Source: Ranitomeya imitator (lineage: Eukaryota). Taken from it: 64,000 nucleotides of DNA. Of the stretch, positions 1 to 64,000 are shown in pieces; position 1 is the stretch's first letter; each line of letters starts with the position of its first letter. The position numbers and the translations under genes were made by a program. Location of the stretch: assembly GCF_032444005.1 (NCBI RefSeq), contig NC_091283.1, positions 510,322,001-510,386,000 of the forward strand, read 5' to 3'. The notes under the pieces were generated by a model. That model did not search any database. It was not told where the DNA came from and saw only the letters and a list, made by a program, of their open reading frames with translations.

Positions 1-324
1 CGTTCACACTAGCGTTGTGCGCCGCTGCGTCGGCGACGCGACGCACAACGCACCGAAAAACGCGTGCAAACGCACGCAAAAACGCTGCGTTTTTCGACGC
101 GTGCATCGTTTTTTGACGAAAATCGGACGCAAGAAAAATGCAACTTGTTGCGTTTTCTTGGTCCGACGCTAGCGTCAAAAAAGACGCACGTGTCGGAAAA
201 CGCAACAAGCAAAAACGCATGCGTCCCCCATGTTAAACATAGGGGCGCATGACGCGTGCGTCGCCGCTGCGTCGCCCGACGCTAGCGCGACGCACACTAG
301 CCGAACGCTAGTGTGAACGTAGCC
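1..324. mobile_element. PIF/Harbinger-type palindromic MITE (left end cut by window edge)
   Basis: Window starts CGTTCACACTAGCGTT; right end AACGCTAGTGTGAACGTAGCC followed by TTA. Confidence 0.75.
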
Positions 325-875
325 TTACCAGGAAGTATCAAAAACAGCTTTATTTAAAAGATTACATACCAACAAGAAATAAAAAGGTAGCACCAAAAAT
401 GCAATAAAAACATATATATAAGAAAACGCATTCAAAAGCGCAATGAAAAAAAAACAAAAAACCGCAAGTAAGCCAATTTACTTAATAGGTGCAAAAATGG
501 TGCTGAAAATATGCAACATCTAAAATGCACTAAATACTCATCATGGGACTCTAGCTTAAAACATACCTGTCCATTGATACCCAGCCTGTTGGATTTCAGA
601 GGCCGATCCTTTTGTTCTCCCTGGTGATAAGGCCCCAGCAGAAAAGTGTGGCAGCGGCTCTCTCATAAAAAACATGGAAACACTCAGCCAAGTCGGGTGT
701 TCCTGTGTATGGGGGACACAGGAGAGACATCTGTCAGCAAAACGATGGCTTGGCTGACAACTGTGTATGGGGCACATAAATGGTTGACAAAATGTGTTAC
801 TTTTCTATTAGTAATCCTAAAGATTACAGATGTGCTATGTTTAAACACTGATGTACAATTATATCGGTTCTGCAG

Positions 876-975
876 ATTCCCCTACCAGTACAAAACATCA
901 GTTCTGAGCAGCATCCTGTGAAATCCGGGCTCTCTGATGCTTTTATGGTTCTTGACCCTTTCTTAGAAGTTCCAG
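876..975 (+). CDS. PLXDC1: PLXDC1 exon ([33 protein letters not shown])
   Basis: tgcag|ATTCCC...GTTCCAG|gttagt. Confidence 0.92.
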
Positions 976-3900
976 GTTAGTTGCAAAATGCTAACATTAT
1001 ACTATGGAGATAAAATATAGATATGAAGTTGATGCACTAAATATTCACTATTTCTGGAAATAAAAACCCCAAATAAGTTTAGAAAATGTACAAATCTAAG
1101 AACAACTTGTAGCCAATCACAATATTACAAGACTATAAGTGCCCTGCATATCATAACCTGCAGCAATAGCAAGAGTAACTGTCCAAAGACTCACCACAAT
1201 CCATCAATCCTAAATAACTCTGACAATTTTCAGTCCCTCCTCAGTTGAAGAGTTCAGGCCCCAAAAATCAACCTCAGCGCTGACCTCTGGCCATTTATTT
1301 TGAAGAAAAAACTGACCACATTTTTCCAAATCCCCTAATATCATGCATTCTTTTTCCTCCTGCAATCACAAAAGAATACGTTACCCTATTGGACTCAAGG
1401 ATACAGCTCTCTCTTGGTTTTCCTCCTGCATCTCTGACCATTTCTTTACTATCTTTCGCTGGCTCATCTCTGGCTCATCTCTATTCTGATCACACTCAAT
1501 TATACACATCATCTCCTGACATCACCCTGCATTAATGCAAAATATCAGTGATTGTCTTTCTGCTGTCTCTAACATCATGTCCTCCCACTATCTCAAACTG
1601 AATTGGTCAAAAACTGAACTCCTTGTATTTCCTCCCTCTACTTCCCTTCCCAAACCTAACATTGCCATTTACATGTGTAGTTTTACATTACTTTCCAGCA
1701 ACATGCCCGCTGTTTGGGGTGATATTTGACTCAGCTCTTTCCTTCACTCCCCACATCACTTGCTTACTCATGTCACCTACACCTCAAAAACATCTATAAA
1801 ATTAGACCTTTTCTTACCTTTGACTCTGCAATAACTCTTAACTGTTGCGCTTATTTATTCTCGTCTGGATGACTGCAACTCTCTACTAATCGGTCTCCCT
1901 CTAACTAAACTCTCCGCTCTCCAACAGCCAGGATCATATTCATTTTCAACCGTTATACTGATGCCTTTACCCTGTGCCAGCCATTGCACTGGTTGCCCAT
2001 CCGCTACAGAGTCTTAAACTTATCACTCTCAACCACAAAGCTCTCTACAGTTCTGCACCATCCATATATCTCCTCCATCATCTCTGTCTATCAGAGGCTC
2101 CAGGTGCCCTAAGTACTATATATGTATATTCCCTATATGAATATAGGACGATACAGTAAGGTGGTTAGGTACATAGGCATACTTCATACATATTCATGAG
2201 CGGTTTTTGACTGCAGTATTGCTTACCACCATTTGACACCGCTACCTGTTATGCATCCTAATTATGTAGACATAAGGGGAGTGGCATGGCCGTGGCCAGC
2301 CATGCATTCCTCCGATGCCACTTCCCTGTGTTCTAATTACATCACTTCCGGTCGCAGTGGGAATGCGGTCCACTGATGTCACTTCCCTGCGTTCCACCAC
2401 TGTCACTTCCGGTCGTGGGGCTTCAGGATGAGAGCTACATATGAATAAAAGGATGACGCCATCACCAGGGGATAATCAATGGTAATTCATTTGGGGCACC
2501 TGAGGCATTTGTATTTATGAGTGGGTCTGGCACCCATACACAGCACTGTCTGTTTGCATGGAGATAGATTAAGATCCCCTTATGAACCCTGACACTAAAG
2601 GGAGAAACGCGTCGGGACTATGTACAAGGGACTCCTGAAACAATAAGTGTCTCTACTTTATATCCCTTATCTATGATGGGGATTTTTTTTTTATATTTGA
2701 CTAGATTGTTGGAATTTTGTTTTGATATTATACCTGGCAATATTTACTCCTCAGCCTGTTGCCACTGTGGATGGGGGAGCTATATGACACTACTAAATAT
2801 GGTGTTACTTGTGGTACCAGACTGTCTGGTGGATATGTTTGAGGCCATATGGTTTGCTGGTAACATCTGAGATCTTAATGGATGGTGAAACTCCTAAATT
2901 AGGACCACTATATTGCTGACTTGCATCATATTGTGCTCCTTCTTTTTGATGCCGTGCTGCTGCATAGGGATGGTGCTTTGCGGCATATATGTATTTGGGA
3001 CATCTGATGCTCTATTTTCCAGTGTTATGCTGTGACTTTGAGAGCTTTTTGAATGGTGGTACATTATATGGGAATAAATACGAAGGGCATTCATTAAAGA
3101 TTTCCCCTGACCCACTTCCTGTGGACTGAGAGCAATGGAACTTGGCACAGTAATTAGTCCTTCTCTACATAGGTGCCATCTAGGGACACACATATCTTTC
3201 ATCTCTTTAAGCAACTGTAAACACCATTCTTGTAGAAGTCGACAGGTTGTTCCAAAAGCCACGTTGTGACTTCGGAAACCAGAGTCTCATCATCTGGAAA
3301 ATGCTTGTCCTTCAAAAATAACTTCATTATTGGAAAGAGGTGGAAGTCTGATGGTGCGAGGTCAGGTGAATAAGGGGGATGTGGTAGAATTTCAAAGCCA
3401 CAGGAGCATGCTTCTATTTGGGCAACATGTCAGTTGTGAACTGGTGCATTGTCTTACAGAAGGCAGAAATCTTTGTGGAGTATGCCATGTCTCTTGGTTT
3501 CTATGGCCTCCCGCAATATCCGCAGCAGTGAAGCATAATATGCCCCAGTGATCATGGTACTCTTTGCTCAGAAATCCATTAATACTACTCCATGCTGGTC
3601 CCAAAATACTGTGAGCATGACCTTGCATACCGAGGATTGGGCACGTGCTTCTTTGGAGGTGGTGAGTCATGATACTTCCATTGCATCGACTAGACTTTAG
3701 TTGCAGGATCATAGTGATGGACCCAGCTTTCATCCTGTGTGATCAGTCTGTTGAAAAAGTTCTCCTGGTTTCCATGGCACATCGTCAACAGAGCCTGAGA
3801 GCATTCGACTCGTTCCTGCTTCAGGAAAGGTGTGAGCAGCAGGGAAACCCAGCGAGCAGATACCTTATGCATGTGAAGATGGTCTTGGATGATTTTTTCC

Positions 3901-6900
3901 ACGGATCCCCACACTAATCTTGATATTTTGGGCTAAGTGGCGAATGGTTACGCAGTGATTTTCCAAAATGGCAACCTCCACTTGCTGGATGTGTGATCAT
4001 CAATAGCAGAGTGGGATCTCCCTGGAATTGGAGCTGTTTGCACTGAAGTCTAACCACATTTGAATTGATGATGACAGTTTTTGACTACATTATATGATGG
4101 GGAATCATCATCATAAACCTCTTTCATCTCATCGAACGTCTCCTTTGGCATGTGGCCTTTCAAGTAAAGGAATTTGATGACTGCAATGTATTCCACAGGA
4201 TCGATTATCAAACCTCACACCACTTCAACACCTGTAAAATCAAGACTTATCAGTTCTGAGTTGCAAATTGGCACATAACCTATAGAGACTTTTATCATTA
4301 CACTTGTGCAGTTTCAGCGTCCTGTAATAAATAGAAGTGGGTCAGGGATAATCTTTAATGAACGCCCCTCGTACTTATGTGCATTCTAGGCTTAGTACCC
4401 CATGTAATGGGAAACACACATTAGTAACCATCTGGTACTCCATTACTGGAGACCCTTTTAGATCGTCTACCACACAAAACTAAGCACTTCTTAGACAACT
4501 CCATACATGTATAATATATGACTATATTTTGGAGACTCCCTGTAACCAGGGAAGACCAGTCAGTCTTCACAAGGATATCTAAAAGACCTACTTAGGGACC
4601 TTGGTGCACTCTTGCTATATATTATATATATTTGTGTCCCACTTTCTATTTGTGAATAAGATGATTAGGGATACTGACGATGAGTGGGGGTGCCATGGAG
4701 TACAAATTAGGGTGCCAACCTCCACTGTAAGGAAGGGAGATATCCTTAGGGAGAGGTAGGGATCTACTAGGTCTACATACCTACCTCCTAGAAATATTCC
4801 GGTGATCCTGGTCACGACAAAATACACCCTGGTGCAGTCTGTAAATATATGTTCTGTGGGCTATGTGCCTGTATGCTTTTAGATAAATAAAAGTAATTTC
4901 CTTCTTATGGTTGTATTTGTTTAATTTTGACTTCGCCTAGAGATTTAAGATTTGGTGTTTATTTCAATTGAAATTCAACATAGGAAGAATTAAATGGAAG
5001 TATTGCGTCCATACAGCAGCCTAGCTCCCCCAGCATCCTGGTCCCCCAAAAAACAACATCCCTAGGGTACGTGTTCACGTTCAGGATAGCCGGTGGTTTT
5101 GACGGAGCGGGGAACTCGCTCCGCCCCCTTCTGGAGACGCGATGATGCCGGATGTGTTCATTGCACATCAGGAATCATCGCACCCCACACATAGGGCCCT
5201 GTGTTATACCTTGCGGTGGCGCAGCGTCGCCGCAAGGTAAACGGACATGCTGCGAACTAAAAAGACGCGCCGCATGTCCGGAATCGCAGGGCCGCCGGAT
5301 GTGTGTTACCACGCATAGTGGAGACAGGATTTCATGAAATCACCTCCACTATGCTGTAACATGTGGACACTGCTTGTTTGATGCTGCGTCTCTATGCAGC
5401 GTCAAACACGCAGCGTTTCCTGAACGTGGAAACATACCCCTATACCTATGCTGGTAAATGTAAAAATAGTCATTAAATAAATAAGGTTTCAAGTTAGACC
5501 ATAGCATCAAGGGAATAGTAATTTTAGTAAACATAATTAAGGTAATTTGTCAAAAGGTTTTTGCTGTGTAATCTGAGAGCAGCATAATATAGCGCCTGAG
5601 ACCCCGATTCCAGTGATAATTTACTAAACTGTTTCAATAAAAGCAGTATTTTATCTGCAGATTATTACTACAGGACTAATTGTCTTGTCCCTCGTAGTCA
5701 ACTGCTCTGGATAACCCTAAATCCATCACTAATTAGCAGCTATCTATCAATGTACAGAGTACACAGAAAACTTTCAATCAGTGGTGTGAGTAGGGTTGCA
5801 CGCAGCTCAGCATTTGAGCACTGCTAGATCTGCAGCAGAGAAAACAGTGATGGTATCAAACTGACAGCAAGCAGACCAGAAAAGGACACATTCTTGGAAT
5901 CAGAGCCTCAGCCACTACATTAGGCTGCTCTCAAATTACATAGCAAAAACCTGGTAACACATTCCCCTTAATGACTTTTTGAAAATCACTTCTGAAAGAC
6001 ATTTATGTTTTTCTCCTACCATGCAGAATCCCGGAGGCGATCTATCTACGAGTATCATCGGGTACAGGTGGACCTCGATAGGATTAAGAGTCAAACAGTT
6101 GTGGAATTCACTCCTCTACCAAGTAATCAAAGACACAACAAAATGCCAGCACAGAATGAATCCCATTCTAGCCATCCTCTTCATTCAGTTCTTCATTAAA
6201 CTGTATTTAATTTATGAAAATCCGAATGACCACCCAGCAGTACAGCCGTGAATCGGTGAAAATATCACCAGCATTACAAAATGTTTCTGCAAATCGTAGA
6301 CTTTTGCCATTTTTACCTCATTGCTGGTCAATCTCCACTTTTTGAATAGTGAGCACAACTTAGCCAGGAAGAGGCAGGGACAAACATGGTCAACTAATTC
6401 ATCATAATTTATGCCTGAAATGTGGATATTACAAGAGAAATGTACTGCAGTCCCTGACAAGATTACTTTACGCACAGTCGCGCACAGCATCTGAAAGATG
6501 TGCCGAATTCAGTAGGTGTAGTACACCTCTTAAGGTATGTGCAAATGATACGAAAGTAGCAGCGCTTTGGATGCAGCGCTTTGGATGCAGCGCTTTAGAC
6601 GCAGCGCATGTTCCCCGTGTCGAAAGCGCTGCCATCTATTGCACGCAGGTGAATCCACATCTATTCACTGAATCAAACGGATTCACCACGAACAATTACA
6701 TTCTATTGGAGAAATTTGGTGGAGAGACACGCCGCATATCCGCCTCTGCGGGTGAACCACAGGCGCCTATTTCTTGAAATCCCATCCACTATGCTGTAAC
6801 TTCTGGCCAGTGCGGGTTGGACACTGCACGAGCACCAACCCACAGCGTTTACTGATTGTCTGCACATACCCTTAATGATTTTGATGCATCCTATACTAGC

Positions 6901-9900
6901 ACACTCTTCAAAGCTGGAGTGCAAAACACCAGTCTAAATAAATCGGGGCCAAAGTTGTTGCTTTTATGGTTGAAATAATCTTCAGCAGGAGATTAAATAT
7001 ACAGAGCAATTAGTATAGGCTTTTCCCAGTCATCACTGATTCTTTTGCCTCATATATCAGGTTTAGTAGGTTACATTAGGTGTGAGGGCAGTGCTCAGCG
7101 TCATACAACACCAGATCAAACGTATAGTGAACAGACTCATACATCATCTTGAAATCATTCTCATACTTGGGGTTTAAGCCGCTCAGGAAATTTCCTTACA
7201 TGGCTGTAGGAGAGAATTACAATAGAATTTCAAAACTATTAGATACTGCTGGTATGTATTATAATGTATGTTGTTGGCATTTCCCTCCGTTTCTGTAAAT
7301 TTCCTGCCTTTATCATAAAATTTCAATGCAAAACACAAAACATGAAGTACATGGTATTGTTTCTATAAAAATTAATGACCATGCAGGAAACAAACAGGTG
7401 ATTTAGGACTAATAGTGTAGTTTTATGACAGTAAACAACTATGCTCTCCTTGAATACAGCATGCCTGCAGCACACAACCTGTGACCAGTGTCTGACCTCT
7501 GCTTCTAGCCTCAACTGCAGCTGGTGTCATGTGCTACAAAGGTAAACCTATATACGGTAATTATATGCTACCAACAGTGCTAGGATCAGAAAAGAGTTTA
7601 GGTTAAAGGAATTGTCAGGCACGATTATATTTTCTCCTGGTATCGACATCTGTCCAGTCAGAGTCAGTAATAACTGCATAAGAGCTGCAGCCTTCACATT
7701 GTGTCTAAGCGGGCTTCTTTCACTAGTAGGCAATGTGAACGCTGCAGTCAATCATCAGTTTCCAAGAGGTAGCAGTGGTCACACGACACCCCCACCAGAT
7801 GTGAATGCTTAAGACTAAAGCACAGGAGCTAGTGTGGAGGAGTGCTGCCCTTGTAATAAATGAATATCATTTTTTTTTTTTTTTTCTCCACACATTTTGC
7901 TCATTTTGAAAATATTTTAAAGTGGTAGACAATCCTTTTATGTTTAATAAAATAGACTCATTATTACATTTGTTTAAAGAGTTCTCCAAGAATGTAATAC
8001 TCTGGCCTCGTCACATAATTCAAATGACAACCAGTCCAGTGATGTGTCACGAAAGGCTGCAGTCTGAAGAGTCAGAGCTTTTGGAACAGAAAAAAGTCTC
8101 TTCCCCGGCAGACTGAGCACAAAGGACTTTTTTCCCTAGCCTCAGTCCGCCATGCTGAGTCAGGTAAAGAGATTTTTTTTCTTGTCCGTCACAGCCCTTC
8201 TCGACTTCCTATGTAGCTCCTCTATCAGGTGAGACGCATGTCTCAGAAGTTGTGTTCCTTCAGCCCGCAGCCTGCCCTGAGAAGTTTTAATAGATAGGTT
8301 ATGTATTCTATTTTTAAAGCTATGTATTTTATTTTTAAAGCTAAAGTGCAAGGTGCAAGGACACACAGACAAATATACAGTTGTGGCCAAAAGTATTGAC
8401 ACCCCTGCAATTCTGTCAGATAATACTTAGTGGCTAACCTCCCTAGATGTGGACGGAAAAGAAAAATTGACAAGAGATTTCAACGCAAGATTGTGCGGAT
8501 GTTGGATTAAGAACCTCGACTAACATCCAAACAAGTTCAAGCTGTTCTGCAGTCCGAGGGTACAACAGTGTCAACCCGTACTATACGTCGGCGTCTGAAT
8601 GAAAAGGATCTGTATGGTAGGAGACCCAGGAAGACCCAATTTCTTACCCCGAGACATAAAAAAGCCAGGCTGGACTACCAACAAATTTTGCAGCATAATG
8701 TAGGGCCCAGTGTGAGAAAGCTGGGTCTCCCTCAGAGGTCATGGGTCTTCCAGCAGGACAATGACCCAAAACACACTTGAAAATAGTTTAGAGAAAGCAC
8801 TGGAGACTTCTAAGGTGGCCAGCAAGGAGTCCAGACCTGAATCCCATAGAACACCTGTGGAGAGATCTAAAAATGGCAGTTTGGAGAAGGCACCCTTCAA
8901 ATATCAGGGACCTGGGGCAGTTTGCCAAAGAAGAATGGTCTAAAATTGCAGCAGAGCATGCTAAGAAACTCATTGATGGTTACCGGAAGCGGTTGGTCGT
9001 AGTTATTTTGGCTAAAGGTTGTGCAACCAAGTATTAGGGTAAGTTCACACAGGACTTTTTTGCTGCGTATTTTTGCTGCGCTTTTTTATGCTAATTTTCA
9101 GCTGCTTTTTACAGTACCAGCAAAGCCTATGAGATTTCAGAAATCTCATGTACACACATTGTTTTTTTGTTTGATCAGTATTTTGTGCTTTGCTGCGTTT
9201 TTTTGACATAGAGCATGTCACTTCTTTCAGAGTTTTTGCTGCGTTTATTCACCCATTGACTTGAATGGGTGTTGAAAACAACGCAGCAAAAACGAAGCAA
9301 AAACGCAGGTATCATTATTTGCTGTGTTTTTGCTGCTGAAAATCCAAGGACATTAGCCTGGAAAAAAACGCACAAAAAAAACGCCCCAAATACGCACAAA
9401 AAACGCACCTAAATTAGCATAAAAAACACAGCAAAAAAGTCCTGTGTGAACTTACCCTTAGGCAGAGGGTGCCAATACTTTTGTCTGGCCCATTTTTGGA
9501 GTTTTGTTTGAAATGATCAATGTTTTGCTTTTTGCTTCATTCTCTTTCTGTTTTTTCATTTAATACAAATTAAATGAAGATCATAATACCAAAGAATTTG
9601 TGATTGCAATAATTTTCAGGAAGAAACTGAGTATTATCTGACAGAATTGCAGGGGTGTCAATACTTTTGGCCACAACTGTAGTGCTACACACGAAAAATA
9701 CACATTAGCCTTTTAGGAGACCCGGAGGACCCTCAGTCCTCTCTCAGATAACGAGACAACAGTTGGTTGTATCCTAGCACAGCAATACCCTTGACATTGC
9801 TGTGCCAGTACAAACTAATTGTATTCAACAAAAGTGAGTGAGGATGTTGCATAGCTGTAATCTGTGCTAGTCAACCTAACTAGCAAAACCATGTGTTGGA

Positions 9901-12900
9901 TCCACATCAGTACATACATAAGATCTGTAATATTGCAAGTTAGGTTGACTAGCACAGATTGCAACTATGCAACATCCTCACTCACTTTTGTTGAATACAA
10001 TTAGTGCGTACTGGCACAGCAACGTCAAGGGTATTTGCTGTCCTAGGATACCAGCAACGTTGTCTTGCTATCAGAGAGGACCGAGGGTCCTCCGGGTCTC
10101 CTAACAGGCCAATGTGAATTTTTCATGTGTACCACTATATTTGTCTGTTTGTCCTTGCACCTTGCGCTTTACGCTATGTATTGTATTTTAAAACCTATCT
10201 ATTAAAAGTATTTTTTTACTCCAATACGCTAAATTCCAGTAGAATAAATAGGTTATAACTATTTGCTGTATCCTACTGTCCTGAGAAGTGACTAGAATTG
10301 TCTGCCATTTTAATTACATGACGGGGTCATGTTATTACATTCTTTGAGAACCCTTTTAAGATACCCATACACGTTAGATGCTGCCAATTTAGGCCACTCA
10401 TCTAATATATATATATATGAGGGTGTCCCAAATCTTCCCCAACAATAGATGTAAGGGAAATAATGATCAGGCTTCTGGATTTCAATGTTTTTGAAGGAGT
10501 TAAGCAGCTGCCAGAGGTGTTGGGCAAATCCTTAATCCCCTTCTCCTATAAAGCATACATACTTGAGCGCACATGTATGTATGGGGGCATCAAGGGAAAC
10601 TGCTGTCAAACAACAGCAAAAATTTGAAAGTGGAGACATAACAGCACAGGCACTATAGGCATATATACAGTTACAGTATTTAATGCTGATTATTTTCTGT
10701 ATAATGACACGTAGATGTTCCAGTGGCATTGACCGTTATCGACAGGACTGGATGACATATGGATGTGAGAAAGAGGTCCGTATTATTTAGTATCAGAGTA
10801 ATTGAAATAATCTATTATACAAACCTAATTGAGTATTTTTTCTCCCTATTACCATACCCTGAAGGTACCACGTACGTCATGTGAGGATTATATGGATTTT
10901 TACACGCCAGCTGACACCACAATCCAAACCACCTCCCTTACAATGAACTTATCCACACCGACAGCCTCCATAGACCTCACTACAGAAGGTAACAAATTAA
11001 TTAGTATCTATTCGAGCTGGTTTATGAGGTGAATACTGCACAATTATTACATGTTACAAGGCATAAGAAAAAGTATTGATTTTATTACATTTATGGGATC
11101 ATCACTGAGTGTATAAACAGAGTTGAGGAACGTTGCAATTAGATTTGATTAAAGGGAACCGGTCATTCACTTCATGCTGCCCAAATCATGAGGAGCATGA
11201 ATTAGAGCCTAGCTGCCCGATTGCAGCCAGTTGTGCTTTTTTCTCAGTCAGTTTTTGCTCATACCGCTGTAGTTGAATGACAGGTTTATCCCATGAGTGG
11301 ACATCGAGAAAGAGCTGTCATTCAACTGGAGAAGTGCAAGGAGAATCCGGCTGGTGGCAGTGGCAGACTAGTCTCTTGTTATGACCCCTGGCTGGATCAT
11401 TAAACTATGTGTTCCCTGTAACACCAGCGAGTGTCAGAAGAAAACATACCTGGCTGCAAATCGGACAGTCAGGACCTAATTCATGCTGCCTATGGTTTGG
11501 GCAGCATGAATCAACTGATAGGTTCCCTTTAACTTCTACTGGAGTTACAGAAACAGTGCAGCACAGCCCAGAGCCCTGCCTACGGTGGCCAGCGAAGAAG
11601 GATAGATATTCCTATCTGACACCATACCTTACATGTTACTTATTCATTTGTTTTAACTTGTACATTTCTTAAAAAGGGCAGTGTCAACTAAATGTCCAAT
11701 TCTAGTCTTTTTTTTTTTTTAAACTGTTTATTTTTGAAAAATTTTCCTTTTTCTCATTCAAATAACATCATAAACATAAGTATAGTTGTAGCAAAATTAA
11801 GCAAAACAATGCAAAACATTTTAGATGTTTCTTCCAGTGGCACAGTGCCAATTCTATTCTTTTATTTTCTATTTTCCTGTCACATTACCCGTTCGCCCAC
11901 ATTTCTTGTTAGGGGTTATATCCTTGACAGTGTGTCACAGTCCTTATTTGATGATTGATACCTGACATATGATGTAATAGTATGTCATAAAATAAGTTTT
12001 ATTTTGAAATTTTAATAATCAAAAACAAGACCAGAACATTTTTACCCTATTCTTTAATATGCTATTTTGTTTTCATGTAGATGACACAAAAAAGGAGCAT
12101 GAGGGAGATGGTAAGTAAATGGACATGTGGATGGTTCATCTGTTATTATTAAATGCATAACACTAAAGGAGACGTCCACTATATTGATGACTTAAATAGG
12201 TTAGGCATCCATGTAAAGTCAGTGGTGACGGACACTTACACCCATCAGCTGTCACTAGCTTCAGCAGGATCCAGGTGTAAACTGTGGATGGAGCAGAAAA
12301 CAACACCCCATACACTGTTTAGTGCCTGCTGCCACATACTGTACATCAATTCCTGCTCTCTTGAATAGGAGTTGATCTACAGTATTGATGACCTACCCGA
12401 AAGATAGGTCAACATAACAGTAGTGTTAAACTCTTTTAAAGGGAATCTGTGAGCTGGTTTCGCTATGTACCGTAATCTGAAGACAGCATAACGTAGGGGT
12501 TAAAACACAGATTTCAGCTATGTCTCTCCTATCAAGCTTGAGGTTTTTCTTGCTTACAATGATTGTTTTAGCATTAGTAGCTTATAATTGCTGTAACTAG
12601 CTGGTCATGTGAGACCTGATCCCACACATCCCCCCTCCTGTGATAGGCAGCTCACTGTCTATGAACTTTATACACCAGGGTTAGCTTCCTCAGCTCTGTT
12701 TCAAGCAAAATCTAAAAACTCTGATTGTTTCAGAACGAATGCACGCAGTAATCTGAATCCAACAATGTATCATTTAGCTTATTTTTGTCTACATCAGGCT
12801 GCTCTTAGATGAGGTAGCAAAAACCTGCTAACAGATTCCTTTTAACTAAATGTATATATTTTACTCTTTCAGAACCACTTGAGGAGGTTCCAAAGAAAAG

Positions 12901-15900
12901 TGCATCCCATGTGCATTCTGGCACAATCGTGGGTATAATACTGGCTGTGTTGCTTATCACTGTCATAATCATGACTGTCATCTATATAAACCATCATAAA
13001 GGAAAACAAGGGAGACACTGTTGCATAAAGGTGAGGATTTCTACCATCTATCAGGGGCCGCACAATATTACCAACTTGAAAATGACCTTACTATATTTGT
13101 TCAAACCATTAATTAATTTGCCCTAATGTGATGACTGATGCTGCTTCTCTTTGGTGTTGATGTGATATTGAGCAAGTTGCTCCTCAAAACTGCTTTTCCG
13201 GGTTTGCATCGGTCTGGAGCGCAGTCAACTCTTTGTGATAATAAGTTTTGTAAAGCAAATACATCACCTAGGAAATGCTGGGACTGCTGTATATACATCA
13301 CATAAGAGATGCTGGGAAGGCTGTATATGAATCACATAGGATGCTGGGACTGCTGTATATACATCAAATAGGAGACGCTGGGACTGCAGTATATATATCA
13401 CAGGAGACACTGGGGTAATAAACATATAGACATCACTGGGAGGGCTGGGGGGCATAGACATCACTGGAGAGGGCTGGGGGGGCATAGACATCACTGGGAG
13501 GGCTGGGGGGGCTAGACATCACTGGAGAGGGCTGGGGGGGCATAGACATCACACTGCTCCAGCATGAAGATGTAATCCTTCAATACATGTGCTTCAGTGT
13601 GCGCAGTGCAAGTGAGGGTTTAAAGGGACAGCAGTCGTCAAAATGTGACTGTCAGCCCAAGCACTGTGGTCACCAGGAATCTACCCGGGGGCCGCAGATT
13701 AGGTCATCTACCCCTGGTGTACAGCGTGGGCTCAATAGATGAGGTGAATTCATTAAGCCGCAGGTCTGATTAAGGAGCCCGGGCCAGACGCAATGGGCAA
13801 TGGTGCAGTTGAGCAGGGCTTGATGGACAACAAATTAATTAGTGAGGACCAGGACAGCAGGATATGCAGGATGACAGACAATAAAGTGGAGCAGGTAGCA
13901 TTGATGAAGCAGAGCCAGGCGTGCGGACAAACATGGGAACAGTAAATGTATAGAAAACTGGTATCATGTCGTGAAGTGTCTTCAAGCAAAGCAATGGTTT
14001 AAAACAGGAGTAACTGAGAAACAGATGCAGTTTGGTAACTTTCAGTATGGCAATAGTTATTAGCAGCGACCTAACAGAATAGTAAATGCAAGGCACCAGA
14101 AAAAAATTATGTTTAAAAGCACACACATAAACCCTTTTATGACATCTTTAAAAACACATAGCAGAAATAGAAAATTGAGGTAGACAGGGCAATGTTTCGG
14201 CCAAAAAGGCCTTTGTCGAGCCAGAAAAAGTTAAAAATGCAGCTATAAAGTGGAAGATTGAGGCCTTTTTATATATCTGGGGAATTGGGCTCCACCTCTT
14301 CCTTCATCTCAGGGTCCATTCTGATTGTCATGACAGCCATCTAATCATCAAATAATGTACACTAATATATACACACATACATATGCTGTATCCAAAAGGA
14401 AATGGAGTGTTGATCAAACCAGAATGGCAAGAGTTCCGAAAAATAATAATAAAGTCCTCATGAGAATATTTATTAGCAAAGTCTACATTGTCCATCAACT
14501 AAAGAGTACCTTGTGTACATGATTGCATACCTACATAGATCGCACTCACACGGTATTTGGGGCACCCCAGGTTGTATACTTTACGCCGCAAGGAAATTTA
14601 AAATTACACCACCGGCGTCATCCAGTAATTTTAAAGTACACCGCCCATGTCATCGAATCAGGTGACTGTGGATAAAACGGGGAGGAATTATATATAGCGT
14701 CCACTCCTATCCCCGTGACCCAGAAGTGGCGCATCATAACATGTTGTGACAGTGTCACATGATAGTGTTCAAGAGTGCCAGGAAATCGCCTTTCTGAAGC
14801 ATCATGTGCTAAGCTCACATGACCGCCACGTCATATTGCGTCACTTGGGCAAGCATCATAAGGTCATATGATAAGAATAGAAGTTGCGCTCACATGACCG
14901 CTGCTTGGATACCATCTGTCTTTATAATCCTTCCCCTTTTCATCCGCAGTCACCTGTTTGGATGACACCGGCGGTGTAGTTTAAAATTACCATACTGTGT
15001 AAAGTCACTGGAAATACATCCTGGGGGGGCCCTAAAGGCTGTGTGACATTATTTTATTAGTTTATTTTCCTGCTGGAGTGTTACTACTAATCTAAATTAA
15101 GCCCCTACCTAGTCTCATACTTACCGGCCACTTTCTTCATCTGTTCTCCATGCCACTCTGGTCGATCTTCTGCAGGTTATAACCTGCTGGATTGCTCCAG
15201 TGTTTGCTGCACAACCCAGAAGTCACAACTCAATGAATGTCTACGAGAGCCAGAACGAGGCTCTCATGGACTTACAGTGAGAACTTGTGACTGTCACCCC
15301 TGACTTCCGGGTTAGTCAGAAGTTGTGGTCGGAAGATGACAAAGCAAGACCGAAGCGTCACCCGGAAGAGCTCAATTAGCGCCTGGTAAGTATGAGACTG
15401 GGGTCAGGGAACTTAGTTAAGTCGCACCACTCTAGCGGTAAAATAAAAACAAATGCTGCTGTGGTGCTTTAATAGTATTAATTAACATTGGGTTAACTTT
15501 CTAGAGGGAATACATTCATAATTTAGTTAAAGCATCTTATGCTGGAGTGCTGGGAAATAAATCCATAATGGTTTGTAAAATGAACTTGTAAAACAAGCAA
15601 AAATAAGCTTTGATCACATAAAATGTTATACATTTGATAAAAGACTTTCAAAAATTCATTACTTTTTACCTGTATATAAACACATGTATACATGGCCTGA
15701 GCATACAACCTCTAAGCTGCACAGGACACTAATTCCCAGCTACAGTAACATCTTCCTTAATATTAGAGTCCTTGTTTTTGTCTTGCATCCTGCTGATGTC
15801 AATAGGATCAAACCTAAAAAGTATAAAAATGTCAAATTAGTGTGTATTTATTCTAAAACAGGTTTTCTCTATATCGCATCATTAAAATGAGTTTTTTACG

Positions 15901-16028
15901 GTTTGCAGTATCATCCTCACCACTGGGCAGTTACGAAGTTCAACAATCATGGAAGCCCTGGCGTGTACACTGTGGTGGACCCAACACCAGGACTTGATAA
16001 AGATGGCTTCATGGAAACAGAACAATAA
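876..16028 (+). CDS. PLXDC1: Plexin domain-containing protein 1 (TEM7), last 8 coding exons; 5' exons lie upstream of the window
   Basis: Phase-consistent AG/GT exons 876-975, 6027-6122, 7460-7541, 10715-10775, 10865-10988, 12081-12110, 12873-13030, 15909-16028. They splice to [23 protein letters not shown]...[12 protein letters not shown]...[11 protein letters not shown]...[22 protein letters not shown]...[12 protein letters not shown]...HPHHW...KDGFMETEQ*, matching PLXDC1 as I recall it (PSI domain, single TM helix, short tail). Confidence 0.95.
1180..2060 (+). mobile_element. Degenerate L2-clade LINE fragment (RT C-terminal region)
   Basis: Residual frame [33 protein letters not shown] resembles the L2 RT end; many stops; boundaries approximate. 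Confidence 0.7.
2575..2617 (+). ncRNA. Minimal type I hammerhead-ribozyme-like motif (Penelope-type) with a core substitution
   Basis: TCCC-CTtATGA-A-CCCT-gacactaa-AGGG-A-GAAA-CGCG-TC-GGGA: helix I TCCC/GGGA, helix II CCCT/AGGG, palindromic helix III ACGCGT, CTTATGA instead of CTGATGA. Confidence 0.6.
3110..4300 (-). mobile_element. Degenerate mariner (DD34D-type) transposon
   Basis: Minus-strand remnants [45 protein letters not shown], with frameshifts and stops; boundaries approximate. Confidence 0.85.
5065..5439. mobile_element. Harbinger-type MITE
   Basis: Imperfect TIRs GGGTACGTGTTCACGTTCAGGA / TCCTGAACGTGGAAACATACCC. Confidence 0.7.
5541..5967. mobile_element. T2/Kolobok-type TTAA MITE (degenerate)
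   Basis: TTAA flanks; inverted GTAATCTGAGAGCAGC / GCTGCTCTCAAATTAC; similar to 12440-12841. Confidence 0.55.
6027..6122 (+). CDS. PLXDC1: PLXDC1 exon ([32 protein letters not shown])
   Basis: atgcag|AATCCC...CTACCAA|gtaatc. Confidence 0.93.
6534..6871. mobile_element. Harbinger-type MITE (same family as 49919-50242, opposite orientation)
   Basis: TIRs GGTATGTGCA / TGCACATACC with TAA/TTA flanks; shared internal sequence with the 49.9-kb copy. Confidence 0.7.
7460..7541 (+). CDS. PLXDC1: PLXDC1 exon, PSI domain ([28 protein letters not shown])
   Basis: tacag|CATGC...CAAAG|gtaaac; Cys pattern of a PSI domain. Confidence 0.93.
8378..9679 (+). mobile_element. Internally deleted Tc1-like transposon
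   Basis: TA|CAGTTGTGGCCAAAAGTATTGACACCCCTGCAATTCTGTCAGATAATACT with exact inverted copy ending 9679|TA; remnants [22 protein letters not shown]. Confidence 0.92.
9037..9457. mobile_element. Harbinger-type MITE inserted at the Tc1 transposase stop codon
   Basis: TTA|GGGTAAGTTCACACAGGACTTTT...AAAAGTCCTGTGTGAACTTACCC|TTA. Confidence 0.9.
10715..10775 (+). CDS. PLXDC1: PLXDC1 exon ([20 protein letters not shown])
   Basis: cgtag|ATGTTCC...AAAGAG|gtccgt. Confidence 0.92.
10865..10988 (+). CDS. PLXDC1: PLXDC1 exon, Thr/Ser-rich stalk ([12 protein letters not shown]...IDLTTE)
   Basis: ctgaag|GTACCA...ACAGAAG|gtaaca, after an 89-bp intron. Confidence 0.88.
11153..11528. mobile_element. T2/Kolobok-type MITE
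   Basis: TTAA|AGGGAACC...GGTTCCCT|TTAA; subterminal inverted TTCATGCTGCCCAAA / TTTGGGCAGCATGAA. Confidence 0.85.
12081..12110 (+). CDS. PLXDC1: PLXDC1 30-bp exon ([10 protein letters not shown])
   Basis: tttcatgtag|ATGACAC...GGAGATG|gtaagt; phase 1-1 fits neighbours. Confidence 0.85.
12440..12841. mobile_element. T2/Kolobok-type MITE
   Basis: TTAA|AGGGAATCTGT...ACAGATTCCTT|TTAA. Confidence 0.8.
12873..13030 (+). CDS. PLXDC1: PLXDC1 transmembrane exon (EPLEEVPKK...[26 protein letters not shown]...CCIK)
   Basis: ctctttcag|AACCAC...CATAAAG|gtgagg; hydrophobic TM stretch. Confidence 0.93.
13262..13552. repeat. Two adjacent minisatellites (about 40-bp and about 30-bp units)
   Basis: CATCACATAGGAGATGCTGGGACTGCTGTATATA variants, then GGGCTGGGGGGCATAGACATCACTGG variants. 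Confidence 0.85.
15909..16028 (+). CDS. PLXDC1: PLXDC1 terminal coding exon ([11 protein letters not shown]...[10 protein letters not shown])
   Basis: gtttgcag|TATCAT...CAATAA stop. Confidence 0.93.
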   Translation, partial: YHPHHWAVTKFNNHGSPGVYTVVDPTPGLDKDGFMETEQ

Positions 16029-18402
16029 GAGCCCTTGAATCCTTTTATGTAAGGGAGATGGAAGGGCTGGAACCTCCCAACATGCTCATTACATCCCCAC
16101 AGAAATGATTGCTAACTACACCCTGAAAGACTATAGATGAAGAAGAAATCACTATTGACCTGTATTATTAACTTCAGAATATTTTACATTATCCCTGCAC
16201 AGCAAGACATCTCAGTTTCCAGTAAAAGAAGAAATTATAATGCATTATTTACAAGCGATGTGAACTGAAAAGTTGCACCGTTTGCCATCACCAGAATATT
16301 AGAATATTATTCCTGGTTATCTGACAACTGGGAAGAAATGCATCTCATCTGGAAAAATGTACACACAGTCTGATACCTGCCTCTGGACTGCAAAACTCTG
16401 TACAATTTACTTGATTCTCAGAAAGTTCCCAGTATAGTTGTTATATCCGTACTCTGACTGGAAGGCCAAGTAATGTGCTAGGAAATACAACATTGTATAC
16501 AGAGAGAGCACATGGTTGTTAGTTCATCTTTATAGATTTGCCTAACAAAATCAGATCAAACGCCGACTTAGGACAATTAATTACCTTATATCTGCTATTC
16601 TGCTACAGAGCAAGGATAAATTGCAACCAAAAAGATCAATACATTTATGAGTCGAGTCACTGGCTACATTATTGCTGATGTGTGTGCTATACTTGGAAGT
16701 GTTGAGTCTTTAAAAAGCCAACTTGGGAATATGCTTTTCAGATGACTCGTCTGAGGTAAGTCACTGTGGGCTTTTCTCTGTACCACTTTCCTAAACTGAA
16801 AGGACTCTCCCTATGTGTGAATATAGCAGAAAGACGCTGCTGGAGACCAGTCTCTTGGACTAGTCATCTGAGCCGTATGGTCCCAAGTTGTTATTCCAAA
16901 GTATTTTTTCTCTGAAACGTGCAGCAAGAAAATATAACACAATAACACAGCCAGATTCCGAATTATACAACCCATGCTTTGGGCAGAATTAATCTTATGT
17001 CAAGGTTCACTTTAAGTTTCTGACAAGACAATCTTCCTAAACATAATTATTTTGTATTGCTGTAAACAGACCGGATCACACAGCTGTCCTGTAAAATACT
17101 AAAAATTATAAATACAAATATTGCAATATTGCATTCATGAACGCATGAAGAACATCTCATCCAACCAATGGCCTACACATATCTACTTATCACAGTCTGC
17201 CCTTCGAGCTGCTATGAGGTCCAAGGTTGTCCAAACACCCCCTCTGACAATCATGTGTCTTTACTTTCTCTAAAATCATGCCTTGAAAGCAAACAGAGGG
17301 CTAATGGGCATCCAGACTGTCTTATCCTCTTATAATACAGGCATGCTGGATGGGCCAAGAGATGTTGATCCCTTCTGTCCCAATGGTGTAAATCTTTTCT
17401 GTTCACAATTTTTTTATCTCTGCCGATATGATACATTAAACTAGTGCAGCGTTTAATCTACTGAAAACAGAAGATTAATATACCCTTCTTTGCTTATAAT
17501 TACCTTTTCAGAAACCCCACTGCTCATCAATCATTATTAGTGTACCTTCCCTACATGCTTTTTTGTTAAATATCATACTTACAATGCTTAGCTGCTAGCA
17601 CATTAGACATCACAGGAAAGCTGACGTGTAGGCACATACATAAATCTCAGGGTACATGTCCTGGACTGCAGTTTTTAGTTAGCTTAATTATAAGTTATTA
17701 TCTCCAGCAATCTACATTCACCACCCCTTGCTACCAGTCTTGCTACCTTCTCCGCTGCAAACTAAGCACACGTTATTTTTCATAAAGAGTTTAGAAAGTC
17801 GGTATTTAAAGAGGACCTCACACTGGGTCATAAGTGGGCAATTTTTCATCTAATTTTATTTATGCCGCTCCCCTAAGTCCGCTTTTTTATTTTTTCACAT
17901 CCACCATACAGTTCCAGAGATATGGCACTTTTTTTGTAAGTGCTACATTTTATGGCCCTTACCAAGTGGGTGTGGCTCACAGGATTCTCGAGGAATGAGG
18001 GGGATGTCTTCAGGCTACTAAGCATTATTACCCTGTGACCACAATCCACTTGGGAATGGCTATAAAAATTAGCACCAAATAAAAAGGCCCAAATCTCTGA
18101 AATTGTAAGGCACATTAAATAAAAAAAAGAAAGAAAGCAGCGGGAATAAAATAAGAGTAAAAACTGCAAACCTCTGACCTTAGTGACAGGTCCCATTTAA
18201 GGTTATATTATATATTTTTTCCTGTTTCAATGTTTCTGAATGTTATTGTTCTTTGTACCTGGGAAAACACTGCAGTCTTGTCCTATGGCATGCATTAACA
18301 CTTCAAATTTACCTGCTGGTCAGATTTTCAGATAGAGCATGGCCATGTTTTATTGTAATTAAACAATTTCTATTGCTAGTCCTGATTATTTTTTGTTATA
18401 TA

Positions 18403-20715
18403 CACTGGTCAAAATACTAAAAGGGAACACTTAAACAAACACAATGTAACCCCAAACAAAACAGACAAGTAGAAATGATAGGCAATTAGCAAGACAACCT
18501 CCATAAAGGAGTGGTTCAGGAGGGGTAACCATAGACCATTTCTCTAACAAAAGCAACCGTCAAAAGGGATGTGAAAACTTTTGCGTTTTGTCATTGCTCT
18601 CACCCCTAGAGGTACTGTATAGTAGCATGAGGCGGTGTCTAAAAGCCACAGAAGTTGCTCAGGAAGTGCAGCTCAGCCAGGGTGCGACATCAATGCAACC
18701 TGTTGCATTAAGGGTAGCTGTGTCTATCAGCACAGTGTCCAGAGTGTAATGGGCTGGGTGGTGGAAGCACTGTGTCAAGGACCAAAAAAGCCCGGAGGAG
18801 CGTAACTAGGTGCCTCATCAAATCCAAACTCAGATACACAGCGGCAGCGCGACCATGATCTGAGGAGAGACAAAGTAGGTGGAACCAGGGGCTACACCAA
18901 GACTCACCTTAGGTAGATTGCAGTTGACCTCCTAGGGACAGGGAGCAAGGACGGCCAAGAAGAACGAAAAGTTGATGCAGGTAGACACTGTAGGAAGACT
19001 GGAACTGCAGATACAGACTGGACTGGCTGATGTACAAATGCACACTGGCAGGTACAGACTGGTCCAGCTGATGTAGAGATGAGAACTGGCAGGTGTGGAC
19101 TGGATCGGCTGATGTACAGATAGGCTGGCTGCCCATCAGGCAGGTAGAAAGACAGGCAGTTGGACATGCAGGTATATAAGAATACAAGCACTGGGAGCTG
19201 AGAACTGACAAGAGTGTTAAGGAACAAACTTACTAAGTTACAGATGCACCTCCCTTCAAGTGGAGCTGCCTTAAATAAAGAGTGTCTCCCAGCCATTGGC
19301 TGGGGACACTTTAGGACCGCGCATGCAGTCCTTTTAATAGGACAGAAATGTGCATGGACACTAATCACAGTGCCTGGGGATCTGTGAGCTGTGTGCACAC
19401 CCCAGGCATTCCCAGCTAAAGCAGGAGGTACCGGAGAGAGGCCGCGGCGGTAAGTCAACGTTTCTGCCTTCTGCCCTTCTTCTTTGGCAGAGGCGCTGAC
19501 TTGCTCACCACACCACAGTACCCCACCATTTACGCTCCCTCTTTTTCAAGTAAGCAAGAAATCTCTCCAGGAGGAGAGAGGCATCAAAGTTCTCCCCGGG
19601 CTGATAGGCAGGTATACAAGAATATGAGCATGGGACCAAAGAACTGACAAGAGCATTTAGGAACAAACTTACTATGCTACATAATGAGTGTGTTCCAGCC
19701 ATTGGATGGGGACATTTTAGGATGGCGCACGCTGTTCTATTAAGAGGACAGGAACGCGAACACGTCCTAAGCACAGTGTTCGGGGATCTGTGCGCTGTGT
19801 GCGCACCCCGGGCATCAGCGGCCAAAGCAAGAAGTATGGGAGAGAGGCTGCGGTGGTGAGCAAGTCGGCTGTGAGTAGGTTGGCGTCTCTGCCAGGGAAG
19901 AGGGGCAGAAGACAGAGACGCCAACCTACTCACCGCACTACATGTACTACAGAACCTCACCCTTTACGCCCCCTCTTTTTCAAGCTCGCAAAAGGAGAGG
20001 GGCATCGATGAGTAAATCAGCTTCTTTGCTGGAGAAGAGGGGCATAAGGCAGAGACGCCAGCGCTACACAGAGCATGGAGCAGATACCAGGAGACAGGCC
20101 AGTACACCAGGAAACGTGGAGAGGGCCAAAGGAGGGCAACAACTCGGTAGCAGGAGTGCTACCTACTTCTTAGTGCAAGGAGTAACAGGTGGAGCAGTGC
20201 CGGAGCCTTACAAAATGATCTTCAGCAGGCCACTAACATCCATGTGTCTGCTCAAACTGTCAGAAACAGACTCCAAGAGGGTGGCATAAGGTCCCGACGT
20301 CCACAAGTAGATGCTGTGCTTACAGCCCAACACTGAGCAGGGCGATTGGCATTTGCCAGAAACACCAAGATTGGCAGATTTAACATTGGCACCCTGTGCT
20401 CTTCACGGATGAGAGCAGGTTCATACTGAGAACATGTGATAGAAGTCTGGAGATGCCTTCGAGAAAGTCCTGCTGCGTGCACCATTCTCCAGCATGACCG
20501 GTTTGGCAGTGGGTCTGTAATGGTGTGGAAAGGCATTTCATTGCAGGGCCGCATAGCCTTCCATGTGCTAGCCAGAGGTACCCTTACTGCCATTAGGTAC
20601 TGGGATGAGATCCTCAAACCCATTGTGAGACAATATGCAGGTGCAGTGGGTCCTGGGTTCCTTCTAATGCATGACAATGCTAGGCCTCATGTGGTTGAAG
20701 TGTGGCAGCACTCCT
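18403..20715 (+). mobile_element. Tc1-like transposon, 3'-truncated and interrupted by an LTR-like insert
   Basis: TA|CACTGGTCAAAA start; remnants SRAWSRYQETGQYTR and DRFGSGSVMVW...GFLLMHDNARPH. Confidence 0.85.
18745..20068. mobile_element. 1.3-kb LTR-like insertion (solo LTR or non-autonomous LTR element)
   Basis: CAGAG|TGTAAT...GCGCTACA|CAGAG: TG..CA ends, 5-bp TSD; removing it rejoins the Tc1 frame; internal direct duplication about 19225-19480 / 19655-19880. Confidence 0.8.
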
Positions 20716-21183
20716 CCTCAGATAAGTTTTTGTATTTTTATACCTAATTACGATATAAGTATGTCTCCTGATGAACCTACATAGGGGAAAAGCAGCGAGC
20801 TAAGCATACTTGGCATTATGATACTTAAAGGGAAGGTGCCATCAAAATTTTTTTTTTTTTCAGAAATTGTAAAAATGTAAAGAATTAATGATTACATTTT
20901 CTTAAAAAATATTATCATTTGTTTATAATTTAGTAAAATATGAAAAATAATTTGAAAAGTTTTGGAATTTCCACTTTTCAACACTAGGGGGAGCAGCTGC
21001 TGAAATTTCAGAAAAACCTAGTGTACAACTAGCTCACATTACAGCACTGCAGTAATTATGGGCGGAGTCTGCTGACATGTGTGATGTCTCCTCTCCTCCC
21101 CTTCTGGGTGTTTGCTAAGGGATTAGAGAGGATGATATTCAGGAACCCAGTGAGCAGCCATTTTGTTGGTGACTGCAGAGTAT

Positions 21184-21377
21184 GGCTGCCGTCACACTAT
21201 CAGTATTTGGTCAGTATTTTACCTCAGTATTTGTAAGTCAAAACCAGGAGAGGAACAATTAGAGGAAAAGTATAATAGAAACATGTCACCACTTCTGCAT
21301 TTATCACTCACTCCTGGTTTTGGCTTACAAATACTGAGGTAAAATACTGACCAAATACTGATAGTGTGAAGGCAGCC
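21184..21377. mobile_element. Palindromic Harbinger-type MITE
   Basis: GGCTGCCGTCACACTATCAGTATTTGG...CCAAATACTGATAGTGTGAAGGCAGCC|TAA. Confidence 0.85.
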
Positions 21378-21380
21378 TAA

Positions 21381-21787
21381 GGCTACTTTCACACTAGCGT
21401 TGTTGGCTGTACGTTGCAATGAGTCATTCAGGAGAAAAAACGCATCCTGCAAAGTTGTCTGCAGGATGCGTTTTTTCCCCATAGACTAACATTACCGACG
21501 CATTGCGACGTATTGCCACACGTCGTAACTGCTGTGCGACGGTTGCGTCATGTTTTGGTGGACCGCCGCCACAAAAAAAGTTACATGTAACGTTTGTCCG
21601 TCGAGTCCGCCATTTTCAACCGCACATGCACGGCAGAAACTCCGCCCCATCCTCCCCAGACCTTACAATGGGGCAGCGGAAGCGTCGTAAGACTGCTTCC
21701 GCTGCCCACGTCGGGCATTTCTTTCACAGCATGCGTCGGTACGACGCACTGCGACGGGCCCGTACCGATGCTAGTGTGAAAGCAGCC
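21381..21787. mobile_element. Harbinger-type MITE abutting the previous one
   Basis: TAA|GGCTACTTTCACACTAGC...GCTAGTGTGAAAGCAGCC. Confidence 0.8.
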
Positions 21788-22324
21788 CTTATACTGACAA
21801 GTCTACGGTCACCGAGGATGGCAGGCAGCAAGGATTCTGGGAGATATGTGGTGGAGGGAGCAGGGTGACAGCAGCACAGAGTATTTCAGGAGAGCAGTGT
21901 GCTGGTCTATGGGGGCCCCCTGTTCGGTGTGCGGAGCAGCCAGGGATTGTACATAGAGCGCTGTCTTTTATACACATGGATGGACCGTCTGCTTGTTTGC
22001 TCCACAGAAATCCTGGAAACATTTCTGCGGATTGATGGCCTGTTCTGATCCAGACTTTGCATGCAGACCCCATTCCCCTCCTCAGATCCTGTCTTCCCCA
22101 TCCTGTCCTGGCAATATGTGAAAGCGAGGCGACAGGCGCAGTCGGGGTGACGCTGGGAAGGAAATGTAGCCATATAGTAACGATAAAAATGAGACGCCTC
22201 TCTTCAGCTGCCTCACCAGCCCTGACTGCACCTAACTGGAGGTCATGCTGCCCCCTCTATTACCCCAGACCCGCGTGCAGGTGCTCAGCCAGAACCACCA
22301 TAGAATGGGTCCGCTTTCTGAAGA

Positions 22325-22870
22325 TAATACTGCCATAGTGTTCTCACATAATACCGCCATATAGATCACACATAATACCGCCAGTGTTCTCACATACCAC
22401 CATATAGATCACACATAATACCGCCAGTGTTCTCACATACCGCCATATAGATCACACATAATACTGCCATAGTGTTCTCACATAATACCGCCATATAGAT
22501 CACACATAATACCGCCAGTGTTCTCACATACCACCATATAGATCACACATAATACCGCCAGTGTTCTCACATACCACCATATAGATCACACATAATACTG
22601 CCATAGTGTTCTCACATAATACCGCCATATAGATCACACATAATACTGCCATAGTGTTCTCATGTAATACCGCCATATAGATCACACAATACTGCCATAG
22701 TGTTCTCACATACCGCCATATAGATCTCACACAATGCTGCCAGTGTTCTCACATAATACCGCCATATAGATCACACACAATACCACCATATAATTCTCAC
22801 AATACTGATCAACCATAATACCACCATACAGATCACATAATACCGTCATATAGATCTCACATAATGCCAT
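22325..22870. repeat. Minisatellite (about 55-60-bp unit with 27-30-bp subunits)
   Basis: Repeats of CCATAGTGTTCTCACATAATACCGCCATATAGATCACACATAATAC. Confidence 0.9.
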
Positions 22871-22959
22871 AATACAGCATGACGCCCGCAGCTCCTGTTA
22901 TCGCACGCATTGAGTTGTGTGTGCAATGGGGAAAGATATGCAGGGGGGAGAGGAGTGCA

Positions 22960-24240
22960 TAGGAGAGGATTAGATACACGGCTCAGCATAATATCACACA
23001 GTATAGGATTAGATGCACGGCTCAGCAGACAGTATCACACAGGAGAGGATTAGATACACGGCTCAGCAGTCAGTATTTCACAGGATTAGGCTATGTGCAC
23101 ACGTCAGGATTTTTTCCTGACATAATCCTGAGAATTCTGCCAGAAATCCACGTGCTTTTTTCGCGCGGATTTCTCGCGGAATTTGCGCGTTTTTTTGCGT
23201 TTTTTATTTTTTTATTTTCCGGAATGTCCTTTTTGATAGGAAATCTGCAAAAAATCCGCAAAAAGATAGAGCATGTCCGGATTTTTTGCGGTATGTGTTT
23301 TTTTAGCGGATTTATAGCGTTTTTATGGCGAAATTCCGCAAAAAAAACGCTAAAAATCCGGACGTGTGCACATAGCCTTAGATACACAGGTCAGCACAGG
23401 ATAGGATTAGATACACGGTTCACCAGACAGTATCACACAGGAGAGGATTAGATACACGGCTCAGCAGTCAGTATTCCACAGGAGGATTAGATACACAGGT
23501 CAGCACAGGATAGGATTAGATACACGGTTCACCAGACAGTATCACACAGGAGAGTATTAGATACACGGCTCAGCAGTCAGTATCACACAGGAGAGGATTA
23601 GATACACAGCTCAGCAGACAGTATCACACAGGAGAGGATTAGATACACGGCTCAGCAGTCAGTATTCCACAGGAGGATTAGATACACAGGTCAGCACAGG
23701 ATAGGATTAGATACACGGCTCAGCAGTCAGTATTCCACAGGAGGATTAGATACACAGGTCAGCACAGGATAGGATTAGATACACGGCTCAGCAGACAGTA
23801 TCACACAGGAGAGGATTAGATACACGGCTCAGCAGACACTATCACACAGGAGAGGATTAGATACACGGCTCACCAGACAGTATCACACAGGAGAGGATTA
23901 GATACACGGCTCAGCAGTCAGTATTCCACAGGAGGATTAGATACACAGGTCAGCACAGGATAGGATTAGATACACGGCTCAGCAGACACTATCACACAGG
24001 AGAGGATTAGATACACGGCTCAGCAGACAGTATCACACAGGAGAGGATTAGATACACGGCTCACCAGACAGTATCACACAGGACAGGATTAGATACACGG
24101 CTCAGCAGACACTATCACACAGGAGAGGATTAGATACACGGCTCACCAGACAGTATCACACAGGAGAGGATTAGATACACGGCTCAGCAGACACTATCAC
24201 ACAGGAGAGGATTAGATACTTGGCTCAGCACAGTATAGTG
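22960..24240. repeat. Minisatellite of about 39-41-bp units
   Basis: Repeats of GGATTAGATACACGGCTCAGCAGACAGTATCACACAGGAGA plus a shorter variant unit. Confidence 0.92.
23089..23377. mobile_element. Harbinger-type MITE inserted in the minisatellite
   Basis: TTA|GGCTATGTGCACACGTC...GACGTGTGCACATAGCC|TTA. Confidence 0.9.
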
Positions 24241-24649
24241 ATAGATGCAGGGTCTGATGTCCTGTGAGGAGCTGCAGTGAGGTCGGAGCAGCACAGAGAT
24301 TCTCCCCCATCCCCCTCTGTTACCTCTCTGCAGCTCCAGATAAGAGGACATCAGACCCCAGCACTTCAGACTCTCTAGCGATCCTAGAGATTCAGCCACA
24401 CACCAGGCAGCAGAGGACAGGGAACGGCAGCTGATAGGGTGCATACTAAAACCCTATGTGCCAAATTAACCTATACCTATGGTAGATATTTTAGTCGTAT
24501 TCATCTATACCTCTGCCTATTTTAGATTTTTTTTTACAGTATCATTTTCTTAATTTAGTTTTCCTTTCCACTTCACTCCATTTGAAGCAGAGTAACAAAT
24601 TTATTTACATAAAGTTGCAATACATGAATGTAGGGGTTACATTTTTTGG

Positions 24650-25105
24650 AAACGGAATAAAGGTTTTGAGCTCCGTTTTTTTTATTGGAATATGTTCATA
24701 TTAGTACAACAATGTTATCTTCCAAGTTTCATTAGGATCCTTTTAGAGATTCAGTCTTTATGCACCATATTCTTCCATACCTATGCCTAGTGTGTTATCA
24801 CGGTTGGAAACGGAAAAACGGTTTTGAGCTCCGTTTTTTTATTGGGATAAGTTCATATTAGTACAACAACGTTATCTTCCAAGTTTCATTAGGATCTTTT
24901 TAGGGATTCAGTCTTTATGCGCCATATTCTTCCATACCTATGCCTAGTGTGTTATCACGGTTGGAAACGGAAAAACGGTTTTGAGCTCCGTTTTTTTTAT
25001 TGGAATATGTTCATATTAGTACAACAACGTTATCTTCCAAGTTTCATTAGGATCTTTTTAGGGATTCAGTCTTTATGCGCCATAATCTGCCATACCTATG
25101 CCTAT
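24650..25105 (-). repeat. About 3 copies of the 158-bp satellite unit (left arm)
   Basis: Reverse complement of the 37.7-41.2-kb array unit. Confidence 0.9.
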
Positions 25106-25805
25106 AGTAGTTTTTTTTTCTAAAGTTGAATTTTTTGAATCTATTTTTCCTTTCCACTTCACTCTATTTAAAAATAAATTAGCGGAGGTTAAACTTTAAT
25201 TGCGTTTTCAACAAGGCAAACCCATACATTTCTATATAGTAACTTTACATTTGAAATAAACACTGAATCCCGAAGAAGATCTTGATGAAACTTTGAAAAT
25301 AAGTTTGTCATTAATATGAACTTTTTCCAGCAAGAAAAACAGAGCTTAAAAATGTAATTCTGTTTTCAACAATGTTAATTCATACATTCCTATATAATAA
25401 CTTTACATTTCAAATAAACAGTGAATCCCTAAGTAGATCTTTATCGAAAATTTTTGCCTTAGGCCGGCATCACACTAGCGGACGTATGAGCGGTGCAGAA
25501 AATACGGATTGCATACGGTACAATGATTCTCTATGCCCCAGCTCCTATCTGCCGTATTTTACTGATCCGTATTATACGGTCTTCTACGGCCGTAGAAAAT
25601 CGCAGCATGCTGCGTTTGTCACCGTATTGCGTAAAAAAAATCCGCCAATGAAAGTCTATGGGGGCCAGAAAAATACGGATTACACACGGACCAGCAGTGT
25701 GACTTGCGAGAAATACGCAGCGGTGTTAGCGAGAAAAGCCGGCAATTCAGTGCTGTGTACAGTAAAATCACACTGACAGCTTACATTAGAATAAATGTCT
25801 ACACA

Positions 25806-25848
<43 letters not shown>

Positions 25849-25860
25849 CATACACACACA

Positions 25861-26945
25861 CTAGATGGTGGCCCGATTCTAACGCATCGGGTATTCTAGA
25901 ATATGCATGTCCACGTAGTACATTGCCCAGCCACGTGGTATATTGCCCAGCCGCGTAGTATATTGCACAGCCCACGTAGTATATTGCCCAGTCACATAGT
26001 ATACTGCCCAGCCACGTAGTATACTGCCCAGCCACGTAGTATATTGCCCAGCCACGTAGTATACTGCCCAGCCGCGCAGTATACTGCCCAGCCACATAGT
26101 ATATTGCCCAGCCCACGTACTATATTGCCCAGCCACGTACTATATTGCCCAGCCACATACTATATTGCCCAGCCACGTACTATATTGCCCAGCCACGTAC
26201 TATATTGCCCAGCCACGTACTATATTGCCCAGCCACGTATTACATTGCCCAGCCCACGTAGTATATTGCCCAGCCAGGTTTGTCACATTTTAAAAAAAAA
26301 ATATATACTCACCTTTCTGAGGGCCCTTTGTAGTCAACGGCAGCTTCCTTTCCCAGGGTTGGTATGAGCGCAGGGCCTGTGATGACGTCGCAGTCACATG
26401 TCCGTGACGTCATGGCAGGTCCTTCTCCCATACCATCTTTGCCACCGGAACCTGCAGCGGAAGATGACGGCCAGCGCGAGCGACTACGGAGGGTGAGTAT
26501 AGCAGTTTTTTTTTTATTATTATTTTTAACATTACAACTTTTTACTATTGACACTGCCTATGCGGCATCAATAGTAAAACATGTAATGTTAAAGGGAACC
26601 TGTCACCTGAATTTGGCGGGACTGGTCTTGGGTCATATGGGCGGAGTTTTCGGGTGTTTGATTCACCCTTTCCTTACCCGCTGGCTGCATGCTGGCTGCA
26701 ATATTGGATTGAAGTTCATTCTCTGTCCTCCATAGTACACGCCTGCACAAGGCGAGTATATATTTATTTTTTATTTTTTAAAATGTGACAAACCTGGCTG
26801 GGCAATATACTACGTGGCTGGGCAATATACTACGCGGCTGGCCAATATAGTACGTGGGCTGGGCAATATACTACGTGGGCTGTGCAATATACTACGTGGA
26901 CATGCATATTCTAGAATACCCAAAGCGTTAGAATCGGGCCACCAT

Positions 26946-26949
<4 letters not shown>
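25861..26949. mobile_element. Non-autonomous TIR element with about 60-bp TIRs and 20-21-bp subterminal tandem repeats, flanked by mirror-image microsatellites
   Basis: (CA)n-CTAGATGGTGGCCCGATTCTAACGC...GCGTTAGAATCGGGCCACCATCTAG-(TG)n; arrays of TATATTGCCCAGCCACGTAG and its reverse complement. Confidence 0.8.

Positions 26950-27034
<85 letters not shown>
26950..27034. repeat. (GT)n(AT)n microsatellite
   Basis: About 35 GT units followed by AT units. Confidence 0.95.
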
Positions 27035-27461
27035 TCTAGGGATTCCACTCACTCAGGTGCGATGGCTGACACTCAGGAGGCACGTTCCTTTAAAGTTCAC
27101 TGGGTTTATGGCTTCATAAACCATATGGCAAAACAACAGAAAACAAATAGCCTTTGGTTCAGGCAAAGAAAAACAAGTGTCCAGTTCATCCGGCTCAGTC
27201 CTGAAGCCTTGACACACTCAGGAGGGTTTCACCTCCACACATATCTACTGTGTTAAGCATTAGCCTGTCTTATATAGGACTAACCACACCCAGTAATCTA
27301 TCACATGATCAGCCATGTGGTCTGACATCACCACAGGTCCTGAAACACATATATATACATGGTTATGTAAAACAAAGAAATATTCCAGGCTACATTACAG
27401 CGACAAGGTACCTATGTGACACATACCTCCCGTCGACCACACACCCGTTAGCCATGCTACA
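27035..27461 (-). repeat. 3' LTR of the Gmr1-like element
   Basis: Matches 35979-36405 with 4 differences seen by eye; preceded on minus by PPT GGCAGAGGGGGGAGGTA. Confidence 0.95.
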
Positions 27462-30400
27462 TACCTCCCCCCTCTGCCTAAAGCCGTGGGGCTTGGCACT
27501 TTCCCCAACCAAACAAGGGATTCTTGATAGGGCATCCGCATTACCGTGCAGCTTTCTGGCCTTATGTTCCACATGGAAACTAAAGTCCTGCAGGGCTAAG
27601 AACCAACGGGTTACCCTAGCATTCTTACCCTTTGTTTCCCTCATCCATCTAAGTGGGGCATGGTCAGATATTAGTCTGAATTTACGACCCAGCAGATAGT
27701 ACCGTAACGTGTCCACCGCCCACTTTATGGCCAAACACTCTTTTTCCACGACTGAGTAGTTCTTCTCAGATGAGGACAGCTTTCTACTCAGATAGAGAAC
27801 GGGATGCTCCTCCCCATGTAGCTCTTGGGAAAGGACTGCTCCTACCCCAGCATCTGAGGCATCTGTCTGAAGAATAAATTCTTTCTTGAAGTCTGGGGCT
27901 ATCAGAACGGGCTGCTTACATCGAGCCCCTTTCAACTCTTGGAAGGCTGACTGTCTCTTCGGACCATTTAACCATCACTGACTTTGTCCCCTTCAGCAGA
28001 TCAGTCAGAGGCGCAGCCACTGTGGCGAAGTTCGGGATGAACCTCCTGTAATATCCCACGATTCCCAGAAAGGCTTTAACTTGCTTTTTTGAAACTGGTT
28101 TCGGCCACGTTTGGATTGCCTCCACTTTCCTGATTTGGGGCTTTATTTCTCCACGACCCACTATATAGCCTAGGTATTTAGCTTCTTCCTTACCCAAGGC
28201 ACACTTCTTCGGGTTCACTGTAAACCCCGCCTCTCTTAGAGCATCAAACACCGCTTGGACTTTCTCCAGATGACTCTCCCAGTCCGGGCTAAAGATGACC
28301 ATATCATCTAGGTACGCAGCAGCGTAGGCCTTATGGGGTGCAAGGACTCTATCCATAGCCCTCTGGAAGGTCGCCGGAGCTCCCTGTAGGCCAAACGGCA
28401 TCCGGACATACTGGAAGCATCCATCAGGTGTCGAAAAGGCCGTCTTCTCCTTGGCTTCCTGTGCCATGGGGATCTGCCAATACCCCTTTGTCAAATCCAA
28501 GGTGGATATATATCTAGCGTGCCCAAGCCTTTCGATGAGCTCATCAACGCGGGGCATGGGATAAGCGTCAAACTTGGAGACCTCATTCAACTTCCGATAG
28601 TCATTGCAAAACCTCCACTCTCCATCAGGTTTTGAGACCAGGACAATTGGGCTCGACCAACCGCTCTTGGATTCCTCAATGACTCCAAGCTTCAACATAC
28701 GCTCCACTTCCTTGGAGATAACTTCTTGACGAGCCTCAGGAATACGATAGGGCTTCACGTTCACCCGCACATGTGGCTCTGTTAGAACCTCGTGCTCTAT
28801 GACCTTCGTGTGTCCTGGCAACTCTGAAAACAGGTCCCTGTTTTTCTGGAGTAACTCCCGGCACTGCTGTTTCTGGTTCTTCGATAGCGTCTCTGCTATA
28901 GTAACAGCTCCAACCTCACCTTCTGGGTTGCTTAACAACGATAGAGTTACTGTCGGCTCTCTATCTTGCCACGGCTTGATGAGGTTGACATGGTAAACTT
29001 GGAATGGTTTCCGTCTTCCTGGTTGGTGAATTTTATAATTTACCTCACCAAGTTTCTCGACAACCTCATATGGCCCTTGCCATTTGGCCAAGAACTTGCT
29101 TTCCACCGTCGGAACTAACACAAGAACTCGGTCTCCCGGATTGAACTGCCTCACTCTTGCAGACCGGTTGTAGACCCTGGCCTGAGCTTCTTGTGCTTGG
29201 AGAAGGTGATCTTTCACGATAGGCATCACCTTTGCAATCCTCTGCTGCATCAGGGCCACATGCTCAATGACGCTTCTCTGGGGCGTGACTTCGCCTTCCC
29301 AGGTTTCCTTGGCTATATCCAGGAGTCCTCGTGGATGTCGGCCATATAGAAGCTCAAACGGTGAGAACCCTGTGGAGGCCTGTGGAACTTCACGAATGGA
29401 AAACATCAGATAGGGTAAGAGACAATCCCAGTCTCTACCGTCTTTCTCTATAGCTTTTCTCAGCATGCTCTTCAGTGTCTTGTTAAATCTCTCAACAAGG
29501 CCATCTGACTGGGGATGGTGCACCGAGGTCCTCAACTGGGAGATTTTCAGGGCTTTGCATAACTCCCTCATCACCTTGCTCATGAAAGGTGTACCCTGGT
29601 CAGTCAGGATCTCCTTCGGCAGACCTGTCCGGGAAAAGACATGGACCAACTCGCAGGCTATGCTCTTTGAGGATGAATTTCTCAAGGGAATTGCCTCAGG
29701 ATAGCGTGTGGCATAGTCCAGGATGACTAATATATACTGATGGCCCCGAGCTGATTTAACTAAGGGACCGACCAAGTCCATGGCAATTCTCTCGAACGGT
29801 ACCTCAATAATGGGCAGTGGCACAAGGGGGTTCCCGAAATGAGGAGTGGGAGCAGTTAGCTGACATGTAGGGCAGGACCTGCAATAGTTCACTATTTCCC
29901 GGTGACACCCAGGACAATAGAACCTCTGCACAACCCGTTCCTGCGTTTTTTCCGCCCCTAGGTGTCCACCCAAGATGTGTGAATGGGCCATGTCCAACAC
30001 CTTCCGTCTATACGGACCCGGCACTACCAACTGCTCTACCAACTCCTCCCTTATTTTCGTGACCCGGTACAACAACTCCCCACTCATCAGAAAATGGGGA
30101 AATCTTGTGTCTGCCCCCGGCTCCTGTACCACCCCGTCAATAACTGTGACATTATTAAAGGCTTCCCTTAGAGTGGGGTCCCTATGTTGGGCAGTCCCAA
30201 AATTTTCACCGGATACCTCTAACTCCAGAATGTCAGATGCAGGGGACACTTCCTCGTCATCTCCAACCAGGACACAAAAAGGAAACCTGTCTGACTCTGG
30301 GTGTGGCGACACCCTTCCAGGGTTCATTGGTTCCCTACTCTTGCTAGGGAGCTCAGAACCTTTCCCCCACAAATCCCAAAACAAACAGAAATCCCGGCCA

Positions 30401-30509
30401 ATAATTATAGGGTGCAACAAGTCCTGAACGACGCCGACTATGTGGGACTCAGTGCCACATGCCGTTTCAATGTCCACCCTGGCCATAGGGTAGTCCTTTG
30501 CATCACCAT
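27390..30509 (-). pseudogene. Gmr1-like pol: protease C-terminus, integrase, RT, RNase H; frameshift near 27955
   Basis: HSHILGGH...CRSCPTC zinc finger, FERIAMDLVGPL core, then HEVLT...PYRIP, AAYLDDMVIFS, FILQTDASDAGVGAVLSQ; a 2-bp deletion splits ETESAFQELKG. Confidence 0.93.
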
Positions 30510-30617
30510 AACATACATAGTAACATAGTTAGTAAGGCCGAAAAAAGACATTTGTCCATCCAGTTCAGCCTATATTCCATCATAATAAATCCCCAGATCT
30601 ACGTCCTTCTACAGAAC

Positions 30618-33524
30618 CTAATAATTGTATGATACAATATTGATCTGCTCCAGGAAGACATCCAGGCCTCTCTTGAACCCCTCGACTGAGTTCGCCATCA
30701 CCACCTCCTCAGGCAAGCAATTCCAGATTCTCACTGCCCTAACAGTAAAGAATCCTCTTCTATGTTGGTGGAAAAACCTTCTCTCCTCCAGACGCAAAGA
30801 ATGCCCCCTTGTGCCCGTCACCTTCCTTGGTATAAACAGATCCTCAGCGAGATATTTGTATTGTCCCCTTATATACTTATACATGGTTATTAGATCGCCC
30901 CTCAGTCGTCTTTTTTCTAGACTAAATAATCCTAATTTCGCTAATCTATCTGGGTATTGTAGTTCTCCCATCCCCTTTATTAATTTTGTTGCCCTCCTTT
31001 GTACTCTCTCTAGTTCCATTATATCCTTCCTGAGCACCGGTGCCCAAAACTGGACACAGTACTCCATGTGCGGTCTAACTAGGGATTTGTACAGAGGCAG
31101 TATAATGCTCTCATCATGTGTATCCAGACCTCTTTTAATGCACCCCATGATCCTGTTTGCCTTGGCAGCTGCTGCCTGGCACTGGCTGCTCCAGGTAAGT
31201 TTATCATTAACTAGGATCCCCAAGTCCTTCTCCCTGTCAGATTTACCCAGTGGTTTCCCGTTCAGTGTGTAATGGTGATATTGATTCCCTCTTCCCATGT
31301 GTATAACCTTACATTTATCATTGTTAAACCTCATCTGCCACCTTTCAGCCCAAGTTTCCAACTTATCCAGATCCATCTGTAGCAGAATACTATCTTCTCT
31401 TGTATTAACTGCTTTACATAGTTTTGTATCATCTGCAAATATCGATATTTTACTGTGTAAGCCTTCTACCAGATCATTAATAAATATGTTGAAGAGAACA
31501 GGTCCCAATACTGACCCCTGCGGTACCCCACTGGTCACAGCGACCCAGTTAGAGACTATACCATTTATAACCACCCTCTGCTTTCTATCACTAAGCCAGT
31601 TACTAACCCATTTACACACATTTTCCCCCAGACCAAGCATTCTCATTTTGTGTACCAACCTCTTGTGCGGCACGGTATCAAACGCTTTGGAAAAATCGAG
31701 ATATACCACGTCCAATGACTCACCGTGGTCCAGTCTATAGCTTACCTCTTCATAAAAACTGATTAGATTGGTTTGACAGGAGCGATTTCTCATAAACCCA
31801 TGCTGATATGGAGTTAAACAGTTATTCTCATTGAGATAATCCAGAATAACATCCCTCAGAAACCCTTCAAATATTTTACCAACAATAGAGGTTAGACTTA
31901 CTGGCCTATAATTTCCAGGTTCACTTTTAGAGCCCTTTTTGAATATTGGCACCACATTTGCTATGCGCCAGTCCTGCGGAACAGACCCTGTCGCTATAGA
32001 GTCACTAAAAATAAGAAATAATGGTTTATCTATTACATTACTTAGTTCTCTTAGTACTCGTGGGTGTATGCCATCCGGACCTGGAGATTTATCTATTTTA
32101 ATCTTATTTAGCCGGTTTCGCACCTCTTCTTGGGTTAGATTGGTGACCCTTAATATAGGGTTTTCATTGTTTCTTGGGATTTCACCTAGCATTTCATTTT
32201 CCACCGTGAATACCGTGGAGAAGAAGGTGTTTAATATGTTAGCTTTTTCCTCGTCATCTACAACCATTCTTTCCTCACTATTTTTTAAGGGGCCTACATT
32301 TTCAGTTTTTATTCTTTTACTATTGATATAGTTGAAGAACAGTTTGGGATTAGTTTTACTCTCCTTAGCAATGTGCTTCTCTGTTTCCCTTTTGGCAGCT
32401 TTAATTAGTTTTTTAGATAAAGTATTTTTCTCCCTATAGTTTTTTAGAGCTTCAGTGGTGCCATCCTGCTTTAGTAGTGCAAATGCTTTCTTTTTACTGT
32501 TAATTGCCTGCCTTACTTCTTTGTTTAGCGACATTGGGTTTTTCCTATTTCTAGTCCTTTTATTCCCACAAGGTATAAACCGCTTACACTGCCTATTTAG
32601 GATGTTCTTAAACATTTCCCATTTATTATCTGTATTCTCATTTCTGAGGATATTGTCCCAGTCTACCAGATTAAGGGCATCTCTAAGCTGTTCAAGCTTT
32701 GCCTTCCTAAAGTTCAATGTTTTTGTGACTCCCTGACAAGTCCCCCTAGTGAAAGACAGGTGAAACTGCACAATATTGTGGTCGCTATTTCCTAAATGCC
32801 CAACCACCTGCAGATTTGTTATTCTGTCAGGTCTATTAGATAGTATTAGGTCTAAAAGTGCTGCTCCTCTGGTTGGATTCTGCACCAATTGTGAAAGATA
32901 ATTTTTCTTGGTTATTAGCAGAAACCTGTTGCCTTTATGGGTTTCACAGGTTTCTGTTTCCCAGTTAATATCCGGGTAGTTAAAGTCCCCCATAACCAGG
33001 ACCTCATTATGGGTTGCAGCTTCATCTATCTGCTTTAGAAGTAGACTTTCCATGCTTTCTGTTATATTTGGGGGTTTGTAACAGACCTCAATGAGAATTT
33101 TGTTACCATTTTTCCCTCCATGAATTTCAACCCATATGGACTCGACATCCTCATTCCCTTCGCTAATATCCTCCCTTAAAGTGGACTTTAGACAAGACTT
33201 TACATAGAGACAAACCCCTCCTCCTCTCCGATTTTTACGATCCTTTCTAAACAGACTGTAACCCTGTAAGTTAACTGCCCAGTCATAGCTTTCATCTAAC
33301 CATGTCTCGGTTATTCCCACTATGTCAAAGTTACCTGTAGATATTTCTGCTTCTAGTTCTTCCATCTTGTTTGTCAGGCTTCTGGCGTTTGCGAGCATGC
33401 AGTTTAGAGGATTTTGTTTTGTTCCAATCTCCTCACTGTGGATTGTTTTAGAAATGTTCTTACCTCCCTTCTGAGTATGTTTTCCTGGGTCGTCTTTGTT
33501 CGAGTCTAATGTTTTTCTTCCCAT
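30618..33524 (-). CDS. CR1 ORF2: APE endonuclease plus reverse transcriptase (about 968 aa from ATG 33524)
   Basis: Uninterrupted ORF; NARSL, GITETW, MGDFNYPDINW, SDHNIV, YLDFSKAFDTVPH, GVPQGSVLGP, FADDTKL. Confidence 0.95.
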   Translation of the reverse strand: MGRKTLDSNKDDPGKHTQKGGKNISKTIHSEEIGTKQNPLNCMLANARSLTNKMEELEAEISTGNFDIVGITETWLDESYDWAVNLQGYSLFRKDRKNRRGGGVCLYVKSCLKSTLREDISEGNEDVESIWVEIHGGKNGNKILIEVCYKPPNITESMESLLLKQIDEAATHNEVLVMGDFNYPDINWETETCETHKGNRFLLITKKNYLSQLVQNPTRGAALLDLILSNRPDRITNLQVVGHLGNSDHNIVQFHLSFTRGTCQGVTKTLNFRKAKLEQLRDALNLVDWDNILRNENTDNKWEMFKNILNRQCKRFIPCGNKRTRNRKNPMSLNKEVRQAINSKKKAFALLKQDGTTEALKNYREKNTLSKKLIKAAKRETEKHIAKESKTNPKLFFNYINSKRIKTENVGPLKNSEERMVVDDEEKANILNTFFSTVFTVENEMLGEIPRNNENPILRVTNLTQEEVRNRLNKIKIDKSPGPDGIHPRVLRELSNVIDKPLFLIFSDSIATGSVPQDWRIANVVPIFKKGSKSEPGNYRPVSLTSIVGKIFEGFLRDVILDYLNENNCLTPYQHGFMRNRSCQTNLISFYEEVSYRLDHGESLDVVYLDFSKAFDTVPHKRLVHKMRMLGLGENVCKWVSNWLSDRKQRVVINGIVSNWVAVTSGVPQGSVLGPVLFNIFINDLVEGLHSKISIFADDTKLCKAVNTREDSILLQMDLDKLETWAERWQMRFNNDKCKVIHMGRGNQYHHYTLNGKPLGKSDREKDLGILVNDKLTWSSQCQAAAAKANRIMGCIKRGLDTHDESIILPLYKSLVRPHMEYCVQFWAPVLRKDIMELERVQRRATKLIKGMGELQYPDRLAKLGLFSLEKRRLRGDLITMYKYIRGQYKYLAEDLFIPRKVTGTRGHSLRLEERRFFHQHRRGFFTVRAVRIWNCLPEEVVMANSVEGFKRGLDVFLEQINIVSYNY

Positions 33525-33535
33525 CCCCTCTTCTT

Positions 33536-34489
33536 CTAGTTTAACGCCCTCCTGATGAGTGTAGCGAGTCTTCTGGCGAATGTGTGTTTCCCAGGTTTGT
33601 TGAGGTGTAGTCCGTCTCTGGCGAGGAGTCCATCGTACAAGTAATTCACACCGTGGTCCAGGAATCCGAATCCTTGTTGTCTGCACCATCGTCTTAGCCA
33701 GTTGTTTGCATCAAGGATCCTGTTCCATCTCCTGGTGCCATGCCCATCTACTGGAAGGATAGAAGAAAAAACTACCTGTGCATCCAGTTCCTTTACTTTC
33801 TTCCCCAACTCTTCAAAGTCCTTGCAGATTGTCGGTAGGTCCTTCCTTGCCGTGTCATTGGTGCCAACATGTATCAGAAGAAATGGGTGGACGTCCTTGG
33901 AGCTGAAGAGCTTTGGTATCCTATCGGTCACATCCTTGATCATCGCACCTGGAAGGCAGCATACTTCTCTTGCAGTTATGTCCGGTCTGCAGATGGCTGC
34001 TTCTGTGCCTCTCAGTAGTGAGTCTCCCACCACCACCACTCTTCGTTGCTTCTTGGCTGTACTTTTTGCTGTCACTTGTTGCTGTGTGCCCTTTTCTTTT
34101 TTGCTTGCTGGTATTGCTTCATTCTTAGGTGTGCCATCTTCATCCTCTACAAAGATTTGATATCGGTTCTTCAGTTGTGTGGTTGGTGATTTCTCCATGG
34201 TCTTCTTGCTTCTTTTGGTCACATGCTTCCACTCATCTGCTTTTGGAGGTTCTCTGACACTTTTTGCACCTTCTGTGACCAGTAGAGATGCTTCTGTTCT
34301 GTCTAGAAAGTCTTCATTCTCTTTGATGAGTTTCAAAGTTGCTATTCTTTCTTCCAGACCCCGCACCTTTTCTTCTAAAAGGGCCACTAGTCTACACTTC
34401 TGACAGGTGAAATTGGATTCTTCTTCTGGTCGATCTGTGAACATGTAGCACATGCTGCAGCTCACCATGTAGGTTGTCACATCTGCCAT
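33536..34489 (-). CDS. CR1 ORF1 (317 aa): zinc-finger-like/coiled-coil N-terminus plus SGNH esterase domain
   Basis: CSMC...CQKC, leucine heptads, VVVGDSLLRG, IHVGTND, DGLHLN. Confidence 0.92.
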   Translation of the reverse strand: MADVTTYMVSCSMCYMFTDRPEEESNFTCQKCRLVALLEEKVRGLEERIATLKLIKENEDFLDRTEASLLVTEGAKSVREPPKADEWKHVTKRSKKTMEKSPTTQLKNRYQIFVEDEDGTPKNEAIPASKKEKGTQQQVTAKSTAKKQRRVVVVGDSLLRGTEAAICRPDITAREVCCLPGAMIKDVTDRIPKLFSSKDVHPFLLIHVGTNDTARKDLPTICKDFEELGKKVKELDAQVVFSSILPVDGHGTRRWNRILDANNWLRRWCRQQGFGFLDHGVNYLYDGLLARDGLHLNKPGKHTFARRLATLIRRALN

Positions 34490-34723
34490 GTTGCTCCTAG
34501 ATCCTGCTGACTTGCTGTGTGTTTTCCTTCTTGTGTAATCTACTCAGCCAAGCTCTCTTGCAATAATGTCCTACAGGCAAAAATTTTACGGCGCGCGGTT
34601 TGGTGATGCTTTCGAAGCAGCTGGTCCCGGCTGTACCCAACGATCTTCTAGCTTAGGGAGACTTCGCTTCTCCCAGAAGGCACCTGGAATATGCAAATTA
34701 GCCTCCTGAAGCTTGAATCCCTG

Positions 34724-35875
34724 GTATGCACCGCACTCCGACCTTCTTTCCTGGGAGCAGGTGGAGAGGAAAAGTGGCCCTCACCAGGGTCACTAGGCTC
34801 CCCGAGTCTAACAGTGCCGTTACTGCTCGACCGTTCACCTTTACGGGAAACGCTAGAGGTCCCTCGTTGGATGGAGAGTTCACACTACAGGCTGGATACG
34901 CATAGTATGAACAACGGCGTCCCATGCTGCAATCCATCTGCTCAGTGGTCTGGGAACAACGGGCAGCTATATGTCCTGGCCCGTGGCACCTCCAACAAAT
35001 AATATCACCCGTAGGGACCTTGGGCACCACCTCCCCCGCCCTTTGTGACCTTGGATGCACCACCCCTTTTTGGGACTCAGCTCCCTTCTGGGACCCCCAG
35101 TACGGCATGGGCTGCCTCCCGAAGGAGCCTTCCAACCCTTGGTATCTCTCAACCAGTCCGATCAGCTCGTCGGCATTCTGGGGATCACCCTGGGCAACCC
35201 AAGACTGTATAGGCCTCGGGAGGGAATGTACAAACCGATCCATCATCACCCGTTCTACCATCTGTGCAGGAGTAGATGACTCTGGCTGCAGCCATTTCTG
35301 GACCAGGTGCAACAGATCAAACATTTGGGAACGAGGTGGTTTGTCCCGGTGATAGGCCCAGCAGTGAACTCGCTGTGCCCTGACAGTCAGTGTCACCCCA
35401 AACGTGCGAGAATCTCGGCTTTCAATTTGTGATACTCTTTGGCATCCTGCAAGGTCAAGTCATAGTACGCCTTCTGGGGTTCTCCCGTCAGGTATGGCGC
35501 CAATACCTCTGCCCACTGCTCTGGCGGAAGTTTTTCCCTCTCAGCGACCCTCTCAAACACCGTCAGGAATGCCTCAACATCATCCCCGGGGGTCATTTTC
35601 TGCAATGTGCATCTTACCGTCTTCCGGACGTGGGTGTCATCAGCCAGACCTGGGGTTGGGGAGCTCATCTTGCCCTGGATGGCGGTTGCCAGAAGCTGCA
35701 TCTGCTGCCGTTGCTCCTGCTGGCTTTGTTGCATCTGCTGCCGTTGCTCCTGCTGGCTCTGTTGTATCTGCTGCATCAACAGCCTGTTGGTCTCTTGCTG
35801 CCTTTGCTCCTGCTGGCTCTGCCGTTGCTCCTGCTGTGACTGTAACTGAACCAAGTGTTTCAGCAGGTCCTCCAT
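34724..35875 (-). pseudogene. Gmr1-like gag (SCAN-like domain, CCHC knuckle) and protease N-half; frameshift near 35398
   Basis: MEDLLKHL, Q-rich repeats, QKMTPGDDVEAFLTVFER, WLQPESSTPAQMVERVMMDRF, CWRCHGPGHIAARC, ALLDSGSLVTLV. Confidence 0.9.
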
Positions 35876-35954
35876 TTTCCCCGGCGATGCTTGCTGGCTT
35901 GCAACAGACTTGACCCAGGACATTAAACAATAGACTTACGTCTCTGCTGGGAAC

Positions 35955-35977
35955 GCTGCCCGCACGTCTACCACCAA
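35955..35977 (-). promoter_or_regulatory. Primer-binding site, tRNA-Ala-like (imperfect)
   Basis: Minus strand TGGTGGTAGACGTGCGGGCAGCG just inside the 5' LTR; resembles TGGTGGAGAATGCGGGCATCG (tRNA-Ala 3' complement, from memory). Confidence 0.55.
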
Positions 35978-35978
35978 T

Positions 35979-36405
35979 TGTAGGGATTCCACTCACTCAG
36001 GTGCGATGGCTGACACTCAGGAGGCACGTTCCTTTAAAGTTCACTGGGTTTATTGCTTCATAAACCATATGGCAAAACAACAGAAAACAAATAGCATTTG
36101 GTTCAGGCAAAGAAAAACAAGTGTCCAGTTCATCCGGCTCAGTCCTGAAGCCTTGACACACTCAGGAGGGTTTCACCTCCACACATATCTACTGTGTTAA
36201 GCATTAGCCTGTCTTATATAGGACTAACCACACCCAGTAATCTATCACATGATCAGCCATGTGGTCTGACATCACCACAGGTCCTGAAACACATATATAT
36301 ACATGGTTATGTAAAACAAAGAAATATTCCAGGCTACATTACAGCGACAAGGTACCTATGTGACACATACCTCCCGTTGACCACACACCCGTTAGCCATG
36401 CTACA
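35979..36405 (-). repeat. 5' LTR of the Gmr1-like element
   Basis: TG...CA ends; 427 bp; ATAT TSD follows. Confidence 0.95.
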
Positions 36406-37669
36406 ATATATATATATATTATATATCTCCCTATACTATGTGTAGACATTTATTTTAGCTATTCTATTGTAAGCTGTCAGTGTGATTTTACTGTACACCG
36501 CACTGAATTGCCGGCTTTTGTCTCTGAGGCCGGCGTCACACTCGGCGTAAGACAATACGGTCCATATATTACGGCCGTAATACGCTGAAAAGTCCCCAAA
36601 ATAGTGGTCCGTAGCTCCTCCGTAGGCAAAGTGTATCATCATAATTGACGCCTCTCCATTATTAATCTGGCTTAATGTCACCTTACAATAGCAAGGTGGC
36701 ATTAACCCTTCATTACCCCATATCCCACCGCTACACGGGAATGGGAAGAGAGTGGCCAAGTGCCAGAATAGGCGCATCTTCCAGATGTGCCTTTTCTGGG
36801 GTGGCTGGGGGCAGGTGTTTTTAGCTGGGGGGGGGGGGGAGGGGGCAGTAATCATGGACCCTCTCCAGGCTATTAATATCTGCCCTCAGTCACTGGCTTT
36901 ACTACTCTGGCTGAGAAAATTGCGCGGGAGCCCACGCCAATTTTTTCCGCCATTTAACCCTTTATTTTAATAGCTAAATTTTGCATATACACACTACTAA
37001 CATTAGTAGTGTGGAATATGCAAAAAAAAGGTGATATGAGATGGTTTACTGTATGTAAACCATGTCTCATATCATGTCGGGTTTTAGGAAGGAGATAGCA
37101 AAAGCCGGTAATTGAATTACCGGCTTTAAAGCTATCTATCGCTGTATGAAGTAATAATATATATACATATATGTGTCTACTGATATATATATATATATAT
37201 ATATATATACAGTATATATGTTTTTGGTTTTTTTTACACATGGATCCCTTGTATAGCCGTGTGTTGGTTTTGCAAGCCTGCGAGAAAAACACGCAGTACG
37301 GATGACATACGGATTACATACGGAGGATGCCATGCGCAAAAAACGCTGACACACCCTGCCTACGGAGGAGATACGGACCACTATTTTGGGGACTTTTCAG
37401 TGTATTACGGCCGTAATATACGGACCGTATTGTCTTATGCTGAGTGTGACTCCAGTCTTAATGACAAACTTATTTTCAAAGTTTCATCAAGATCTTCTTA
37501 GGGATTCAGTGTTTATTTCAAATGTAAAGTTACTATATAGAAATGTATGGGTTTGCCTTGTTGAAAACGCAATTAAAGTTTAACCTCCGCTAATTTATTT
37601 TTAAATAGAGTGAAGTGGAAAGGAAAAATAGATTCAAAAAATTCAACTTTAGAAAAAAAAACTACTATA

Positions 37670-40600
37670 GGCATAGGTATGGCAGATTATGGCGCATAAA
37701 GACTGAATCCCTAAAAAGATCTTAATGAAACTTGGAAGATAACGTTGTTGTACTAATATGAACTAATTCCAATAAAAAAAATGGAGCTCAAAACCGTTTT
37801 TCCGTTTCCAACCATGATAACACACTAAACATAGGTATGGAAGATCAAGCAACGAAGAAGAAAGGAAAGGCGGCACTCACAGATCCATTCCGAGCGGTTT
37901 TTCCGTTTCCAACCATGATAACACATTAGGCATAGGTATGGCAGAATATGGCGCATACAGACTGAATCCCTAAAAAGATCCTAATGAAACTTGGAAGATA
38001 ACGTTGTTGTACTAATATGAACTTATTCCAATAAAAAAACGGAGCTCAAAACCGTTTTTCCGTTTCCACCCGTGATAACACACTAGGCATAGGTATGGAA
38101 GAATATGGCGCATAAAGACTGAATCCCAAAAAATATCTTAATGAAACTTGGAAGATAATGTTGTTGTACTGATATGAACATATTCCAATAAAAAAAAACG
38201 GAGCTCAAACCCGTTATTCCGTTTCTAACCGTGATAACATACTAGGCATAGGTATGGCAGAATATGGCGCATAAAGACTGAATCCCTAAAAAGATCCTAA
38301 TGAAACTTGGAAGATAACGTTGCTGTACTAATATGAACTAATTCCAATAAAAAAAACGGAGCTCAAAACCGTTTTCCCGTTTCCAACCATGATAACACAC
38401 TAGGCATAGGTATGGAAGAATATGGCGCTTAAAGACTGAATCCCTAAAAAGATCCTAATGAAACTTGGAAGATAACGTTGTTGTACTAATATGAACATAT
38501 TCCAATAAAAAAAACGGAGCTCAAACCCGTTATTCCGTTTCTAACTGTGATAACATACTAGGCATAGGTATGGCAGAATATGGCGCATAAAGACTGAATC
38601 CCTAAAAAGATCCTAATGAAACTTGGAAGATAACGTTGTTGTACTAATATGAACTAATTCCAATAAAAAAACGGAGCTCAAAACCGTTTTTTCCGTTTCC
38701 AACCATGATAACACTGGAGGCATAGGTATGGCAGAATATGGCGCATAAAGACTAAATCCCTAAAAAGATCTTAATGAAACTTGGAAGATAACGTTGTTGT
38801 ACTAATATGAACTAATTCCAATAAAAAAAACGGAGCTCAAAACCGTTTTTCCGTTTCCAACCATGATAACACACTAGGCAAAGGTATGGAAGAATATGGC
38901 GCTTAAAGACTGAATCCCTAAAAAGATTCTAATGAAACTTGGAAGATAACGTTGTACTAATATGAACTTATTCCAATAACAAAAATGGAGCTCAAAACCG
39001 TTTTTCCGTTTCCAACCATGATAACACACAAGGCATAGGTATGGCAGAATATGGCACATAAAGACTGAATCCCTAAAAAGATCCTAATGAACCTTGGAAG
39101 ATAACGTTGTTGTACTAATATGAACATATTCCAATAAAAAAAACGGAGCTTAAAATCGTTATTCCGTTTCCAACCGTGTTAACACACTAGGCATAGGTAT
39201 GGCAGAATATGGCGCATAAAGACTGAATCCCTAAAAAGATCCTAATGAAACTTGGAAGATAACGTTGTTGTACTAATATGAACTTATTCCAATAAAAAAA
39301 CGGAGCTCAAAATCGTTTTACCGTTTCCAACCATGATAACACACTAAACATAGGTATGGAAGATCAAGCAACGAAGAAGAAAGGAAAGGCGGCACTCACA
39401 GATCCATTCCGAGCGGTAACTTTATTGCTTAAAAAGCCATCACAGCCGGGGGTACTGAACAAACAGTGCGGCAAGCCTGACGACGGCCGTTTCACGCCCT
39501 CCTGGCGCTTCTACGGAGCTCAAAACCGTTTTTCCGTTTCCAACCATGATAACACACTAGGCATAGGTATGGCAGAATATGGCGCATAAAGACTGAATCC
39601 CTAAAAAGATCCTAATGAAACTTGGAAGATAACGTTGTTGTACTAATATGAACTAATTCCAATAAAAAAAACGGAGCTCAAAACCGTTTTTCCGTTTCCA
39701 ACCGTGATAACACACTAGGCATAGGTATGGCAGAATATGGCGCATAAAGACTGAATCCCTAAAAAGATCTTAATGAAACTTGGAAGATAACGTTGTTGTA
39801 CTAATATGAACTAATTCCAATAAAAAAAAACGGAGCTCAAAACCGTTATTCCGTTTCTAACTGTGATAACATACTAGGCATAGGTATGGCAGAATATGGC
39901 GCATAAAGACTGAATCCCTAAAAAGATCCTAATGAAACTTGGAAGATAACGTTGTTGTACTAATATGAACTAATTCCAATAAAAAAACGGAGCTCAAAAC
40001 CGTTTTTCCGTTTCCAACCATGATAACACTGGAGGCATAGGTATGGCAGAATATGGCGCATAAAGACTAAATCCCTAAAAAGATCTTAATGAAACTTGGA
40101 AGATAACGTTGTTGTACTAATATGAACTAATTCCAATAAAAAAAACGGAGCTCAAAACCGTTTTTCCGTTTCCAACCATGATAACACACTAGGCAAAGGT
40201 ATGGAAGAATATGGCGCTTAAAGACTGAATCCCTAAAAAGATCCTAATGAAACTTGGAAGATAACGTTGTTGTACTAATATGAACTTATTCCAATAAAAA
40301 AAACGGAGCTCAAAACCGTTTTTCCGTTTCCAACCATGATAACACACTAGACATAGGTATGGAAGAATATGGCGCATAAAGACTGAATCCCTAAAAAGAT
40401 TCTAATGAAACTTGGAGGATAACGTTGTACTAATATGAACTTATTCCAATAAAAAAAATGGAGCTCAAAACCGTTTTTCCGTTTCCAACCATGATAACAC
40501 ACTAGGCATAGGTATGGCAGAATATGGCACATAAAGACTGAATCCCTAAAAAGATCCTAATGAACCTTGGAAGATAACGTTGTTGTACTAATATGAACAT

Positions 40601-41165
40601 ATTCCAATAAAAAAAACGGAGCTTAAAATCGTTATTCTGTTTCCAACCGTGTTAACACACTAGGCATAGGTATGGCAGAATATGGCGCATAAAGACTGAA
40701 TCCCTAAAAAGATCCTAATGAAACTTGGAAGATAACGTTGTTGTACTAATATGAACTTATTCCAATAAAAAAACGGAGCTCAAAACCGTTTTACCGTTTC
40801 CAACCATGATAACACACTAAACATGGGTATGGAAGATCAAGCAACGAAGAAGAAAGGAAAGGCGGCACTCACAGATCCATTCCGAGCGGTAACTTTATTG
40901 CTTAAAAAGCCATCACAGCCGGGGGTAATGAACAAACAGTGCGGCAAGCCTGACGACGGCCGTTTCACGCCCTCCTGGCGCTTCTACGGAGCTCAAAACC
41001 GTTTTTCCGTTTCCAACCATGATAACACACTAGGCATAGGTATGGCAGAATATGGCGCATAAAGACTGAATCCCTAAAAAGATCCTAATGAAACTTGGAA
41101 GATAACGTTGTTGTACTAATATGAACTAATTCCAATAAAAAAAACGGAGCTCAAAACTGTTATTC
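37670..41165 (+). repeat. About 158-bp satellite array (about 22 units) with a 1473-bp higher-order repeat
   Basis: GAAACTTGGAAGATAA recurs at 37986, 38143, 38302, 38460, 38618; variant units with a foreign insert at 37845, 39364, 40837. Confidence 0.95.
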
Positions 41166-41166
41166 G

Positions 41167-41553
41167 TAACACTCAGCGACGCTGCAGCGATATAGACAAC
41201 GATCCGACCTAAACTAGATCGCAGGAGCGTCGCTGTTTAGGTCGCTGTAGAGACGTCAAACACAGCAACTCCAGAATGATGCAGGAGCGATCCAGTGACG
41301 TAACGGCGACTCACTTATCGTTCTCGCTCCATGTAAAAACGTTGCTGGCATCGTTGCTTTTGATGTCAAACATGACGATACACGCCGACCTGACGACCAA
41401 ATAAAGTTCTGGCCTTCTAGCTCCGACCAGCGATGGCACAGCGGGATCCAGATCGCTGCTGCGTGTCAAACACAACGAGATCGCTATCCAGGACGCTGCA
41501 ACGTCACGGATCGTTGTCGTTCTCGTTGCAAAGTTGCTGAGTGTGACAGTACC
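41167..41553. mobile_element. Harbinger-type MITE, left end truncated
   Basis: Right end GTTGCTGAGTGTGACAGTACC; left CACTCAGCGACGCTGCA abuts the satellite end. Confidence 0.65.
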
Positions 41554-41663
41554 TTTAAGATATGCCCCAGCTAGCATGTCCACTTACTCTGCATTCTGTG
41601 GTTGCTAGGGTACTGGATGTGTGAGAGGAGGGTTTATAAACTATCTCAAGGTAGACAATATTA

Positions 41664-41963
41664 GGCTAGGTTCACATTGCGTTACGGCAATCCATTTAGC
41701 GCTAAGCGCTAGCGGATTGCGCTAATGCAATGTCTTTTTAGGGGTCGCGTTAAACGTCCCTGCTAGCGCTAGCTGCAAGCAGCGTCCGAGGCACGCCACA
41801 AAAGAACGGCACATCGCTAGCGCGTGCCGAAAATGGCACGCGCTAGCAATGCGCTTTAACATTGCTGGCAATGGGAGCGCTACCGGACGCGTTGCACGGC
41901 GTTAATTTCGCCGTGCAACGCTGTCTGTTAGCGCTCACCCGAAAACGAAATGAGAACCTAGCC
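41664..41963. mobile_element. Harbinger-type MITE with the same 5' TIR as the element at 57178
   Basis: TTA|GGCTAGGTTCACATTGCG...TGAGAACCTAGCC|TTA. Confidence 0.88.
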
Positions 41964-43782
41964 TTAATATTATCTCACTCAAAACATCCCCCTCCCTCTC
42001 TCAGTTCAGGTACACAGAGAAGGGAGTTGTAAGGCTATGTGCACACGTTCAGTAAAAACGTGAAAAAAACGCTTACATATGGTTCCCAATCATTTCAATG
42101 TAATCCGCAAAACGTGCAAATGTTGCGATTTTTTTCCGCAAAAAAAAAAACCATGTTCATTAATTTTGCGGAATCGCTGATTTCCCACACACTGTAAAAA
42201 ATCTACCATTGGTATAGACAAATATGACTAAAAAAATTTACCATAGGCATAGGTAAAATCTACCATAGGCATAGGTATAGACAAATATATAAAAAAAAAC
42301 CATGTTCATTAATTTTGCGGAATCGCTGATTTCCCGCACACTGTAAAAAATCTACCATTGGTATAGACAAATATGACTAAAAAAATTTACCATAGGCATA
42401 GGTAAAATCTACCATAGGCATAGGTATAGACAAATATGTCACATAGGGTTTTAGTATTTTCCAGCTGACAGTGTGAGGGGAGACAGATGGAGCTGCTCCT
42501 CCAACAGCACAGCTCAGTCACAGTGGAGCTCACAGTCAGGTACACTCCATTGTAGGCTGAAGCAAGATGGCGCCGATCTCCTGCCTCTGCTGTGATGTGG
42601 AGACAGCCCAGGGGGCGTGGCCACATCAGAGCAGAGAGCAGACAATGCTAGCTATGGGGTCGCCTCCCGACTACAGATGTCTATGTCCAGGGCTGCCGTA
42701 TGTGAAGACTGTAAGTGTCGTGCAGCTACACTTACAGTCCTGCAAATGAAAATGGCGGCGCCCAGTGGCAGAAAAAAAAATGAATAAAAAAAAAACAATA
42801 AATACTATGCACTTGAAAATAACTTATAAAAATAAGCAATTAAAGAGGTTTTTTTTTTTTTACAATATTAAAACGCGGCACCTTCCCTTTAATGTCACTG
42901 GGTAACTTTTTTTGCACTGTTTTTGCACTTTACCTACGCCTTGTAATTTTTCCTGCCTTAGTATTTTTTCTTTGCCATAGGCTTATTTGTCCGCACCTTT
43001 TTTCCTATAACAGGGTGTATTAGGGACAGACAACTAGAGCAGGGGCGCCATTTGCGCAGGATTATAGGGTGCCAACCCCCGCAGGCAGGTAGGACGCATC
43101 TAGGTATAGTACAGGGGTATAGGCTGAATTGCCTCAGTATAGGCCAAAATAAACGTGCAATACATAATATAAGTGTGTTACATCGTTATATATTTCAAAA
43201 ACACACTTTTGCACAGGCCTTAATGTATATCCCATTTTCAATATTGATTACATGTGCAACATATTACAAAAAGTGTGCAACATTGTTACTTTTTCCATTT
43301 AGCACACTTTTGCACAATTTATGGAATCTTTGTTCTAGTGACATTTGTTTGTCTGTCTGAAATGTATGGTCTGCTGTTTGTTGTTTTTTCTATTTTCCGC
43401 ACGATAGGGCCTATTAGGGACAGTTAGGGCTAGCCTACGTTGAGCATGGGCGCCATTGGGCAGGTTTATAGGGTGCCAACCTCTGCTGCAAGGTAGGGCA
43501 CAGATAGTTGGCCCTTTAGGGATTTAGTGCACCCTGTATCTTTGTTTGCAGCCATACGTGTTTTAGGTCGTGTATGTTGTATTGTTTTGTTTTAGTAATA
43601 ACAAGTAAATGTTAAGTTTTATTGTGGTCATTTACTTTATCGTGTAATAGTGTCATTTGTCGGTGAGCATCTGACACCAACCACTATATGTATCTTTTAA
43701 AAAGAACTAAATAACTCAACAAAGTAATGTACCAGCCTGGAAGATTTGCAAACAGAATATTTAATTCAGTGATAACTAGGAT

Positions 43783-43785
<3 letters not shown>

Positions 43786-43836
<51 letters not shown>
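43786..43836. repeat. (TA)n microsatellite
   Basis: About 25 TA units. Confidence 0.95.
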
Positions 43837-43844
<8 letters not shown>

Positions 43845-44167
43845 CAATCATATAGAAAAGAAAAAAAAAGTTGTGTCCCAAACCAATTTTTTTCTTTTCA
43901 ACAAGGTTAAACATTTTTTTAATCACTTAAATATAAAAAAAAATTACACACATTTTGTTGAACTGACCTAAAGAAAATTAACAGGTCATTTTAATTGCTA
44001 AATTAAGTTATTACTGTTGGAAGTTGGAGCAAAAAGAAAATGAAAGAGCAATGCCAAAAATGTGTCCTGGAAAGGGTTACACAAATTTAAAGTACATAAA
44101 ACAAGGATATATATAATGGAAACTTTTCGAAGAGTATCTGACACAAATCGCTATATGTATATTTTAA

Positions 44168-44484
44168 AGGGAACCTGTCACCTGAATTTGGCGGGACTGG
44201 TTTTGGGTCATATGGGCGGAGTTTTGGGGTGTTTGATTCACCCTTTCCTTACCCGCTGGCTGCAATATTGGATTGAAGTTCATTCTCTGTCCTCCATAGT
44301 ACACGCCTGCACAAGGCAAGATTGCTTTGCGCAGGCGTGTACTATGGAGGACAGAGAATGAACTTCAATCCAATCTGGCAGCCAGCATGCAGCCAGCGGG
44401 TAAGGAAAGGGTGAATCAAACACCCGAAAACTCCGCCCATATGACCCAAAACCAATCCCGCCAAATTCAGGTGACAGAGTCCCT
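44168..44484. mobile_element. Palindromic T2/Kolobok-type MITE (half copy also at about 26590-26750)
   Basis: TTAA|AGGGAACCTGTCACC...GGTGACAGAGTCCCT|TTAA; near-perfect hairpin. Confidence 0.88.
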
Positions 44485-44648
44485 TTAAAAAGATCTAAAT
44501 AACCCACCAATGTAACATACCAGGCTGGAAGTAAAAAAAAAAAAAAAGTGCACCTTATCAGCAAAAAGCCTGCAGCTAAACAATGAGCTTCCTTCAGATT
44601 TCCCAATTCTATCCTGTACAAGTTTCCCAATGTATAGACATTCTTAAA

Positions 44649-45370
44649 GGGAACCTATCACCCCGTTATTTCAAGATGAGCTAAAAATAGCGTTAAATAG
44701 GGGCAGAGCTGTGCTTTACATTAGTGTATTTTGTGAGCTTTTATTCCCCACCTATGCTCCCGAAATACCTTTGTAAAGCCGCCGTTTTGGGCTGTCACTC
44801 ACGCTGGTCTGGTCAGGTGGGCGTGGTGACAGCGCTGTTTCTCCCCCAGATCTCGGTTAGTGGCGTAGTGGTGTGCGCATGTCCAACTGGCGAATCCACT
44901 GCGCAGCTTGAAGGAAAAGAGCGCGATCTGCGCTATTCAGCCGTTTATCGATGGGCGCGGCCATCTTCTTGAGGCCGCGCATGCGCAGATGGTTCTTCTC
45001 GGCTTCCCGGGGCTTCAGGAAAATGGCTGCGGGATGCCGCGCGTGCGCAGATGGCAATCTCGGCGGCCATTTTCCATATGTATATGCCCCCCCAGCCTAA
45101 AAATAGCAGCCAGCAGCTGCCCAGAAAAGTCGCATCTATTAGATGCACCAATTCTGGCGCTTTGTCTGGTTCTTCCCACTAGCCCTGTAGTGGAGGCAAG
45201 CGGGGTAATAAGGGGCTAATGTCACCTTGCTATTGTAAGGTGACATTAAGCCGGCTTAGTAATGGAGAGGCGTCAATAAGACACCTATCCATTAATAATC
45301 CTCTAGTAATTAAAGGGCTAAATAAACACACGCACACACACATATGCAGAAAAAAAGTCTTAATTTTTTT
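44649..45370. mobile_element. T2/Kolobok-type MITE, right end not found
   Basis: TTAA|AGGGAACCTATCACC start; GC-rich internal palindromes. Confidence 0.6.
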
Positions 45371-45374
45371 TTGA

Positions 45375-47534
45375 CAAGGCCATTTTTTTCAATTCTGACC
45401 ACTGTCACTTTATGAGGTCATAACTCTGAAACGCTTTAACAGATCCTGGTGATTCTGAGACTGTTTTCTCGTGACATTGTACTTTATGATAGTGGTAAAA
45501 AAAATTTCGATTTGACTTGCGTTTATTTGTGAAAAAAATGAAATTTGGCGAAAATTTTTAAAATTTAGCAATTCTTAAACTTTTAGTTTTTATGCCCTTA
45601 AGTTAGAGAGTTATATCATACAAAACAGTTAATAAATAACATTACCCACATGTCTGCTTTACATTAGCACAATTTTGGAAATATAATTTTTTTGTTAGGA
45701 AGTTATAAGGGTTAAAAATTGACTAGCGATTTCTCATTTTTACAACAAAATTTGCAAAACCATTTTTTTTTAGGGACCACGTCACACTTAAAATGACTTT
45801 GAGGGGTTTATATGACAGAAAATGCCCAAAAGTGACACCATTGTAAAACCCCCTCAAGGTACTCAAAACCACATTCAAAAAATGTATTAACCCTTCAGGT
45901 GCTTCACAGGAATTTTTAGAATGTTTAAAAAAAATTGAACATTTAACTTTTTTTCACAAAATTTTTATTTCAGATCCAATTTGTTTTATTTTACCAAGGG
46001 TAACAGGAGAAATTGGACCACAAAAGTCGTTGTACAATTTGTCCTGAGTACGCCGATACCCCATATGTGGGGGTAAACCACTGTTTGGGCGCATGGCAGA
46101 GCTCAGAAGGGAAGGAGCACTGTTTCAGTTTTTCAACGCAGAATTGGATGGAATTGAGATCGGACGCCATGTCGAGTTTGGAGAGCCCCTGATGTGCCTA
46201 AACAGTGGAAACCCCCCAATTCTAACTGAAAACCTAACCCAAACACACCCCTAACCCTAATCCCAACCATAACCCTAACCACACCCCTAACCCTAAACCC
46301 AACCGTAAATGTAATCCAAACTTTAGCCCCAACCCTAACCACAAGGGTCGAGTTGACTTTTTTATTGGTACCATTTTTGGGCACATGACATTTTTTGATC
46401 GCTTTTTATTCCGATTTTTGGGAGGTAGAATGAACAAAAACCAGCAATTCCTGAATTTCTTTTAGTGGGAGCGCTTATACTGTTCCACGTGTGGTAAAAT
46501 TGATAAAGCAGCTTTATTCTTCAGGTCAGTACGATTATAGCGATACCTCGTTTATATCTTTTCTTTATGTTTTGGCGCTTTTACACAAAAACTATTTTAT
46601 ATGAAAAATTATTGTTTTTGCATCGCTTTATTCTGAGAGCTATAACTTTTATTTTTCTGCTGATGATGCTGTATGGCAGCTTTTTCTTGCAGGACAAGAT
46701 GACGTTTTCAGCGGTACCATGTTTATTTATATCCGTCTTTTTGATCGCGTGTTATTCAACTTTTTGTTCGCCAGTATGATAATAATGTGTTTTTTGCCTT
46801 GTTTTTTTTTTTTTTTTTTGCGGTGTTTACTGAAGGGGTTAACTAATGGGATAGTTTTGTAGAGTGGGTCGTTACGGACGCGGCGATACCAAATATGTGT
46901 ACTTTTACTGTTTGTTTTTTTTTATGTACATAAATAAATGGATTTATTGGGATTTTTTTTTTCTTTGTTTGGGGATTTTTTCTTCTATACATTCTTTTTT
47001 TTTTTTTTTACTTTCAAACATTGTCCCAGGGTGGGACATCACTATATTAGATCAGATCGCTGATCTGACACTTTGCATAGCACTGTGTCGGATCAGCGAT
47101 CTGACAGGCAGTGCAGGAGGCTTTCCGGCGCCTGCTCTGAGCAGGCGCCGGCAAGCCACCCCACTTCAGGACCCGGAAGGAGCCCCGTGGCCATTTTGGA
47201 TCCAGGGACTCCTTCCAGAACACCGGAACAAACGTGATCGTATCGCGTTGTTCCGGTGGGAGAGCGCAGGGAGCCCCTGACCCTGCGCGATGCCCCTCTA
47301 TGTCGCACTCACTACTGAAGGTGGCATCAGAGGGGTTAAATGCACACAATCAGCACTAGCGCCGATCGTGGGCTTTGCTGCGGGGTATCAGCTGTCATAT
47401 ACAGCGGACACCCGCACGCGGTCGCCGCGGCACTCAGCGTGAGGGCGTGCGATCGTGCCGCCGTACTAGTACTGCGGTTTGTGGGAACTCAGTTCCTGCA
47501 GAGCAGTATTAGTATGGCGCATGTCAGGAAGGGG
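45375..47534. mobile_element. Non-autonomous piggyBac-like element (left end missing)
   Basis: Right end GTCAGGAAGGGG|TTAG; internal AGGGGTTAA motifs; no ORF; superfamily inferred from end motif only. Confidence 0.5.
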
Positions 47535-48837
47535 TTAGTGAAATACAACACCACACAGTTTTGACCATCTTTTTATTGTTCTGCCATTCCAAAGCGAAGC
47601 CATTGATCTGAAACAAAAATAAAATAAAAAAGCAAAAGTATACTCCCTGATCCGTCGTAGTCCGATATATCGAGTGTCCCATGCAGTATCTGTTGGAGAT
47701 AAAGCTTGCAACCGGGAACGCTGCTAATGCGACAACTCCCGGCTGTAAGTGACTGGGGAATGAATGAGACGGAGCGGACGCCGGGGAAAAGGATGCCACA
47801 GGTAATGTATCTATTCTATCTTTTCTATCAATCTACAGTATCTATTCTATCAATCTATCTATTCATTCTATCTATTCTATCAAGGAAGTTGTTTTTTTTT
47901 TCTCTGTGTGCACTCAACTTTATTGGCATGCACAAAGAGAAAAAAACGCATGAACAAATGCACCAAAAACGCGGCAAAAACCCCGCAAAAACGCACCTAA
48001 ACGTGCGTTTTTGGCGCTGCTTCTTTCCTGCCAAGATGATCAGGTTTTGCTGCAGGAAAAAAAAAACGCAGCAAAAACGCCCTGTGTGAACTTACCCTTA
48101 ATGAGATTCTCGTGTTCCTGGGCAGGGCTGTGGGGGAGTCTTTATGTGGTGCTCTGCTTAGATATTCATACTGATGGCTTATGACAGGTTACTGATCCCG
48201 AAGTGACCTGCCCTCTATTTTGCTTACTGAATAAAATATGTTTTGGGAAAAAAAAAATCACATTCAGCAGGCAGGCGCCTGTGCTGTAGCATGATCGCAT
48301 CTATAAACGTCCATTTAATTATTGTATTTGGTGATATAAATTCATTCAGAAAAAAAATTCTCTCTCAAAATGGTGCCAGCTGCACCTGCGCAATAGCATC
48401 TATCAGCGATCCAATACATGCTATTGTGCAAGCTTGGCCAGCGCCAATTTGAGAGAATTTCTTTTTTCCGAATTTATATCACCAAATACAATAATTAAAT
48501 GGACATTATAGATGAAATCATGCTACAGCAAAAGTACCGCCACCTGCCTGCTGAATGTGAATTTTTTTTTCAAAACATATTATATTCAGTATGCAAAATA
48601 TGGGAAGGTCACTGCGGGATCAGTGACCTGTCATAAGCTATCAGTATGAATATCTCAGCAGAGCACCACATAAATACCCCCCCCCCCCATACACGCACGA
48701 GAATCTCATTAACTGAAAACAGAAAATAAAGATTAAACAGCAATCACAAGAAGGATTTCATCAATCAAGGTATCATTTTAATCAGCATAACGGCACCAAA
48801 CTGACACTAAGTTACTCAGCACAATCCTGCTGACAGG

Positions 48838-50425
48838 CAGGGCCGGCGTTAGAGGCAAGCAGACCAGGCAGTCGCCTAGGGCCCCCACTCATCCAGTGGT
48901 CCCCAGCTATAGGGCCCCTGAGTAAGAGGGGCCTGGCGCTGCCCCCACACATCGCGCATTCTACTTATCAGCCGATACAGTTGAAAGCAGCCATGGAGGA
49001 CAGAGTGTCATGTGATGCTCCCTCTCCCATCAGTCCCACTCCACCCTGACTCAGCGTGTGCCAGCAGTGGAGCTGATGAGATGCTGAGATGCTCTGCAGA
49101 AGCCAGCGAGGGAACAAGGAGCAAAGGTAAGTATTGTGTGTATGTGTGTCTGCTGTACGATACTGTATGTGGGGGTACTGCACTATACTGTGCTGTGTGT
49201 GTGACTGCTGCACTATAATACGTGTGGGGGACTGCACTACAGTATAGTGTGTGTGGGGGCTGCATTATACTGTGTATGTTGGGGGCTGCATTTTACTGTG
49301 TTGGGAGACTGCACTATAGTTTGTGAGTAAGAGGCTGCATTATACTGTGTGGGGGGCTGCATTACACTGTGTGAGGGGGGTGCATTATACAGTGTGTATG
49401 TGGGGGGCTGCACTATACTGTGTGCGGGGACTGCACTTTACTGTGTGTGGGGGGCTGCAATATACTGTTTGTGGGGAGGGGCTGAATTATACTGTGCGTG
49501 TGGGGCACTGCATTATACTCTGAAAGGACCTGCATTATACTGTGTGTGGGGGGCTGCATTATACTGTGTGTGAGAGGGGGCTGTACTATCACGTGTGAGT
49601 TTGTGGGAGAGCTAAATTATACTGTGTGGGGGGTTGCATTACAGTATGTGTGTGAGGCTGCATTATACTCTGAGGGTGCTGCTTTATACTCATGGGGGCT
49701 GCATTATACTGTGTGTGGGGCTGCATCATACTCTGATGGGGCTGCACTATACTGTGTGTGGGGAGCTGCATTGTATTTTGGGGGGCTGCATTATGCTCTA
49801 TGAGGGGACTACATTATACTCTATGAGAAGGGCTGCAGTATACTCTATCAAGGACCATGGGGAGTGCAGTTTGCTATATGTACCATCTGTACCAAATATT
49901 CTTCCTCAGCCAGAGTAAGGGTAGGTGCAGATGGTCAGTAAATGATGCGGGTTGGACACTGCGTACTTGTGCAGCGCCCAGATGTTACAGCATAGTGGAT
50001 GGGAGTTCAAGAAATCCATTGCCCACTATACGTGCACAGATGGCCGCAGCTCACCCGTGGAGATGGACAAGCAGCGCATCTTTCCAGACTGCAGCATGTC
50101 TATTTATCTCACCCATACAATGTATAGGACTTGGTGTATCCGCTCGGTTCAATGAACATATGCGGATTCACCTGCGTTCAATAGCCAGCAGCGCTTTGGA
50201 CGCAGCGGACATGTGCCAATTACTGAAGGTGTGCACCTACCTTATAGAGGCTGGGAAACAAGCGTTGAATAACTTCAATATTGTCGATCGCGCTCGTTTA
50301 CCGGCCTGAACTTAGCGTTTATAAATACAACAGAAATGTTTCTGTGTGATGGTGCAATATGTGAGCATTTGGGGCCCCATTTTAAACTTTTGCCCGGGGC
50401 CCTACTTATTCTAAAACCGGCCATG
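48838..50425. mobile_element. Non-autonomous hAT element with an internal about 23-bp minisatellite
   Basis: CTGACAGG|CAGGGCCGG...CCGGCCATG|GTGACAGG (8-bp TSD, 7/8 match); repeats of GCATTATACTGTGTGTGGGGGCT at about 49160-49850. Confidence 0.85.
49919..50242. mobile_element. Harbinger-type MITE nested in the hAT element
   Basis: TAA|GGGTAGGTGCA...TGCACCTACC|TTA; homologous to 6534-6871. Confidence 0.75.
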
Positions 50426-51060
50426 GTGACAGGTTCAACTTTAATGAAATTCTCGTGCTCCGAGGCAAGACTGTGGGTGGGTGTTTATTTCATGCTTGTT
50501 TTCATATTCATCCTTATGGGCTAATGACAGTTCACTAATCCTTCAGTGTCCTGTCTCCTGTTTTACATAATGCATATATGTGTGATGGCTTTGTAAAAAA
50601 AAAAAAGTAAATACAGCAAAAAGCCGGTGGCGCAAGTGCAGCAGCATCTATCGATAGATGCTACTGCGCAAGTGTAGCTGCCGGTCCCATTTTGCCGCTG
50701 CCAATTTTTTTTCCTTCAGAAAAATAGCACTTATCACTTGCTGGAGGCACATGCACAGTACTATCTATCGCTTGCCGATTTTCTGGAGGGAAAATTTTTT
50801 AAGCTGCAGAAAAATCGCTGTCGGCGCTTGCGCAGTAGCATTTCTTGGCAAGTGATAGATGATAATGCACATGCGCCGCTGTTAAGCAAGAGATGATATT
50901 GCGCAAGCGCCGTCACCATATTGCTGGAGAGGAAAAAAATGGCTGCAGCAAAATGGTTATAACTAATCAAAACCCCCATGTATGTACTGTACTAGAAAGA
51001 AAATAGAGGAACAAACCAAAATAACGTATCTTTAAAATTAAATAATTTATTTAACATATA

Positions 51061-53441
51061 CAGTACAGACCAAAAGTTTGGACACACCTTTTTCTGTATT
51101 TTCATGACTATGAAAATTGTAAATTCACACGGAAGGCATCAAAACTATGAATTAATACATATGGAATTATATACTTAACAAAAAAGTGTGAAACAACTGA
51201 AAATATGTCTTATATTTTGGGTTCTTCAAAGTAGCCACCTTTTGCTTTGATGACTGCTTTGCACACTCTTGGCATTCTCTTGATGAGCTTCAAGAGGTAG
51301 TCACCGTAAATGGTCTTCCAACAATCTTGAAGGAGTTCCAGAGATGCTTAGCACTTGTTGGCTCATTTGCCTTCACGCTGCGGTCCAGCTCACCCCAAAC
51401 CATCTCGATTGGATTCAGGTCTGGTGACTGTGGAGGCCAGGTCATCTGGCATAGCACCCCATCAGTCTCCTTCTTGGTCAAATAGCCCTTACACAGCCTG
51501 GAGGTGTGTTTGGGGTCATTGTCCTGTTGAAAAATAAATGATGGTCCAACTAAACGCAAACCAGATGGAATAGTGTTGTGAATTCTGCTCTTGGGTTCCC
51601 TCCAGTGGTTGTTGGTGGGAATGCAGTTGTCTCTGACTCGCAGTCCTGGCCTGGTGTTTCGGATAAATACAATTATGACTGGGATATTTAGGTGTTCAGG
51701 ATCCTTTAGCCCTTGCCAGTTGTCAATGTTTCTTTGGAAGTATTGGATCTCTGCCTGGCCTCTCCTGCTTATCTGCCAGTTCAGCAAAGATAAGTGTCTG
51801 TTTCTTTTCCTGTGGCACACATGCAGTGTGCTTATTTTCAGTACTGTTTGTTTGTTTGTCTTTTGTCCAGTTTAGACTGTGTCTGTGTTTTCTCAGTCTG
51901 GTTGGTTTCACTGGAGTTGCAGATATATGCTCCTACATCTTTAGTTAGATGTAGGAAGTTTTTTGTATATTCTGCTGTGGATTTTTGAAGGGTTTTTTAC
52001 TGACCGCACAGAACTCTGTCCTATCCTGTCCTATACAGCTAGAGTGGCCTCCTGTGCTAAATCCTGTTTTTTCTGCCTGTGTATGTTTTTTCCTCTCCGA
52101 CTCACCGCCAATATCTGTGGGGGGCTGTCTATCCTTTGGGGATTTTCTCTGAGGCAAGACAGTATTCCGATTTCCATCTTTAGGGGTAGTTAGATCTTAG
52201 GCTGTGTCGAGGGGTCTAGGTGTGTTAGGTACACTCCACGGCTACTTCTAGTTGCGGTGTTTAGTTCAGGTTTGCGGTCAGTATAGTGGCCACTTTCTCC
52301 AGTGAAAGTTCCCATGCAGCTCCAAGGTCACCGGATCATAACAGAATAGCATGCCATTGCAAGATGCTGTGGTAGCCATGCTTGTTCAGTATGCCTTCAA
52401 TTTTGAATAAATCCCCAACAGTGTCACCAGCAAAGCACCCCCACACCATCACACCTCCTCCTCCATGCTTCACGGTGGGAACCATGCATGTACAGTCCAT
52501 CCGTTCACCTTTTCTGCGTCGCACAAACACACGGTGGTTGGAATCAAAGATCTCAAATTTGGACTCATCAGACCAAAGCACAGATTTCCACTGGTCTAAT
52601 GTCCATTCCTTGTGTTCTTTAGCCCAAACAAGTCTCTTCTGCTTGTTGCCTGTCCTTAGCAGTGGTTTCCTAGCAGATATTTTACCATGAAGGCCTGCTG
52701 CACAAAGTCTCCTCTTAACAGTTGTTGTAGAGATGTGTCTGCTGCTAGAATTCTGTGTGGCATTGACCTGGTCTCTAATCTGAGCTGCTGTTAACCTGCG
52801 ATTTCTGAGGCTGGTGACTCGGATAAACTTATCCCCAGAAGCAGAGGTGACTCTTGGTCTTCCTATCCTGGTGCGGTTCTCATGTGAGCCAGTTTCTTTG
52901 TATCGCTTGATGGTTTTTGCAACTGCATTTGGGGACAATTTCAAAGTTTTCCCAATTTTTCAGACTGACTGACCTTCATCTCTTAAAGTAATGATGGCCA
53001 CTCATTTTTCTTTACTTAGAATTTGTATTATGGCAAGAAAAAAAGCAGCTAACAGTCTATTCAGTAGGACCATCTGCTGTGTATCCACCAGACTTCTGCT
53101 CAACACAACTGATGGTCCCAACCCCATTTATAAGGCAAGAAATCCCACTTACCTGACAGGGCACACCTGTGAAGTGAAAACCATTTCCGGTGACTACCTC
53201 TTGAAGCTCATCAAGAGAATGCCAATAGTGTGCAAAGCAGTCATCAAAGCAAAAGGTGGCTACTTTGAAGAACCTAGAATATAAGACATATTTTCAGTTG
53301 TTTCACACTTTGTTAAGTATATAATTCCACATGTGTTAATTCATAGTTTTGATGCCTTCCGTGTGAATTTACAATTTTCATAGTCATGAAAATATAGAAA
53401 AATCTTTAAATGAGGTGTGTCCAAACTTTTGGTCTGTACTG
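51061..53441 (-). mobile_element. Tc1-like transposon with long (about 220-bp) TIRs, interrupted by a solo LTR
   Basis: TA|CAGTACAGACCAAAAGTTTGGACACACC...GGTGTGTCCAAACTTTTGGTCTGTACTG|TA; minus-strand [53 protein letters not shown]. Confidence 0.93.
51574..52343 (+). mobile_element. Solo LTR related to the chromovirus LTR at 53885-54678
   Basis: GAATAG|TGTTGTGAATTCTG...ATCATAACA|GAATAG; shares start and internal segments with the neighbouring LTR. Confidence 0.9.
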
Positions 53442-53884
53442 TAAATATTAAAATTAAAACAAGGGAATATCACAAAATTATTGAGGGTCATACAGAGACC
53501 AGGAATTATGAATAATTGGACATATATAATAATGATAAATTCCAAAGAACACCTAATCAATTTTAAATATCCCACCATCAACACTCAATAGAAAATGCTC
53601 AATGCCAAAATCTTTGTTGTGGTAATCAGATAATTAGAAATGTAAAATGCCTAGTGCAAATAGGTGCATTCGTAAAGGCGCTTGCCCATGTGTAAACGCT
53701 ATCATATTACTTACATACAGTATTATCCTTGTGTCCGTACCCTCAAAACCCCGACAGCGCAATTTCGCCGTAATGGCTTCCTCAACAGGGGCATGTGTGC
53801 ATGCAGCCAGCTCCATTTTGCTGTAGTTAAAAAAAAAATTCAAAGCCACCACACACATATGCAGTATGTAGAACAGTAGGCAGG

Positions 53885-54678
53885 TGTTATGGACCTGGTG
53901 GTTAGGAGCACCAGGAACGACCTGATGGTTAAACTCACACAAGACAAGCTCTGGGAAGTGGGAACTCTGCTGACCGCAACCCCTAATCCTATCACACAAC
54001 TAGAAATAGCCGTGGAGCGTACCTAACACGGCCTAGATGCCTCTTCACAGCCTAAGAGCTAACTAGCCCTAGAAATAGAAAATAAAGCCTACCTTGCCTC
54101 AGAGAAATTCCCCAAAGGAAAAGGCAGCCCCCCACATATATTGACTGTGAGTAAAGATGAAAGTCACAAACACAGAAATGAAACAGGTTTCAGCAAAGAG
54201 AGGCCCGACTTACTAAACAGACTGAGGATAGGAAAGGTATCTTTGCGGTCAGCACAAAAAACTACAAAAAGACCACGCAGAGTGTTGAAAAAGACCTCCG
54301 CACCGACTCACGGTGCGGAGGTGCCACTCTGCATCCCAGAGCTTCCAGCTAGCAAAACAAAATCATGATAGCAAGCTGGACCAGAAAACAATTAACAAAT
54401 AATAACTAGCAGGGACTTAGCTTCTGCTGGAGTAGACAGGTCACCAGAAAGATCCAAGAGCGAAATGAACCAGTACAAGAACATTGACAGCTGGCATGGA
54501 GTAACGATCTGAGTGGAGTTAAATAGAGCAGCCAGCCAACGAATAAACTCCGTCACCTGTGGAAGGAACCTCAGAAGCAGCAGCACCACTCACAGCCACC
54601 AGAGGGAGTCCATGGACAGAACTCGCCGAAGTACCATTCATGACCACAGGAGGGAGTTCGATAACAGAATTCACAACA
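53885..54678 (-). repeat. 3' LTR of the chromovirus (794 bp)
   Basis: Minus strand TGTTGTGAATTCTG...CCATAACA; PPT immediately upstream. Confidence 0.88.
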
Positions 54679-57174
54679 GTACCCCCCCTTGAGGAGGGGT
54701 CACCGAACCCTCACCAGAGCCCCCAGGCCGATCAGGACGAGCCAAATGAAAGGCACGAACTAGATCGGCAGCATGAACATCAGAGGCAAAAACCCAGGAA
54801 TTATCTTCCTGACCATAACCCTTCCACTTGACCAGGTACTGGAGCTTCCGTCTCGAAATACGAGAATCCAAAATCTTCTCCACCACATACTCCAACTCCC
54901 CCTCGACCAACACCGGGACAGGAGGATCAACGGAGGGAACCATAGGCGCCACGTATCTCCGCAATAACGACCTATGGAACACATTATGGATGGCAAAAGA
55001 AGCTGGAAGGGCCAAATGAAATGACACAGGATCGAGAACTTCAGAAATCTTATACGGACCAATGAAACGAGGCTTAAACTTAGGAGAGGAAACCTACATA
55101 AGAACATGACGAGACGACAACTAAACCAAATCCCCAACACGAAGTCGGGGACCAACACAGCACCGGCGGTTAGCGAAACGTTGAGCCTTCTCCTGGGACA
55201 ATGTCAAATTATCCACCACATGAGTCCAAATCTGCTGCAACCTGTCCACCACAGTATCCACACCAGGACAGTCCGAAGACTCAACCTGCCCTGAAGAGAA
55301 ATGAGGATGGAAACCAGAATTACAGAAAAAGGGCGAAACCAAAGTAGCCGAGCTGGCCCGATTATTAAGGGCGAACTCAGCCAAAGGCAAGAAGGACACC
55401 CAATCATCCTGATCAGCAGAAACAAAGCATCTCAGATATGTTTCCAAAGTCTGATTAGTTCGTTCGGTTTGGCCATTTGTCTGAGGATGGAAAGCCGAAG
55501 AAAAAGACAAATCAATGCCCATCTTAGCACAAAAGGACCGCCAAAACCTCGAAACGAACTGGGAACCTCTGTCCGAAACGATGTTCTCCGGAATGCCATG
55601 CAAACGAACCACATGCTGGAAAAACAATGGCACCAAATCAGAGGAGGAAGGCAATTTAGACAAGGGTACCAAATGGACCATCTTAGAGAAGCGATCACAA
55701 ACCACCCAAATGACTGACATCCTTTGAAAGACAGGGAGATCTGAAATAAAATCCATGGAAATATGCGTCCAGGGCCTCTTCGGGACCGGCAAGGGCAAGA
55801 GCAACCCACTGGCACGAGAACAGCAGGGCTTAGCCCGAGCACAAGTCCCACAGGACTGCACAAAAGAACGCACATCCCGTGACAAAGAAGGCCACCGAAA
55901 GGATCTAGCCACCAAATCTCTGGTACCAAAGATTCCTGGATGACCCGCTAACACCGAACAATGAACCTCAGAGATAACTCTACTAGTCCATCTATCAGGG
56001 ACAAACAGTTTCTCCGCTGGACAACGGTCAGGTCTATCAGCCTGAAATTTCTGCAGCACACGCCGCAAATCAGGGGAGATGGCAGACAAAATTACCCCCT
56101 CTTTGAGAATACCTGCTGGCTCAGGAACATCCGGAGAGTCAGGCACAAAACTCCTTGACAGGGCATCAGCCTTCACATTCTTAGAGCCCGGAAGGTACGA
56201 AACCACAAAATCGAAACGGGAGAAAAACAGCGACCATCGAGCCTGTCTAGGATTCAACCGTTTGGCAGACTCGAGATAAGTCAAATTCTTGTGATCGGGA
56301 AGACCACTACGCGATGCTTGGCTTCTTCAAGCCAATGTCGCCACTCCTCGAATGCCCACTTCATGGCCAACAATTCTCGATTGCCAACATCATAATTGCG
56401 CTCAGCAGGTGAAAATTTTCTAGAAAAGAAGGCACATGGTTTCATCACCGAGCAATCAGAACTTCTCTGCGACAAAACAGCCCCTGCTCCAATCTCAGAA
56501 GCATCAACCTCGACCTGAAACGGAAGTGAAACATCTGGCTGGCACAACACAGGGGCAGAAGAAAAACGACGCTTCAACTCCTGAAAAGCCTCTACAGCCG
56601 CAGAGGACCAATTGACCACATCAGCACCTTTCTTGGTCAAATCAGTCAACGGTTTAGCAACACTCGAAAAATTAGCGATGAAGCGACGGTAAAAATTAGC
56701 AAAGCCCAGGAACTTCTGCAGGCTCTTCACAGATGTCGGCTGAGTCCAATCATAAATGCCCTGAACTTTAACAGGGTCCATCTCGATAGTAGAAGGTGAA
56801 AAAATGAAACCCAAAAATGAAACCTTCTGAACTCCAAAGAGACACTTTGACCCCTTCACAAACAAGGAATTCACACGAAGGACCTGGAACACCATTCTGA
56901 CCTGCCTCACATGAGACCATGAGACTCCCAATCATCCGAAAAGACCAAAATATCATCCAAATACACAATCATGAATCTATCCAGGTACTCTCGGAAGATG
57001 TCATGCATAAAGGACTGAAACACAGATGGAGCATTAGAAAGCCCGAATGGCATAACCAGGTACTCAAAATGGCCCTCGGGCGTATTAAATGCTGTTTTCC
57101 ATTCATCGCCCTTTTTAATTCGCACAAGATTATACACCCCTCGAAGATCTATCTTGGTGAACCAACTAGCCCCC
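54671..57174 (-). pseudogene. Chromovirus pol remnant: RT, RNase H, integrase, chromodomain
   Basis: FKTAF-like [52 protein letters not shown]...CGTC, PWTHISMDF, YVVEKILDSR...YLVKWKGYGQEDNSW; several frameshifts. Confidence 0.9.
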
Positions 57175-57728
57175 TTAGGCTAGGTTCACATTGCGCTAGG
57201 TGACTCCGTCTAACGGACACGTTTTTAAGTAGTTAAAACGCAATGTAACGCACATACTAACGCGCCCATAGACTTGCATTGTCTGACGCATCATGACGCA
57301 TCCCTAAATTGGTATGCGTTTGTCACATAACGTTTTTTTTCTGACGGACCTTGAACGCGGCTTGCAGCGTTTTCGGGTCCGGCCAAGCTAACGCAATACT
57401 AACGGAAGCGTTCATTCTGCCATAGAAGGCTATGGCAAACGCAGTCAGACGCAAATCATAAAAAATTTCCAAATAGGACCACACGTTTTAATAGCGTTTG
57501 AGGGTGGTCACATGTGGTCATGTGACAGGAAATGTGATTTCAGCCAAATGAGGAGTATCCCACCCACACATTTCTCCTGAGGCCTACTGCACGTGACAGA
57601 GTGTTGCAAGAGATCACAGGAAATGTAAGTATATTTCTATATATTATATATCTCTGTATACATCATGGGAGTCTGTAATGTCCGTCGGATGTGTGTATAC
57701 TAAAAATGTATTGCTTTGTTGCACGCAG

Positions 57729-59942
57729 ATGTCGGATACTGATGTCAGCAGCAGCAGCAGCGTGTCAGCGGTGTTTTCATCGCAATCGGTAGGCTTGCAC
57801 TTTAAAAAACCACAATAATGTTGTGTGAAACTCCATTGCATTGAGCTAAGCACGTAATAAAAATCATGTTTTTATTGTGAATAGGAGTCTTCTGAGCCCG
57901 AGGCTGCTAGACCTCCCCCCCAAAAACAGGCAAAAACCACAAAGGTTCATAGCACACATTTTGACTTTTTCAGGCATAAATTTATTGATCCAATGAATGT
58001 TAATTTTTTTTACATTTAATTTTTTTTACATTTTACATACACAATAGGTTGTGGCACACGGAGGACACAAAAGAAAGAAGGTCCCTAGCTGTCTGTCGTC
58101 GCCACAACTGCCAGTGGTAAATATAAAACTAGAAATATTCTATCCAATATTTATCAACAATCTATCTATTCACTTTCTATCTACTATATCTATAAACTAT
58201 CTATCAACTATCTATCGCTCCATTTATCTATCTATATCTATGTATCTATCTATCGCTATATCTATGTATCTATCTATCGCTATATCTATGTATCTATCTA
58301 TCGCTATATCTATTTATCTATCTATCGCTATATCTATGTATCTATCTATCGCTATATCTATGTATCTATCTATCTATATCTATGTATCTATCTATCGCTA
58401 TATCTATGTATCTATCTATATGTATCCATCGCTATATCTATGTATCTATCTATCGCTATATCTATGTATCTATCTATCTATATCTATGTATCTATCGCTA
58501 TATCTATGTATCTATCTATCGCTATATCTATGTATCTATGTATCCATCTATCTCTGTATATATGAATATGGGCATCCAGTAAAATTGTCACTATCAACAT
58601 AACGTTTTGTGTTTACATAGTCCAAGTCAGCAACCAAAAAAAAAAGAATTGTCGTTGACGAAGAGCCATTGACTATTCACAACGAGACACTGATCAACCT
58701 TGTGGAAGCCAACCCCTCCATATGGGACCAAAGCGACAGCTCCCACCATGACATTGTGAAGAACCGCAAGTTGTGGGATCAAATTATTTGTCACTTTGAT
58801 CCCCGATACATGGAGAAGTCGACAACCTCAAAGAAAAAAATTGGTAAATATTGGTGACGTTACATCGAAAAATGTGAAAAAAAAAAAAAAAAATTCTATC
58901 CTATCAACCTATCCACTTGTTGTCTGCTATCTATCTCTCAATTATCAACTATCTGTACACTATATATCTATCTATACACTATTTCTAAACTATTTCTCTA
59001 TTATCTAACAACTATCTATATACTATTTATATATCAACTATCGTAAAAAACTATGAACAATTTTTCATATATCTTCAAACTATCTATCTATTTTTATATA
59101 TATATTTTTTTTTTAATTTAAAGCCGATGCTGTCCATATCCGTTGGAAGTCCATCCGCGATCGCTTTGTCCGTGACTACCGGAACAGTCAGAATGCACCA
59201 AGCGGATCAGGTGGCAAACGGGTGACACCGTATGTGCATTACGACCAATTGCTCTTCCTTCAAAAAACATTGTCTCAGCGCTCGTAAGTAGAAATAGGTC
59301 TGTGTGCGAGACATATTTGTTTAAAGGAAAATAATTAATTTTTTTTTGTGGTTTTACAGCACGGTATGCAGTACCGCTGCGCCTAGACCAGCAGAGGAAC
59401 TGGAGCCTTCTCCAGTGGAACCAACCCAACCTGAAGATGTGTCTGGCATCAGCGAGCCACGATCTGTGGATAGAAGCACTGTTGCTGCAGGTGTGAGTGC
59501 CCGGTTGCAATCACAGCGTGGACGCAAGCGAGCATCACAAAAAGATGAAGCTGATGCAATTATCGTCGATGGACTCCAACGGGTAGAGGACATGTGTCGC
59601 AGTGAGCTCAAAGACCTGAGGAGGGAAATTACCGAGCTGCAAGCCCGCGAGCCTGTATACTCTGCTAATGAGTGGAAGCTACTTTTCTTGTCCTATGTGC
59701 CTGTAGCACAAAATATCCCGGCACATAGAAACCTTATGTTTAGACAAAGACTGAACGACCTTCTTGAGGAATTTGTGGGCCCCCAGGAACCCGCTCCATC
59801 GGGAACAAGAAGAATGGACATGCCGGCCTACAACCCTCAATATAGAGGCCAGGGTGAAATGAGCGTGGAACCTCATAGACAATGTAGCAGTCCATCATAC
59901 AGTTGGGCAGACAATACGCCCGTGCAGTACCAAAGTCTTTAG
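57729..59942 (+). CDS. Harbinger Myb/SANT-like (MADF) DNA-binding protein, 5 coding exons, about 364 aa
   Basis: Phase-consistent exons 57729-57788, 58048-58116, 58621-58843, 59124-59283, 59360-59942, all GT-AG; LINLVEANPSIWDQ...LWDQI...RWKSIRDRFVRD...YDQLLFL; first two exons less certain. Confidence 0.8.
58150..58560. repeat. TATC-rich microsatellite/24-bp minisatellite in the MADF intron
   Basis: Repeats of TATCTATGTATCTATCTATCGCTA. Confidence 0.9.
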
Positions 59943-60271
59943 TACTGTTCAGTGTCCCCAGCCAGGTGCAATTACCGCGTTGCAAGTTTTGTTTTTTCTT
60001 TTTTTTTTTTAAATTTCTATTTTCCTTTGGTGTTCATCCCTATGGGATATCATATGTTAAACCTGTCTACCAACAGTTTGTTGGCAAAATCCATAACCAT
60101 TTAGTAAACTGTTTCAAATTTAAGATTCTTGTATTACTTAAACTTTTAACACAACATAACTTTTTACACGACATAAGGTAACTTTTTACACGACATCAGG
60201 TTAAACAACATAACTTTTTACACGACATAAGGTAACTTTTTACACGACATCAGGAAGACTTTAAATTATTT

Positions 60272-61147
60272 TCACACGTATCTGTCTTGCCATGGAACAT
60301 GGCCTTCATGTGTGAAGTAATGTGCAAATTGATCACGAATCCTCATTATTTGTGCTGTAGACCGAACTGCATTCGATTCAATGCTAATGAGGTTCGACTC
60401 ACAATCATCGGGGTCTACCACCTGGGGTTCATGTCTCGCCACAAAATTATGCAAACAGATGCACGCCTTCACAACACGGTCCACATTTTCTGGTTGCAGT
60501 TGCATGCAGGTTAGTAAAATCCACCATTTTAATGTCAAAATCCCAAAGGCACACTCCACATAACGTCTTGCCCGGCTCAAGCGATAATTAAAAATGCGCC
60601 TGGTGGAGTCTAGACTACGGCTTGAGTACGGCTTGAGGAGATTTTGTCCGAGTTGGAACGCCTCATCACCAACTAAAACATAGGGCAAAGTTGGGCCTTC
60701 GGTCCCCGGAAGAGGTCGTGATGAGGGTATGTTGAAACTTTGGCTGTACAAACATCGGCCCATGTTGGAGTCTCTGAAGACTCTGGAATCGTTAGTCCGG
60801 CCATAAGCACCAATATCCACAGCAACAAAACGGTACCTGGCATCCGCCATCGCCATCAATACTATAGAAAAGTATTTCTTATAGTTATAGTAGAGGGATC
60901 CACTATGCGCAGGTTTCTGAATCCGAATGTGCTTGCCGTCCACGGCACCAATACAATTGGGGAAATTAGCCACATCCTCGAACTGTTGGGAAATCGCTAG
61001 CCACATTTCTGATGTTGGTGTTGGTAGCACAAGTGGTTGCAAGTTGTTCCAAATGGCATCACAAGTTTCCCGAACAAGTTGGCAAATTGTTGACTTCCCA
61101 AGTCTAAACTGATAATGCATTTCAAAAAACCTGATCTGCACATCCAA
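60272..61147 (-). CDS. Harbinger (HARBI1-like) DDE transposase; N-terminus replaced by satellite sequence
   Basis: HYQFRLGKSTI, FPNCIGAVDGKHIRI, YYNYKKYFSIVL, YVLVGDEAF, FNYRLSRARRYVECAFGIL; open 291 aa. Confidence 0.9.
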   Translation of the reverse strand: MDVQIRFFEMHYQFRLGKSTICQLVRETCDAIWNNLQPLVLPTPTSEMWLAISQQFEDVANFPNCIGAVDGKHIRIQKPAHSGSLYYNYKKYFSIVLMAMADARYRFVAVDIGAYGRTNDSRVFRDSNMGRCLYSQSFNIPSSRPLPGTEGPTLPYVLVGDEAFQLGQNLLKPYSSRSLDSTRRIFNYRLSRARRYVECAFGILTLKWWILLTCMQLQPENVDRVVKACICLHNFVARHEPQVVDPDDCESNLISIESNAVRSTAQIMRIRDQFAHYFTHEGHVPWQDRYV

Positions 61148-61903
61148 ACATAGACACAGTGTGAACAGGTGCTGAACCCAGAGTCGCCAACTCGTATATA
61201 TTTAAGTAAATAGGGCAGCACACTGCAGCGCCAAAACATGCAAACTTGAAAACACAAAATTTGAACTGCATTACTGCACTGAAAATATGAAAAATGAGAG
61301 CTTTTAGCGCATAAAAATGGCCAATTTTATGTGTACCTCGTAGCCACGATAAGGCATCTCTCTTATACGAGGCCCTACGCTTGACCTACCTCTCTGAGAA
61401 TAAACGTCTCCATCTGAATGGGTACATGTGAAACCTCTCCTTGGACTCAAATTCTCTCTCACTGTGGAGGGGTATTGGACCTATTATAATTAAAACACCT
61501 GAAGCTAGGAGGCGGGGAGTGCACGATCAGAAGGCTAGAGAATACATTTCAAAAAACCTGATCTGCACATCCAAACATAGACACAGTGTGAACAGGTGCT
61601 GAACCCAGAGTCGCCAACTCGTATATATTTAAGTAAATAGGGCAGCACACTGCAGCGCCAAAACATGCAAACTTGAAAACACAAAATTTGAACTGCATTA
61701 CTGCACTGAAAATATGAAAAATGAGAGCTTTTAGCGCATAAAAATGGCCAATTTTATGTGTACCTCGTAGCCACGATAAGGCATCTCTCTTATACGAGGC
61801 CCTACGCTTGACCTACCTCTCTGAGAATAAACGTCTCCATCTGAATGGGTACATGTGAAACCTCTCCTTGGACTCAAATTCTCTCTCACTGTGGAGGGGT
61901 ATT
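61118..61903 (+). repeat. 427-bp tandem repeat, orientation A (about 1.8 units)
   Basis: CATTTCAAAAAACCTGATC at 61118 and 61545. Confidence 0.95.
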
Positions 61904-61904
61904 A

Positions 61905-64000
61905 GGGTTCAGCACCTGTTCACACTGTGTCTATGTTTGGATGTGCAGATCAGGTTTTTTGAAATGTATTCTCTAGCCTTCTGATCGTGCACTCCCCGCC
62001 TCCTAGCTTCAGGTGTTTTAATTATAATAGGTCCAATACCCCTCCACAGTGAGAGAGAATTTGAGTCCAAGGAGAGGTTTCACATGTACCCATTCAGATG
62101 GAGACGTTTATTCTCAGAGAGGTAGGTCAAGCGTAGGGCCTCGTATAAGAGAGATGCCTTATCGTGGCTACGAGGTACACATAAAATTGGCCATTTTTAT
62201 GCGCTAAAAGCTCTCATTTTTCATATTTTCAGTGCAGTAATGCAGTTCAAATTTTGTGTTTTCAAGTTTGCATGTTTTGGCGCTGCAGTGTGCTGCCCTA
62301 TTTACTTAAATATATACGAGTTGGCGACTCTGGGTTCAGCACCTGTTCACACTGTGTCTATGTTTGGATGTGCAGATCAGGTTTTTTGAAATGTATTCTC
62401 TAGCCTTCTGATCGTGCACTCCCCGCCTCCTAGCTTCAGGTGTTTTAATTATAATAGGTCCAATACCCCTCCACAGTGAGAGAGAATTTGAGTCCAAGGA
62501 GAGGTTTCACATGTACCCATTCAGATGGAGACGTTTATTCTCAGAGAGGTAGGTCAAGCGTAGGGCCTCGTATAAGAGAGATGCCTTATCGTGGCTACGA
62601 GGTACACATAAAATTGGCCATTTTTATGCGCTAAAAGCTCTCATTTTTCATATTTTCAGTGCAGTAATGCAGTTCAAATTTTGTGTTTTCAAGTTTGCAT
62701 GTTTTGGCGCTGCAGTGTGCTGCCCTATTTACTTAAATATATACGAGTTGGCGACTCTGGGTTCAGCACCTGTTCACACTGTGTCTATGTTTGGATGTGC
62801 AGATCAGGTTTTTTGAAATGTATTCTCTAGCCTTCTGATCGTGCACTCCCCGCCTCCTAGCTTCAGGTGTTTTAATTATAATAGGTCCAATACCCCTCCA
62901 CAGTGAGAGAGAATTTGAGTCCAAGGAGAGGTTTCACATGTACCCATTCAGATGGAGACGTTTATTCTCAGAGAGGTAGGTCAAGCGTAGGGCCTCGTAT
63001 AAGAGAGATGCCTTATCGTGGCTACGAGGTACACATAAAATTGGCCATTTTTATGCGCTAAAAGCTCTCATTTTTCATATTTTCAGTGCAGTAATGCAGT
63101 TCAAATTTTGTGTTTTCAAGTTTGCATGTTTTGGCGCTGCAGTGTGCTGCCCTATTTACTTAAATATATACGAGTTGGCGACTCTGGGTTCAGCACCTGT
63201 TCACACTGTGTCTATGTTTGGATGTGCAGATCAGGTTTTTTGAAATGTATTCTCTAGCCTTCTGATCGTGCACTCCCCGCCTCCTAGCTTCAGGTGTTTT
63301 AATTATAATAGGTCCAATACCCCTCCACAGTGAGAGAGAATTTGAGTCCAAGGAGAGGTTTCACATGTACCCATTCAGATGGAGACGTTTATTCTCAGAG
63401 AGGTAGGTCAAGCGTAGGGCCTCGTATAAGAGAGATGCCTTATCGTGGCTACGAGGTACACATAAAATTGGCCATTTTTATGCGCTAAAAGCTCTCATTT
63501 TTCATATTTTCAGTGCAGTAATGCAGTTCAAATTTTGTGTTTTCAAGTTTGCATGTTTTGGCGCTGCAGTGTGCTGCCCTATTTACTTAAATATATACGA
63601 GTTGGCGACTCTGGGTTCAGCACCTGTTCACACTGTGTCTATGTTTGGATGTGCAGATCAGGTTTTTTGAAATGTATTCTCTAGCCTTCTGATCGTGCAC
63701 TCCCCGCCTCCTAGCTTCAGGTGTTTTAATTATAATAGGTCCAATACCCCTCCACAGTGAGAGAGAATTTGAGTCCAAGGAGAGGTTTCACATGTACCCA
63801 TTCAGATGGAGACGTTTATTCTCAGAGAGGTAGGTCAAGCGTAGGGCCTCGTATAAGAGAGATGCCTTATCGTGGCTACGAGGTACACATAAAATTGGCC
63901 ATTTTTATGCGCTAAAAGCTCTCATTTTTCATATTTTCAGTGCAGTAATGCAGTTCAAATTTTGTGTTTTCAAGTTTGCATGTTTTGGCGCTGCAGTGTG
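61905..64000 (-). repeat. 427-bp tandem repeat, inverted orientation B (about 4.9 units, runs off window)
   Basis: GGGTTCAGCACC at 61905, 62332, 62759, 63186, 63613; reverse complement of orientation A. Confidence 0.95.

What the first reader, a model, noticed from the sequence alone, without database searches (positions are those of the whole stretch)
24446..42454. 18-kb foldback element with unfamiliar ends whose arms act as a satellite nursery
Seen: TA flanks and perfect 15-bp TIRs (CTAAAACCCTATGTG), about 100 bp of imperfect outer inverted sequence, and a near-identical inner inverted block (25060-25315 vs 37458-37700). One 158-bp unit occurs about 3 times in the left arm and about 22 times in the right, in opposite orientation. 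The unit contains GGCATAGGTA, also reiterated next to the terminus (42240-42425). Known: type-3 foldback elements (Drosophila FB, Galileo) have modular, tandemly repeated arms. Inference: an unclassified foldback family in which transposase-binding subterminal repeats expand into satellite, able to move kilobases of cargo. I do not recognise these termini from any superfamily.
Basis: partly seen in the sequence, partly recalled or inferred. Interest (0 to 1): 0.8.

Follow-up and report, generated by a model that had tools for sequence, protein, structure and literature searches.

The report
Foldback transposon with satellite-repeat arms
This is a real but ordinary kind of jumping-gene relic in a frog-like genome: a small hairpin-shaped DNA transposon whose arms carry a 158-bp tandem repeat. 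It was later swollen to 18 kb by other mobile elements landing inside it and by local copying of the repeat, so it is not a vehicle carrying 12 kb of cargo.

Summary
Perfect 15-bp inverted ends lie at 24446 and 42454, and these are the only two copies in the window. TA lies outside both ends. About 90 bp of outer sequence is inverted at 71% identity, and an inner inverted block is 98% identical. A 158-bp unit occurs 2.9 times in the left arm and about 21 times, inverted, in the right arm.

- **The "cargo" (25462-37457) is a stack of secondary insertions.** It is bounded by MITE ends with TTA on both sides. Inside are a second foldback MITE, a Gmr1-like LTR retrotransposon (LTRs 423/427 identical) and a CR1/L2-like LINE nested in that.
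- **Removing the stack leaves a near-perfect hairpin.** The loop is at most about 145 bp, and the core element was roughly 2 kb.
- **The 3-versus-21 asymmetry arose in place.** It comes from recent duplication of a 1.47-kb higher-order block.
- **The unit is related to the terminus.** Each unit contains about 32 bp that is 84% identical to the sequence next to the right terminus, as in Drosophila Tetris.

I could not test family membership, mobility, the reality of the TSD or the identity of the transposase, because no other copy of this genome was reachable. The kind is known: Tetris, Galileo, and the frog elements miDNA4 and FEDoR. The scan noted similar foldback-plus-satellite structures elsewhere in this genome, but those notes are unchecked.

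The parts
24446..24460 (+). Left terminal inverted repeat, CTAAAACCCTATGTG, preceded by TA (24444-24445).
   Evidence: exact match, one of only two in the window.
42440..42454 (-). Right terminal inverted repeat, followed by TA (42455-42456).
24461..24540 (+). Left subterminal region with two CTATACC..ATGGTAGAT-type motifs. It is 71% inverted homology to the right end.
24541..24645 (+). Module present only in the left arm. It is related to the spacer at 25105-25200 and to the variant units.
   Evidence: nhmmer E about 0.01 to the spacer.
24646..25108 (-). Left 158-bp tandem array, 2.9 units.
25105..25458 (+). Spacer plus two diverged 158-bp 'variant' units in the opposite orientation. 25315-25458 has no partner at 98% and forms the loop, although it still pairs at lower identity with the first ~70 bases of the right arm (37461-37530).
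25462..37457 (.). Interior insertion complex, not cargo. It is bounded by GRCYGGMGTCACACT-type MITE ends with TTA at 25459-25461 and 37458-37460. It comprises MITE M1 (25462-25720), a foldback MITE with 20-bp arrays (25721-27034 plus 36406-36532), and MITE M2 with 135-bp TIRs (36533-37457).
27035..36405 (-). Gmr1-like LTR retrotransposon. It has 427-bp TG..CA LTRs with 4 differences, a SCAN-like gag, and integrase before reverse transcriptase and RNase H. It inserted in a (TA)n tract.
30507..34690 (-). CR1/L2-like LINE nested in the LTR element, with an esterase-type ORF1 and an endonuclease plus RT ORF2. Ends are approximate.
37458..37667 (-). Inner part of the right arm: mirror of the left spacer plus part of variant unit 1.
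37664..41165 (+). Right 158-bp array, about 21 unit equivalents. It is organised as a ~1473-bp higher-order block (9 units plus a 149-bp foreign insert) repeated twice, with the start of a third.
39364..39512 (+). 149-bp foreign insert at a fixed position in the unit. Sister copies are at 40837-40985, and a 52-bp remnant lies at 37845-37896.
   Evidence: No Rfam match.
41166..42141 (.). Nested MITEs and fragments that replace the outer module of the right arm. One MITE lies at 41166-41547 (41-nt TIRs). A TTA-flanked MITE lies at 41662-41964 (GGCTAGGTTCACA ends).
42142..42439 (+). Two 149-bp tandem copies (99% identical) of the right subterminal region plus adjacent sequence. This doubles the subterminal motifs.

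Best explanation
24446-42454 is one old, non-autonomous cut-and-paste DNA transposon of foldback architecture.

**Shown**
- It has 15-bp perfect terminal inverted repeats and reiterated subterminal motifs.
- Its long inverted arms are built from a 158-bp tandem unit and diverged relatives of that unit.
- It has almost no middle region.
- The 18-kb size is secondary. Insertion into a TTA at the tip of the hairpin, in one event or several, brought in MITEs and a second foldback MITE. That MITE was then hit by a Gmr1-like LTR retrotransposon, which was in turn hit by a LINE.
- Further MITEs landed in the outer right arm.
- The right array grew from a few units to about 21 by duplication of a 1.47-kb block.
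- The unit carries a ~32-bp stretch related to the sequence next to the terminus, so the array probably began as a duplication of subterminal sequence.

**Inferred**
- Its original size was roughly 2 kb.
- A transposase supplied in trans once recognised the ends and the subterminal motifs. The TA flanks would fit a Tc1/mariner-type enzyme.
- This copy is now immobile.
For: - **Ends.** They are unique and perfect, while the adjacent 90 bp is only 71% identical. This is the pattern expected of functionally constrained TIRs, not of a uniform duplication.
- **No inner TIR-like sequence.** None lies at the inner arm ends.
- **Matching arm ends.** The arms stop at homologous positions 25314/37458.
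- **Hairpin after excision.** With 25462-37460 removed in silico, the junction is a near-palindrome.
- **Interior is nested elements.**
  - Pfam shows integrase, RT and RNase H, a SCAN-like domain, an AP endonuclease with RT, and an esterase-type ORF1.
  - The LTRs are 423/427 identical.
  - With the LTR element removed, the inner foldback MITE's arms align across the junction at 91%.
- **Block duplication.** Positional homologues between blocks are 98.7-100% identical, against 94% among all units. The foreign insert sits at the same unit position three times.
- **Unit-to-terminus homology.** 27/32 matches, score 20 against a null of 11.5 with sd 1.9. All 23 GGCATAGGTA copies are inside the element and strand-consistent.
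Against: - Only one copy was seen, so transposition as a family is not shown.
- TA is self-complementary, so the 'TSD' may simply extend the TIR (p about 0.07 by chance).
- There is no transposase, no empty site and no second locus.
- The right arm lacks the 105-bp module present in the left arm, and its outer kilobase is unrelated sequence.
- The only Tc1 element in the window has quite different ends (TA|CAGTACAGACC).
- The TTA flanks of the interior complex would also be expected if two separate Harbinger-type MITEs had inserted independently.
Confidence: 0.6

Rival explanations
1. This is a local inverted duplication (a chromosomal palindrome) of a satellite-bearing segment. It arose in place by template switching or break repair and was never mobile as a unit.
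For: - Only one copy is known.
- The inner blocks are 98% identical.
- The surrounding DNA is full of tandem arrays and other inverted structures.
Against: - Identity is very uneven: 100% over the terminal 15 bp, 71% over the next 90 bp, and 98% inside.
- Homology stops exactly at the perfect 15-mers.
- The flanks share no significant inverted or direct homology.
Confidence: 0.15
2. These are two independent, inwardly truncated copies of a repeat-carrying MITE that landed head to head. Together they merely bracket unrelated DNA.
For: - The outer ends differ considerably (71%).
- The right arm lacks a left-arm module.
- MITEs insert often in this region.
Against: - No inner TIRs exist, even with 3 mismatches allowed.
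- Both copies would have to be truncated at the same homologous position.
- The inner blocks are the most similar part of the arms (98%).
- With the interior removed the junction is a palindrome.
Confidence: 0.12
3. One reading: the 18-kb unit, interior included, is or was mobile as such and carries cargo.
For: The intact perfect TIRs would in principle allow it.
Against: - The interior has its own MITE ends and TTA flanks.
- It is built from layered insertions, of which the LTR element is young (4 differences in 427 bp).
Confidence: 0.06
4. This is a Helitron-type element with a 3' end at both termini. The flanking T/A would then be the host target rather than a TSD.
For: - Each end reads ...TTTTAG followed by T.
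- A first-stage note reports a double-3'-end Helitron elsewhere in this genome (unchecked).
Against: - The end is TTAG, not the CTRR consensus.
- There is no G+C-rich subterminal hairpin.
- The subterminal direct motifs are typical of TIR elements.
Confidence: 0.03

Closest known systems
Tetris, foldback transposon of Drosophila virilis (PMC4079207)
   Same: - Non-autonomous.
- Long inverted arms with a flanking domain, a block of ~220-bp tandem repeats and an inner domain.
- Variable repeat number between arms.
- The repeat shares a short stretch with the flanking domain: 37 bp at ~80% in Tetris, ~32 bp at 84% here.
- The repeats seed longer arrays.
   Different: - Tetris has 8-10-bp TSDs and is assigned to Mutator. 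Here only TA is shared by the flanks.
- Tetris is an insect element; this one is in a vertebrate.
- Dispersed satellite arrays are shown for Tetris but were not testable here.
Galileo (P superfamily) and FB/NOF of Drosophila
   Same: Foldback architecture with tandem repeats inside the arms. The Tetris paper reports that Galileo's arm repeats carry extra transposase-binding sites.
   Different: - Their TSDs are 7 bp (Galileo) and 9-10 bp (FB, as commonly reported). Neither fits the flanks here.
- Autonomous copies are known for them; none is known here.
miDNA4-Xt, a Tc1/mariner MITE carrying a satellite motif in Xenopus tropicalis (described in PMC12054243 and PMC9659126)
   Same: - Frog genome.
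- Non-autonomous TIR element with an internal tandem-repeat motif that can multiply.
- A TA-type superfamily would match the TA flanks here.
   Different: - miDNA4 is 300-600 bp and has the layout end-repeat-end, not a foldback.
FEDoR of Rana temporaria (PMC12054243)
   Same: - Frog genome.
- A ~3.5-kb non-autonomous DNA element with internal tandem arrays, inverted repeats and TSDs.
- Unclassified.
   Different: - FEDoR's arrays have ~22-bp monomers and it has paired inverted repeats at each end.
- In that respect it resembles the nested 20-bp-array element (25721-27034 plus 36406-36532) more than the outer element.

Membership tests
Foldback-type TIR elements (structural class: FB, Galileo, Tetris) | Long inverted arms containing tandem repeats. 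| tested here: met
   Arms run 24446-25314 and 37458-42454, with 158-bp arrays in opposite orientation.
Foldback-type TIR elements (structural class: FB, Galileo, Tetris) | Short non-coding middle domain, or a transposase gene in the middle. | tested here: met
   After removal of the TTA-flanked insertion complex the loop is at most ~145 bp and the junction is palindromic. The only coding ORFs found inside the 18 kb belong to the nested retroelements.
Foldback-type TIR elements (structural class: FB, Galileo, Tetris) | Multiple dispersed copies with TSDs. | not testable with these tools
   There is no access to the source genome. A protein-word search returned nothing, as did two metagenome scans.
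Mutator-type Foldback (FB, Tetris) | 8-10-bp target site duplication. | tested here: not met
   The flanks are GGGTGCATA and TATTTTCCA, which are not direct repeats.
Tc1/mariner (including Stowaway-like MITEs and miDNA4) | TA target site duplication. | tested here: inconclusive
   TA lies on both sides, but it is self-complementary and the palindrome extends to ATA/TAT. Chance is about 0.07.
Tc1/mariner (including Stowaway-like MITEs and miDNA4) | Ends shared with a transposase-encoding Tc1/mariner element. | tested here: not met
   The only Tc1 in the window (51050-53452, HTH_Tnp_Tc3_2) ends in CAGTACAGACC. Genome-wide, this was not testable.
PIF/Harbinger | 3-bp TWA target site duplication. 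| tested here: not met
   The outer element has ATA on the left and TAT on the right. The nested interior complex and the MITE at 41662-41964 do have TTA flanks.
Helitron | 5'-TC and 3'-CTRR ends with a subterminal hairpin, and no TIRs. | tested here: not met
   The ends are perfect 15-bp TIRs. The end reads TTAG with no G+C-rich hairpin.
Satellite DNA in the strict sense | Long arrays at loci independent of the element. | not testable with these tools
   In the window the unit occurs only inside the element. The largest array is 3.5 kb and has higher-order structure.

The most novel reading that the evidence does not exclude
CTAAAACCCTATGTG-ended elements form a so far uncatalogued, TA-targeting foldback family of poison frogs. 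Its arm repeat has seeded 158-bp satellite arrays elsewhere in the genome, making it a vertebrate counterpart of Drosophila Tetris. Its hairpin tip is a preferred landing site for other transposons.
Probability: 0.2. Interest if true: 0.5.

Novelty: new member of a known kind. Interest (0 to 1): 0.3.

Why it matters
If the family proves to be multicopy, it would be a clear vertebrate example of a foldback transposon supplying the seed of a satellite. The stages are visible in one locus: a subterminal motif, then a 158-bp unit, then a higher-order block. It would also add to the few described links between transposons and tandem repeats in frogs, whose very large genomes are repeat-driven. As it stands it is a well-resolved example of nested insertion, and a caution that 'cargo' inside long inverted repeats is usually later arrivals.

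Tried and rejected
- **Other copies via spurious ORFs.** I searched a 68-aa satellite ORF against the protein collection and got no candidate.
- **Locus look-up.** An exact look-up of the 856-aa pol ORF, to identify the record, found nothing on file.
- **Metagenome scans.** Two exact-pattern scans, one for a 24-nt unit core and one for the 23-nt subterminal motif, returned 0 hits.
- **Rfam.** A search at gathering threshold over 22-45 kb, and a permissive search over the 149-bp insert, both returned nothing. The 'half hammerhead' of a neighbouring note gets no support from Rfam.
- **Paralogous empty site.** I found none in the window.
- **Flanks as a minisatellite.** I tested whether the flanks are two halves of the neighbouring 41-bp minisatellite. 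The scores were within the null range.
- **M1 and M2 as mirror copies.** I tested whether they are mirror-image copies, which would indicate one large palindrome. The only similarity is ~70% over about 60 bp at one TIR end, so I rejected this.
- **TSD lengths.** TSDs of 3 to 10 bp for hAT, Mutator, P, Transib, CACTA and Harbinger do not fit; no direct repeat longer than TA is present.
- **Earlier scan notes.** Sequence look-ups were blank.
Full report
**1. The observation**

- The 15-mer CTAAAACCCTATGTG occurs exactly twice in the 64-kb window, at 24446-24460 (+) and 42440-42454 (-). The only other matches need three mismatches and are at the chance level.
- TA lies just outside both ends. The complementarity also runs one base further (ATA...TAT), so a 2-bp self-complementary duplication cannot be separated from a slightly longer inverted repeat. 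TA has a frequency of 0.069 in the window.
- The outer ~90 bp pair at 71% (24443-24533 with 42457-42379).
- The inner inverted block is larger than stated: 24928-25314 with 37458-37844, 387 nt with 8 differences.
- A profile of the 158-bp unit finds 2 full and 2 partial copies on the minus strand at 24646-25108. On the plus strand at 37664-41165 it finds 18 full, one near-full and 5 partial copies. It finds none elsewhere in the window.
- All 23 copies of GGCATAGGTA in the window lie inside the element, on the strand that fits the arm they are in.
- The window has no N runs.

**2. The "cargo" is a stack of later insertions**

The ORFs between the arms belong to retroelements.
- **LTR retrotransposon, 27035-36405, minus strand.**
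  - It has 427-bp TG...CA LTRs that differ at 4 positions.
  - It carries a SCAN-like gag domain. Its pol runs in the order integrase, reverse transcriptase, RNase H.
  - From established knowledge, not tested further here, that order is the mark of Gmr1-like Ty3/gypsy elements.
  - It sits in a (TA)n tract.
- **LINE, about 30507-34690.** It lies inside the LTR element. It has an esterase-type ORF1, an endonuclease plus RT ORF2, and a CR1/L2-style 3' end.
- **Second foldback MITE.**
  - With the LTR element removed in silico, 25721-26315 aligns in inverted orientation, across the excision junction, with 26749-27034 plus 36406-36532. Identity is 91% outside the arrays.
  - Its arms carry a 20-bp tandem repeat, 18 copies against 5, plus (TA)n and (CA)n runs.
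- **Two flanking MITEs.** These are 25462-25720, and 36533-37457 with 135-bp inverted repeats. They share GRCYGGMGTCACACT-type ends.
- **TTA on both sides.** The outermost ends of the whole complex are flanked by TTA at 25459-25461 and 37458-37460. This is the duplication typical of Harbinger-type elements. It would be equally expected from two separate MITE insertions.

Taking out 25462-37460 joins the arms into a near-palindrome. The region 25315-25458 is left as a loop of at most about 145 bp. The element therefore has essentially no middle domain of its own, and the insertion went into the tip of the hairpin.

**3. The arms**

The left arm is compact. It consists of:
- the terminal repeat;
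- about 80 bp with two CTATACC..ATGGTAGAT-type motifs;
- a 105-bp module;
- 2.9 units of the 158-bp repeat;
- a spacer;
- two diverged "variant" units in the opposite orientation. These match the main unit at E about 1e-14.

The right arm mirrors the spacer and part of the first variant unit, then carries the long array.

The right array is a higher-order structure.
- A block of 9 units plus a 149-bp foreign insert, about 1473 bp in all, occurs twice, followed by the start of a third.
- Units at corresponding positions in the two blocks are 98.7-100% identical, whereas units in general average 94%.
- The foreign insert interrupts the unit at the same base in all three copies.

The 3-versus-21 asymmetry therefore comes from recent duplication in place. 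By divergence this is about as recent as the LTR insertion.

The outer kilobase of the right arm (41166-42141) holds further MITEs.
- One lies at 41166-41547.
- A TTA-flanked one lies at 41662-41964.
- The left arm's 105-bp module is missing here.

The last 298 bp before the right terminal repeat are two 149-bp tandem copies, 99% identical.

**4. Relation between the unit and the terminus**

- Bases 45-76 of the unit align with the stretch from 10 to 41 bases inside the right end, 27 of 32 identical. The score is 20 against 11.5 with sd 1.9 for shuffles.
- The match to the left end is weaker, at z about 2.3.
- A profile of the terminal region hits that spot in nearly every full-length unit. 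Each hit is individually weak but all are in arm-consistent orientation.

This supports an origin of the unit from subterminal sequence. Whether the motif binds a transposase is inference.

**5. Is it a transposon?**

Evidence in favour:
- The terminal 15 bases are perfect, although the next 90 are only 71% identical (p about 0.006). That points to constraint on the ends.
- Homology ends exactly at those 15-mers.
- No TIR-like sequence lies at the inner arm ends.
- Both arms stop at homologous positions.

These points argue against a simple inverted duplication and against two independent copies.

Evidence against or missing:
- Only one copy was seen.
- The TSD is ambiguous.
- There is no transposase and no empty site.
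- TSD lengths of 3-10 bp do not fit, so Mutator, P, hAT and Harbinger are not supported.
- TA would fit Tc1/mariner, but the one Tc1 in the window has different ends.

I put 0.6 on a genuine, now immobile, non-autonomous foldback element.

**6. Comparison with what is known**

- **Tetris (Drosophila virilis).** It has the same design: a flanking domain, ~220-bp repeats in the arms, an inner domain, and a repeat that shares 37 bp at ~80% with the flanking domain. It was shown to seed satellite arrays (PMC4079207).
- **Frogs.**
  - The Tc1/mariner MITE miDNA4-Xt and the unclassified FEDoR element both link DNA transposons to tandem repeats (PMC12054243, PMC9659126).
  - Earlier notes of this scan list several other foldback-plus-satellite structures in this genome, which they take to be a poison frog. 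I did not check those notes, and none is shown to be the same family.

The finding is a new member of a known kind.

**7. What could not be done**

No tool reaches the source genome. Attempts through the protein collection and two metagenome scans were blank. Copy number, TSDs, empty sites, an autonomous partner and free satellite arrays remain open.

Noticed in passing
window 25721-27034 and 36406-36532: A second, nested foldback MITE. Its arms carry a 20-bp tandem repeat (18 copies against 5) and mirrored (TA)n/(CA)n microsatellites. The arms are 91% identical once the LTR element is removed. It is reminiscent of the FEDoR element of Rana.
   Followed up: partly
window 27035-36405: A young Gmr1-like LTR retrotransposon with 4 differences between its 427-bp LTRs. 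It has integrase upstream of reverse transcriptase and a SCAN-like gag domain. It is interrupted by a CR1/L2-like LINE with an esterase-type ORF1 (about 30507-34690).
   Followed up: partly
window 25459-25461 and 37458-37460: The interior insertion complex sits exactly at the tip of the outer hairpin, and the second foldback lies between the two flanking MITEs of that complex. This hints that hairpin tips may attract insertions. There is only one case, so nothing is shown.
   Followed up: no
window 39364-39512, 40837-40985, 37845-37896: A 149-bp G+C-richer foreign insert is carried along in the higher-order repeat. A neighbouring note calls it a Penelope-like fragment with half a hammerhead. 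Rfam gives no match even at E up to 1.
   Followed up: partly
window 24428-24441 and 42462-42475: The two flanks share CAGCTGAYAGKGTG (12 of 14 bases) a few bases outside the element. A naive estimate gives a chance of about 0.002, but flank-to-flank and flank-to-minisatellite alignments are within the null range. This is unexplained.
   Followed up: partly
window 60272-64000: A Harbinger-type DDE transposase ORF (DDE_Tnp_4) abuts a 427-bp repeat that is arranged as tandem and inverted blocks at 99-100% identity and runs to the window's end.
   Followed up: partly
window 51050-53452: A Tc1 element with ~270-bp inverted repeats (91%), TA|CAGTACAGACC ends and a broken transposase; only the HTH part is seen as an ORF.
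   Followed up: partly
window 22324-24236: Two minisatellite arrays lie just left of the element: units of 43/134 bp at 22324-22801 and units of 41/191 bp at 23378-24236.
   Followed up: no

Follow-up and report, generated by a model that had tools for sequence, protein, structure and literature searches.

A Penelope-like 3′ end with a hammerhead predicted to be inactive in a 158-bp repeat array of Ranitomeya imitator, and its putatively self-cleaving variant-core parent

Does a tandem array of the frog Ranitomeya imitator that carries the end of a Penelope-like element, with part of a hammerhead ribozyme, catch a ribozyme-bearing satellite at its origin? This question is raised by positions 37670-41165 of the window, by which we mean the whole stretch of 64,000 nucleotides that was analysed (GCF_032444005.1, contig NC_091283.1, positions 510,322,001 to 510,386,000, forward strand), and which a first-pass annotation had read as a higher-order satellite built around a captured ribozyme. 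The reading preferred here, to which we give a probability of about 0.7, is that the insert is a young Penelope-like 3′ end, likely reverse-transcribed once into the 158-bp repeat of a host element and likely copied by unequal exchange; its hammerhead is predicted to be inactive at this locus, helix I being broken, and the intact parent, with a CCGUNGA core, likely cleaves itself in vivo.

The 158-bp array and its host element

The array is bordered on both sides by sequence that recurs elsewhere, including a second time in the window:

37458..37669, plus strand: left flank of the host element, unique sequence, 99.6% identical to window positions 25314-25072 and present in dispersed arrays
37670..41165, plus strand: tandem array of 22 units, about 3.5 kb
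41166..42463, plus strand: right-hand portion of the host element, in which short inverted-repeat elements are nested; identity to two other loci, 85-90%
24438..25461, minus strand: the host element in a second copy, with 3 monomers and free of the insert

The 158-bp monomer is found genome-wide in many short arrays (at least 258 matches, from the 40 of 526 candidates that were scored), and the left flank is common to 20 of the 27 array loci fetched, some of which overlap. Unique flanks held in common with dispersed copies are not those of a satellite, as the array had been called, and they identify it as the internal repeat of a dispersed element. This element has the central tandem repeats, constant flanks and dispersed sites by which HINEs and other non-autonomous Helentrons are recognized, and it resembles the Cg_HINE non-autonomous Helentrons of oyster, described in the available part of PMC7492417 as short dispersed arrays of about 160-bp units with constant flanks and fixed orientation. 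HINEs have subterminal inverted repeats and a 3′ palindrome and insert into T-runs without duplication; the host element has a constant right terminus, common to the seven copies compared, and its left terminus, obscured by nested elements, was not found. At several loci the 158-bp array is adjoined by a block which in the window lies at 25860-26900 and consists of two opposed arrays of 20-bp repeats ending in a hairpin and CTAG. These ends resemble Helitron 3′ ends. Elsewhere in the window, long minus-strand open reading frames at 27393-35935 and 55124-56931 resemble, from their first residues, proteins of LTR- and LINE-type retrotransposons.

Within the array, 18 regular monomers of 155-159 bp are accompanied by two units of 213 bp, one of 101 bp and a cut last unit. 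Both 213-bp units bear the insert and the 101-bp unit bears a part of it, and the offset of 1473 bp between the former corresponds to eight regular units plus one 213-bp unit. Pairwise distances between monomers (m07-m15, 1; m08-m16, 0; m10-m19, 1; m11-m20, 1) reveal a duplicated block in two imperfect copies, of 8 versus 9 units, in which m09 has no single partner and appears as a blend of m17 and m18. The higher-order repeat of the first-pass annotation does not survive this comparison: such satellites iterate a block regularly and many times over a long array, whereas here two unequal copies of one block are contained in 22 units and 3.5 kb. The blocks are a single local duplication and not an iterated higher-order unit. 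Similarly, clear block periodicity was seen in two of ten insert-free sister arrays examined, L135 (lag 12, mean distance 1.3) and L137 (lag 8, mean distance 3.6).

It could be objected that the 1473-bp duplication was produced by misassembly and that only one full insert exists, as the blocks are more than 99% identical near the insert and the public contigs are short, none of them spanning the array. This is extremely improbable: between the two blocks there are nine substitutions and a difference of one whole unit, hardly what a simple collapse or duplication of reads would leave, and a third copy of the insert, differently truncated, is present in the same array.

The insert and its broken hammerhead

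The 149-bp foreign segment which had been located at 39364-39512 and 40837-40985, with an offset of 1473, was confirmed, as was the truncated copy at 37845. With the bases shared at the junctions, the three copies are:

39363..39516, minus strand: insert copy A, a Penelope-like 3′ end with 149 foreign bases, 100% identical over 149 to a dispersed copy
40836..40989, minus strand: insert copy B, 1473 bases downstream of A, with 1 substitution (1 difference in 149 bases)
37845..37898, minus strand: partial copy, a 3′ piece of the last 54 bases, with the 3′ junction identical to that of A and B and the ribozyme part deleted

Copy A replaces 94 bases of a monomer and has no target-site duplication; four bases of microhomology (CCGT, 39513-39516) are found at its 5′ junction and one shared base (39363) at its 3′ junction. 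A target-site duplication of 64 bp as the cause of the 213-bp unit was excluded, the flanks differing at 5 of 64 bases. The 23-mer across the 5′ junction occurs twice in the 5.96-Gb genome, both times in this array, the three copies have one 3′ junction in common, and the insert is absent from the 26 other array loci fetched. These data indicate that insertion into this one array happened once and was followed by local duplication, and amplification of the insert by such duplication had been rightly proposed in the first-pass annotation. Spread of the insert together with the host element is ruled out by the same two counts, of the junction and of the other arrays. The insert is 97-100% identical to dispersed copies, and it ends at the inner of the two preferred 3′ ends of the parent family. 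In a different copy of the host element (L137, about 6200-6500), another short Penelope-like end, with the core CCGTTGA, is found in the left flank, so that Penelope-like insertions recur in this element.

On the minus strand, helix II, GAAA, the palindrome, GTC, AATAAA and GTGAGTGCC read as previously described, and the hammerhead remnants can be placed as follows:

39477..39516, minus strand: hammerhead remnant A, with core CCGTAGA (39516-39510), an extra A, helix II (39508-39494), GAAA (39493-39490) and the palindrome
between 39482 and 39481, minus strand: predicted cut in remnant A, followed by the helix I 3′ strand (39481-39477)
40950..40989, minus strand: hammerhead remnant B, with the same helix I defect as remnant A

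The defect differs from the one first proposed, namely loss of a CTGA core at the junction. Intact relatives read CTGAC, CCGTAGA, A and helix II, where CTGAC supplies the 5′ strand of helix I, paired with GTCAG. It is this strand that is missing, while CCGTAGA still stands at 39516-39510 because monomer and element both have CCGT. In the array copies, the helix I 5′ strand is monomer sequence, and its five positions would form U-G, C×U, G-C, A×A and G×G, i.e., one wobble, one pair and three mismatches. The copies are predicted to be inactive because helix I is broken, and they are probably dead. Searches with Rfam gave no hammerhead match, neither in the array (E up to 10) nor across the whole window.

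A captured ribozyme in the course of amplification into a higher-order satellite, showing how ribozyme satellites begin, would nevertheless account for three copies from one insertion and for the duplication of a 1473-bp block, and satellite-like arrays related to Penelope ends have been documented (bioRxiv 10.64898/2026.07.22.740005, in the part available). The locus also has in common with non-LTR retrozymes and newt satellite 2 that a type I hammerhead sequence derived from Penelope is contained in a tandem amphibian repeat (PMC7229834; bioRxiv 10.64898/2026.07.22.740005). The likeness ends there. In retrozymes, as described in the accessible text of PMC7229834, the motif is intact in every unit, and at least two units in succession can be expected to hold a complete hammerhead, whereas in this array two of 22 unrelated units, nine units apart, carry the motif as a passenger, broken and without helix I in both. 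By the genome-wide junction count and the 26 other array loci fetched, it has not spread beyond this locus, and the block periodicity of L135 and L137 arose in arrays free of the insert. In fact, the search suggested earlier for arrays with an intact canonical core was productive: such arrays are present in this genome, the motif being repeated at a spacing of 353-384 bp and the whole motif standing in each unit. By their sequence these are true retrozyme-type arrays, intact hammerheads in tandem arrays being the route described for retrozymes (bioRxiv 10.64898/2026.07.22.740005; PMC7229834, both in part). The canonical-core pattern has 26,125 matches in the genome versus 524 in the control. 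Satellite birth at this locus is thus largely refuted and very improbable, and the "snapshot" of the first-pass annotation is better described as an ordinary nested insertion, one local duplication and a disabled ribozyme.

Among the first matches listed, canonical-core hammerheads recur at spacings of 353, 357 and 384 bp, often as inverted blocks. A 427-bp repeat at window positions 61111-64000, whose copies are 100% identical and lie head-to-head around 61904, interrupts a transposase-like open reading frame (61201-60275) in a layout that recalls retrozyme arrays; no hammerhead was found in it by a relaxed pattern or by Rfam.

The parent element and its variant core

The first-pass view that the insert comes from the end of a Penelope-like element with a minimal type I hammerhead is supported by the dispersed copies, by the open reading frame upstream and by the homologues of the latter. 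In parent copies, a coding sequence for reverse transcriptase (RT) and GIY-YIG endonuclease (EN) ends about 550 bases upstream of the ribozyme motif on the same strand. Its open stretch of 545 codons contains YVDD and VYVVFCECGRFYIG, a linker motif CGHCSFC at residue 398 (CxxCxxC), CEC inside the GIY-YIG motif and RFREH downstream. Internal cysteines of the GIY-YIG domain are a feature of EN+ Penelope-like elements, and the linker motif conforms to the CX2-5CxxC finger between RT and EN that has been described in Neptune and also in Nematis (PMC8557442, in the available excerpts). Homologues carry PF00078 and PF01541, the closest named ones being from frogs; direct Pfam matching was weak (RVT_1, E 0.028, for one piece and none for a longer piece), and a sequence search of the PDB with this reading frame gave no match. 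From these motifs, the parent is assigned to the EN+ Penelope-like elements, probably of Neptune type.

Copies of the parent family are 5′-truncated and occur in tandem and often as inverted pairs. Their 3′ ends cluster near reference positions 4480-4498 and 4614-4616, which matches Poseidon from the green anole, where reverse transcription starts at either of two internal sites and a "tail" results (PMC11167929, in part). At L066, L088, L093 and L130, several short solo copies lie between target-site duplications in direct orientation, about 6-13 bases long; some of these overlap the 3′ end of the element, and this overlap suggests priming by short complementarity. At L021-L022 (C2:338479339-338496446), four near-identical units of 4277 bp each combine a decayed fragment of another RT sequence with a truncated, frameshifted copy of the parent family (family 1 below), and at L027 another family-1 copy sits inside a repeat related to the 427-bp repeat of the window.

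The intact parent motif consists of CTGAC, CCGTAGA, A, GCGCC-loop-GGCGT, GAAA, CGGCCG, TC and GTCAG. In place of CUGANGA, both the family and the insert have CCGUNGA (U4C plus A6U). A genome search with this variant core retrieved at least 5,181 exact matches and none with the reversed control, and 6,181 matches when loop III was left free. Pieces of related reading frames lie near many of the 30 motif loci fetched. Core position 7 takes all four bases in these loci (A14, T6, C6, G4) and is alone free, C3-G8, G5, A9, GAAA and UC all being kept, although the search pattern fixed most core letters and their conservation is not independent evidence. Pairs 2-4 of helix II, which the pattern left open, are formed in 71 of 72 cells by 24 distinct, covarying stems; shuffling gave a mean of 65.2, and none of 10,000 shuffles reached 71, an outcome that is not a probability, the stems being related and not independent. 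The palindrome of loop III is kept through a double change from GGCC to GATC. Helix I has five pairs in the parent; across families, pair 3 is kept in 22 of 24, and pairing beyond it is weak (pairs 4 and 5 in 15 and 14 of 24, respectively).

In the monomer, the core CCGU is predicted to pair with the palindrome and the active form is not favoured, and in a context of 125 bases the parent is predicted to fold without helix I and without helix II. A core-sequestering switch, in which CCGU would pair with the palindrome half ACGG, is speculation, and stays so because the family with the GATC loop keeps an identical core.

Element-end position, an extra base between positions 9 and 10.1, G10.1-C11.1, GAAA, a palindromic stem III and a short helix I are all in common with the hammerheads of Cervera and de la Peña 2014 (PMC4209133, in the available text). 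These have a CUGANGA core, in contrast to the CCGUNGA found here at thousands of places; the published consensus is CUGANGAH, the descriptor demands "cuganga", and the only core change in the accessible part of that article is U3-A8. Natural variants with U4C or A6C alone are reported to be of low activity, and changes of A6 disrupt the core in published tests (PMC3088659, in part). Rfam gave no hammerhead match in eight intact variant loci (E up to 5). About 150,000 Penelope-associated hammerhead variants are said to have been found by Lunse et al. in 2017. In the literature searched there was no description of a CCGUNGA core, of U4C/A6U variants or of copies starting at the cleavage site, and an earlier one is possible, for instance in Lunse et al. 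2017 or Arkhipova et al. 2017.

5′ ends of genomic copies

If the intact motif cuts its own RNA, some copies could be expected to begin at the cut. The 5′ ends of family 1 were collected non-exhaustively, by means of top hits and exact-match anchors, from 73 sites with 116 arms in all, the 5′-most end being taken per site. Thirty-three lie at 4321-4350, none at 4351-4370 and 12 at 4371-4380, with a mode at 4373, the first base after the predicted cut; one lies at 4433 and 27 are further upstream, while a start at 4371-4372 was seen at a single site. As one of the anchors itself started at 4373, the test was run again with another placed 70 bases downstream. From its 15 matches, cases with indels or substitutions, second arms of longer insertions and the partial copy of this array were set aside; among the seven sites left, which end within 82 positions, six start at 4373-4375 (P about 2e-8). 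In family 2, which is unrelated to family 1, 40 matches gave 31 loci, 12 of which had the upstream motif in the locus and were set aside. Seven of the remaining 19 start exactly at +1 and none in the 10 positions before (P about 2e-7); eight more start at +4 to +7 and four later, which gives the peak a tail.

The two classes of family-1 ends also differ in the base that precedes them, an extra G being present at all eight sites with a start at A4332 and at two of six with a start at 4373 (Fisher P 0.015); in family 2, cut-site starts have it in one of seven. In work on L1 and SVA, an untemplated 5′ G has been read as a copied cap (PMC4859970, in the excerpt available). The simplest reading of these ends is that two RNA 5′ ends were copied, a capped start and an uncapped cut, the uncut RNA being the commoner template; as indirect evidence, they make it likely that the intact motif cuts itself in living cells.

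The same starts at +1 might be left by a structured but non-catalytic descendant of the hammerhead, through pausing of the reverse transcriptase at the palindromic duplex or a cut by a cell nuclease, and the peak is indeed a single base away from the palindrome's 3′ edge. A duplex pause, however, would copy C17, and this base is absent in all six exact family-1 and seven family-2 sites; these starts are defined by that very mismatch, yet only 1 of 73 sites begins at 4371-4372. Pausing would be expected in helix II as well, and none of the sites starts there. Two core positions are off consensus, one of them (A6) thought to be important (PMC3088659, in part), and the predicted folds do not favour the active form, both of which would suit a motif without activity; against this stands the retention of C3-G8, G5, A9, GAAA and UC, position 7 alone being free. 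Loss of catalysis is, on balance, unlikely.

Within the preferred reading of self-cleavage, the capped first base of the transcript would be an A lying one base ahead of helix I, and reverse transcription from an inner site about 160 bases downstream of this start would yield the short solo ends. The cDNA of the insert would have stopped 6-10 bases short of the start (uncut class) and been joined through CCGT, with loss of the 94 monomer bases, and one block duplication, one later deletion of one unit and one partial transfer could have produced the present order of units. A minority of templates, probably dimers formed via the palindrome, would first have been cut at GUC, giving rise to copies that start at the cut. 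In Poseidon, uncleaved RNA is likewise the main substrate, and a protein-assisted ribozyme has been proposed, a likeness to the family studied here. The latter differs by its Neptune-type linker motif, its variant core, its tail of about 125 versus 30-40 bases and its genomic copies beginning at the cut site, Frangieh et al. 2024 having detected no RNA-seq ends at the cut site of the anole element (PMC11167929, in the available part).

Whether a doubly changed CCGUNGA core, missed by published descriptors and Rfam, serves a large radiation of Penelope-like elements in frogs, and whether their copies record a capped start and an uncapped cut as a genome-only readout of germline cleavage, is in our judgement a proposal evenly balanced between true and false. 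If true, the existence of a natural working core changed at U4 as well as A6 would widen the definition of the hammerhead, and surveys demanding CUGANGA would undercount, about 6,200 variant motifs standing here beside about 26,000 matches to the canonical pattern. While the locus itself is ordinary, the variant family bears on the in vivo activity of minimal hammerheads, called "still a mystery" in a 2020 review (PMC7761336, in part). Mapping where short copies begin, and taking the extra G to mark capped ends, gives an inexpensive test for any genome. The parts worth pursuing are the variant core and the 5′-end record, and not the birth of a ribozyme satellite.

In family 2, 138 matches are truncated just upstream of the motif; among the first 100 matches listed, 19 start at the putative start A without the parental T before it, and in 14 of these a G was seen there by eye.
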